A stretch of 64,000 bases of DNA from Eutreptiella sp. 'Long Island Sound 2002' (lineage: Eukaryota; Protista; Euglenida): NCBI GenBank assembly GCA_964036045.1, contig OZ038378.1:176204001-176268000 (forward strand). The letters run 5' to 3'. Positions within the stretch are counted from its first letter, which is position 1. Every line of letters starts with the position of its first letter. The notes under the pieces are model-generated. The model was not told where the DNA came from. It did no database searches and saw only the letters and a list, made by a program, of their open reading frames with translations. Shown piece by piece: positions 1 to 64,000 of the stretch. The position numbers and the translations under genes are program-made.

Positions 1-1916
1 ACGCAATGCTTTCACGCCCCCAATGCCCTGCGTAGTGTTATGGGGCATTATATTGTATCGACGAACATGTACTCTACAACAGCGCACTCATACAAATCGT
101 CACTTCTGTTTGCTTCTGGCACAGCATTAAGGGCAGCCCTGAACGATGGAATAAGTTCTTCCCGGCAAATGTTGGGCCAGCACAACTTTTTTTTTCTGTT
201 TTGCGATTCCCTCCTGTTCAATTTTCCATTTTTGTCCCAATGACCTTCAGCTGTAGGGTCTTCAAGTGTACGCCCCCCACCTTGCGCACACAACCCACCC
301 ACCCACCCACCCCGTAATGCCGTTGTTTTGTGGTCCTTTTTAGGATTGCTGTCTTTCTGCTCTAAAATGCAACTGCATGGCATTTTGAGGTTGTTGGTCG
401 TATTTCGAGGTTGGGTCATGTTTTTTTAGAGCAAGCTCTATTCTGCAAAGGATGTTGTCGATGATGAGTTTCCCAAAGTCGAGCAAGCCCAACTCCGTGC
501 CAAAGCCTCCGCCGCCGCTCCAAAGCGTTCACCAAAAGGCAAGCATGTGCAGTTCAAGATGAGAGGCAAAGTTCAAGGGGCTTCTATTCCACGGCCCTAG
601 TTGTAGTTGCCTCACATGAAAAACTAATAACGATGAAAAATAAAATGCCGAGAGTATCGTGCAGTAGGCGCTAGAAAACTGACAACAATGAAAACATGCT
701 GAAACCTTTGTGCATCGGGTTTGCCCTTGTGATTCCAACTTGGGGCTTAAGGCGAGCAATGTGCAAGTTTGTTGCACGAATAGCTTCGTACAGACCCAAT
801 GGCAGATTTGGATAACTTTTTCACTCTTATGCCCCCCAGCTTTGTTTAGCAAGTGCAAGGCATTGTACATGTGGTGCCATTGACTGAGATTGAGGTCGCT
901 GGTTTGTGTGATTTCTGCTTCTTGAATTACTGGGCCTAACCTACATTGGCACAAGAATAATCCAAAGACTGCAATAATACTCCAGTGAGCCACCTTGATG
1001 TTGGTTCTATATATGGGGCATCGTTGCCCACTGAGACTCAGGGCTAATGGGGCACCCTGCCATGACCTTGACAAATATTTCTTGTCACACTCGTGTTTAT
1101 TCGTTTCCTGGTGCATTTGTGTTCCACACCAGTTTCCATATTTACATTCCTGTGGACTGTGCGGCGGTGTGGCGGCTAGAGGCCTGGAAAGACTGGTCTT
1201 GTAGCTGTTGAGAGGTCTGACAAGAATGGACCGCCAGGCGGCGAGCGCGTGATCCTGGGGATTCCACGCAAGTGCTTGAAGATACTTTGCAAAGCAGAGG
1301 TATTCACAACACATTAACCAGAGCACTATTAGTAGGCAAATTAGGGTCGAAACCCCAGAAGAGGCCACTACCAAATGAAGAAAAGTAAGGGAAATACCCC
1401 AAACTGCCAACTTATGGGTATAGATAGGGTTAGTGTGCACTGCACATTTCCTCCACTGCTCTACAGATGCACAAAACACCTTCATTACTGAAAGCATGCC
1501 ACACACACCGCTTTAATCACACAGTGGCCAACCAGCTTTGTGGAAGAATTCACTTGTTTAGGGTCCCCGTTGTCTGAGGCACAGTAGGCATACTAATTGT
1601 GACCATTTGGCCCCTGGGACACGTGTAAAAATGGCCTGATACTTGGACGATCAGGGTTGCTCCAATATTGAGGTATTCTTTAATGACCAAGAGTAGCATA
1701 CTGGGACAGTATGCTTGGATTTGGGCCCTCATGGGGTATTAATTCATTATTATTCCATCGATTAAAATGGGGTTGAAAGCGGATGACACCAGGCCCTGTC
1801 ACATTTGCTTTTTTTTTTCCCATTTTTTGTGCACGTGCCACGCTTTCTCCTCCATGCACCGTGTTCCTCCATCCTCGCCCTTGTACACCCTTGCACTCAT
1901 CTGCCTCTGCGATCAG

Positions 1917-2290
1917 GACGACGACGTACCGATCAAGTCTTCGGGGGGGCAGCTGAGCAAGACGGCTAAGCTCCGTGTCGCTGGAAAACTCATTGTCACC
2001 AGTGGCCCGTGGGCGGTGCTGATGGCAATTGTGACAATCATAGCCGTCATAGGGTTGTCTCTCAACTGGTACCCGCAACAGCACACGGCCCAAGTGGTCC
2101 GTGACGGGATTTATTACACTTGTGCCGTGATTTTCATCTTTGAGTGCATTCTCAAGCTGCTGATCTTCGGCATCGCGGGGTATTTCAGGAGCGCCAACAA
2201 CATGTTGGATTTCTGCCTGGTCATCATCAACATCCTGTCCATCATCAGTCTCTTTTGGGATGCCCTTGACGACGTTGAACCTCTTGTAGG
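1917..2290 (+). CDS. Four-repeat voltage-gated cation channel (Nav/Cav-like, divergent), exon encoding repeat II S1-S3; gene is 5'-incomplete
   Basis: GATCAG|GAC acceptor. Translation has three TM helices and the S2-S3 signature FECILKLLIFGIAGYFRSANNMLDF (cf. E..LK....G...YF...WN.FD). Phase-2 donor GG|GTACTG joins in frame to 4174. Confidence 0.85.
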
Positions 2291-2519
2291 GTACTGCATT
2301 GCTCACGTGCCACTGTGCAGCCCAAGACTGTTCTTTTTGGAGGGTGCACGGGCTCATTGTTCCTCAAGAGATTCATAACTAACCCACTGGAGGCCGTCAC
2401 CACAGGGCGGTGCCACAGGCACACATGGACTTCACCCGCAGTGTGCACACGGTCCACAACATAAGGCTTGACCCGAGGCTGGCCCTGAAGTCCTTGTGGA
2501 GAAGCCCTTCCAGCAGGGC

Positions 2520-2850
2520 TGCGCTGCCTCACCGCAGGGGGCAATGGGCAGTAGGACTCCGGCAGTACACTGCCGCGCTGCAAGGGGGCCGGGAACGGGG
2601 CAGTAGCTGACGCACTGCACGGGGGTCGTGGGCAGTGGAAATTTGGCAGTACACTGCCACAACAGTGGGCAGTGGGCAGTGGCAGTGTGGCTGCTGAATG
2701 CACTGCCCGATTCCACAGCCCACTGACCCTGCAGTGTGGCGGTGTACCAAGGCATCCCACTACCCACTGGCCCCGGCACTGTGGCAGTGTACTGAAGGAT
2801 TTCCATTGTCCATTGCCCCCTTTCCCCTGCACAGTGCCTTTTGGCAACAG
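2520..2850. repeat. Foldback element made of CAGTACACTGCC-containing subunits
   Basis: The left arm CAGTACACTGCCACA is the reverse complement of the right arm TGTGGCAGTGTACTG; the outer arms GGGGCAATGG / CCATTGCCCC also pair. Confidence 0.8.
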
Positions 2851-4173
2851 CGCCTTCGGCACACACACAGACATTGTCCCCAGGACTCTGTCCACCGGCT
2901 CCATGTAAGGGAACCCTCCAAAGCACCCCAACCAAGCGACCCATGTGGGATTTCCACTAAAATATGGTGTTTCCCGTGCAACCCCCCCTCCCCCACACAC
3001 ACGTGATGATGTTTGTGCACCTAAAAGTGTGCATACCGGTGTGTAAGTTTGTGTGGAAAACTGCAAACCCTGGCGCCGCATGTATGTGGTATGTTCGTTG
3101 GAGTCGGATCACATGCGTTGCCTATGTACCTATGTTCCTTCATGGTCAGACGCGGTCAATTAGTGCGTTTTACCAAGTCCACAAAACAAGCAATGGGCCA
3201 TGTTGCCAATGTTGCCAATGTTGGGCAGTCACACCGTTGGTTGGAGTTGGATCTGAAGTTTCTACCAAGTTTGCGTTTGCTTGTGTGGCGTGGTTTGTGT
3301 ATGTCTGCTTGTTTCTCATATGTTGATTTCCTTAAGGGTTTTGGGGGGTTTCTGCCTTTGCCTACTCTGCCTCCATTGTTGGTGGATCATTGTTTCTCAA
3401 TTTTGCTGCCCAGTATAGTGCCATCATCTGCCCCAGCATCCGGCGTTTTGCTTGGACCTACGCCACTTTTCCGAGGCAGAGTTCCATGAGCAGCTCGTTG
3501 GAATGGAACCCCACATCTCGTGCCGGGGACCCCCCCTTGTCCAAGCACGAGCTTGTCCAAGCACGAAGACCCCGTGTGACCGTTGTTTTGATGGTTTTTC
3601 CTGACCATGGTTTTTACGGTCAGAAATTCAACGCTTGGTGATTGTGTGCTGCTTGTAGAGGGAAAGAGGGGCTGTTTGTGATGGTTCCTCTTGCTCACAA
3701 CATCATTCTGATTGGTACTGCAACCCAATGCTATCTGTTTTGCTGTGGTTTCCAGCCATGAATAAAGTCTCCATCACCATCAGAGGCAGGTTCGGAGGCC
3801 TCACCAACACGAGGGCGGTCATCAACAGCAGCCCGTGCGATTTGGGCCCAGGCCATATTTTCGAGGGCAAGCTTTACTTCACCAAAGATATTATTGATGA
3901 CAGTTTTGTCCCCAAGAATAGGAAGCCTAAACCTGTTCCACAACCTGCAGCCAAGCCTGCTCCGAAGCCTGCCCCAAAGGGGAAGCATGTGCAGGTTTTC
4001 TATGTATAGTGTCTTTTTGTGTTGCGCATCGTGCGCAAGCACGGGCTAGCACGGGCTAGCACGAAGACCCCGTGTGACCGTTGTTTTTCTGACCTTGGCC
4101 GTGCTTGGACGGGGGGGGGGGGGCATTGCCATCGCATGCCATCACATGAACTTTTCGCCCCATTACACTTCAG

Positions 4174-5026
4174 GGCCCAAGCCTTCCGACTGGTCCGCGT
4201 GATCAACTACTTCCCGTGGAACACGCGCAACAGGACCTTGGTCAAAACCTGGTTTCACTGCTTCCGAGACTATTTCTGGCTGGAGCTGTTGCACTGGCTG
4301 TTCATGTGGTGCATGGCCGTCATCGCGGCGTACATCTGTACCAGCCTCCCGTTGCCTCACCAGTTTCGATTGGGGTTCGACACTTTGTTCCAATCCCTCA
4401 CCACAGCGTACGTCTACAGCACAGGCTTCGCGTGGCAATACTACCTGGCGGAGTTGTACAAGGTTTCTGACTGGTTCAAGATTGTCTACTCCCTGGCATT
4501 CCTGGTGCTGCTCTTCATGTTCGGGCTCTTCATGATGCCTGCCCTATTTGTCACTGTGCAACTTCACCGGATATGGACCATGATGCAGCGAGCAATCACG
4601 ACTAACAGCATCCACTCCGAGTACCTCACAAACGACCCTCGGTTACCGGCCTTGACGCAACTGATTGATCAGAGCCAATTCACACTCAGTGGGAGTGACG
4701 GCGCCCAGAACTCCGACGACGCTGACTGGGAGAGTGCGGCCTCGGGCGAGGGCATGCAAGGGCTGACGTTTGCCCCGGACGTCGATCCGATTGGCAGGCG
4801 AACCACCGGCGCCGCGGATGATCTGCAGCCCTACAGCGGGGCCTCGCCGCGCGTCGCGGACTTTGTGCTCGGCACGGCATTTCGAGCGGCCACGCACCTC
4901 AACATCGTGGCCCACTGCGTGTTCGTGGCGCTGGTGAACGACAAGGCCAGGGACGGTACGAAGGCCGTCTACACGGTCGGCCTCGTCGTCTGTCTGCTCC
5001 TCTGCGCGATTGAGACGGCATTGAAG
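4174..5026 (+). CDS. Channel exon: repeat II S4-S6, II-III linker, repeat III S1-S2
   Basis: TTCAG|G acceptor (phase 2). AQAFRLVRV S4-like segment, FDTLFQSL...TGFAW pore helix, hydrophobic S6, acidic linker, ends IETALK|GTCCGA. Confidence 0.85.
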
Positions 5027-6258
5027 GTCCGAGCCGCCCGCATCGTGCTCAGGGTCATGCATGCAAAGGGTCCCCGGTGCACAGGGGAGTCCACAAGGAA
5101 CGGACAGCTCCCACCTTCGAATATTCGCAACGGCCCAGCGCACTCACCCCATTCTTCGGTGCAGGGGTACCGCCCTGCGACCACGTATCTTGTGGCTTGC
5201 TCATGTGCCAAGCCGCCCCCCCCTCCCCTTCAGATCCCCCAAAGTTCTCGGACCTTTGGCCAATTTCAGAATGGAATCTGGGAATCTGGGCGCCGAAGCG
5301 TGGCATCGTTTTGTGCACGTGACAAGGGGGGCACCCAACCGTGTGCGAGGACTTTGGGGGGTCTGGAGGGGCGTCCGGCCAAGGGGCCAGCCGGAGCCAA
5401 AAAAACTTTCACCCCTTCACACATGCCTCAAAATGATCGGTGCGTCGTGCTGATCATTGAGAGTTGTGTATGTTGGGGTAAAAATGTTTTTGAAAAAACG
5501 TGTTGCCCCCTGGGGGGGCCAGCAGCCGAAACGGATTGGGTTGAGGTGAAGGTGGGAATCAAATTGTTTCTCATGTTTTTTAAACATATTTGAATTCTCC
5601 GGGTTAGGACTCTGAGCCTGTTGAGGACACGCATATGGGGTGAAAAAATCTTCTGCCCCTTGCTGTACAACAAGGAATAGTGCGCTGGCCGAAGGCACCG
5701 ACACTCAATTGCACAAGAGCAGCACGCAATCGAGCAGCGTCTAATTTGCACGGGCCACATATAAATTGTACGCCGTGTGCGAGAAGAAAAATCGGGGACA
5801 ACAGAAACAGAACCCAAAAGCATATTCTGGCCGAACATCCAGTAAATTGATGCCCCGCCAAGAGTCGGATCCGATTTCCTTCTGGCGCCATCCGATTGAA
5901 CTGTTCAGGTACAAGTTCATGAAGAGCGCCTTTGCTTTCATACCGCCTCCGCACTCATGCCACCTCCGCATGCCACCTCCACTGGTACTGGGTCCATACG
6001 GTACCCGGCTCAGCAATGGTACGGCCTCTGTACCGAAACCACTGCTCTCCGCTGACACTGCCACTGCACTACTGACAGCCCCGCTACACCCAAGGATACC
6101 GTCTGAGTCCTCTGTGGGCTGTAAGTGTAAATTTTAAACGAGCGTCTCGCGGGTCCGTTATGGGGCCTTGACCGGGCCGTCAACTACTGAGATCTCTTGT
6201 GGCGAGGGTGCCGGTTGCTTCCATGATCATTACCGACTCACCCTTTTCCATTGCTCAG

Positions 6259-6789
6259 GTCTACGTTTACAGACCCCGGTACCTCTTCCGAAGCGCATGG
6301 GCTGTCTTCGACGTACTGGCGTTGCTGCTGATGACCGTGGGGCTTTGGGTGTCCGCGCTGAACTTCGTCGTTATTCTGCGCCTGTTCCATCTCATGCGGG
6401 CGTACACGGATGGTCACCGGATCCACGCGATCCTGTTCACCAGCATGCGGCCCGCGTCCAGCATGTGCAGCGCCGGCCTGTTCTGGGTGACGGTCTTGTT
6501 GACCTTCTCGTTCATGGGGATCGAATTGTACAGCGGCCGCTTCAACGATTGTTTGCGGTGCTCCTCGGACGAGAACGGGCAGTACAGCCGGATGGACTGC
6601 CGCATCGTCTCCAACGCGTCCCAATTCTGCAACCAAAGCACCTGCGAGGCCGCGCCGTACTTTTACAACGCCTCCAATCCGTCCAATGGGACCTACCAAA
6701 TCTGGGCCCAACCGGCCACCACCTTCGACAATTTGTACCAGGCGTCGCTTGCTTTTCTTCGTGTGACGATGAATGCCGACTGGGCGCTG
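6259..6789 (+). CDS. Channel exon: repeat III S3-S5, Cys-rich extracellular loop, pore helix
   Basis: CTCAG|GTC acceptor. YLFRSAWAVFD, FSFMGIELYSGRF..C (cf. F..MGV.LF.GKF..C), TTFDNLYQASLAF...DW; donor CTG|GTAACC. Confidence 0.9.
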
Positions 6790-6819
6790 GTAACCCTTTG
6801 CTCTTGCCCGAATGAAGAG

Positions 6820-7255
6820 GTACAGGTAGAGGTAGAGATCAAAATAGAGTAGAGGTGGAGGTGGAGGTAGAGGTAGAGATAGAGGTACAGGTACAGGTAC
6901 AGGTACAGCGAGAGATACAGATAGAGATGGGAGTGTAGGTATAGGTAGAGGTAGCGGTAGAGATAGAAGTAGAGATAGGGGTAAGGCTAGAGGTAGAGGT
7001 GGAGGTGGAGGTGGAGGTTAGGATTGACGTGGAGGTAGAGATAGAGGTAGAGGTAGAGACTGAGGTAGAGGCAGAGGTAGAGGTAGAGGTAGAATTAGAG
7101 TTAGAGGTAGAGGTAGAGGTAGAGGTAGAGGTAGAGGTAGAGGTAGAGGTAGAGGTAGATAGATAGAGATAGAGATCGAGGGAAGTAGAGGGCAGAGATA
7201 GAGATTGAGGTATAGAGAGAGAAATAGAGGTAGAGGTAGAGGTAGAGGTAGCGAT
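6820..7255 (+). repeat. Degenerate (GTAGAG)n hexamer array
   Basis: Direct reading; about 430 bp of purine-rich tandem repeat. Confidence 0.97.
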
Positions 7256-9399
7256 GGAGTGTTTGGGTGATCTCCGGGCTCCAGCATACCATTGCCGTCA
7301 TGTGCTTCCTCCCTCTGGGCAGAGTCCCTCCTTTCGTTCTGACAGCCTAACGACTTGCTGATTTCTACCCTACCAAGGACTACCAGTGCGGACGTTTTTC
7401 TGCAGCTCTGCTGCACAAGCACTGACGCACTCACAGCCATTCTCTGGCCCCGACAGTGGTGCGCCGTGATATCAAACCTCCGTTGGCTGACAACTATTGC
7501 CACCCCCACTGCTCTTCCCGTTGATGCGGTGCCACTGTGCAACTCAACCAGAGGGCAGGCAACAGTACAGTGAGTGATGCACCAACAGGCAAAAAGAGGG
7601 GTGTTTGTCGGTCATAATGTGTACCAGGGCAGAGACGCAGTGTAGTGCAGTGGGTCAGAGGCCAGGCCAAAGTTTGTGCATGTCTACACTGAGCGGGTGG
7701 GCAGAAGCCCCTGGCAGAGCACCGGTACCCCACAACGCATCGGTCTAGGACTGTGACGCAAAGCGACCGCCCCTCACGGGGTGCTTATCCTGCAGAATTA
7801 TCCTGGAACAGAGGCAATTTAGTTGTACATACACACATGCTTTTTTTATGTAACGGACACCCCTATACACCTTTCCCCCTTATTTTTGTTACTGTTTTTA
7901 CCTTTTTGGGACTCTTCCCCCCACAAATGGTGCATTTGTTGCCCATCTCCAATATGGAAAGGGGCCGTATATGAACTTTGAGTCGTCCCCGCTTTGGGCA
8001 CTCCTGAGACAGCAAGGTTTAAGTAGCACAGGGCGGTTGCCAGCCAAGAGCGTGAGATCGGGCAAGACGAGGCGCTATACAAATGGCGTTTGCTGCTCAT
8101 TGAAGATCCCGCCCCCGAGCTTAGCCCCAGCTCGATGTGGCGGTGCTCTAGGTGCAAACGCCGGTGGCCATATGGCGCATTCATACTGTCCGATGTTGTG
8201 ATGTGGTGGGGAGATTGGACATACGTTGTGCGGCACGTTGCATATTCCGGAGTGCACTCAATGCTTCTTTGGAAAATTTTTTGCAATAAAGCATGTTGTG
8301 CGAGTTTGTGAACCTCTCAGGAAATTCAAACATTGTAAAAATCAGTATTGTGTCTGTTGTTGATGTGCGCGCAAAACAACCACGGAATGCCGCAAGACAC
8401 CCATACACACTTACGCACAACCATAGCACAGCGGAGGGCTCACGTACAATCATACTAGTTGCTTGATTCAAGGGGTATGGGGGAAGCAGTAGCATTGGGG
8501 CTTTGTTACTTCTGACCGAGGGGTTGGCGTCCCCTCTCCTTAACCATAGTAGAAGGGTGGGATTCCCTACCATGCTTTGTACGTTGAGCCGGGGCCGTAG
8601 TCTCTCCTAATTAGAGAGCGATGATGTCAACATATCAACGTGCACGGAACGTTTTTGTTCCGGTGTACATTTCCTTGACAGTGTACACTCAACCTAATTA
8701 CCCTTACCCCGCAGCGCCCGCGGCACCGTGAGTGCTCCCTTAGTCTCTGAATCTAGCCCCACCGTAGGTAATTATGAGACTCTTGATGAGTTGTGGCGTG
8801 AGCTAGCCCCTGTGGATTTTGAGGCCTCTGTTGCGGAGTTTTCCTTGCCTCGCAATGTTTACTCCCCGACTCGGGAGGACATGGTTTTACCCATGGTTCG
8901 TTGGCTCCTGAATGCGGGGGTGGTGAGCATTATGGATAGGCGCCCAACAGAGCCGCAACGCGCCCAAAAAGCAAGCGGTGCACATACTTGCAAGGCAACT
9001 GCCCGAAAAATGATCTGCACAACGTCGGATCCATGTCGGGGAGTCTCATTCAGAGCCTGTTGTAGGCAAGCCTATTACCCGCGACCCATTGCAACCCCCA
9101 GGGCGCGGGACTGCAGGTGTGTCAAGGCCCCGGCCTGCATTGAGGTTTGGTGCCCCAGGTGCCAAAAGGCATTTTTAAAAAAAAACATGTGCATGGTGCG
9201 TACCCTCATGGATGGCCTCCATGGTTGTATGCAATTGATATTGACATTTGCGAGGAACCCGCTCACTTTTACATGTTTGATTTCAATTGAATCCTAGTTT
9301 CTTGTTGAAACGCCAGAAACTTGACGGGCTTCCACCTAGGGCGATAGGAGGTTGAGCTATGGAGCTATGATACCGCGACCCCCCCCCCCCCCACGAAAA

Positions 9400-9735
9400 A
9401 AGGGGAAGTGCAAGTACATGGGGGATTGAATGCATGGTGGCAAACACACACGGAGTGCTTCACCCAAGAGAAACCAGCCAACGATCACAGTTGGCAAAGG
9501 GCAACGGAATCACGTCCGAAGCGCCCGAGGCAGGCAGGCCCGGGAGTGCTACAAGGAGTGCAAGATCTGATTGCAGAACTGGTGGCGAAGGGCTACAGGA
9601 TAGTGTACACGGACGGATCGTCGAAACGACTGAGCCACAAGGACATGCGCAGAGCCGGGGGATTTGGCATGTTCGCGGCGGAAGACGAACAGGGACCAGA
9701 GGTGCGCTTCTGTGGCTACGTACCAACACATCACA
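9400..9735 (+). mobile_element. Retroelement RNase H fragment, truncated
   Basis: GYRIVYTDGSS...GGFGMF matches the N-terminal catalytic motif of RNase H1; the later catalytic motifs are absent. Confidence 0.75.
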
Positions 9736-10453
9736 GGCCAGTTTCCGTTGCCTCATGGCCCACGAAAAAACATCTAGCCTTCCCGAGTGCCCCCCCGCCC
9801 GCGCCCCCCGGCCCTGAGATTATTGTAGTCAAGGGGGTTAGGTATAGACCGAGTCACTCCAGCTCCCCTTGGTCTCAGCCCAGGCTGAGCAATGATTTGT
9901 CGCGCTTGTGGGCAAGCACCAACACAGCCCAGATTTTAGGAGCTGTTGGTGGGGGTTGGTGGGGGCAAGCTGCAGTGGGCTGAATTTTCTCACACAGGGA
10001 AATTGGCAAGTACATCCCTGAGATTCCTCTTGCTGAATGGGAGCGGTGCATTGTGTTGCCTGCTACATCTCCACTGCGACAAACACCTTCTGCAAGAGTT
10101 GCTTGGTGGGGGTTGAAAGCTGCTGATTTTCCTGTTTTGTCCTCAATGTATGTGTGTTTTGTCTGGCAGCCTCGCTCAGCACGTGGAGAGGGCCTTCAGT
10201 TTGTTGGGACCTTATGGAAAAGAACGTAACCCCCACCAACGGGTTGAAGCTTGCCGAAGCATGCTGCAGCATTCCGCAGCATGCTGCAGCGAGACAAGTG
10301 TTTTTTGGGGACCGGTGGTGCTTGGTTGTGGGGTGGCAACAGCGGATGTTCCCATAGCGTATGTACTCTTCTGAACGAGCATCCCTTGGCCTTGGCATTT
10401 GCCTTTGCTGTTGCGCTTGATACCTCCTCCCCATTTCCTCGCCCTTCCCTCAG

Positions 10454-10689
10454 GTCATGTTCAACGCAGTCGACTCCCATCGCACCCAAGGAGAATGCAT
10501 GACTCCCCACAACAGAGAGTATCATGCCTTTTTCTTCATCTTGTTTCATATTTTGGGGTTTTACCTCAGCCGGAGCTGGTACCTTGCAGTCGTTGCCTTC
10601 GTGCTTTCGCGCCCCCGGTTGACCATACCAGGATTCGAGGCGTTCGACAGCGCGCAGCAGAATTGGCTGCGTATGGTGCTGACTAGCAG
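10454..10689 (+). CDS. Channel exon: repeat III P2-S6 and start of III-IV linker
   Basis: CTCAG|GTC ATG TTC AAC GCA GTC GAC continues DWAL|VMFNAVD (cf. W..IMY.AVD). FFFILFHILGFYL S6, Q.NW linker motif; phase-2 donor AG|GTGCCA. Confidence 0.85.
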
Positions 10690-11409
10690 GTGCCACCAGC
10701 CCCCAGGAAGTAACGTACATGAATTCAAATTAATGGTCTGGGAAGATACCATGGAATTTTTGACCTCTCTGTGCGTGCGTGCGTGCGTGCGTGTGCGCGC
10801 ACGCGCGCGTGTGTGTGCGTGTGTTTCTGGGTTCAACTTCGGTTGCGGTGCTTTGGTCACGTCTGGTTTATCTCTTTTCTTCAGCTTTTGCTCGAGATCC
10901 GTCCCCTCCACCCGCTTCCCAACACTGTAAGCGGTCAACCGGACGATCCATTCGGGGGCTGGGAGCGGGATGACGGGCACAAGCAGCATGAGCGAGCATC
11001 GGTAACCCATCGGTAACCCATCGAGCATCGGTACTGCCTGTCTTGGGCCTGTTTGTTTGCATCCTGCCGTACACTCGCCTACACCCCGTACTATTCCCCT
11101 GCACCGATCTGCCTTTTGGTTTGACGACACACCGAAGATATCTGGGCATTCAGACGGTGTTGACGTCCCGTGCCCGTTTGTCACGCCATCTGTGTGTGTT
11201 GCTGTGATTCTGTACTGCGAGGGTGGTATGGGGAATCCCAGGAGTCCCACAAGGACCAGACTTTCTTTTCTTCGATGATTTACAGTCGAGTTACCCGGTT
11301 TCGGGTTGGCGATCGACCGCCGGTGCCGACCTGTTACCACCCGGCGGTCACACCGATGATCATGTGCCAAGAGGATCGCCTTGGGGGTAATGTTTTGATC
11401 GCTTTCGAA

Positions 11410-11950
11410 TCCATTTCAGACCCCTGACAGGCCCATTCTCTGGGGCTTTTTGGGGCCTTTGGCGGAGCAAGCAGGTCGAATTATCCAAAATGGGAGCGAA
11501 AAGGGTTGCTGAGTGCCTTGGGATGCTCCAACGGACGACGTAGTTGCTTTCAGCACGTTTTCATGTGTTTTTACCACAGAACAACCATTCAATTGTGGGC
11601 CGGCGTGGGCCGGAGGGAGCTCGGCTGGAGCTGTTCTAGGACCCCAAAAGGTGCCAAAAAGGCTTAAGAATGCATCTTTCGGAATCAAAATTATGAGAAA
11701 GGGGTCAAAAATGTGTTTTCCCGAGCACTGCGACACTGCTTTCGGTTCCTGGAGTGGATGTCTTTAAGCCTATTTCGTGTGCATTGCAACCCTGTGTGCG
11801 CCCCAAAATTTTCAATGCCTTGAAAATGGGCCACGTTGGGACCAAAAGTGGGTCAAAATGGGACAAAAACGTGTTTTACCACGCCACTTAGCAGGCTCCA
11901 GTAGATGTTTTTTTGGACCAATTTGGGCCGAAAATGGCCAAGACTGGGCC
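11410..11950. repeat. Copy of a dispersed repeat family (related copies near 5240-5590, 13020-13230, 21190-21400, 57880-57990, 58560-58700)
   Basis: Recurrent motifs such as GGGTCAAAA..TGTTTT.CC, CCAAAATGG and GCATTT..GG, recognised by eye rather than by alignment. Confidence 0.55.
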
Positions 11951-12208
11951 AGTTCGCAGGGGTGACAACTTCGCGATCCGAGCCGTTGACTTCACAGCAC
12001 AGATTTGGGGATTGGCAAGGACACCTGTGAGGGTCTAAGTCCCGGCAGGCGCAGCAGCCGGCGGGCCACTGTGTCATGCCAAGGAGTGGTGAAGTGCTGG
12101 CTTGTTTGTGTAGGCTTTTATGGGGGAGGGTGTAGAATCATCTAATCCCTCCACAAGCACGGGCAACAACCCTCTGGACCCCTGACAACCCTCATCAACC
12201 CTTGACAG

Positions 12209-12731
12209 GATCCCGTACAAGCCAATTCCCGCGCCGAGATACCGGTTGCTGAAAGGGCATCCCCCTGTGGACAAGATCAGTTACAAATTTTGGAAGCTCA
12301 AACTCCGACTCATGCGGCTGCCGCAGTCCGACGCGTACCACATCACTGTTCTTATTGTGGAGGTGGCATACTTCTGTGTGCTGTGCACCACGCACTGGCA
12401 GCAGCCAGGCTGGTTGACCACCGTTCAGGACAGCATTGGTGGCGTGCTGCTGATGCTGATGCTGCTGGACTGCATGTTCCAGCTTTGGTCTTCGGGCTGG
12501 AAGAATTATATCTCGAGCGGACTAAACCAGTTCAAACTTGTCACGTTGGTGCTGGACTCGCTCACCTTCCTCCTGTCCATGATCGGCGTTCTCGGCGGGT
12601 ACCCGTACGGGCTACTGCGGCTCTCCTGGCTTCCGATATTTTGCGCGAAGGCATGGAAGTACTACGTATGGAAGACCCCGCAGCATCGGTTGGAATCCCT
12701 GTACGACATCCCTGCGTTCTTTGCGTTCCAG
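12209..12731 (+). CDS. Channel exon: III-IV linker and repeat IV S1-S4
   Basis: GACAG|G ATC joins in phase 2. IPYKPIPAP resembles the KPIPRP linker of Nav/Cav channels, followed by four TM segments; donor CAG|GTTCCG. Confidence 0.85.
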
Positions 12732-15623
12732 GTTCCGGTGCTGTGGCGGCCCTAGGGCCATGTAGCCATTAGCCATTGCATCGTCCTCTTCCCTTTGCAG
12801 ACCATGGCATGGCAAGGGATGCATAGCCACAAACCACACACTTCCATGTGCGTTCCCGATATGGCAAGAGCCATGCCTCGTCTTTGTCCAGGAGGCCATG
12901 CTACGGCAAGGGTCATGGGGCAATTGCCCTGTCTTGTCCGCTCGGAGCAGGGGTTGGTCCAGAGTCTCCTGCCGCAGGCCCGGGCATGAGCATCTGAGTC
13001 TCATTCCCCAACCGAACTTCAAATGGTTTCGGATGGGGGCTCAGGCATTCCTCGTCGGCGGACCCAACACCTGAGGCCCTTGGGCTACATCAAAAAGCGC
13101 TTCCGTCCACGCCCGCTCCCCGATCGATGTGCACCTGCCAGAAATTGGCCAGAAATGGGCCAGAAATCCCAACCGCCTTCCCAACCGCGGATAATCCCTT
13201 TTCCAACCAGTTTTGAAACCCACGTTTAGCCCCCCTCCTTCTCAAGCACATCCCTGCGCCCTGGGGCTGGCCGGTGATTTGCGATTCTGGACTGGGGGAC
13301 GCTGGTGACCTACGGACGTGCCGCCTGGCACCTCCGGTGTCACGCGCTTGGTTGTGTTTTGTGGGGGCGTGCCCCCGGACTGTGTGTGGCCGACGCTTGG
13401 CTGTGCAGCGTTTCTGCTGCTCTCCGTTCATCCGCCTTGATTGTTTCTGTGCTGACCGCACTTGCGGGTGCTGCGGGCGTCGGTTGTGCATCAGGAAACG
13501 AAGGGGGGATCGGGTCGGGTTGCGTCACGGCCTCCACTGGCGCTTTGGTGGCCCGTTCTTGAGGCCCACCGGGCTGATGACCGCCGCCTGCCCCCGCGCA
13601 GCGAGCGGGAGATGCGGCCCGTGCCTGTGTGTACGCCCCGGGGCCACACAGGCCCCCGTGTGGCCCCCGGGCGGTCGGTGGCTGAGGGCGAGACCCGTCA
13701 GGTCTCGTGCGGGGGGCCGGTCTGATTGTGACAGCGCAGTACGCCCCGGAACGTGGATCAGTGGCTGTTGCGGACGACAATACGCTGGCATCGGATGACA
13801 TTTCGTGGTAACGCACCAGCGCCCCCCGCCTCCCCCCCCTTGTTTTGCACGGGTGCACGAGGGAAAGACCCGGCGGCACCCTGCAAGAGGATGGCTCTCT
13901 CCACTCGGTCATGACGCGGACGCCCCCCTCCCCCAACTGTGGCCGTGCCCCCTCGGCGTGCGGGGGGGCGGGGCGGCAGGGAGTCTGCGTCATTGGACCT
14001 GCGGAGCCGTCCCCCCCTCCCGGGGGATCTCCCTTCCATAGGCAAAGTGTACTCACCCCTGACAGGGTACGGTAGGCAAAGTGTGGTAGCACGGCAGGCC
14101 GTGGTGGTTTGTGGAGGTTGCTGAAGATCACGCAAGGGCTTGGGATGTTGGGATGGTTGGTGAGGGTGGCACAGGGGTGTGGACGGTCGCATGCGCACTT
14201 GAACTATGGCACCGGCGATGGGGCCCGGGAACGCTGCAAAAGGCTGAGGGCGTGGGAAGATCACGTTGGATGCGACCCTTCGCAATGGTGCCTCCACTCC
14301 AATGCTTTGGGCCTTTAGTTGCTTTCAACGGGTGCAGGGAAGCCCGTGGGGGTTGGCGTCGTGCCCACCGGCGGGTGCGGCCGCCCCCAGACTGGGACTG
14401 GGCCATCATCATCGCTGGGGGTTGGGGGGTGGGGTGCTGCGCCGTGGCCGTGGACGGCGCGGGGTGTGTGTGATTGCGCTGATGTCTCTGATTTTCTTTG
14501 TGGTTGGCAAAATCAACTTCTCTGGTTTTCTTTGACTGGATGCGCCGCGAAATAGGGAATACCACGGAGGCAACTGACATGAGGAGCGGCGTGGGGTCCC
14601 TCGCGAGAGCTCCCCCCCCCATGTCCCGCCCACGGCACGACGTCTGTGGTGTAGCCCCCCCACCGATGTGCGGCATACATGTACATGACTGTACGTGTAT
14701 ACGTGTACTGTGTCTCTGCGCCCCAGCGCAGCCGCATGCTTCGCTCCAGCGCAGCCGCATGCTGCGCTCCAATGCAGCTGCATGCCGCACCCCTGTGCGG
14801 CCCCACGCCGCGCCCCTTGCGCAGCCCCACGCTCCGCCCATGCACAGCCCCCCGCTGCGTCCTGCGCAGTGCCACGCTGCACCCCTTAGCCCAGTCATTG
14901 GCTGCCGCGAGTCCCCATCAGAGCCATCACAAAGTGCACTGCCACACCCGATCGTAGCCATGTGGTCGCTGTTGCCATTTCTCTCGCTCCGTCCGACACA
15001 GGCCCACATGAGTCGGCTGTTTAGCGGGATGCCACTGCCGTGCCCATCCCATCCCACAACCTCTGACTCGCCGCATTTTCGCTCCCCCCCCTTCCCCCCT
15101 CTCCCCACATTCCCTCCAGTTTTCCGCCTCCATGGTCCCTGACCAGGGCCCCATCTACCACCGTATGCCTACTTCGCATCTATTTACACCCTTCTCCAAG
15201 ACACCGGCTGTGCAGTAATGCTAGCGCCCAACTTCCATACCCCTAGTCGCCCGGCTCCGAATGACACCGAAGATCGCGGATTCCGCGCCAAGGCGGTCAT
15301 GGGTTCGCACCTGAGGGTTGGATTGGATGAGTTGCAAACAAGCTCAGCCGTGTGCTGCCATGTCCTTGGGCATGGAACGTCAGCCGAAACCCCTTCACCC
15401 TTACATAGTCTGCTCACCCTATTCACACAATTCACCCTATTGGGATACTATGCGACTGTCAGACGTCAGCAGTGCAATGTGTTTGCGTTTGCCTCATGAC
15501 CGCACAGAGCGAACATGGCACACAGAACGTTGCAATGGAACGTTGCGACAAGAAACGGGGAGCTCCCACCGTTTCAGGGTTTTCTCGCAGACACGTCACT
15601 CTCATCTGCCCTTCATTATGCAG

Positions 15624-15824
15624 ATCGTCATATTCACGCTGGGCTTGGTATTGGGCATATTCTTGACGTACCTGATCCTCGTTGGGGCCTACGCTGTGGT
15701 GGCCGTGCAGCTGTGGCAGAATTTGCGCGTCGACGGCTTCATTATCAGAGAGCACACCAACTTCCAGGACTGGCTTCAGGCGGTCCACACGACGCACCTC
15801 CTTGCTCGCGACTTCTGGCCAGAG
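15624..15824 (+). CDS. Channel exon: repeat IV S5 and pore helix
   Basis: TGCAG|ATC acceptor. YAVVAVQLW...HTNFQDWLQAV (cf. YA..GMQ.F...NNF..F..A); donor GAG|GTCCTG. Confidence 0.85.
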
Positions 15825-16051
15825 GTCCTGCTCATCTGCAACCAGTCCCACTCCATCCATGTCCTGCTTCTGCCTGCTCCCATCTACTCTCCTCTTTCCT
15901 ACTCCTTGCCCCCCCCTCCCCCTCCCCATACCAGTCCTCATCATCCAATGCCCATCGCCATCACCATCACCATTGCCATCGCCATTCCCCCCCCCACTAT
16001 CTTTAGCATGAGGTCATCTACCAGGCAGGGGCACGCACACAGCAAAGGCGT

Positions 16052-16094
<43 letters not shown>

Positions 16095-16322
16095 AACTGA
16101 GCTTGACGGCGCGCTGAGGTTCTGATTTAGCAGAAGGGGCGGGTCACAGACACACAGCCGGCTGACTCTCACATCAGCGCAAATGTGGCAGCCGCGTCAC
16201 GGCTGCATATGGATGAACTTCATGGGGTGCTAGGGTTATTATTACCCTACTTACTTTGAAATGTGTGCTTTATGCTTCAAAAGAATAAAGAAAGTGATGA
16301 AATGTTAGTCCTAAATACTTGG

Positions 16323-17012
16323 CGGGGGGAAAATTGGCTTGCGCGGGGGGGGGGGGGTCGTGGGAGGCCCCCGAAGGAGGGGGGGGGGGGTCTGGCAATG
16401 GGGCTCCTGTGACAGAACCCTTGGTAAAGTACCAATCACCTCGAAGAGAGGTTGTTCGATCAAGCGCGGGACTGGGCGTTGTATACCCCCCCTTTTTTGG
16501 GGTCATTCACGTAGCATACCCCAAGGCATGGTGTAATAATTTGTAAGCAGAAGGCTCCAAGCAGTGGGGATGCACTATCAGCTGCAACAGCCCACGGTAG
16601 AATGGTAGCGCAGCCGGCTGCTGTTTTTGCGGTCGGCGGTTCGAATCCTGGTCAGTCGAATGCCATCGGCGGCGTCGCCAGCATGTGGACCGGACCGGGG
16701 TTCGAACCGCCGACCAAAAAATCCACCACCCGCTGCACTACCACTCAACCACTGCCTGTAATGGTGCATGTGGTCTCCCCACTGCTTGGATCCAAGTCTG
16801 CTACTGACGAAAACCCATTCTATGTGTTTCTCTCTAACCGGACATAAATACCACCACTGCTCCCCCCCCCCCCCCCCTCAATGGAAGTTCCACTTTATTT
16901 GCCACCATCTATGACCTTTTTCAAGGCCCCGTCACGGGAGCCAAGGAGGGGGGGGGGGTCCGGGAAAGGGGCTCCAACGACCCCCCCCCCCGCGCAAGCC
17001 AATTTTCCCCCA
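16323..17012. mobile_element. Long terminal-inverted-repeat (foldback/MITE-like) element
   Basis: GGGGGAAAATTGGCTTGCGCGGGGGGGGGGGTCGT at about 16325 is the reverse complement of ACGACCCCCCCCCCCGCGCAAGCCAATTTTCCCCC at about 16977-17011; the CTCC(T/C)GTGAC subterminal blocks also pair. Confidence 0.8.
16586..16760. mobile_element. Palindromic element whose two arms are tRNA-like units (A-box/B-box)
   Basis: + arm GGTAGAATGGTAGCGCAGC...GGTCGGCGGTTCGAATCC; - arm GGTTGAGTGGTAGTGCAGC...GGTCGGCGGTTCGAACCC. Confidence 0.75.
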
Positions 17013-18475
17013 CCCCTTCCCAAAGCATAGGGGGGTTTTGGCCCCCACAAGTACCCCACAAAAGACGTGGTTGGTGAGTTTTTCTTACCTCATAAATAAT
17101 ACACGGGCACAGATATGCCTGAGCAGACCGGCGGTGAGCCGTAGGCAGCCGGCAACAACGACCCCCACCCCTCCCCCACAACGTGCAGTGGGCGGGATCG
17201 AAGATGGTGGGGCAGCGCCGCCCCATGCAGACTCTGTGCGACGCGCACAAAGCTCCCGCATGCAAGCCCTGCGGGGGGCGCAGGGGGTTGCAGCATTGCT
17301 ACTCCTGGCACCATAAGGGACACCCTCGGCTGGCATCCATGGGAGGGGGTGCGAGACAGCACATGCAATTGGGATGGGAGGAGTATGTAGGGGGGGGGGG
17401 GCGACGTGGAGCCGGGGCCATGGGATGGCAAAAGGGTAAGAGGGAGGCGTTGGCATGGCGGGCGGGCCCGGCGGTTTCCACACCGCTGTAGTACTGTTGG
17501 GGGCATATCCTGCGTTACCTATTGCTCCAGTTGGCTCGGTGAAACGGGTCGGGCGGCACCTGCCACTGTCTATCTTTGTAGCACCCCCAGTTTTAGCAAC
17601 GGCAGTTGGGGGCATGTTGCCAGGCCGATATGATGTCTATTCCTGAGTCACATTTCTGCACCAGAAGACTGGCTCTCCCCCCGGTTCTGTTTCCGGTGCT
17701 GGAGCTAGCAGATCATGGTTTGTGTCCGGCAGGCATGGCCTGTCACGGCCTGTCAACTGTGCGTTCATATGACCAAGAGTATGGCGTTCATGATGACGTT
17801 GAGCGTGCAGCACTTCGTTCTGGGCATGCCGCCATTCCGGCACCTGCGGATTTGATGATTGTGTACCACTGTGCGCACATGCCGCCCAGGCCAGACCCTG
17901 CGTCACCCACCGTGAGGGGGAGAAGTTGGGAATTCAATGCAGTGATCACAGAGCTGCTTAGTGGTGCCACACAAAGGGGCAGCCCTCTCTCTTGCCCCAA
18001 CTCATCTCGTTGCTAGGGGCAGACCGTGCCTTCGTTGCAAGGCGGGTCAGTATCTGCTGCACGGGTTTGGGGCGTGGAAGAATCTGCTGGGCCATGGCCC
18101 ACATCAGCTAGCGAGGAGTTCCTCTTGCCCCTGGAGTGCTTCCATTGCACCGCAGGGCACGGGTGATTTGCTTTGGTGCTGACTGCCGAAGAGATGGGCA
18201 AGAGAACAAAACAGTAGCACGCACGTTGGTTTGCGAACACCATTGCTCTTATAGAGGAGAGGCTACAGCCCCGGCTCAACGTGCAAAGTGTGGTGGAGAA
18301 CCCCCTCTTTCTGCTATGGTTAAGGAGGAGGGACGTCACCCCCTTTGGTCAGAGAGAGAGAGCAAGTCAAGGCATTTCGCATGGTCAACCCCTTCCACCC
18401 GGCAGGGTGCCCAGAGGGTGCCCAGTAGCTGTGCTGGATAATGCATACCTCCCATCTGCATTGCTTTCTCTCCAG

Positions 18476-18916
18476 ATCCTCCTTGTCGTTGATGCGGAGC
18501 CGCCATTTTGCGTGGAGGGGATTGATTGTCCGCCTGCGTGGTCCACGTTCCTAGTGCCAATCCCATGCATGATCGGGTTTGCCGCCTTCGCTCTATTGGC
18601 CAGTTGCGTGATGGATTATCTGATGCTCTTGTCACTGGAACAAGAGCTCCCCAGTGGTCTGCCGACGGACCTCCTTTTCGGGTACCAGAAGGCATGGTCC
18701 AAGGTAGACGTGCATGCCACCGGCTACATCAACGCGAAGACGTTTGATTGTCTCTGGCGACTGACGACCATGTCGCTGCCCAAAGGCATTCAACATGCTG
18801 GCCTGACTGAGTTTCATCCTACGTTTACTCAAGCAGAACGCTTCAAATATCCTGTGGTACTCTGGCCGGTCACGCAAATGCCGGGTTCCCGCACAGGCTG
18901 CGTCCGATACATGGAC
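18476..18916 (+). CDS. Channel exon: repeat IV S6 and EF-hand-like proximal C-terminus
   Basis: TCCAG|ATC acceptor. Hydrophobic S6, then YQKAWSKVDVHATGYI (cf. F...W..FDP.ATG.I); donor GAC|GTATGT, phase 0. Confidence 0.8.
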
Positions 18917-18948
18917 GTATGTTCTCTCTGTGTGTGTATGTGTGTGTG

Positions 18949-18999
<51 letters not shown>

Positions 19000-19009
19000 C
19001 TGTGCGCCT

Positions 19010-20065
19010 ACCTGCGGATCTGTGCGCGTGGCGCCGAATGGCCACACAAGAAGCGCCGCTGGCGCAGCACAACAGCCTCATGGTCCATCAGCCAACACAG
19101 CTCACAACTGGACGGCGCTGCCCAATCGGCCTCCGAGAAATTCTGGGTCTCAACACAGCAACACCTGGAAGAAATGCTGAAGTTTGAGATCCTGAATAAC
19201 AATGTCCTATGGACGGGGGGACAGCTCTGGCAACGCACGGGTAGTATCCCCATCAGGGGGCCCTTCTCGGCGCAAAGCGCGGACCTGCACATCCTTTGGC
19301 AAGTTAAGCTGAATGGTAAACGCTTGCGGCGGTGGGGTAACCTTTCAATATTCGAGCGGGGCTTCCCTGTCTGGACAACAGGAACCACTTGGTTCTCCCT
19401 CGCACAATTCCGGGACAATGTCTTAATTGCCACGAACATCCCAAAGGGACCGGGACCACACTCATTCAGGAAATCTGTTGCCTGCTGTCCGATATTCGGG
19501 ATCTGCAAGTATTGCGTGACTCTATACCTCCCGGGTGCCCCACATGCACTGGGTCGTGTTTGTCAACGGGGGTTCGTGCCTTAGGGTTTTACCCTCCACG
19601 TCAGCGGGGGCACGGGCCTCAGCGCTGCAGGCGGACTGGTCTCTCCGGTATGCCCCCCCCAGTGATCCCCCCAAGCTGCTCCCCACCCCAGTACCCCTCC
19701 TGCAATTTCTCGGGCTCGTTGACCGCGGGCCTGCCGTGGTATATGTCTTGGGGCAGTCACGTTTTGAGCATTGTTGCTTGGGTCCAGCCGGCGTTGCTCT
19801 GCGGGTACAACCGCCACGTGGTGCTGCGCACGATGCACAAAGTGCGCCGTGTTGTCTGTGCTTCGCCGTGGGAAGCAGAGAATACGATGCCCGCCGTTTA
19901 TGTGGTGAGCCACCGCCTCATGGTCCCCAGGCCGCGTGCTATCCAACATGCCGTCTGGAGGGGTAACAGTTACACAGACAGAGTCCTGCCCAGCAGTTGT
20001 CAGCCTGAGAATTACACACCCCATTGGTGTAGCGCCCTCCCTATTCTTCCGTTCCTCTCTGCTTC
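19010..20065 (+). mobile_element. Decayed Penelope-like reverse transcriptase (core plus thumb)
   Basis: LEEMLKFEILNNNVLWTGGQLWQRTGSIPI.GPFSAQSADL (cf. NNYF.F.G..Y.Q..G..MG.PLS...ANL), QFRDNVLI at the YxDD position, and LLCGYNRHVVLRTMHK (cf. L..NGYP...I...I). Contains a stop and frameshifts. Confidence 0.7.
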
Positions 20066-20696
20066 GTAGACAGTGTGTGTGTGTGTGTGTGTGCGTGTCA
20101 AGCCCCAACACCCCCGCGCAAACTGTGCGGTTCATGTACTCCCTCCTCCCTCACCTCGCTATGCCTCACTGCTATCACCTAACGTTTTGCGCCGCCTGGA
20201 TACGTCGCCAGGCACACTGGGCGGGGGACAAGTACAGCAACTAGTTTCTCCCGCGTTCCCTGTCTCCGAATGGGATTTCAGGACATTGGTGCTCTGACTG
20301 GAACCTCCTACTCACCCATGCCACCACAGTGCGCCACCCTGACCACGTGTGTCCACAGTGGGAGGATGTGTGTGTCTGAGGAGGTGGGTACACGTGTCTC
20401 CAGAGATTTGCGCCGTCATGCGAGTGGACATGTAAGTAGCGCTGCAGGCAAATAGTCTCAACCTCACAACCCCAGGCTAATCAGGGCCAATCAACTAGAG
20501 GTGCCAGATGTGACCAGCAGTGCCTGTGATAATTGTGCTTCCTCAGGCTGTACTCTTGTTGCAGAAAGGACCTTGCCTACTTTTTGTCTTCAATGGCCTG
20601 ATGAGTTTGTTTTTGGTGATCAGTGCCGTGCCCGCGTACTCTCGCCCACGCTGATAGTGCGCTTCCGCGGTTTCGTCCTCTGATCCCCTTCACCAA

Positions 20697-20715
20697 GTGT
20701 GTGTGTGTCTGTGTG

Positions 20716-20782
<67 letters not shown>
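20697..20782 (+). repeat. (TG)n microsatellite; others at about 16060-16092 (CA), 18925-18995 (CT/TG) and 20072-20095 (TG)
   Basis: Direct reading. Confidence 0.98.
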
Positions 20783-22486
20783 TTGGGTGGAGGCACCCAA
20801 CACCGATGGTTGTAACACGACCTCTCGTAGATACATTTGCTTTGCATGCTTAGGGTAAACATGGGGGGCTGCTGCCTTCCCCCTTCCACTGTGGCACAGT
20901 TTTAATCCTTTGCAGGGCCCCGGAGGCCGAACAGTGTGCCATGTGTGTACTCACACCCTGCTTTTCATCTCAACACTTTATGGCCATTTTTCGATGTCAC
21001 TAAACGTAGGCTAAGGTTGCCGAGAGAATTACCAAGCTCAAACCAAGACTGCGTCCAGGTTTGCACACCTTGTGCCCTCAGTCCCATTACTACCTTACTA
21101 CTGCATCACATCCCATCAATGTCCCACTTCTTCACGCAGAACGAAAGACGACTAGGGCTGCCCTGCAGTGGAAGAGGATGAGCCTTGGACCCTTGGACCC
21201 TGTCCCAAAATGGCCTATTTTTGAGCTGTTTTAGATCTTTGAGGGGGCCAAAACGGATTACCACGGGCTCAAAGCGGGCTAGAACCAGGTGTTTTGGCAT
21301 CCCCACTGGTCTAGGTCTTTGGAAAAAAGCATTCTGGACCAGGGGAGCTTTTGGGGACCCGAATGATGGTTTTGACCTCTGATTTGCCGTAAGGTTAACA
21401 TGCTGGCCTACCCAGGGCAAAACAGATCTACAGCCCACACATGCAGGTGTGAGCAGCAAGCAGAACCAGCAGCACTCCACTCCCACACACACGCACAAGA
21501 TGGAACCACAAACAAGAACAAAGCAAGACAGCAGTTCAAGAAAACTCCTTCCTTCACCCCCCCCCCTTACCCCCAACCTGCCCCCCCCCCCCCCCCTGTC
21601 TTGGTATGGCCAACCCCTGGGACCCCGAAATGAGCACTTGGCCACAGCAGCAGCAAGGGCCGAGGAAACCCTCGAAAACCACCCACCACATCTGTACAAC
21701 AAGGTAAAGTAGAACACAAACAGACATAAACTTGCTGTCTCTAACTCTCCAAATGTGCATGATCTCTTGATATGTATGTGGCCATACATCCTTGAGGCTG
21801 ATAACAATACCCGCCCAAGGATTGTATTCAACCCATAGACCCCTGCGCCCATGGAGGGTGCCTCCGGCCACAGTTAGTTCGGGGGGGGGGGGGGGATAGC
21901 CCAGGAGCCCCCACTCCCCATGATGGGGGGGCCAATTGTCACATTCTAGACCCCCAATTGTAGAATCACCTCCACTCTTTAAGGTGCCTCGCCGTGGGCA
22001 ATGGAATTTCATGGGGATTTCAACTATGCCAAACAAAAATAACTGGAATCCTGAACCCACCCCCTCACCACCCCCTCTCACACCGTGCCTCACTCCGCGG
22101 GTCCTGTGCACACAGCCTGTCCGCTCACATGTGTGACACGACGTGAACGTGATGCGTGTAGTTGCACCGGGTGTCGCTGGCGGCCGGCCAGAGCCCCCGG
22201 TGCCCACAAGTCCCACCCGAGTTTCGACAGATGCTTCTGTGGGGAGGGCGCCGTGTCCGAATCGCACGTCCCTCATCCTCTTGTGTCGCGTCAACGGGGG
22301 GATGGGGCGCGGGGGCTCACCCCTCCCACCATCATCCTCTACACACAAAACGGCGGACGCCGACATCTGCCAACCGCTTGCCCAACCGCCAAACTGCCTC
22401 CTGCCTCATCGACGCTCAAGTTGGTTGCACGTCCCAGCGCCCCTGCAGTTGCAGCTGTTTTCCCTCAAGCCATCCCCTGCCTACAG

Positions 22487-23164
22487 GGGGTCGCCGCGCT
22501 CCTGTCCTCGGTCTGCGGCGTCGGATACATCGAACACCGGCTGCTGCAGAGAATGATCCACCCGACCTCCCAGATGCCCGTGGAGCCCTTCTTCACCGTC
22601 CATCACTGGAAGCTCACCCGGCTGTTGGAGGAACTGTGGAGCAAGGTGCTGCCCGTCCTCGTCTCCACACGGGTGAGCCGCGGGCAGTACCAGCGCGGGA
22701 AGCTCTCCGCCCGGTCGTGGGCGCAGCTCAAACAAACCGATGCAATTTTGTTGAGCGTGCGCGAGTCCGACCGGGTCGAGCGCACCGTCCTCGGCCTCAC
22801 AGAGCCTGCCCCGTCTCCGGCGTCCCCATGGCACTTCGGCACCGTTGAGTCAGAGACCTCCGAGGGCACGGCCGACACGTGGTTCACCCTCACGATGGAG
22901 GAGTCCGACGTCGGTTTGCAGGAGATGTTGACGCGGCGGAAGCTGCAGCGGCAGAAGGTGCGGCACGAGGCCAAACGGATCCGCCGGTCCGCGCGCGGCT
23001 GGGGCAGCCCGGGCACAGAGTCGGAGGACGAGGCCCTCGAGGCCGGCAGCACCGGCGCGTTCTCTTCGACGCACAGCGGGCCCACCGCGTCTGCCTCCTC
23101 CGCGGGGCTCAGCCATTCCTCCGCGAGCAGCAGCTGCCCCTCCTCCTGGGGCACGCAGGCCTAG
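22487..23164 (+). CDS. Channel terminal exon (distal C-terminus, Ser-rich tail, TAG stop)
   Basis: TACAG|GGG GTC continues YMD|GVAALLSSVCG in frame; GC3-rich codons; open frame to stop at 23162-23164. Confidence 0.7.
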   Translation, partial: GVAALLSSVCGVGYIEHRLLQRMIHPTSQMPVEPFFTVHHWKLTRLLEELWSKVLPVLVSTRVSRGQYQRGKLSARSWAQLKQTDAILLSVRESDRVERTVLGLTEPAPSPASPWHFGTVESETSEGTADTWFTLTMEESDVGLQEMLTRRKLQRQKVRHEAKRIRRSARGWGSPGTESEDEALEAGSTGAFSSTHSGPTASASSAGLSHSSASSSCPSSWGTQA

Positions 23165-23204
23165 GCCTACGCCGTGTCCCAGCCCTCCTCGCGCGGCCTC
23201 CGCG

Positions 23205-23505
23205 CGGTGGCGCCGTGTCAGTGGCCTGGTGAGCGGTGCAGCATCGGAAGGTCGCGGGTTCGAGACCCGGCCCCCACTGCGACCCGGCCCCCGCTGGACC
23301 AGCCACCCCGGAACGGGGACGTCCCCACCAGTCGTAGGCACGCCGTCCCTCGTACTCGGACTCCAGGCGGCGTCCTTCGGAGCGCCTTCTGTTCTGTGTT
23401 CTCTCCCCCGGGATCCCCCGCCCTCCCCTCCGCACCGTGTGCACTGCCGCGGATCGAACCGCTCGTGCAGGGAAGGCCGTGGCCGACCGGGCACTGGCGC
23501 AACCC
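23205..23505. repeat. Inverted pair of degenerate tRNA-like/SINE units just after the channel stop codon
   Basis: + strand B-box GGGTTCGAGACCC at about 23257 and - strand B-box GGTTCGATCC at about 23452-23461; both units begin CAGTG.CC.GG. Confidence 0.5.
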
Positions 23506-26500
23506 GTGGGAATGCGGGTCACATCGACTGTTTGGGTTGCCACACGTGTGTTCAGAGGTGGCACTTGGGAATTTCACACGTGATCACACGGTTTGCCCGT
23601 GGATTGCGGAGGTCATATGCAGTGGCACAAGCTGTAGGCCCTGCACAGACCAGCGAACATGTGCCTTCGTGCGCGTCGTGAGTCACGCCGGAGGGCCAAA
23701 GAAGTGATGACGACGCGCGACAGACCTCTTCTGTCGCGCGTTGTACCATCGTACATTGTCGACGATACACAGCGCGTTGCGTGGGCGGTAACACCCCCTC
23801 GCACGTTATATATTCGCTATTATATAACATCTGCAATGGACGTGTACCATCAAAACCCACTCCTACTGACTCATGTGTGTGCGTGTGGTGCCAATGAGCA
23901 GCGGGGTGCCTGCCAGTGGCCCATACCCGTGGTAATGGAGTGTCTGTGCTGTTTGGGGATGATGGTTCCGGTCATAGTGGGACTTGCACATGGCGCAGTC
24001 ACAAAGCACATTGTCAGACAAGCGACGCCCCGCTTCCGGCACAGGAACATCGGCCCTGCCTCCTTCGGAACTGCTGCCCGTTCATTGCTGTTCACGTTCA
24101 CACACAGGTCTCCCTCGCAGGGCCCCCCGGGGCCTGCACAAATGATGCTATTGCATGGGCAACAGGGCGCCGTCGTTCCGGACGGCATGCAGCTTGAGAA
24201 AGAGGACCCTCCATTTTCCGAACTCGGCCGCAGAACTTCCACCGGCCGTCGGAGTAGTCGTTCTCTGGCACAATGCGACGCAGCGGCGCGACGAAGGGGT
24301 TGCATGGGGGAACGAAAGGGGCCGCCATTGCCAATGGATGGCTCATCGGGGGGCGGCAGGCACAGTGCGCTCGCTACCCCCCTTCCAGCCCTTCCAGCTG
24401 AGCCAACTTTCTGAGCGCCACAGAGAAAATTCTCCTATGACATGTGCCTCATCGCGATCATTGCGACGAGGATCATTTGAGTCACATATGTAGGGGTACC
24501 CCCCGGGCGCGCGCCCCCCTCCATCCCCCGCGTGCTTTCGGTACTTGTAAAGATGTCTTGGTTGCCACTCCTCAAATGATGGCACCGCAACAGAACGTCA
24601 AAGTGACGACATTACATGCTCATGACAGCAGGCCCTTATCTGCAGGAAGGCTCAACTGTGCATATACGCGAGCCGTGGCTGTACTCGGTACATGCCTCGT
24701 CCCAGGACCTGTCGAGCACTGGGAAACAGAACCTGTCCCGACCGGGGGGAGGCCCCTCCCCTGTGATGTCAATGGCGGCCTAGCTTTGGCGAGAGTGCTC
24801 AGTAGACCCAGCCCAGATGGACTTTCGTGACGGGCCTTCTTGATGAAGATTCTTTGAACCCCAAAACAACAACTGATGTCTTACGTGCCACTGGCGCTCT
24901 GGATGCAACTTGCACCGTTTCTGAATAATTCAAAAGATTTAGTACGCCCTGACACGGATGCGCCAGGGGGAAACCGAAGAAAGCGGCAGATTCCAGTGGA
25001 CTGTTGGTGTGGGGATGAGCTGCGGATGCTAAAGAAGATGCGGATGTCCGCGTGAGCCACCCAAGAGGACAGGGAAGTCATGACCACAGAAGATTTGTTC
25101 TGTTGCGCATAACACTCACCCCCTCCCCGTTTGCAAACAATCTGATACCGAGGCCTTGTGCTAAACCCCCCCCCCCTTGCCCTTGCACAAGCGCAGCAGG
25201 CAGTAGGGACTAAGGGCTTGTCCACACCATTGAAACGCCAGGTGCACGGTCATGACGACACATAGTGGAACAATGTGTTGCGTCAAAAAGGGTATCACGG
25301 CGACCCTGCCTGACCAATGGCCAAGGGGTTCTCCCAGGGTTTGGGCCTCAGCAGCGTCGCCGAGAGTGGCATCAAAACGCATGGAACTGGGAGCAGTCTC
25401 AAAGCAGAATGTTGTCGTGAGCAAGACCAACTCCCCACGGGCATGACTCAGCCCCTGTTTCCCACTATAACCCCCCCCTCCCCCCTGTATAACCTTCGAC
25501 CTTGTCCAAGCTACAGTAGCCGTTTGAAACCTCATTTGATTCGGTACCAAATGTAGTGCAGCCACATAAGACATGGGTTTGGTGACAAATTTTTTGTCAC
25601 AAAAAATTTGCCAGCTACATAGAGTCATGGACACACTTGTTGTGAGGGTTTACCCTCTTGAACATAGCTCCGATTTTGGGGTTATTTGTGTATTGTATTC
25701 CCCTTTCTTGCACCAGCTCACCATGCAATCTTCTCTTTTGGAACCTGGGCGTCTGTCCCAGCCCCCCCCCCCCCCTGCATAGTAATCCCCCTTGCATAGT
25801 AAGCGGGGGGGGAGGGGGGGAGGGAACGCTCAGAAAGTCGGATGCTGAGCTTCTCCTGTGCGTTTGTTGGCTGGACAAGGTGGTCCCGTACAGTAGGCGT
25901 AGGGACTGTATTGATTGGGAACTTTTGTGCAGCTTATACAGGGGGGGAACAACCGCCTCACGAATGTGTCATCTTGCATTCTGACCACGAAACCGGCAGT
26001 GGAAATTCCCTGGCCTCAGCGGTGCTTGCACAACGGGCCGCGCGAGGCAGGGTAAGAGTACCTCACATTCTGAGGGAAACCGTATCATTTAGGCCATCAT
26101 TCAAATCGAATTTATGTAATCCGTACATTACATATTGTCTGTGAGGCTGTTTGTGGTTTGGTAGCCCACCACAGTGGGCTGCGCAGGTTGCGGAATGGCG
26201 GGGCTCTTGCGGGGCAGGGGGGGGGGGGCGGGGCAGGTTCCCCTACCCCCTTGTCATCCCCCAGCCCATGGCTATGCAGTTGACCGTGTCTTTGACATTG
26301 TGTCCGTAACGGGGGGTCAGTTCCCATCAAGCGGGGGTAGGCACGGCCCTGTGCTGGCAATCTGAAGGTGTCGTGCAGGCCCCAAATTGCCGCATAATGT
26401 TTTGATGCGGTCAGGAAGTTGTGAATCAGTGGGCTAATGTGCCTCTGAGCGAGGCGTCCAAACACGAACCGGCGGGGCACGAACACAAGGTGCAGCTGAT

Positions 26501-28499
26501 TTGTAGGAGTTCAGGAGTTGGGATTTTAATTCGTCTTGGGCGCCGCACACACAGACACACGCACAAAGCAGGTTCTCACCAAGGCGAGGGGACCGGCACA
26601 GGGACCCAGACCTGCTAGAGGCCGAAGGCCAATGCCAGGGAGCAGAGCGCCTATGTTGAGCGCCTGACCGTCCCTTCCCATGCTGGTGTCTCTCCCTAAT
26701 TCCCCGCCCCCCCCCCCCCGCCCCTCTCCCTTACATCTCTTACATCCCTTACACCTCCATCTCTCCCTTACACTCCCCCCTCAAGTGCGAGAGGACATTC
26801 AAACACAGTTCACACACATTACACACTGTATGTAACCGGTCCACATTCAAGGTAAGGCCGAATGAGTGCTTGCTTCTGCGCCAGGAAAGTGGCATGCCTA
26901 CTGGTGCATGACACACAATGGAATGTACTGATCGATTGAAGTCGCAGTCGCTGGCCTGTGCTTATATGTCAGCATAATGCCCATCCACTGTGCGGATACA
27001 CATTGTACATATCAATAGATAGTGGCGCACCCCAACCAAGAAGGGGACACGCTGTGTGATTTGGAACGAGCTGGGCTAATGCCTGAAACTGTCAGTGGCG
27101 GGGAGATTCAGTCTATCAGAACCGACCATTGACCCCCCCCCCCCCTCCTCTCCCGCCGCCGGATGCACTCAAAGAGAGAGGGAGGGGGGGTTGGGGGCAG
27201 AGAGAAAGCACACCGAATGGGCGCATGTTGCAGTGTGATGGCCGTTCCGCCAAGCACCCTTTGCCCGCTTCTGGGAAGGAGGGAACGTGAGTATTTCAAC
27301 CACGTCAAAGAAAAATCTCTCGCGGCTTTTCGCCATTCTATGAGGCTATGGTATCACACGGAGGTGTCGGGGACTGTGGGCCATCTCTGATTTCTATGAC
27401 AGCGAGTCCTGGGTACAATCTCAACGTCATGATTGGGTAGTATTCTTCTCGGTTTCCCAACTTTCTTACACAGTATATATACAATCCAATACTCTTTACA
27501 TATGATTTTTATATATGTTTTTCAGAATGTGGCGCTTCCCGCGCCGCTATAGGGGCTGGCTTTTACATTGAGGGGCAAAGGATGTATGGTGTAGGCGCGA
27601 CAGTACTGGGTACTTATTTCATTGCAGTCAGCAATTGTGCCGGAATGTGCAGCTTTTATGTTTTGATTTCAGCTTCGCGACTTTGGATGAGGAGTTAGCG
27701 GTTTCCGAATTATCTCCGTTCCAGAGCACCAGTGACCGCGGTCACTGTTACCAGTGCACCGTGTGTGCACCATGCAGTCATACCCCCTTCGTGCAAACAG
27801 TGCTTCCTTGTGAACTCAAGGGATGCTAAGAGTTGTGCAGGCCTGTTTTGATTTGCATTGATTGCTTTGGTTGTTGCATGTGGGGGCGCGGGGTGCGGGT
27901 GGGGGGTGGGGGGGGGGGCTCTATGCAGGTATTGTGCATGTGTTTCAACTGTAATCTGCGGCTGCCCCCTCGGATTTCTCCAACAGCCGAGAGCGTTCCA
28001 TGGGCTGATATAACACAGCAGCAGAGCGTGAGGAAACATCGTCATTTATCACTTGACACCCGGCATCTGAATAAGGACGATTGGGTTTCGACATTTTGTC
28101 ACAGGTGCGGTGTGATCCAGGTTTAGGGGGCGCACCGTGCGCTGTGCGCGCTGTGCGAAAAGTGGGCTGTTTTCCAGCACCAGTAGCCACGGGTCCCAAG
28201 GTCCTGAATTCTGCACCGTACAGCCCCTGCTGGTACACCAGGGATTTTTTGTTTTAGTGTGATGCTTGCCACGGGTCCCAGGGTCCTGAATTCTGCACCC
28301 ATGCTGTTTGGATCATGCATGCTTTTGTAGGTGAGTGGTTTTCAGGGGTGTTCCCGGGAGAAACAACGTAATAATTGGCGCTGTGCACGGGCTGTGCGAA
28401 AACGCCACCTTGGTGTGTGGACGCGGTTATATTGGGGCCTGTTTTTTCTTCAGCACTGGATGCCGTGATGCGCCAGACGTTTTTGAGCACCCAAAAAGC

Positions 28500-29700
28500 G
28501 AACAAAAGGTACAAAAAGAAGAAATTCATATGTTTATTCCGAAAGTTCGAGGGCATAGATACCTCCAGCTGGAGCGGCGCCGTAGTTGCAGTGCTCCCCG
28601 TCTACCAAGTAGGGGCAGCAAGGCGAATCTGGGAAAAAGGTCAAATTACTCAACTAACCAAACAGCAGTGTCATAGTCGAATTCCACCATACAAATACAT
28701 GCTTATCTGTGTATCAGCTACTGCACAGATGGTAGCATCATTCTTGTTCAGCTGCAGGAATTTCAACAAGTCGTCCTTCCAGGCAGCAGCATACTGGACC
28801 ACAAGGATGGCATGCTTCATGTCCAGTTCCGGCAACATCACACCATCCGCAAATTCACCTAGTTGGTGCATATTGACCATACAGGCGGAGGGGGGGACTT
28901 CGCGGCGGGAATATTTCGCCGTGGGATATTTCGCATTTCAAATTCGTGCGAAATTTCCCACATAATTTTCAGGCCGCTGTGCGAAATAAACCCGCTGTGA
29001 AATTTAGCAAAATGTCTTGTCCAACAGTTGCCTGAGCATAAGTCTGTTGTGCCCTTCCACAAGTGCTGAAACAGAGAAATGTTGCCGTCGGAATCTGTGA
29101 CGGGGCATGTGATCATACGTTTCTTATTGTTTCTCATCAGGAAGGAACAACAACCCTCTAGGACTCAACTGCAAAGCATCAGCAAATAACAGCAACCACC
29201 ACCGACCAAAGGTCGGCTCACAGCATGTGGGTGCGAAATTTCCCACAGCAAATTCAGGACTGCATGCAAAATAAACCCGCTGCGAAATATCCCGCGGCGA
29301 AAATTTTCCACCACAAACCCCCCCCCCCCCCTGTATTACACATCACTGATGCGACTTCTTATCTGAACTGGTTGGTGGAGCACAATCCATACCTCATATG
29401 TTTCCGAACGAGGCACTGACCAAGTAGTCAATCAGCTTGCCCCACAGGTTCCGGCATATATGAGAATTCATGCTTCAATCTCATGGTGTTGTTCAGGCAC
29501 TCTGAGCCGCCCACGGCCGATGATGCAAAGAGGATCACACCCAAGTTCCCCAGTGTTGTATGCAAGTTTAGGATCACAGTGTGGCTAAGTGAGGGCAGCT
29601 AGTGCTGCCAAAGGTCGAAGGGGTGCTTCAACATAATTGCTGTGTGAGAGATATGGCATGTTGCAAGTTAGCGGGACTGATATGGACCCGGCGTCTGCTA
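28500..29700 (-). mobile_element. Decayed pogo/Tigger-type (DDE_1, Tc1/mariner superfamily) transposase
   Basis: Motifs in the expected order on the - strand: DPKLAYNTGELG (cf. N.DETG), MVN..QLGEF..GVMLPEL..HAILVV..AAAW (cf. WM...F..W...V..P....ALL.LD...H), TTAPLQLEV..NFR (cf. T..LQPLD...FK). Many stops. Confidence 0.6.
28882..29333. mobile_element. Non-autonomous TA-flanked element nested in the pogo relic
   Basis: TA|CAGGCGGAGGGGGGG ... CCCCCCCCCTG|TA; subterminal inverted TTCGCCG.GGGATATTTCGCA; an internal - strand fragment reads KRMITCPVTDSDGNISLFQHLWKGTTD. Confidence 0.7.
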
Positions 29701-30979
29701 GAGATTTGTGGCCGACCAGGCATACCCCGGTGGTTATATGTACCATTGTGTACCATTACTGGAAATCTGCGGGATCGTTTTGTTAAACGCCCCAAACAGA
29801 CCAGCATGTACGACCGTTGTGGACCGTGGCGTGGCCATGATCTCGCCCCCCCTGATGGGGCCGTACTAAGGATGGAGGGATGTACCAAAAAAAGAACAAA
29901 AAAAAGCTTCAACGTAACTGTTGTTCGTCTCTCACCCCATGTTTCCTTTGACCTTGGCCGACACCACCTTACAGTTTATGCCTTTGGTGCACGATTGCCC
30001 TATAGTTTTGCACTGTTGTGCATATGAACTCAACGAATCGTGGTTGATTGCCAAAAAAAAACAGTACTCAAAGAGTCTACACATTGGGTTGGCTAAGAGG
30101 GCCTAGGACTGCGTGTGCAAGCACAAGGATATGTGGCTTTCAGGGCCTAGGACTCTGTGTGCTACCAAAAGGACATGTGGCTTTCGGATATGGACTTGGA
30201 ATTACGAGATGAGGCACACGTTGTTTGGCGTGGCGGGCTGAATGATGTAGGCATCCATCATGCCAGAAGCTTGGCGGGATGCGAGTCAGTGTTCCTCACA
30301 AATGCGCCCCTGTGTTGACGAGAAGAGGTGTTGATTACAAGAGAAACAAGACGAAATGATTTTGTCCTTGGCAAATGCCATTTCCACCTAGGTGTATCCA
30401 GACAAAGACCTAGATGTGTACTGGGCTAGCGGCATTTACGATGCTGGGGAAGGTGCTACAGGTGGCGGACCCACACATTAGCACCCATTAGCAAGCAGGA
30501 GCCCACTTAGAAGAAAGCTCAAGTTCATGGAAAGGGAACGGACAAGGCTAAGGGCAAGGGGGATTTTGGGGAAGGAGCAGCTCTATTGAAGCGACAGCCG
30601 ATGGATCTTAGCAATGATGAGGCACACGTGTTGCGGTTCATGAAGTGGAAGCGCGACTCCAACTGACAATCAATGTCTTAGTGCTCTTGCTGTCCATCTC
30701 CTGTTTGGCATTTTGTTTGAACGAATCAATTTCAGATCCAAGAAGCACGGGGATGGAATAGTCAGTCCGCCACGCCCAAATACCCCGCATGCATTTAGAC
30801 ACTACAACATGCGTGATGGAGAGCGACGGCATCTCCAGCCAATGGGAGAGTTCCGAATGAAGGATCCGCGCTACGACTGTACAGTACGGAGGTCTCGTAA
30901 CTCAGGGCACATGTGGACAGCACACCAAATAGACTCACAGGACGGAGTTTTCCATAGTAGGCTGCCGAGAGCTCAGGTC

Positions 30980-33900
30980 ACAGACAGCAGAGGGTAATAT
31001 GTGTGCCCCCCCGGAGCCCTACACCGTGGTAAGAGCACGCCGCAAAATACGAATTGTGGGCATGTGGGCAGAACACACAAGAAAAACACGCGGCGCAGTC
31101 GCTTGTGTCGGCCTTGTGCACCGCGCACTGCCGGTGGTCATCCTGGAATGGGGTTCCCTGCCCGTAGCAGACGAAGCAACCTTGGGGGTGAGTCTTGATG
31201 AACTCCCCAAAGGACAGGGAAGGGTCGCCCATGCGGCGGGGCTCCTTCCTTTCAGCCTTCCTCTAGCCCTGAGTGAGGGGCTTCTAGGACTTCCGGTTGT
31301 CCCCCGATTCAAGTTGTTGGCCACAAAGGCGCAGACCGCTGCCTCCCGGGGCTCGTCATCGTCCTTGGCCCCTTTGGCCCTGGGGGGGCGGCCGGGCCCG
31401 GTCCTTGTATGTGACACCCCCGAGCCCCCCCCCCCCCCCCCCCCCAAGTTTTGAAAGATAGCGGCGTGGGGGCCATGGCACCAACGGCGCCAAATTTTTT
31501 GTCCCATGCTTAGTTGAGAGGGGTACTATGCCTTTAGTCCTTAAGACCCTTAAGACTTTCTTCCTGGCAAAGACAAGATATCGCTATTATCGCATACATA
31601 CCTCTGTACCCCCATGCACCCGGACACCCCCTTGAGGTATGCATTTGATAGTAGTGGGTTGCGCGCACCCCCCCCCCGGCCAAGCTGCCAATACCCCCCC
31701 CCCCACCCTCCCGCCGACCCCCCCCCCCCCCCCGCCCCAACTGCGCCACCCAAGTTTTGACAGATAATTGGGGGGTAGTCGCATCAGGACCAGTTGTAGT
31801 CGCCCCCCCGGGCCTCCGGCGCTCTCGACCTCGTTGCTGTCGGGAGGGTTCTTTGGGCTCGGGTCGTCGGGGTCGTCCCACACGCCGTGGACTCCACGGT
31901 CGTTTTGCCCTTGCCACCCTCGGTTGTGGTGATGGTTCTTGTACTCCTTAAGCACTTCCTCACTGACCCATTCCAGCATGTTGCCGCACCTCATCCTCGC
32001 CGGGATGGCCTGCAGACAAATGGTCTGGCCACCGACCTCATGCTCATCCAACCTCGAGACCGTGGCCTTCTCTCGCTCGCTCTGGACGGCGATGAGGAGG
32101 GATTTCCGGAGAGAGTGGGCCCTGGCGTCCCGAGCGACATTTGCCCTGGTCCAACTCACCACCCTCTTGTGAAGGTGCTTGCGGAGCATCATCTTCACGG
32201 TGTGCGTGGACTTCGCCCGCTTGGCTTCCTCCTTGGTGAGCCGCTTGGACCAAGCCTCCGGTAGGAGACCGAGCAGACGAGACTGCTCGTCGCCCTCGTT
32301 CCAGTCCTCCACGTTTTGGCGCTTCAGGACGTACTGCCCTCTGAAGTCGCGCCAGTCGCGCAGCCGGATGTCCTTGCCATCATGATGGAGCTTGATGGCC
32401 CTCCATCACTTGGCTGTGACCTGCGGGGCATCCACCCAGTCCTGCTCGTTGAGCCACCTTTTGGCGTCGCGGAGGGACTTGATCTTGCCCTCTTTCTGCG
32501 TTGTGAAATACAGCTCTTGGAGCGCCTCAGGGAGCCGGAAGCGGGACGGCTTGTAGATGTACTTCTTGGCAGCCACGGGGTCCATCTCCTCGGTGACCGT
32601 GAGTCCCCATTCATCCACCTTCTCAAGGAAGCGGTTGAGGTTGAGGGGGTTTCCATCGTATATGGGGGGGCAGATGTCCTTCAAGTCTTCCCACACGGCG
32701 GCGGCAGTGGCCCTGGAGACCAGGAACGCCGGTTGTGAGGACGTTTTGCATTCCCATCGACGTCCCGCACCCACGCCCACGGCACGCACGTCCATGTTCT
32801 CACCGCCGTCGCGTCTCCGTCAGGGCTCCTCCACACTGGCGCCTCCTAGGTGGTTCCGGCGGACGGCATCCATGTACTCGTCGGCTTCGCGATCTCGGCT
32901 GGGGTCCTGGGTACCCATCTCGACGCCCTGGGCGGGCTGATGCCATAGTCCTCCATGGCCCCCGCGGCATCCTCCTCCAGGTCCCAATCCATCTCCCCTT
33001 CCGGGATCTCGTCCTCCAACACCCCGTATGGCCCATACGACCGTTCCGGCTCAGGGGCCCGCAAGGGCAGTGGGGCGCCAAGCAGCCCCTGACGAGCCCC
33101 ACTCCAAGGTCGGGGGATCTTCCCGGGCCATCCTCGGATGCGGCGCTTCTGCCGCTCCACATCCTGGGTCATCCTCTCGATCGTCCCCTCGTGGGTGTTC
33201 ACCACGCCGGATACGGATCGGACCTCCGCTCGCAGGATGCCCACTTCCCGCTGGGCCCGACCCGCCACCCACGCTTGGGCTTGGGTCTCGCGCCGCAGGA
33301 TGAGGGTGTCCTGCTCCAGCTTGCGGATCCTGTAGCGGAGGTGTAGGATCCAGCGCCACACGTCCTCCGGTATGGTGGGCCCGGGTCGTCCGCCTGGAGG
33401 TCCTCCACTCAGTGGCCCTCCACGCGGCAGTCTTCCGCGCAGTGGTCCTCCACGCGAGCTCCCCCCGTACTCTCAGTCGTCTCGGGGGTTGGTCTCCGCT
33501 TCGGCACGCTCCGGGGTTCCTTCTCGGCTGGCGTAGGGAGGGGGCGGACCGTCGTCATCCGAGCCGGGTGGGGTTCCATTTCCTCCTCCGCTGCCACCTG
33601 CCGCTACACCCCGGCTGTAGCTCGTGGGTGTCTCGCGGCATCGGTTCTTGGGCCCGTCCCCGTCGCTGCACGTCAAGAACGGGTCGGAGTCACGATGGGG
33701 TCCATCACGGGCGCTTCCGGGCCCTTTCCGGGGTCTTTCCCTTCCGTGCGCATTGGTCGCAAGGTGCCTCCTCCTCACTGCTCCGAGAGTCCACCGCATC
33801 CAAGTCGATCTTCATGCCCTTGGGCTGGCCCTCGCAGAGCCTTCGCAGGGGCTCAACTCTGGAGCCTCCCACGGGGGTGGCGGCGTCCAACTTCTTCTTT

Positions 33901-35212
33901 GCCTCCTCCATGGCCCTTGCGGTGGCTTCAGCTACGACCTTTTCGGCTTCTTCTTCCGCTCGGGCCTTCTCCCTCCAGGCCTTCTCCGCCCCCAAGACCT
34001 CCAGCTCGGCTTTGGTCTTGGACCTCTCCTCGGCGATCCTCCTTCTCATCTCGTTGATCACCACGGCCCTGGCTTCCTCTGCCCTGGCCCGCGCCAGGGC
34101 CTCGTTGTGAGCTCTTTCCTCCGCCTCCTTGGCCTTCTGTTGAGCAACGGCCTCCTCGAGCGCCTTCACTTCACCTTCCTTCTTGGTGACGGCCTCCTCC
34201 GCTTCTTGCCTCACGCGGGCGGCTTCAACGTCGCGTGTAGCGGCTACTCGCGCCGTCTCCGCTTCGCGAGCGACGGCCACTGCTATAGCTGCAGCCGCTG
34301 CGGCGGCGTGCACGGCCATCCCCATTCACCACTCCGCCTCCTCCCTTGTGGCGATCGCGATCGCCTCCTCCACCGCGGCGTTCTGTGCCGACACCCGTTC
34401 CCTCGCAACCCGGAGGTTGCACCGCACGCCGCACACCCGCTCGCACGCCCGGGCCACTTTGCGGCGGGGCTGCGAGTGGGCGCCGCGGTGGGCGGACTCC
34501 ACACCGCTACTGAGCCCCGCTATGGGCCACAAGGGCGGCGGACGGCTCTTCGCCCGGGTCTTCTTGGCGACCGCGATGAAGTCACCCAGGGTGGCCGGAC
34601 CTGACCGGGCGTAGCTGGGTCCGGGGGAGGTGGTCATCGGGACGTCCTCCTCATACAGGTCTGGCGATAGGTCCACTGGGGAGTCATGCCGCGGGTCCCG
34701 TTAGACTTGCCATCGTCGCTGCGCGTGGGAGAATGTGTACCCCATGTTGCGCAGCGCGCCTTCGATGCGGGTGCACTCCTCGACGTGGGAGCGGATTGCC
34801 ACCCATTATGGGGTGGTCGTGCCGTCCTTGGGCTTGGAGTATCGATACTCCCTGTCCCACCCGTGGCCAGCCATGAGCGCCGCAATGGGGGGGTCCTGGG
34901 CGCTGCTGGGCGTGCTGGCAGGGTCGTCGACTTGACCATGGCACTGGTGGTGCTGGTGGCTGTGGACATGGAAGCGCTATTGGTGAGGATGTCGCCGTGC
35001 AAGACGCCCGATGGTGGTTGTTGAGGCGGGTGACGCGGTCCACTCTCTCTACAGGGCTGGGACCAAGACGCCCGTTGGTGGTGAGGCAGAGGCTGGTGTT
35101 CTCGGGGTTCTCGGCGTAGGCCCCGAGTGGTCCTTGGCGGTAGAACGCCGTTGCCGCGTTACCGTGGGGGGCCTGGGGTCCACAGGTTCGCTACGCACGA
35201 GCGGGCAAGCAT
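30980..35212 (-). mobile_element. Frameshifted gag-like ORF of a retroelement (coiled coil, capsid-like region, Cys/His knuckle); no pol detected
   Basis: Consecutive - strand frames give an E/A/R/K coiled coil (34400-33800), capsid-like PPIYDGNPLNLNRFLEKVD and DFRGQYVLKRQNVEDWNE...LLGLLP, and CFVCYGQGTPFQDDHRQC near the 3' end. Confidence 0.7.
31424..31775. mobile_element. MITE-like insertion interrupting the gag-like ORF
   Basis: AT-richer block bounded by CCCCCCAA ... TTGGGGGG inverted ends; gag-like coding sequence resumes on both sides. Boundaries are approximate. Confidence 0.6.
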
Positions 35213-38200
35213 AGGCAAGGGCACTGGGCGCTCACACCATTCTCATAGGACAATGCGTTCTAGGATCCTTGCCACTCTGAAATACAAGAAATGATGCTAT
35301 GTATGCGGCACTAGGCCCCTAGATCCTGCACACAACCCTACCACAGGATCCCCCTCGCCGGTGGCATGCAGATATGGGGGTTAGAACACAACCCACAGAT
35401 CTGCCACAATCGGACCCTAGAACCCTGAAATGGGTGGGGTGTCCCGACCCACCAGAGTGTTATGCAAGGGCGCCAATGGGCCTCAACGCCAACCAACATT
35501 GGCTCTTCATGCTCCCTTAATGATCTAATTTGACTCCCTAGTCAGCCAGAGTTATGGCCCCGCCATTGTCCCAAGGGGGGTGTGGGGTCCAAATCTGGGT
35601 GTTTCCAACCCAGATTTCCCATGTGGCAAAAAGTCCAAAAATGACCCCCAACCCGGGCCATATGAGGGGAGAGCACGACCAACCAAGTACATACCCTTGA
35701 AGTACAATCCCCATAGAGGCCCTGTGTATTCTAGATCCCTTAGATTCCCCAGGGTCCTAGAGCCTTGGGGTCGCCAAGTGGGCTCAAGACGCCAAAATGG
35801 CCGAAATCGCCCACCCTGACAGCGATGCACAGGCCCAAGAAACGGGGGCCAATCTCTACCTTGATGGTCCCTTTCAGAAGGGGACCATGGCCCCTCAATA
35901 GAAGAAAACGGGAGCTTTCAGCTCCGCATGGGGCTACAGATATGACCCTCACTTTTGGGGGTCACGATTGACGTCAATATGGGGGGGTATGGTGGCCAAA
36001 CCCATGCCAATCATCCCCTTCGATCATGCGGGGGGTATGGCACCCTCGTATCTCCAAGTGGAAAATCCCTTGGAACCAAACCAATCCCAATTCCTAGAGC
36101 CTATACCCTTAGCTGTCCCTGCATGGCGTGGCGTTCAGCGAGGGCGGCTAGTCTTGGAGAGCCGGCGCCGCCAAGTGGGCTCACGGAGCGATTTTGGGCA
36201 AAATCGTCTGTCATGATGGTGGACTCCCACGCCGCCACGGTCCTGCCCGACCTTGAGTAGATGCATGCAAGGGGAAGGGAGCTTGGGTGAGGACCTCCTA
36301 TAGTTACTTTGGTTCGGGCCCTTGAGGGTGCGGCACACGGGGGTTCACTAGCATGGTCATATTTGGGCTGAAAATTCGGTTTGTCCCAAATGTGACCAAA
36401 GTCGGGCGCAAAGGAAAAATGCTAGCCGTCACGAAGCGACGATCTAGGCCCAAGTTCGCTATGGGCGACAGAGAGGGGACCAAATGCCCCAACCTCCATC
36501 CCTTAGTTGCATCAAAACCCCTCCGGATTTGAGAGTGGCGCATGGCGCCATTGGGGTCACGGTGTCGTCTTTTTCTTGCTGCCTGTCGCCGCCACCGTAG
36601 TCGCCGTCGCCGCAGTCGCCGCCGGCGCGATCCATTGACAGTTCTGATGACTTGACGTCTCAGATTTGCAGCCAAAGAGGTCCAAAATTGTGTCCTCTAA
36701 ATCAAGGTAGTCATTTGGGCGCGAAAAGCGCCAAGTTCCGTGAGGGTCGAGATTTTAAGCTCCCTCCGGAACTTGGCGCCGCTTGATCTCAGGAACCATG
36801 GCGAGTTGAGTGGACATCAAGGGCTCTATCTCATTGCCCTAGATATCTACTTTATGAATATGCTTGGGTTTGAGGGAATTGAGGGTCATTTGATAGAGAT
36901 ATGGCAATAGTGGTGAAAAAACTTATTGTACACATTTCCAATGAGGGAGCAAAGGGACGAGTCGTCAACCAAAAGGGACCATAGCGTCGCTTGGGCTTCC
37001 CAAGCGACATGAGACAAGGTTTTCAATAATAAATGCCAGGCAAACTTTGGTTTCGCCTTATCTAGCGTCCCTAAGGGTGTTACCGAATTTTTATTGTACA
37101 ATACTGGGCATATGTGCCAAATATATGCCATATCATGGACAAATATGGCCATATACTCTTGTGCGCGCTCTCCACAAGGTACAGACGCATTTAGTTGACT
37201 TGGATGGTCCAATTGGGAGTATAATAGATCATCCAAGTCGTCTATACCGGTCCGTACCCAGTTTACATATTTTCCCCGTGCAATTGTGCATATTTTGGCA
37301 TTTTTGGCCTTATCTCATATGGTTGCACATATTGCAATGGTGTGGCGCTTGTGTTGGGTTTTGGATCGATCCGAAGGTTGTTATGTGACACTTAGGTGAC
37401 CTCCTAGCATCACCAAAGGTCACTCATCGACGTCCCCATGTGCGTTCATACATCCATATGCAATAGGGGTAGCATTTGGGAAATTTGGGCATTCTTGGGC
37501 TCACTTGAAAAATTCATTCCAAGTAGCCAACACGTCAAATTGATCCAAAACCGAAACATATGTTGTGCAAGGCTCTCTACTTCACATTTTGAGTCACTTG
37601 GATGCCAAACGAATTTTTAGCGCAATTTGAAAAGTGGCGAAAATCGCGTCGCCCTATATTTGGGTACCAAAAGCTCCGAAATATGGGGAGATGAACCGAA
37701 CCAAGTGAACCGTGTGGAGTGTGGGACATGGTGACTCATGTCCTAGAAGGATAGAGTTCCGGTTCAACAAGGGCTTGTAGTTGCTCCATAGGGGACAGTC
37801 ATGGTTTGGGGCCTTTGTGGCCACTCTTTGCATGCATGTGTCCAAATGTGTTAATTTGTGGGGTCAATTGGCGATCCTACAGCGCCGAGCCCATGGTGGC
37901 TTTGACCGTCATATTTTAACACAATGAGAACATGACTAATGGCTCCGAATTTAAGATTTTGGCCAGAAATATGGCGAGCATGGCGGTGCCATAGACTCCA
38001 CCCTATGATCGCCAATTGGGCCCACATGGCATCATCTCGCTGTACAATGCGAGATTAGATACATTGACAGCCGGAATCGATAGGGTATTGGATTCCTGAT
38101 CGATTCCGCCGATTGGAAAAAAATTGCTGTGCCCGCAGGCTGCTAGGTACGGCATGAAAACAGGAATTCCATAATTTGGTGGGAACCATTGGTGTTCCCA

Positions 38201-40384
38201 AGGGTTCCCAGGAGTGTGAGGGTCCTGGGCACCGCTTCATGCATGATCATGGGGATAAAGAAAAATGCCCCTTTTCCTTAAAATGCGACAGTGGTGGCCA
38301 CCACAACACACGGGGGGAGAAAGAAAAAGTGTATTTCAAGTCCTACCGGAGCAGCTTTAGTTGTATTAAAGACACTCAGGGACACATCACATTTTTATCT
38401 TAGTGTTTGTCCCTCCACAAAATGTGGTAAATGCATTTTGACCTATAAAACCAATCAAATGTTTTGGAAAGGTGATGAGACCCCTGCCCCCCGCTTTTTG
38501 TCGGCTAACTTAAGATCGTCATGTGATATCTAGAATTGCTGGGGCACTGCTGTGGTTGAGAGCCCATACATTTTTATCTATTTTTTCGTTAATGTCCCTA
38601 CCTATCCTAGTGGTATGCACCCTAGGGAACTAAGGCACCTCTTTTTGAGAAGTCCTGGGCTCAAACCCCATTAAGCCTAGCTGAGTAGGATGAGCCCTTG
38701 TGGCATGGCAATTAGCTCAGTGCCACAAGCCATGCCACCTCAGCAAATATGGAGCTAATCTAAGAAGTGCACATCTCAGTGAGACACTGAGTTGAGAGGG
38801 TGTGACCCTAAGGCAGTTTTCCCTACTTTTTCAATTAGTTTTTATCTACCCTTTTAAAGACATCTTAATCTAGCTGATTTCTGCTGTACATAGCCTGTTT
38901 GTTCCTGCCTTTCTCTGTACTGTCCTTCAAGTCTATGATTCGATCCATCTTTTATACCTTCGGATTACATGCCGTTCTATTGCCTATCTGGTTTCATTGA
39001 TTTTATTGAAACCCCGGACAGTTTTGGGAAAATACAAGCAGGAGCACTCAACAAGCGCTTGGAAGTCTACAAAGAAACTTTTGCAGTACCAGTGCTAAAT
39101 CTTACCGTAACATCAGATGTTGGTGCAAGATTGAGCGCAGTGAAGACTGGGTGAGATTACTCTCTGTCATCACTCTGATGATAAACTGTCAAGAGAGCCC
39201 GTCTACGGGCTACCCATGTTCATGGGACACGTTGCCTATTTTTTACATGCCCCCTACCCAAAGGACTTCTATTCCACTCTGGAGGAGTGGTTCAAGGAAG
39301 AAGGAAGAAGGGGACAAGATGAACAAGGCCAAGGCCATGCACCAAACTGCTCCCCCCAAGTGTTTCCTTGTTTTTGTCGACTTTTCCTTTTTTCCTTTTT
39401 TTTTTCCCCTTTCCGTATCTTGCTCTTGCATCTTTTTCTCTGTTCTTGTAGGAGCCAACACAGGGATCGTCGCCGATACAGTGTGGCCAAGCGGGTAATC
39501 GGCTGTGGTGCACGAGCAGTCAATCTTTTTCTCGATGGATTGCAAATAGCCAGTGTTTGTCTTTCTTGTTCCATTGACACTCTCCCCAGAAACAAAAAGA
39601 AACCCTCGAAGAAAAAAGGCACCTCCAGGGAGCTTCTTTCAAAGGCCTGTAAAGATGAAATCTGAACCTTGCGGCTGTAGCCGCAAGCGATTGAAAGTCC
39701 ACGACTAGAGGCCCACTAGACAGATGTGTTCGGCCAGCAATCCGACCTCACAGTGCATGCTGCGAAATGGGCGAAAAATACAGCTTGTCACAGCCACAGG
39801 CCCTCACACACAGGTTCTCCACCGTTTGGCCTCTTTTGCCAAATACGGCATGACATCATTGAATGTTTGTCTTGCAGATGTCTTGAAATCACCTTGAAGA
39901 GAGATTGTTAGATCAAGTGCAGGCACGGGTGCCATATACTGCCCTTTTGGGGGTCATTTGCATAGCATACCCCAGTGGGTGATATGGGATGTCCAACCCC
40001 TTGTGAAATCATCATTGTCGGAGACAAAATTATCCCCTAATAGATTTTTCGATTTGACCCCGTACCTGGGTGGCACTTTTGGGGGGGTGGGGGTTGGGGG
40101 AGGGGATCAAGACTTTTTTTTTGCGTATTGTGGCCGCTGTGCATTGATTTCGACCCCAGTCCTGAACAACTCTTTCCTTATGCATTGGCCCTCTAAATAA
40201 ATGGCGGGGGTCTCGGGTCTGAACTCCGGGTGCCCGAATTTCAATGCGCCTGCAGAGACATGGTGCGCAGTGCAAGTCGGTCATTTCGGGTCCTGGCCCT
40301 CGACCATGCCCCAACCGTCACAGACATGCCCAACATCCCAATTCGGTAGCCCAGTCTCGCGACTGGTGCATCAACGCTGCCGCA

Positions 40385-40398
40385 TTTGTTCGCTGTAG
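40385..40398 (+). promoter_or_regulatory. Candidate 3' splice / SL trans-splice acceptor 4 nt upstream of the ynfA ATG
   Basis: TTTGTTCGCTGTAG|GGCGATG. The same arrangement occurs at CWC22 (TTCCGCTTTGTACAG|CTTTGGGCTTATG, AG at 45385-45386). Confidence 0.5.
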
Positions 40399-40402
40399 GG
40401 CG

Positions 40403-40858
40403 ATGGCGACATGGACGCTGCTGACCGTCCTACGCTCCGCGGCCCTCTTCCTCGTAGCCGGCATCGCTGAGATCGGCGGGGGCTGGATGGTGTGGCAGCA
40501 CGTGCGCGAGCGGCGGCCCTGGTGGCTGGTGCTGCTCGGTGCTGCCGCCCTCGTGGGCTACGGCTTTGTCCTCACGCTGCAGCCGCCGGCGGCCGGTGGG
40601 GCATTCGGGCGTCTGGACGCGGCGTACGGCGGGTGCTTTATCGCCATGAGCTTCGTCTGGGGCCACGTCGTCGACGGCATGCGGCTCGATTGGGGGGATG
40701 CCATTGGCGCGGGGCTGTGCCTTGCGGGCGTTGTGGTCATCATGGCCTGGCCCCGCGGCGATCCCAATGGGCCCGACCTGGCGGACGCCGCATCCGAAAT
40801 GCACGTGGCGCTGTCTCCCAGTGACGGAGGCGGGACTGCGATGGCAATGGCTCGGTGA
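40403..40858 (+). CDS. ynfA: YnfA/UPF0060 family small multidrug-resistance-like membrane protein, intronless
   Basis: Family motifs read directly: [36 protein letters not shown]...VDG.R.D..D.IGA.LCL.GV.VI..WPR. Four TM helices. Confidence 0.92.
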
Positions 40859-43800
40859 GCCGGGCCGGGGTGCGCACCCGCACTGCCCCGTGCTGCCCTC
40901 CGCATTCACGCACCCCACGCACGGCATAGAGCGCGCCTCAGCAGCAGCCCCATTCATGCGGGTTGTGCAGTGGTCGCAGTCGGAGTGCTCCTGTAGCTGT
41001 GCGGTCCTTGGGGCGTTTAGGTTCGCCGGTATGGGCCTCTATTCATCAGGACAAGCGGCAGCGTCGTTTCAGCGGCAGGATGGGCCATTCGGAGATTGAC
41101 AGTTGCGGGATCAATTCCTGGTAAATAGTGCAATGGCAAGAGACATGGCCCTGCTAGGTTCCAGTGGGGCTGACGTCCAGGGTGAAGGACCCATAAGCCC
41201 AAGACGCACGTGTCGAGGACGATTCCAGCCCACACTACCACTCCGAACAGGAAAGACGTGCGCCGGTGGTTCCGTAATCTACTGCAATGCTCAAACCGAA
41301 GCCAGCCACCGGGAGCTTCTTGCGGGCACAATGACAGTACCCTCCTGGTGATGCATGATGCACGAGCATATTGAGACCTGGCTGAAAGTTGCCTCGAGAG
41401 TGTGCACTCAGAATTGAGAGTGCCTCACACACGGTGCGCGCAAAGGGGCACCAAGATATCTGAAATTTTAAGATTGGGCACGTGGTAAATTCCTTCTCGA
41501 TACCACTGTGCTGCAACCAGGGTGGTGGCACAGTGGGGTACGCGGGCGCTACAGCAGAAGGTGGAATAAACATGGCAAAGATGCACAATGGTGACCATCT
41601 ACAGTAGTGATGCAAAAAGGTGTGCACGATCTCTGCCCTGCTGGGACGGCACGCGTGGATATATAGTTCAAGAACAGCCACAAGAGCTGTATGCATCATC
41701 CATGAGTGCTTCCATGGAAGTTGTAACCCGACCTTCTTGGGGGCAATTCTAACTTTGCTCTAGGGTCTTGGCCTGCCCAACAGGAGGTTGATCAGTAGGC
41801 AACAAGTACTTCTGTCCAACTGCGTCATGCTTTGGTCATGGAGCTTGACCTCACAGCCCATGGTGCAAAGTTGCCTTGCGGATCATCTCCCTGGGTCATG
41901 GCTCCCCTTTCATTCCATCATAGAGCTACTCATCGAGTGGGCGGCAAGCGCCACGGAGACAAAACGTCATGATCTTGTCCACAAAGCAGCCTGCTCCACT
42001 GGGCATTCTCAGTACAACTGGGAACGGCCAGAGTGCTCATATTGGATGGCGACACACTCAGGGAAGGACGAAAGGCCCACAACAGTGGCAGGCACACGTT
42101 CCCCAGTGGTACCTCTCTGATGAAAGACATTGCTGCCCGGCTTCAAAAAGTCAGCATTCATTGCCATGTGTCCTATGAAATCTAAAGGAGGAAACACATA
42201 GGAATACTGATATTGTGCAACATACAATGCCCCCTGCAGCCCACAAAGAAACCACACGAAATTGACAGCAGGGGCCATGCATCAGCACACTTGAGGTCTT
42301 CGCGTTGCTCTTCTTGGGAGAGCTAGGTGAATGGTTGAGCCATGAATTCTGCTGAAGGGAGGACAACGTAGCATGCTAGTTGGGGGTCAGGTGCGCGGGG
42401 CGACGTGAGCTTGCGGGGTCACGTTGTTGTGGCCGCGCATGTATGCTTCGGCTTCGGTGTCGGGCTGCAGCTCTGACGTGCACGTAGTCCGCGTGGTCTC
42501 AGCGCCCTTCTCCGTGATTGTTCTTTACTAGTGCTGTGCCGTTGTTTGTGTGGCGCGAGTTACGTTGTTGATGCATGAGGGCGTGGCGTGATGCATGAGG
42601 GTGCGGCGTGCGGCAGCACCTCCTTGGTGGTGGTGGAGTTGGTCTCGTCCATATGCAAAGTTGCGCCTCCGTCTTGGCAGGCAACCCTGTGAGGGCAAGA
42701 CATGTGGCAGAGCACACGGCCATATGCAGGGGCAGGGTGGAGGCTTTTTGGTCCATCGGCATGTCACCAAAGGTTTTCTGTGCTGGTACAGGGGGGAGTG
42801 CAGCATCACCACAGGCTTTTGGCCATGCACCCATCGCCGGGCCGTGGTTGTTGTGGGAGCTGGGAGCAATGGGAACTTGCGTACCAGCTCCCCTATCATG
42901 GCAGGTGAGTGGGTGCGGGGCCCTTGGGGTTGAAGCCCGTCAAGCCGGCGGGGTGCCTGTGGGGGTGAGGGTTCCGGCATGAAGGGGGCTGCTGGCCTGG
43001 TGAACGCCACTGCAATTGATTCATGGCCAGCGTGCCGGTTAGGCCAGGGGGTGGGGGGGTGGGGGCACTCAACTAGCCACACTGAGTCTGTTTTTACTCT
43101 GGGCCATGTTAGTTCATGGCCAAGGGTGCAGGGGTGTGGGTCCCGACTCTCACCCCCGGAGGGCTCTTCAAACGCGCTGTGGTGTTGGGTTGTTTGGGTT
43201 GACCACAATGGGGCGAGGGTGAGCAGCTCTCCTTGGCAAAACCCAGCCTCATCACAATGGCTTCTGCAGTGATGGGCGCAGGCACAGGCTTGTGCAGGGT
43301 TGGAAGCAGGCAATGGGTTGTGCAAGGGTGTGAGCAAGCAATGGCTTGTGCAGGGGTGTGAGCAAGCATCTCACGTCTCCGATTGCGTGTGCAGATTCAC
43401 CCATGGCCCCTTTTGTATCACAAAAAATTGCGGCCTCCCTGCCAGGGGCTGTTTGCAGCTACAACCAGCAATTCCCTAAGGATGAGGTCCTTGGACTGTA
43501 GTGGACCGTTGTTGCATGCTGCCCCCTTAGGCCACCGCGTCCCTGCCTGCAATAAGGGTGTAGTTTATTGGTAAATGATGCGTCTATTAAAGTGCGCGGT
43601 GTGAGCTGCGGCGTGCCGTGCGACTGAGGCACTCTCAATGTGCACAGAAATTGGTGATGCCTGAGGATGCGAAAATCTCATGTTTCCCCATAAGCACCTG
43701 CTCACTCTTTGTAGACGAGTGAAGGATTGCTTATTCCAATGTCTGCAGCGCGACTTGACATCCATGAGTCATAATGGTGAGGAATTACAAATGGGTGAAA

Positions 43801-45396
43801 ATGCTGTCAGCCAAGGCTCTAGAAACATAAACAAACCGGGCTGTCCCCAGATATGCATAAAGGCACGATTTCCCCCAACTGAAAAGAGCGGACAAGGGCT
43901 TGAGTGGCTCTGCAATGACCCTCAGCAATGAGGTTCGCCATGTAAGCTGGGAGTTGCCTGTGAGAGAGGTTTTAGGGGTTGCATTCCAGCGGAATATTGC
44001 TGTTGGTGGGAACAGACGTAGGAGCTTTAGGCCGGGTTTGGAGAGCAATTTCAGTGGACGTTGTGCTGTGTCTTTGAGGATAGAATCACAGAATCCTCAG
44101 CAAGGTGATACGAAGTGCATTTGACATTGTTCTTTTTCAATGGACCCACAATTGTGTTTTGTGTGGATAAGTTTGGTTGAAAATTAAGAAAAAGCCAGTT
44201 CTTGAAATAGTCAATACTCCGCATGACAGATATCTCTTAACAGTGGGGCCATTTTGGCAGATTTCTCTTTTTCGGTGCAATGCACACAGTGGCATCGTGC
44301 ATCAAACATGGTCCGAAATTGCAGCATGCACACAGCGTCCATTCGATCGTCTGATGCCTGACCTGAAGGGACACACCGTGCGCTGTGCACAAATTTGGCC
44401 ATTTGTCCAGTGCCTTGCCTGTGTGACCTTGTGAGTATAAAAGTGCAACAAGAGGAGGAAAACATGCAAGAGAAGGTAGGATGGAGTTCGATGAAAGGGA
44501 TCTAGAGATTGAAATGAAGATATCAACAGCATTCTGCTGAAACACACTTCGTACGCCACAATCAGTCGCATTGAAGTGCTGACTGACACTACTTGGACTG
44601 TTTTCCTGGATATTTTTTTGGCGGATGCTTCCAATTCCTATCATCAATCTCCGCACTGTGTTCGCTTGGGAGGAAAGGGTGTTCATTGACGAAATGATGC
44701 ATAAGAGGAACGCAAAGCGGCACCATCAACACGAGAATTGCACTGGCACAGTGATACTCCACCCCCTTGCCCCGTCCCCACTATCCCCCCGCCCTTGCGA
44801 TACCCCCTGGGGGCTGGGGGAACTGTCACCTGCAACATTTTCAGGACTGGAATGCTGGCAGCCAAGCCTGCAGCAAGTGAGCCCATTCCAGTGGCCCTTG
44901 TTGAGCAGGTTTAGCTCTTCATATGACTGCCAGAAAAGGTGGCATGCGGAGCATGGCCACATGTTCTTTCACATGGTCATTTTGTGCATGTTTTGTTGTG
45001 GCCCCGGTTGCCTTGGAATTCCCGGGGGTTGGCAGGCGAGGGAACCCTCCCCTCTGGCCAGTTTGGCCATGTTCCCTCGGGGGTGTGGGGGAACCGTCGC
45101 GTGCCGGCGGGGGAATCGGAAGGGGGGGCGGAGGCACAGTGACGGTACCGTCCCAGGAGGTTGGGTGGGGGGGGCACCGGCGCACGGGGGGGGGGGGGGG
45201 GTTGACAAAGTTGGGGCCGGGGGGGTTGCTCTCCCTTAGCATGTCCCCACACTTTTCTGGTGCTTCCCTGCACTTCCCGAGCGGTTCTCTACATTTCTGT
45301 GGGGGTTCCTGGTGTCGCTTTTTGGTGGGGACTTCACCGCTCGTGACGTTGGCGGCCTCTGTTCATGTGTGTTCCGCTTTGTACAGCTTTGGGCTT

Positions 45397-45501
45397 ATGG
45401 CCTACGATGAGCCACCCAAGCGACCGGCGGCGGACGGGGGCTACACAGGCGTGCCCGCCAGCAAGCGCCCGAGAGTGAATGACGACTATGAAGAGGACGA
45501 G
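45397..45501 (+). CDS. CWC22: Probable CWC22 exon 1 (MAYDEPPKRP...DDYEEDE)
   Basis: ATG 10 nt after a pyrimidine-rich AG; 35 codons, charged/NLS-like (ASKRPR); phase-0 donor GAG|GTGATC. Assignment rests on position and frame, not conservation. Confidence 0.6.
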
Positions 45502-46517
45502 GTGATCCCCGCCCCCTTTGTTTTCATTTCAGGGGCGCATTCGTTTCAAGCGCAGGGCATTGTCAGTGGTAAAAAATGTTCCCTTTGGGGAGGGGGGGGG
45601 GGGGACGCCAAAAAAAAGTTTGTGTGGCTCAAATCGGTCTCCAATTTCGGCCTCTCTAGTAAATTACCTTTTCCCTGTTCTATTGTGGCGGGGGTGGGGG
45701 AGTTGGCCGTGGCTGGTCAGGCCCCAAATGACCCCCCGCCCCTTCTGTGTGGACCCGACGCAGTAAAACAGGGACAGTCCGGGGGCTCCGTTGGCACCAC
45801 GGACCGAGGGAAAGGAAGGGTGTGTGCGGGGGTGAGGATAGGCCAGACCGGTACACCAAGGGCACTCGGTGGGTGGGTGGGTGGGGGGTGGGTCGGTCGG
45901 CTGCCCAGGCCCCCATATGACCCCCCGGGGGGGGGGGCGTGAGCAATGGCAATGGGAATGGCCCCATTGCAAGGGACCTGGTGGGGGGTTTGGAATACTC
46001 GACGGCATGGCCCATGAGCAGCGCCCCTGTGCCCCGGTCGGCGGGTGATATTAGCGTCGGACGGTGGGGTCGCGTCTTTGCGGGCCCCGGTTTTGACGCC
46101 CGGCAGCGCCACAACCTCCGGTGGACTGGCCCGGCACTGCGGATGAATGTGACGCCTGTCAACGCTGGCGGGGCCGGGGCCGGGGCCGGGGCCGCGCCAC
46201 GAGGGCAGGACGCTGCAACGGTGTTGACCCGTGGGACAGGCATTCCACACTCACATCACCCGGAAAACTGCACCCCCCAGCCCCGCGCCCCCCACACGGC
46301 GCGGAGGCCCAGAGGACACCTCTGACCCGATTCCGAGGACAGGGATTCTGATCAGGAATGCCGCAGGCCAATGCGCAGGCAGACCGGCTTTGGGCTGACG
46401 TGCGATGAGAGCCGTGAGGCGGGCGCGGCTGGAGCAAAGTGGATGCCCGCACCTGACCTTTTGATGCCCCGCCCCCCGTACACATTTGCCCACGACGACA
46501 CATGCGTTGCTGAACAG

Positions 46518-46550
46518 CGAGACGGGGCGGATGGCGAAGAAGGCGGTTCG
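46518..46550 (+). CDS. CWC22: Possible 33-nt CWC22 exon 2 (RDGADGEEGGS)
   Basis: AACAG| and |GTGAGG boundaries, phase 0 at both ends, acidic/Gly composition. Tentative. Confidence 0.4.
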
Positions 46551-47453
46551 GTGAGGGCGACCGGCGTAAAGTTGGGGCTGAGCGTCCCGGGGGACCCTGG
46601 ACCCCTGGAGCTCCATGTTCGGAAGGCCCGTCCCGCAGACCAGCCCTGCGAGACCAGGGCCTCATGTAGTCAAGTCATTCCTCGGGGCTGGAGGGTGCTC
46701 TCCGCCGCACATGATCTGCAATATGAACGTGAACTGCGGTGGCGCTGCGCATGCGTCTCGCTCTCGGGTCCCTCGGTGCTGTGGTGCCTGGCGTATCGCT
46801 GTGGTGTTGCCCCAGTGTTGTGCCGTGGGGCTGGAGGGTTGGGCTGGGGCGGTGTTACACCGATTTTCGCAGGAAACGGTCCATACCTTCGCCTGCCACA
46901 CGAGTGCACCCCCGGCTCGCCCTTGTGCGAGCATGGCCCGGGTCCCGGACACCGAAGGATCCCTGTGCCCACACAAGGCCGTGGCATGGCCATGGCTCCC
47001 ACTCACCCAAATCAGTCCGTATGGCCTTTGCACTCCGAAGCGCAACGCGTTGATGGGCAAGTCTCACCCGCATGCCCCAGCCCCTCTCTCCTTGACTTCC
47101 CACACACACACACACAATGGGATCAAGGGCTGGTGACTTGACGCTCTTGATCACAAAATGGCGGGCTTTTGCCTGCAAAAGGGGTGGGGGTGGGGGTGAA
47201 GCGTATGTCACGCACCGGTGCACCGGTAACGGTAGCGGTGTTCACTGGTGATCACCGGAAACCGGGGAATGAGTCGTGAGAATCGTGCGTTGGCATGTCC
47301 GAGGTCGCGAACTCAGCCCATGAAAGCCACGCCGCCGCACAAAGCACCGCCGATCCCTGATTCCCCAGTTTGGACGCACATTGAGGCGCATGAGTTCCGG
47401 GGGACGTGCACTCCCCCAAGCGGCTGTCCTCATGTGCGTCCCCCTGTGTTCAG

Positions 47454-47560
47454 GACAAACCGGAGGATCCGCGGGCCAAGGCAGACATGGAGGATTATTT
47501 GAAGGAGAAGCGCAAAGACATGGACACGCGCTCCGGGGGGGTCTACATCCCGCCGTTCAG
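47454..47560 (+). CDS. CWC22: CWC22 exon with the conserved N-terminal motif
   Basis: TRSGGVYIPPFR matches the CWC22 TRTGGAYIPP motif; ends at a GC donor AG|GCATGT. Confidence 0.9.
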
Positions 47561-47696
47561 GCATGTTCGGGTGCGGGGGCCATGGTATCCGTGATGCAGG
47601 GCCTTCGATGGACGACCCGGATGTGCGGTCACGAATGCCCCGCAGCGTGGGGTACGGCCACATGAACGGCAACAGCAGCCGCGGCAGTGACAAGTA

Positions 47697-47871
47697 ACCC
47701 CCCATGTCCAGCGAATGCCGTGTCCAACGAATACTGCCGTTCGGATCGTTAAGTGCCGGGTTTTGGGAACCGAATTAATTGGGTACCGAACGGCGTGTCC
47801 AACGAACACTCCTGTTCGGACCGTATTTTTGGAGGATTTTATTGTTCGCTGGACACGGGGGGAGGGGGGGT
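47697..47871. mobile_element. 175-bp MITE with TA target duplication inside the GC-AG intron of CWC22
   Basis: TA|ACCCCCCATGTCCAGCGAA ... TTCGCTGGACACGGGGGGAGGGGGGGT|TA; internal GTGTCCAACGAA direct repeats. Confidence 0.8.
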
Positions 47872-48137
47872 TACATCTTGAACAGCAAACACACCACAGA
47901 GCAGCACAACAATGATGACGAACATGACAGCACTGACCATGACAAGACGAACAACAGCAACGCAAGCAGCAACAATGCAACAATGACATCATCATCAATA
48001 GCAACAACAACACCAACAACGATAACAGCAGCAGCAGCAAAATTGGATGTACCCGGCACGGGAGGGGGCGGTGGAGGGTCCAAAACGGCCGTGCGTGTGG
48101 ATGCATGTGAATGCCGCCTATGTGTGTCGTGTTGCAG

Positions 48138-48246
48138 GCTGCGGCAGATGCAAGAAAATGTGTTGGGGGAGGACCAGTCGTCGCCGGAGGCACAGCGGAT
48201 GTTATGGGAGGCGTTGAAGAAGAGTATCAACGGCCTCATCAACAAG
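48138..48246 (+). CDS. CWC22: CWC22 exon, start of MIF4G domain
   Basis: QRMLWEALKKSINGLINK is near-invariant in CWC22; AG/GT boundaries. Confidence 0.95.
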
Positions 48247-48773
48247 GTGTTTGCGGCCCATGTGTGGGCAGGGACGCGCAGCCTGTACGTCCTGTGCGCC
48301 TGTGTGTGCGTGTCTGCAGCCCCGCCGTGTCCGCACCTGTTTGCATAGCGTGTGTGCGTGCAGGTGTGGCAATTGCACTCTGCGCAGAGGCATCAGTACG
48401 CGTACCTATACGTAAAGCTTACCGTGTGGATGGATTTTTTGCAATGTACGCCTGCGACCGACCCCGGCACTTTTGCTGTGCGCTGGCAACTTTCTGTTGC
48501 CCTACGTCCCCAGGACCGTCACGCGCGCGTGTGTGGACGGACAGGGCGGCTTCGGGGGTCCGGTGCATTGGGATTCCCCCCACCAACACCACCCACCTAC
48601 CGACAACACACCGACAGCGCAATACGCTTGACGCTTGGGATTTACAAGTCAAACTGCGCTTGTCACTCCCGCATATGCCCGGCGTCTTAGTCTACCAGCT
48701 ACAGGGGGTTGCGGCACAGGGATTACTTAGAAATGAAGGCGCCGCGCTGCCCTTGTGCCGCGCCATTCCGCAG

Positions 48774-48872
48774 GTGAACACCCTCAACATCAAGAACATC
48801 ATTCCGGAGATCTTCGGGGAGAACATCATCCGTGGCAAAGGGCTGCTGTGCCGGTCCGTCATGAAGGCCCAG
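48774..48872 (+). CDS. CWC22: CWC22 exon, MIF4G
   Basis: VNTLNIKNIIPEIFGENIIRGKGLLCRSVMKAQ; 99 nt, phase 0/0. Confidence 0.95.
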
Positions 48873-49849
48873 GTACGGGACACCCGCCCACCCTCAGCGA
48901 CTGCCGACGCGGATAATCCGGGGCCCTTCTCGAAACCAAACATTCAGTCGGTCACCTGCGCCCCCCCCTTTCAGATCTGCCCTTCTGGTCGCGCGGTTTC
49001 GTGCGGTTGGGGACGAAGTGTTCAAAGTGAGCTCTGCGGCCCGCGCCCAGTGCGCTGTTTCGCTCGGGTTATGTGTTGCCCCTGCGGTGTGGTCTGCAAC
49101 GCCGTGTGCCGTGGAATTGCCTTAGTTCGGTGTGTCAGAAACGGCAGCAGAGCCCCAGCGCACGCGCATGGGGACCCCCCACAGGTGCCTGCCCTGTGCC
49201 GACTGGAGACCGTCAGTCAGTTGTCCGACGTTCGTCTCCAAGCGCTATTCACAAATCTTATAGTGTGGCACGGTATCATGTGCGACTCGAAATGATGGCC
49301 TGTTCGCACTGATGGCAACGAGTTGTGGGTCCATGCGAAAAAGCATCCATCTGCAGGCCCAGTCCTGACTTGGTTTGGCAACATTTCTCATTTCCGAAAA
49401 GCTGGGGGCTGGTTGGGGGGTTACCGGTCGTGTGCTTGGACCGGGCCCCCAGAGGAGGGGCGGGGGGGTCCAAGTTGGATGGTAAAACATCTGGGACTCC
49501 CCTGCCCTTTGCTACTTTCGCTGCCGCCGCTGCTGCTGTCGCTATGTCTACTGCTGTCAGCTTTTCTGATTTGCTTGCTGCTGACTGCGCGGTGGGTCCA
49601 GGTTTTGCAGCAGATGTGTTGCGGGAGAGGTGGTGCTGTGGTGTGTTGATGCCTCAGAAAGCGCCCTCGCCCCCCCGCCAAATGTTTCTGAAGGGGGGGA
49701 CTGGTTGGGTGGTTGGGTGGTGTGTCAACACCTTGATTCCCCCGCTCTAATGAACACAGTTGCTGCTGTCCTTTGTGACAGATTCCACGCGGTCTCAGGG
49801 CGTTGATGCCGCCCCTTCCCAGCGATTCCACCCCCGCGCCATGTCTCAG

Positions 49850-50062
49850 GCCGCATCCCCTGCCTTCACCCACGTGTTTGCCGCGATGGTGGCGGTGATC
49901 AACACCAAAATCCCAGAGATCGGGGACCTGCTCTTGACGCGGATCATCATCAATTGGCGCCGGGCTTTCAAGCGTAATGACAAACAGATGTGCTCGACCC
50001 TCGCAAAGTTTTTGGCGCACTTGACCAATCAGAAGGTGGTGGATGACAATCTCACGTTGGAG
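49850..50062 (+). CDS. CWC22: CWC22 exon, MIF4G
   Basis: AASPAFTHVFAAMVAVINTKIPEIGDLLL...FKRNDKQMC...KFLAHLTNQ; 213 nt, phase 0/0. Confidence 0.95.
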
Positions 50063-50909
50063 GTGCGCGCGCGCTATGCCACTCCAGTGCTTTCTTTCGG
50101 AGCCTAAACGATTTTCTTTGGCCTCGACCAAAGTCAGTGTCCCACCGGTCAGTGGTTGGCGCTTGGCGTTGGGTTACTAAGAGCGAGCGGTGTATCCGCC
50201 AGTGGTTGGTGGTGAACCAGCGACGGTTACCAATTTACCGCAGGCAGTTGCCATGCCAAGTGACAAAGGTGGTGATTTCACGTTTGTCACGTGCCACGGA
50301 CCGCAGACGTTAGCGATGGAGCCCTGTGCCTGAGGTTTGGCCCCTGGTGGTGCATCCAGTAAAAGGAAAATATCTGAGGGTCATGAATATCAAGGGCAAC
50401 AATAACCAATGCCTCAATTGTCAAGGTGCTCGCCGCCAGACGATGACACACCTCTGTGTCCGGCATCGTAGTTTTCTGCTGAACTGAAGGTGCGCACTGG
50501 CTTGCCGACAACCGGCGGTCGCAGACACACCGTGTTGCGTTTGCTGTTGCATCAGATTTATCCAGGTCTCAATGATAAAGGAAAATGCCTTTTGATAAAT
50601 CCGATGTTTTGTACGTTTTTAGTTCAGTGTATTGAATCGACGGCAGTTGGCAAACGGCTGACGGCGATGGTTGATAAGGGGCATGACAGCGGCAGTTGGG
50701 TGACGAACGGTCCGGTCACGTGTCACCGACGCAAGTTGCTGGTCGAGCCACGTTTCCTCACGGTTCTGGCGTAAGGGAGTGCAGGTGGTTTATTGCCCCG
50801 CGGTATAATTCAAGCGTCACTGCCTCAGTGCTCTGATCTTGCCGTTGTCGTCCAAAACGCTCTCCCTCCCCCGCCGGCGCCGCGTTCATGATCGTGCATT
50901 GTCGCGCAG

Positions 50910-50975
50910 ATGCTGACGCTGCTCCTGGACAAGCCGACCGACGACAGTGTGGAAGTCGCTGTGACTATGGTGAAG
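50910..50975 (+). CDS. CWC22: CWC22 exon, MIF4G
   Basis: MLTLLLDKPTDDSVEVAVTMVK (cf. LLLE.PTDDSVEVA). Confidence 0.95.
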
Positions 50976-51419
50976 GTGTGCCCTCGCCCTGGGGCTGGCG
51001 CCTCCAACATTCGGAATAACATACACCCCGTCGCACGAAAGAGGGGAGCAGGGAGGGGGCAAGGGGCTGACGGGGGGTTTCAAAAGTGGGTGCCAGAGCG
51101 GTTACTGGTGGTTGGAAAAGCGGTTGGCACAAGGTGTCGTGACGGCGTTTGTGGCCCGTTGGGGGCAGACAGCAGCGGTTGGGACGGGGGCGGACTGTCA
51201 CACCGAAAAGGGGGTGAGGAATCCCTACCCCCCCCTCAAGCACATCCCTGGCCTTCGGGGGCGGGAGGGCGCTCTGGGAGTGTTCAGCGTTCAGGACAGC
51301 CGTTGTCCCCATCCAAAACGCAAGGCACAACGGCCGCCGAGAGTACAGGGCATCAGACATTCCTACCGGAGAAGGACTGGGCGCCCGTGACAAAACCATG
51401 CAAAAGAGACAACCAGAGG

Positions 51420-51660
51420 GTGGCATACGCGACAGGATTCGAGCCGACAGACGTCGTCAAACCCCGATCCTGGGGTCGGCAGGAATGTTCGGAGGCCGCG
51501 GGTTTACTGCGGGCGCCGGTCGAGGGGAATTGTCGAATGTTGGGATTCGAACCTGGGACCAAGTGTGCAGGCGTCAGGGGCTCTAGCCTCCCGACCGACC
51601 GCAGTCTCGGCGGCCGATAGGCCACCGATGGCACTCCACAGTAAAAGCGACGGGTGGCAG
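51420..51660 (-). repeat. tRNA-like/SINE units in a CWC22 intron
   Basis: - strand CCCAGGTTCGAATCCC B-box with an upstream GGCTAGAGC A-box-like motif; a second degenerate GGCTCGAATCC nearby. A related + strand unit lies at about 55930-55995 (CCCGGTTCGAACCCTGGG). Confidence 0.55.
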
Positions 51661-52246
51661 GAATGGCTCACGCATATCCGCCGGCTGTTGCAGGTGCACC
51701 GACGGTTTCCCGGGGTGGGGGCCTGACCGGGTCCGAGGAGATTTGTTGTTTTGGTCGTACGGAGCGCCGGTGACTGCCTGGGCGCCGGAGTACTGCTGCA
51801 GGCGGGTTACCCCATGCCCTGACCAACAGGGGCAGCATTGCTCTTCGGTTGGCCGGTGGTTCATCATCGTGCGGTGGGACGAGGGGGGGGGGGGGGGCGG
51901 TTCGAACGGCCATGTACCACAGGACGTGCGGGGGGTGGGGGCGGGTCGGGAACGCACGCGGCGCGGGCAACAGGGTGCTGCACTCACTGCGGTGTGCCCG
52001 GGACAGGGGCAAGCGTATCCGCCGCAGCCAGTGGAATCAGGACCAGTAATTTACCAGTACACCTCCCCTTTGACCCCCCGACCCTCCTCTTTAAGGGGTG
52101 ATTGATTTGCGAAATTGTCGAAGATGCAACCGTTTGCTGGACCGGTGACAAGTTGGGTGTAGATTGAAGCAAAATGTGGATGGCCAATGCCTGTCCTCTG
52201 TCATTTGAAGTATTTAGCCCGGCCACCCCGTGCGTGTTCACTGCAG

Positions 52247-52327
52247 GAAGTGGGGGCGACGCTTAATGAGGTCAGCAGCCTTGGCCTGCACGCCATTTTT
52301 GAGCGTTTCCGTGCCATTCTTCATGAG
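52247..52327 (+). CDS. CWC22: CWC22 exon, MIF4G
   Basis: EVGATLNEVSSLGLHAIFERFRAILHE; 81 nt, phase 0/0. Confidence 0.92.
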
Positions 52328-54104
52328 GTGTGCTGCATCTGTACCCAGCCCCACTCACTCCAGCAGCCTATCTCTCTTCACCCCACGCCCACCCAATGCA
52401 GTATAGCACAAGTGAATCCAGTACGAACCAATCCGGCAGGCGCACCCACTCTCGCCCTATTCAGCCCGTACACCGCACCCAAGGCCACCCAGAACCGGCC
52501 CGCGCCACTCAGCTCAGCTCCACCCCACACCACCCCACCCTCATATCACAACCCAATGCAGTACTGTCCACTGCGAAGTTCGGGAGTAGCAGCTCTCAAA
52601 CGATGATTTCACGGCTCAAGGGACAAATGTTGCTCCTTCCCCAACCCAATCCAAGATGGATGCGCGTTCTAAGTGGTGGCCGTGGCGCATTCTGTGGTTT
52701 CATGTCAAGTAATGTATATCGCGGAAGGCTCGCGATTCTCATGGTCTTGTAGGATTAGGGCACTCATTCGGTGTCCAGCCAAAGACGTCAGATTTTGATG
52801 TCGAGACGCCTTGTCACGTCGGAGACGGAAGTTCGACAAAATCTCCCCTCCGTTTCACATGTCGTGTTTTCCATCCTGTTTTATATCTGAGTTGAATTGG
52901 TACAAACTCTAAAACCAAATCCTACACATGTCCGATGTTTTGTTTGTTGCTCTTTGCTTTGTGATGCTTCCCATGTTCTTAAGAATGTGTCTATTTCAAG
53001 GCCGTCACAAAGCCGGTGCGGAGTGGATTGCAATGTGGTGCACCTCTCAACCTTTAAATTACCTTACTAGCTAGATTCTTCTTTGACCAAGAGGGTAACC
53101 ACAGACAGCCAATTTTCGCGCCAGAAACGACACACACGGCAAGTTTTTTAGGGAATGCCTGCGCAATCAGGTCGAGCAAGTGCATATGTGCGCTTTTTCA
53201 ATGATAAATTATGCATGCCCCACGTCGCGACAGTTTTGCGGCATCGCCGCACATTTCTCACTGTTTGACAAGATATTGCAAGTGTTGGAGAGTGTTTAAA
53301 TCGCGTCAGGCGCGAAAAAGCTTGCTTGCTGTCTTGGCCCAAGGAAGGAAGGATTGCGAGTCCCAGCTCAAAATAGTAGGCTCAACTTCGCACCTGAAAG
53401 CGGAGTACCTCAGCCAAGCCAATCCACCCCATTCGAATTCACCGCAATAGGATCCAACCCATACACCCCCCTCCCGCTCCAACCCCCACTATTTCACACC
53501 CATTTGAGGATATTTTGTTGACTGCATTTTGGGTGCTGAAGTTGCACTGTATTGCGCGATTTTCGAGTGCTGCTGGTCTGCCTCACTCCCCGGTCTCGCC
53601 CCTCACTCCACAGCCTCTCACCATCTCTGGCGTGTCACCTTGCCCCCGCCGGCCGTGGGGCCTGCAGCCCAGGGGGCTTCCGGGCCTAGCACGCAGGTAT
53701 TGCAGCAGCCACTCCATTCCACTCCACTCCATCTCTACGGTTTCCTGCCAATAGTAACACAAATGTTCCTGAATATTCCCAAGTGAGAGCTACATCTGTT
53801 ATGCAGAATAATTACAACCATTTCGGAATTTCAGTCGGTGCTTGTACGTACAATCTTCTGTGTTTTCTGCTTCCTCGGTGCTGCACCGGAAGTTTGTCGC
53901 CGTTTTGCATAGAGCGATGTGATTTTCCATGTGAGCAACCTCAGGAAGCCCAGCACAGGCCATGGCCTCTTCTCTGAGGGGTTTTTATCCTAGCAACATC
54001 CATGACTTTCATGCTCCGTGGTTACTAGTTTCATATTCATCTGCGCTGAATCCCAGCTCAGATGATGATGATAAGTTGAAGGCTAAAAAAGAGAAGGTCC
54101 TGCC

Positions 54105-54368
54105 TTGTTGATTTCAGAATGGCAAAGATACACACAGTTGGAGAGACATAAGGTGGACTACTACAAACGCATGGATAGTGATACATTTGGGCTAGCCCAG
54201 GGCTCATTGATATATGATGCAATTGCACGATACATGCAGTTCCCAACAACTGCAGCTCTTGTGGAGCGTTCCTTCAGCTTCGCAGCGCTTCTGATGTCAG
54301 CTTCCGTGCCCACTGCTGGGGCAAGGGTTTGCACTGGTGATGTGGAGGAATGGTTTGCTCAGCGTTAG
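54105..54368 (+). mobile_element. hAT transposase C-terminal dimerisation-domain relic
   Basis: ARYMQFPTTAALVERSFSFA matches the hAT P.TS...ER.FS motif. Confidence 0.7.
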
Positions 54369-54628
54369 ACAGCGATAGTCAGTGTGCGAAAAATATCTGG
54401 GAACTGTGTGGTGCAGGCGTATGCGCCAGAGGGAGTGATGCGCCATGTCCACAACTGCCAAAGGTTTCAAAAATCGTTTCTCTGCCATTCCGAATATTCC
54501 TGGATGATTCCGAAAGGTTCCGAAAATTTCCGGCACAGAAATCTTTCCATGGCGACGAATCTTTGGGAAACCTTACTATCTTCCTCCACGTCCCCTCCAA
54601 TTTACACAGCTCCTTCTCAACTTCGCAG

Positions 54629-54760
54629 GGAGACCTCGACAAACGCACGCAGTACATGATCGAAGACCTGTTTCTTGTGCGGAAGAGCAAATTTGCTGCG
54701 CACCAGCCGATCACTGAAGACTTAGATTTGGTGGAGGAGAGTGAGCAGATCACCCACGAG
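54629..54760 (+). CDS. CWC22: CWC22 exon, end of MIF4G
   Basis: GDLDKRTQYMIEDLFLVRK...LDLVEESEQITHE. Confidence 0.95.
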
Positions 54761-54911
54761 GTTTGTGCAAACCTGCGGATCGCAAAGTGCTGCAGCCCGA
54801 AGCCTGGCCCTCCAAATAGCCCCTCTACGAGACGGGCTGCAGCCACCACCTGAGCCCCAACCCCGTTCTGCCCCTGGGGATGACCTGTTGCCCTTGCATC
54901 CCCCAGACGTC

Positions 54912-54968
54912 TCATCCTCCTCCTCCTCCTCCTCCTCCTCCTCCTCCTCCTCCTCCAACACTACCACC

Positions 54969-55020
<52 letters not shown>
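54912..55020 (+). repeat. Compound (CCT)n and (GTCT)n microsatellite
   Basis: Direct reading. Confidence 0.97.
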
Positions 55021-55023
<3 letters not shown>

Positions 55024-55373
55024 CCACCCCCAATGCATGCACTTGTCAATTACAAACCAAACAGCAACTGATGCTGAACGGACCTCAAATGCCACAAAAT
55101 GTGTCTCCTCACCATCCCCGTGTCCCATGGACATGCAATACTACTTGTCGCAGCCTCAAACAGCTTGCTCACACACCCTGGTCTCCACACACTCATGCGG
55201 CTACACGCGCTGCAGAATGACGTAAATATTGCATGCAATTGGGCACACCACCCACCCATCTCTGATGCACACCATCCACCAGTGATGCACACCACCGACC
55301 GACTGCATACAACCCCTCACCTCTGGGCTATACCTGCCACCCACCTCTGATGCCACCCACCTCGGGTGCTCAG

Positions 55374-55551
55374 ATCTCGCTCCACGATCAAGCCCTGGAT
55401 GCGATGAAGAAGCTCGATTTCTTCCACGTGGACCCGGAATTCCAGAAGAACGAGGACATGTATGAGCAGGTCCGGAAGGAGATCTTGGGGGACGACAGCG
55501 ACGCGGAGGTGGACGAAGAGGACGAGGAGGATGAGGAGGACGAAGCCGAAG
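55374..55551 (+). CDS. CWC22: CWC22 exon, acidic linker
   Basis: LDFFHVDPEFQKNEDMYEQVRKEILGDDSD followed by an acidic run; phase-1 donor. Confidence 0.92.
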
Positions 55552-56216
55552 GTGCTGCTGTGTGCTTTGATGTGCGAGCAGTGAATAACGTTGCCGCGAC
55601 GGGCGTGCTGGGCAATTTTTTAGGCCTCAACGCCTTCGATTGGCGCTATCCCAGGGGCCGCCAAACCCGTCCGCGCCTTGGGAGGGGACCTCGACATGGC
55701 AGGGGCTACGAAGCCACGCCACCTTCCCACAGAATGGATCGACTGGCACACGAGTGGGGGCAATGCTGTTCAGGAGGCGCGGTAGGTGTCACATTGTTTC
55801 GCAGTTTGAACTGCTGGACTTGACGTTTCGCTGTGGGTCTACAGGGGTGGTCTTGGGGTTGCTTTAACTCTTGGAGCGGCAAGTTTGTGGTCTGCTTTGG
55901 GGCTCGTCTCAGGGGCCAGCAGAGGGATTGCGCAGGTCAGCTGTCATGCACCGAGCGCCCGGACTGAAGGGACCCGGTTCGAACCCTGGGGCCACTCGGG
56001 AGCATTTTTGGTTCCCATCCCACGCTCCTCACGAGAATAATTGTGGTTCGATGGACCTGGAGGACGCCCAGGATCTCACCTCACCTCACCTCAAGGGGAG
56101 GGCAGATCTGTTCCCCTCAGGGCCCACAGGGGTTGCGGGGGGACTGAGGGGGTGCAGGTGGTGGTGCCTTGCCATTGGCCCCACCCCAGCCCCGACCCGG
56201 GCCCCTACCGCCACAG

Positions 56217-56365
56217 CCGAGCGACAGCAAGAGATCCACGACATGAGCGAGGCCACGAAGACGCAGCTGCGGCGCACTCTGTACCTGACGATCATGTCCT
56301 CTTTGGACTTCGAGGAATGCGCCCACAAGATCCTGAAAGGCCCCATCCCTTTGGACGGCAAAGAG
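56217..56365 (+). CDS. CWC22: CWC22 exon, start of MA3/MI domain
   Basis: IHDMSE...LRRTLYLTIMSSLDFEECAHKILK; phase-1 acceptor CCACAG|CC matches the previous donor. Confidence 0.9.
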
Positions 56366-56648
56366 GTCCCTGCAGCCCCTTTGCAACGACCGCCTTCACC
56401 TGCAATCCATTGCCATTCACGTGCCAGTGGCGAACAGCCGACAGCCGACAGCCATCGGTTCACTGCGTTCCTGTGTGGTCCCCAATCTGACGGACAGAGC
56501 ACTACTCTCACCCCTTCATGAACGGGGAACTTACATAACATAGCCCCAGGGAGCCCCAGTGGTAAGGGTTGTTCTCATGCTGACTGCAATGCAGAATTTT
56601 GTCGTGCTGGCGAACAAGTCCACTTGTTGATGTCCTCTTCGGACAGTT

Positions 56649-57218
56649 TGTAATTGCGATAAGGCTTGTTTGCTCATTACGTCTTCGATGCTGTTCAGGA
56701 AAATCGGCCTCATAATGCATACAAAACAAGCGCAAAGCCAACAGGTCTAAACCTCATTGAGTAATCTATTCAGCAAAAATTTGTCACCGCATGCCCGGAC
56801 TTATATCAGACAACATTTGAACGGGTGTTTGAATGTTGTCAAATTACACTAAAAGAGAAGGCAGCTTCTTGTTGAAGAACACTGTCAGCATGATGCACAT
56901 GCCACACGCACTGACGCTTTTCAGTATTGCAAGTGTAATTGCGATAAGGCTTGTTTGCTCATTACGTCTTCGATGCTGTTCAGGAAAATCGGCCTCATAA
57001 TGCATACAAAACAAGCGCAAAGCCAACAGGTCTAAACCTCATTGAGTAATCTATTCAGCAAAAATTTGTCACCGCATGCCCGGACTTATATCAGACAACA
57101 TTTGAACGGGTGTTTGAATGTTGTCAAATTACACTAAAAGAGAAGGCAGCTTCTTGTTGAAGAACACTGTCAGCATGATGCACATGCCACACGCACTGAC
57201 GCTTTTCAGTATTGCAAG
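56649..57218. repeat. Head-to-tail duplication of a 285-bp unit
   Basis: 56649-56933 and 56934-57218 read identical by eye (TGTAATTGCGATAAGG...CAGTATTGCAAG). Confidence 0.92.
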
Positions 57219-59185
57219 ATCTCTGGGTGTGGCGTAGCCCAACTTGCTTCCTCCTGAACGCCGTCCCCACGACATTCGAGACTTCTTGAGGACTTTTCAG
57301 GGGATCATGGGCGGTGCGAATATTCTTCTGGAAGTCGGACATAGGATCCAATTATCAGAAGGGTGCTCAGAGATCCCCTGGGACATTTGCGTCATCTCAC
57401 CCCATCCCCCACGTTGGTGCCAATAGGGCATTGAAGGGTGTTGGCAGTGTGGAAGTAGCTTTCACGGCGCAGGAGCTGCCGCGGACCTCCTGCAGCTGTC
57501 ATGTGCTGTCCAAAAACAGTGTTCCTATGCCGAACAGGCGGGGCTAAATGATGCAGAAGGAGGGTGCAAACACAACTACGGGGTGCATGGGGCTTCTACT
57601 ACGTGAACAGAAGTGGCAGGATCAAGCATCTCCACGCCAATGCCGCAGGTGCAAGATACACACAGGACTTGAAATGAAGTCCGTAAGGTAGATGCCGTTC
57701 GGGAAGCATCCTGAGCCCCTCCAGCAGTGCGCTCTGAACGCTTTCACTTCTCCCTTGATATTACTCCGCCCTTTGACCTAATATTGGTGCAGGGCAGAGT
57801 GGGGGCAGACGGGGGTGTGGCTGTGGGGAGACGAACAAAACTCTGTGTGCTGCACCTCGCAGGTGCGGGTAGGGCTAGCAGGGGTCATGTGTGGGTCCAC
57901 AAATGGTCCAAAACCATTTTTTCCAAAGTTGTTCCTCGATCACTTGCAGTTGAGGGTGTTTTGAGCCATTCTCAACCCATGCTGTGCAGCCCCCACACCC
58001 CCCTTGAATAACAAGACTCGTGTGGTGGCCACAGACCACGTTGTGTGTGCACCGCCTTGTGTATGCACCGCCTTGTGTGCGGACTGCCAAACCGCCCCTT
58101 GCTTCGGCTCGCTCCGCTCAACGCGGGGGCCAGCCCCCGCACCCCCCTTAAAACAACAAGCCTTGTGTGTGGACCGCCAAACAAGCTTGACATAAACACT
58201 AGTCAAAGGCCATTTGACCTTTGACCAGTACCTTGTTTATTTTGGTGAAAATTTTTTGTTTTTTCCCCTTGTTTTTTGACAAATTGTTTATGAAAATGGC
58301 CATTTTTGCTGATACATGCCTCCTTTTTCTTAATCCTTGCATTGCAGGTTCATAGGAAACAAGTTTGTTGCATGTGATTCCTATGCTCGGCCGGTGTTGT
58401 TGGGTTGTGGTCGTCCTCGCTGCCTTATGGTCGGCTTGTTTGGGTTTCGGGTGTGTTGGGCCGTGGCCGGCGGTTCGGGTTTGGTTGCGGTTGTGGTGAT
58501 TGCTTCGGGTCGGGACGGGCTGGTCGGCCTCCCGAGCGCGTGTGGTGTGTCACCCCTTTGTCTTGGCCGGGAAAAAAGCCTTGAAAAGGGCCATTGTGTG
58601 ACAGAAAAGGGGGCAAAGGGGGGCAAAAAGGATTCTCACAAAAGTGATCCTAGACCATTTGGGATGCTCAAACACTTGGTTATGACTATTTCAGCCATTC
58701 CAAGGGGGTAGGGATTTGGAAAGGGCGAAATTTGGAATGGCAACTGTTGGGCGCACGCAAAGTGGACTGTGCAAAGTGGACCTCAATTCAGAATTCAAGG
58801 GTGCATAAAATCGGAACATGAGCAAAGAAAGGGGAGGCAATGGTGTATCGTCCCATAGATACTGTTGGCCATGCTGCAGGAAAGACAGGTGACTGGGAAA
58901 TCCTGAGCCAACCATTGCATGTAAAGCTATTGCGGTAGGATTTGGTGTGTGCAGAATTTCGCATATTTTTGGGGTAGGAAATTTGGCTACCAATCCTAAA
59001 ATATTACGGGAACAATTTTGCAGAATGGACGCACAACAAGCACAGACTCCATCCTGGCACTCCTTTGAGACAAGCAGGGTGTGGGTGGGTCCCCCGATTT
59101 CTCTTTCGGTGGGCAGGTACAAAGCGGCAAGATTCCCACCCCTTCTTGAACAATGGTGATGTAGTGTCCACTCCTCTGCCTGCAG

Positions 59186-59323
59186 GACGAGGTTTGCAAT
59201 ATGCTGATCGAGTGCTGCGCACAATCCCGGACGTATTTGCGGTTCTTCGGGCTGCTTGGCCAGCGTTTTTGCATGTTGAAGCGAGTGTATCAGGACGATT
59301 TTGAGGTTTGCTTCAAAACTCAG
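59186..59323 (+). CDS. CWC22: CWC22 exon, MA3
   Basis: EVCNMLIECCAQSRTYLRFFGLLGQRFC; 138 nt, phase 0/0. This ORF is absent from the supplied track. Confidence 0.95.
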
Positions 59324-60437
59324 GTGTGGACCCTCGGTGCCCCTTGAGGATGTTGCGGTGGCAGTCTAGTCGGGCATGAAATTGGCAAACGTGCACACGC
59401 TTCTGTTCTTCTGTGGTGACAGTGGTGCTACTCGCTACTTGATTAAAGGGCCAAAAAATGGTGCCCCAAGAGATGGTAACCCGTGCGCCTCTTGGCCCAT
59501 ACCCGTCAATACGGCCACACACGCACACATCGCCTTTGAAGCACCAGACATCTGTGAGCTGACCCTGACCAATGCAGTAAATCGTCCCATGCACGCCATT
59601 CCTCGGTGCAAGGACTTTGGCTGACTGCCTGGCTGCTGCCACCGAAAACACATGTCCGTCCCCCGAGCGGGAGCATTTAACACAGCGCAAACGGGTTGCT
59701 TGGGTCCATAGCCTTTTGTCAGTCAGTCCTTGTGGTATGGTATGCGTGGTGGACATGGAGTTTCATGCAGTTTTGTTGCTGCTGCTCTTCTTGCAGAGGG
59801 TTTTGAGGTCGGGAGCAGGCAGCACTTGGTGGATGAGCTCAGTCCCCATGGTAGTCCCGAGCTTTCAAAATGTGCCTGGCGCATGGACGCGGTGGCCACT
59901 GCCGCCGCCCACCGCTACAATACCTCCAGCTCCCATAGCTGCTGGCGGACGGGGCAGCCGCAGGGCCAATGCGGGCATCCGGCCATGCCACCAGTTGTGG
60001 TTTGATCGGTCGCCGCTCGTGGGATTGTGCGCTGCACACCCGTGTGGGTGGCCGTCTTCAGGGACGCTTCGCATATGAGGGCTCTGGTGTCCTGTTCCGT
60101 CTGCCGATGTGCTGACCGCTCTGCCAGCACGGCCATCGTGCGCAGGTTGTGTGTGTGCGGGTGTGTGCGTGTGGATGTGGGGACGGGGGGCGGTTCGCGG
60201 TTCCCATTGTGCGTATGTATGTGTGCGTGTGATCACGCGTGCCAAATACCTGCAGAGAACATGCCGAGTGCTGTGGAATAGCAACAAAACGCAGGCTGCG
60301 TGAGAACAGCTTCAGGGGTGTCCCGGGGCCTGTGCCTCCTGTGTGCGTGTGGCTTGTCCTGCTCTCTCAGTGGGCCCTCGCGGTCTCTCTGGGGCGCACC
60401 CGCATCGCAATGGCATCTGCGCGTTTCGCCCCTGCAG

Positions 60438-60557
60438 TATTCGATGATCCACCGCTTGGAAACCAATAAACTGCGGAATGTCGCGAAGTTCTTCGCCCAT
60501 TTGCTACAGACGGACGCTCTGCCCTGGACTGTCCTTCGCTATATCCATTTGAACGAG
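60438..60557 (+). CDS. CWC22: CWC22 exon, MA3; the gene continues beyond the window
   Basis: [33 protein letters not shown]. The expected next motif (TTSSSRIF-like) was not found before 64000. Confidence 0.95.
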
Positions 60558-61489
60558 GTCTGTCCCGCGGTTGTAGGGGAGGCAGCAAGGCATTGTTGAG
60601 GTCCAAGCCGGGGGCGGTTTGCGGGGTTAGGGGCGGGGGGGACTGTTTGTGCCCCCTTGGCCCACTCCCGGCGTGGCAGAGGGACCGGCGAGGCATGAGT
60701 CTGCTCGGCGGACGCCCGCCCATGCCCCTCATCAACTCATGGAGGCCTCCATCCGGGTTTTGCATGACATTGGGGGGGGGGGGGCGCGCACCACAAGGAG
60801 AAGGCGGAGGGACTATTCAAACAAATAGGGAAGGCAAAGGACGGATTGCTAGACACAGAGGCCCGAAGACGGCACGACGCCGACATACAAAGAGGGGACA
60901 GGCGCCAACAACGGGTGGTACGCCATTGCAATAGGGGAGCTGCGACACACGACCCCGGACAGGAGGGCAGAAGGCCGGGGGAACCAAACACGTTGACAAT
61001 GCAACGACGCTTTGCATACGCGACCGTGGACTTCATGGAAGCACAGTACACAAGTATAGTGCGGGCCCGCGAGTGGCAGCTGGCCCGCACGCCGATGCCC
61101 AACATGACCAGGGGTGAGGTGTGGTACCTCATATGCTCAGGTTTCACGATGCCGGTGGTCCGGGTACGCATCGTGGCCGTGGGTGTGTATACCCCGCAGT
61201 GTAGCTGCCACCCACATGGGGTGTGCTACACACATGGAGAGTGGCAACCGGTTGTGCAGATAGACGGGGACCTACCAGGAGAGCACGTCCTGGTCTCACA
61301 ACCGGGCAGATTGCTGCCCACGGATCGCCTAGCGCAGTTGATCCCGGCAGCCTCCCGGAGGCGTTAAGGGGTTCAGCCCAACAGAATGCAGCGCAACGCA
61401 AATTAGAACAGCATAGGGCAACACGACGCCCAAGCACACGGAGCGGACGGAGGCGCACAAAGAAGATCAATGCACAAACCTCATAGGTA

Positions 61490-62180
61490 GGCCCCGGAGG
61501 CTCGGACTCGGCCCCGCCAATGGGTGGGCGGCCCTGTCCAAGCACTTCAGAGGTTACCCGGGCTCGGTCCCGACAGGAAGAGTGGCCCTACCCGGGTAGC
61601 CACGGCCGCCACACCTCATGGACACAACACAACGCACAACGCAGCGCAACACCGAAGAACTGGCAGAGACACACAGCCAAACTTGCCATCACACGAAAGC
61701 ACACACCACACAGTGTAGCAGAACAAAGCAAAGCAGTGTACCACAACGATGGCGGCGGACAGCCACACCACCCGCCGCAAGCACCAGCTCCAGCCCAACA
61801 CCCAACGCCTAGTGTGGGGGCCAGACCCACCACACGGGCACTGCACCCACGCACAGCCACCTCCGCCCACAAACAGGGCGCGCACGCAAGTCTCAAAGGC
61901 AAGCCCCGGGGGTTGGACTCGGCCCCGCCAATGGGTGGGCGGCCCTATCCAAGCGCTTCGGAGGTCACCCGAACTCGGCCCCCACAGGGGGAGCGGCCCT
62001 GCCCGGGTAGCCGCGGCCACCACGCCTCACGGAGGCAGCGTAGTGCACAACGTGGAGGCACGAGCACCAACACCAGCCAAACACCCAACACCCAGGGTGG
62101 GGGCCAGACCCACCACACGGGCACTTCACCCACACACAGCCACCGCCCCCGCAAACAAGGCACGCACGTGGAGCACCACC
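61490..62180 (+). repeat. Two diverged tandem copies of a roughly 410-bp unit (second copy shorter)
   Basis: GGACTCGGCCCCGCCAATGGGTGGGCGGCCCT and GGGGGCCAGACCCACCACACGGGCACT each occur twice. Confidence 0.85.
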
Positions 62181-63885
62181 AAGAGCCCAAGACCCCACAC
62201 CCCAACGCTAACACGGCACCCACCACACACGCAACAACCAAGGCCACACTTACACACAACATAGAAGGGATGCTTCCCTGATGCACTCCCGGGATCCATC
62301 ACCATCCCGACCACACCGGGAGGGGAAGGCAACCCAAAACTAAGTAAGGGGGTCGCCCCTGCGGGGGGTTGGCAGCCGGCTACGCGGTTGTCCATTGGGC
62401 GGCGACCTTAAACATGTACTGCCCGCGAGCAGCTAAGTTCTGTCACCAGGGCCTAGTGCAGGGGCCTTGGGCACGCTTATGAGACACAACGTCCAAACGA
62501 TTGGTGGTCACTGCACACGACCAACCAGGGGGTGGACTCACACCAGCCCCTTGCTCCGAGGCGTGGACAGCCCGAGGTGAAGTCCTCAAACGGGGAGCCC
62601 CTCAGCAGCCCAGAAAGCAAAAGAGCAACAACACCACTGACAGGTCATTTTGTAGATTTGGAGACCTGTGCAAAAGTGCCCGGTGCCCTTGGCACCACCC
62701 AACTGCGAGTGGGACAACCCGACAGCCGCAATGGGATGCAGGGAGCGACATGCTACCCCCCCCCCCCCCCCGGCACCGCACACCAGAAGCAGTGAGCGTG
62801 CCAGCAGAAAAAGAAAGAGCCCGAAACTGGGAGAAACGCATGCAGCAAAACAACTGGGCTCGAGGCCGCCCACACACGGCAGTGAGACGAGCCCCAACAG
62901 GACACACAACAAGGCGCAAGGGAACCATGAGGTGCGAGCACTGCAGCAACCACCAAATGCAGCGCACGCCGAGCGAGCCATCAGCAAACACCCCCCCTCC
63001 CTCTACAAGGTGCCCACGTACTCCACAAGGGCGGGGGCTGCGCCCGCGCGCCGGGAGGTGTGCGCCACGGGGCTGGCAACAGGGCCATGAACAGCCAACC
63101 GCGCATGGGACAGTCCACATTGTACAGAGATGTGAAATCCTCGTGCGGGGGGGCAGGCGTGTGGGACAGGAGGGGGTGCGCGACATGGGCAACCAGGAGC
63201 GCCACCAGACAAGGGGAGGAGCAACACAGACACACAAAACGCGGGAGCCACACCAAGGGGGACAAGGGCGGGCACACCTGACAAGGAGGAGGGGCACAGC
63301 AAGGCAGGAGAGGCTCCCAGAACAGCGGGAACAGGGAACCAGAATGGAGCGAATGGTGGAGTTTGCGCATGGGAGGCAGCGACAATAAAGGGGATGGCTT
63401 GGCCAGCTAGCCCCGTTGCTACCGGGTGCCAAGGCAACCCCTGCTCAATTGGCATCAGGTGGGGGGTGTCTCCCGCGCCCGGATGGGCTGTTTGCGCAAC
63501 AGGAGCGGGAGCCCATCAGGGGGCAGACCAGCCCTGAGGGGGAAAAGGACACGCAAACGGCACACCATGCCACATTCAGCACAACCCCAACACACCAACT
63601 ACTGGGCTCCGCGAACGCGGAAACGACACCAGCAAGAGCACCGGCCGCAACGGCCGACAAAAAGCAGCGACCCGACACAACATGCGAAGGGAAGAACGGC
63701 TGACCGTCCAGGAGCAACAACCAGACGGAATGTCACACAGGGGGTTAGAGGGCACTGGTCAGGTCAGGTCAGGTCAGGTCAGGTTAGGGGTGGCACTGGA
63801 CTCAGTGGACAGGGAGGACATGGGTGAGGGGGGCTCCACGTGTATGTTGTAATTTTTTTTGCAGTAAATGCGTGTAACAAAAAAA

Positions 63886-63972
63886 TCGTCCAGTCGTGTA
63901 ATTTTTTTTTGCGGTAAGTTGTGTAAGCCCGCCACACGCATTACCGCAAAAAAAAATTACACGACTAGACGA
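63886..63972. repeat. Hairpin/MITE-like inverted repeat at the window end
   Basis: TCGTCCAGTCGTGTAATTTTTTTTTGCGGTAA pairs with TTACCGCAAAAAAAAATTACACGACTAGACGA. Confidence 0.85.
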
Positions 63973-64000
63973 CTTTTCTGTACACGCGTTTACCACAAAA

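Follow-up and report, generated by a model that had tools for sequence, protein, structure and literature searches.

How does a gene of the YnfA/UPF0060 family, which consists of small membrane transporters known mainly from prokaryotes, come to stand in the nuclear DNA of a euglenid? The gene, ynfA, was noticed in a window of 64,000 nucleotides (the whole stretch of DNA that was analysed), and the original prediction took it for a bacterial gene, acquired horizontally and domesticated by its host, which has not yet gained introns. We do not think that ynfA is such a snapshot of a bacterial gene under domestication. In our opinion, it is likely to be a working nuclear gene of the host, belonging to an algal lineage of YnfA (named E1 here), that came to the host by descent or from another alga, and not recently from a bacterium. 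The bacterial ancestry of the YnfA family as a whole is reasonable, and its bacterial origin would lie far back.

The reading frame and its closest relatives

The features of the gene itself, all on the forward strand and with positions counted from the first letter of the window, are the following.

40403..40858, +: YnfA/UPF0060 coding sequence, 151 codons and a stop, without intron
40427..40759, +: core four-helix YnfA domain, residues 9-119 (full-profile Pfam match, AF2 model)
40469..40471, +: GAG codon of Glu23 in helix 1 (alignment with Glu15 of E. coli YnfA)
40586..40603, +: loop that joins helix 2 to helix 3, P62-A67, with a 3-residue insertion common to the whole algal E1 clade
40616..40618, +: codon of Asp72 in the motif G-R-L-D-A-A-Y-G-G, an Asp peculiar to E1 (E. 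coli has Tyr60, Actinomycetota have Leu)
40760..40855, +: C-terminal tail following W-P-R-G, 32 aa long (residues 120-151; low-confidence model, GC3 0.67)
40385..40398, +: pyrimidine-rich run ending in AG, a candidate splice acceptor as judged from the letters
40244..40402, +: in-frame upstream extension without a stop (GC3 0.585; homologues begin M-x-x-W-T)

The frame opens with the ATG at 40403, is intact up to the stop at 40856-40858 and codes for a product of 151 aa. Residues 9-119 match the Pfam profile PF02694 from end to end (profile positions 1-107 of 107, E 6.9e-33), with a score of 113.5 bits against a cut-off of 24.9, and the NCBIfam equivalog NF002586 is reached with 116.7 bits, its cut-off being 114. 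The claim of an intact, intronless YnfA/UPF0060 gene is thus borne out. So are several details given along with them. The 12-residue loop segment has, in our alignment, three residues more than actinobacterial YnfA and four more than E. coli YnfA; the tail after W-P-R-G, put at about 30 aa, measures 32; and the AG announced 4 nt ahead of the ATG is present at 40397-40398, behind a run rich in T and C. All ten family-invariant positions are found in the alignment of the window's YnfA, and nearly all of the near-invariant ones are kept. Both the conserved Glu and the motif G-R-x-x-A-A-Y-G-G are present, G69-R70 and A73-G77 being invariant. The GC content by codon position is 0.72/0.55/0.82. We take the ATG at 40403 as the likely start because the stretch upstream of it has a GC3 of only 0.585 and because the closest homologues begin with M-x-x-W-T, exactly as this reading frame does; from its letters, the extension at 40244-40402 is probably non-coding.

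A word search brought out relatives of the protein that are 63-74% identical to it, and with them it forms E1, a clade of 19-20 sequences. Two members have a name, one protein being from Pelagophyceae sp. CCMP2097 and the other, a fragment, from the haptophyte Prymnesium polylepis; many metagenome sequences are added, and the clade extends to numerous genomes of marine picoplankton. Prokaryotic loci are more distant: among the best 80 of 599 confirmed matches, nearly all from Actinomycetota, identity to the window's YnfA is 47-62%, this being a biased sample obtained by a scan with a single peptide pattern. The E1 proteins are recognised by the 3-residue loop insertion, by an Asp in G-R-x-D-A-A-Y-G-G, by W-T near the start (M-x-x-W-T) and by the W-P-R-G that closes the core; in our alignment, the insertion, the Asp and the W-T start occur in all E1 rows and in no other row. 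Many E1 members also carry C-terminal tails of variable sequence. The loop insertion and the tail, which had been put forward as distinctive of this gene, therefore turn out to be common to E1 members, and together with the start they are characters of the clade and not private ones.

The tails themselves deserve a remark. Those of many E1 homologues (P0002, P0003, P0005-P0007, P0031, P0037 and others) are rich in Cys and in N-x-S/T sequons, which suggests a lumenal or extracellular C-terminus that would be glycosylated in these proteins. The tail encoded in the window has no sequon.

E1 was recovered both in a quick tree of 165 rows (SH-aLRT 96) and in a careful tree of 104 rows (UFBoot 99, SH-aLRT 95), and no bacterial row falls inside it in either of them. 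The alignment offers 116-117 usable columns, and columns with indels are left out of the trees automatically; the loop insertion is therefore an independent support for the clade. The two trees disagree about its sister. The quick tree has Actinomycetota in this position (SH-aLRT 94), whereas the careful tree has the presequence-bearing algal group described below (100/94), and in it a single branch (98/88) sets 29 eukaryote-type rows apart. In an AU test, the grouping of E1 with Actinomycetota was not rejected (p-AU 0.43), and this grouping may owe something to a shared G+C-rich composition; forcing all 30 eukaryote-type rows together raised the likelihood by 16.8 over the free search and gave the best tree found. 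Tree searches are unstable on 117 columns, as two constrained searches beat the likelihood of the free one. Given this, and the disagreement between the quick and the careful tree, we claim only the monophyly of E1, whose sister could be either the other algae or Actinomycetota.

Where, then, did the host obtain its copy? It is quite conceivable, although we would not go so far as to favour it, that an ancestor of the euglenid acquired its E1 gene from an alga of haptophyte or ochrophyte type. The E1 relatives of this euglenid are found in lineages whose complex plastids are of the red type; no named euglenid entry stands among the matches listed (the window's own entries being masked in the collection); and the genomes of euglenids are documented as a mosaic containing algal-derived genes (PMC3101172, PMC6366073), to which ynfA, its host being a euglenid, would add one more case. 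However, most E1 rows carry no taxon name, and the window's YnfA pairs with the pelagophyte inside E1 at only 60/88. A position outside all other E1 rows, as their sister, suits the data at least equally well: forcing the protein outside them raised the likelihood by 7.3 over the free search (p 0.59).

The original prediction had proposed to settle the matter by homology and phylogeny of the protein, and had set its bacterial origin against a broadly distributed, vertically inherited eukaryotic clade. What was found, the algal clade E1, comes near to the latter, but its distribution is patchy rather than broad.

Expression, age and genomic setting

Logan contigs of four runs were placed on positions 38800-44300 of the window, and one of them bears on the expression of ynfA.

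40572..40727, +: 156 nt inside the reading frame, matched without a difference by a contig of run X5, a marine metatranscriptome made with oligo-dT

This contig is a hint of a polyadenylated ynfA transcript; it could also derive from DNA. Another run, X4, is labelled as a different organism and contains identical pieces of the flanks within the same interval, at a depth of 2-6. Were the host a freshwater Euglena, the matches in X4 and X5 would both be surprising; wrong labelling or mixing of samples, or a broader habitat, are possible causes. We consider it improbable that the gene is a silent relic, that is, a copy that looks intact and has lost its expression. It is true that repeats surround it and that GC3 is lower in its tail (0.67), but a relic would sit badly with the retention of all ten family-invariant positions and nearly all near-invariant ones, with the strong structure of GC by codon position and with the identical contig in a poly(A)-selected library.

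A spliced leader may be joined at the AG at 40398, in line with the trans-splicing that had been suggested for this gene. This AG could equally serve an upstream exon that codes for a presequence: N-terminal extensions are present in several E1 homologues, and no stop interrupts the frame across it. The 24-mer used for the euglenid spliced leader has no match in the window within 3 mismatches. The search for repeats around the gene found neither direct nor inverted repeats bracketing it, nor a target-site duplication, so that nothing points to a recent insertion or to retroposition. No A-run follows the stop. A retrocopy of a trans-spliced mRNA was also considered and rejected, as there is no relic of a leader or of poly(A) and no target-site duplication.

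We now come to the proposal of a recent and direct transfer from a bacterium, by which the gene would have become adapted to its host and would be too young to have introns. Its best arguments are that ynfA is free of introns within an intron-rich neighbourhood, that bacteria account for the overwhelming part of the family (of 8000 scored candidates, 7993 reached E<=1e-10), as had been stated at the outset, and that one tree puts E1 beside Actinomycetota, a grouping that the AU test tolerates. Nevertheless, the closest relatives of the protein are eukaryotic and share with it the same derived indel and residue characters, E1 is devoid of bacterial rows in both trees, and neither a target-site duplication nor inverted repeats were found to enclose the gene. 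The argument from introns does not hold either. The pelagophyte orthologue, 571 bp for 133 aa, has two spliceosomal introns, after F-E-I-G and after L-T-R-G; other E1 genes of compact algal genomes, on Tara Oceans and other contigs where they adjoin genes for LHC, ankyrin-repeat and CGLD27 proteins, are intron-free like ynfA, so that a lack of introns gives no date. A recent bacterial transfer is largely refuted by these observations, and we would now call it very unlikely. Of the idea of a domesticated acquisition, there remain the bacterial ancestry of the family, the host-like codons and the nuclear location; what falls is the recent date, the closest relatives being algal. To judge from the sequences, the YnfA gene is one member of an established eukaryotic algal lineage and not a recent bacterial import.

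The nuclear location itself follows from the surroundings of the gene, which are listed here.

40202..42099, strand not assigned: single-copy block carrying ynfA (one unitig with 0 differences in run X1; the unitig of X3 ends at 41974)
39720..40271, strand not assigned: very high-copy host repeat just upstream of ynfA (word depth up to 60,000-105,000)
41928..42295, strand not assigned: high-copy host repeat downstream of ynfA (word depth about 900-3,500)
47478..56338, +: CWC22-like gene, the downstream neighbour, rich in long introns (span of the exon pieces identified to date)
4019-5590, +: ion-channel reading frame, the nearest recognisable upstream gene (Ion_trans match, E 2.4e-07), probably part of a channel gene

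The gene sits on a 1.1-Mb record of an ENA assembly. In X1 and X3, two samples of "organism A", the unitig that carries ynfA has a depth of 29 and 34, respectively, the unique flanks lying at 24-47, and the adjacent unitigs overlap it end to end. Word depth rises to 10^3-10^5 at 39.35-40.27 kb and at 41.93-42.3 kb, with unique DNA at about 30, and these repeats lie 130 bp upstream and 1.1 kb downstream of the reading frame. The claims of host-type repeats around ynfA and of a eukaryotic nuclear location are both upheld, the latter by unitigs free of differences in two samples, a depth at the level of the flanks and host repeats. Within the upstream repeat, at 39904-40087, the summed word depth is 60,000-105,000 where unique DNA has about 30, which suggests that thousands of copies are present in the host genome.

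Downstream, the conserved peptides of CWC22 are interrupted by introns of 0.5-2 kb, and the gene extends from about 47.5 to beyond 56.3 kb. Two of its exons give weak matches to MIF4G (E 0.022) and MA3 (E 0.015), in the correct order. GC3 is 0.81 in nine CWC22 exon pieces and 0.82 in the ynfA frame, in agreement with the host-like GC3 that had been claimed. The statement that ynfA lies between two intron-rich genes is correct on this side only: a second intron-rich neighbour was not found close upstream, where there are 8 kb of repeats and gag-like reading frames.

A few observations on the rest of the window may be added. The first CWC22 intron, placed at 47559-48135 by the conserved peptides and hence with approximate borders, has no GT start and no AG end, and may be a non-conventional intron; several later ones do have GT/AG ends. 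Three consecutive G+C3-rich reading frames on the reverse strand at 31590-33472 (272, 137 and 208 aa) have a gag-like look and no Pfam match, and probably belong to an unclassified retroelement. A Pfam search with 20 long reading frames of the window gave Ion_trans as its single match, and the long frames are mostly G+C-rich noise or frames of unclassified retroelements. Rfam, over the whole window, gave nothing at gathering scores.

That a contaminant gene was wrongly joined to host DNA is hardly credible: the assembly record has a metagenome-style name and the short-read unitigs are broken by the very high-copy repeat 130 bp upstream, but in two separate samples ynfA has the same depth as the unique flanks, the unitig reaches beyond the frame by 200 bp on the upstream side and by 1.2 kb on the downstream side, with its neighbours overlapping end to end, GC3 equals that of the host, repeats stand on both sides with an intron-rich CWC22 gene beyond, and the relatives of the product are eukaryotic.

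A second group of algal YnfA

E1 is not the only YnfA of eukaryotes. A profile search added a second set of eukaryote-type proteins, made up of sequences from green algae, a 222-aa EukProt entry (its identifier resembles that of Cyanophora, and we take it to be glaucophyte-style) and forms with a presequence. The latter (P0042, P0068, P0097 and the locus at 8001-8555 of L091) have N-terminal extensions of 90-100 aa with the look of a signal peptide followed by a transit peptide and with an A-F junction, which is typical of complex red-type plastids. One of them has eukaryotic neighbours on its contig, namely genes for a mitochondrial carrier (Mito_carr), a patatin and a DEAD helicase. The ESM Atlas has a YnfA cluster that is 55% eukaryotic, mostly Chlorophyta.

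In Coccomyxa subellipsoidea and C. viridis (P0028 and P0029), the protein is a tandem fusion: one complete YnfA domain follows another, with some 20 aa of hydrophilic linker between them and 4+4 helices in all. The two halves of this fusion would face the same way, which is at odds with an antiparallel dimer of the EmrE type. Another two-domain YnfA, on an ENA contig (P0030, 235 aa), is of bacterial type and has long branches; its linker includes a hydrophobic stretch, which could form a ninth helix and so invert the second half.

The second algal group resembles the window's YnfA in being eukaryotic and in forming one clan with E1 in the best tree found. It differs in that the insertion is missing, that the Tyr of the motif is kept and that its members have long presequences or a tandem fusion. 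The window's YnfA has no N-terminal presequence, and we think that for this reason it probably acts in a membrane other than those of the plastid, either the plasma membrane or an endomembrane.

Eukaryotic YnfA was not treated in the literature that we searched. The present results provide a first outline of it, with a group defined by presequences or tandem fusion and with E1, which has an indel of its own and an added Asp; the two algal groups and the signature of E1 are a small new description. One may go further and imagine E1 as an offshoot of YnfA specific to eukaryotes, having gained one more acidic residue, a lengthened outer loop and, in many members, a tail with possible glycosylation. 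It would serve algae of separate lineages (haptophytes, pelagophytes, a euglenid) in membranes outside the plastid, and would have spread from alga to alga. We offer this as a tentative idea, and a doubtful one when all its parts are taken together. If it were true, eukaryotes would have in E1 their own class of SMR-type mini-transporters, one that has so far gone undescribed.

Function and comparison with known transporters

The AF2 model of the window's YnfA has a mean pLDDT of 81.5 (83-96 over most of the core, the tail being of low confidence) and consists of four helices, at residues 6-36, 41-58, 62-90 and 97-115. The encoded protein belongs to YnfA/UPF0060, a family of small membrane transporters related to SMR. 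By analogy with the bacterial members, it probably forms a dimer in which the buried Glu23 would couple the export of a small cation, or of a toxic cationic compound, to the exchange of protons. In the alignment, Glu23 takes the place of Glu15 of E. coli YnfA, a residue that has been proposed to bind protons and substrate and is one of nine conserved YnfA residues that have been mutated for testing their role (PMC9295541). Gly26, Tyr75 and Gly76-Gly77 are also kept.

Efflux activity has been reported for bacterial members only. In Shigella, loss of YnfA lowers the efflux of ethidium and acriflavine (PMC9295541), and UPF0060 was tied to thallium(I) resistance by mutant fitness in four strains of three species (bioRxiv 10.1101/072470). 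Because bacterial YnfA is tied in this way to the efflux of thallium(I) and cationic dyes, the algal proteins become candidates for small exporters of toxic cations.

In structure, the best counterparts are EmrE and Gdx of the SMR family. They have four helices, with an essential Glu in helix 1 (PMC9295541), and EmrE and Gdx-Clo are the top PDB matches in Foldseek (TM-score by target 0.63-0.70, prob 0.94-0.99), though with weak E-values of at least 0.27. No such likeness can be detected in sequence, as a search of the PDB with the window's YnfA matched no chain.

The YnfA of E. coli and Shigella flexneri is closer. It shares the PF02694/NF002586 profiles, the four helices, the Glu of helix 1 (E15 corresponding to Glu23), a Gly (Gly18 corresponding to Gly26) and the A-A-Y-G-G motif. 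The E. coli protein is, however, only 36% identical to that of the window, which has four additional loop residues, Asp in place of Tyr60, a tail of 32 aa and a nuclear setting. The proteins of Actinomycetota (Kitasatospora, Nocardia, Arthrobacter) are the best prokaryotic matches listed and have a similar W-L-V-W-Q-x-V-R-E, but they are without the insertion and the tail, have Leu in place of Asp72 and end in P-R instead of W-P-R-G.

The closest counterparts are eukaryotic. The pelagophyte gene (Pelagophyceae sp. CCMP2097 M885DRAFT_525425) differs in its two introns and its shorter tail, and the EukProt entry of Prymnesium polylepis, like several Tara forms, in an N-terminal extension that is absent from the window's YnfA. 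The pelagophyte and Prymnesium proteins nevertheless share with it 70-74% of their residues, the insertion, the Asp, the start and W-P-R-G followed by a tail.
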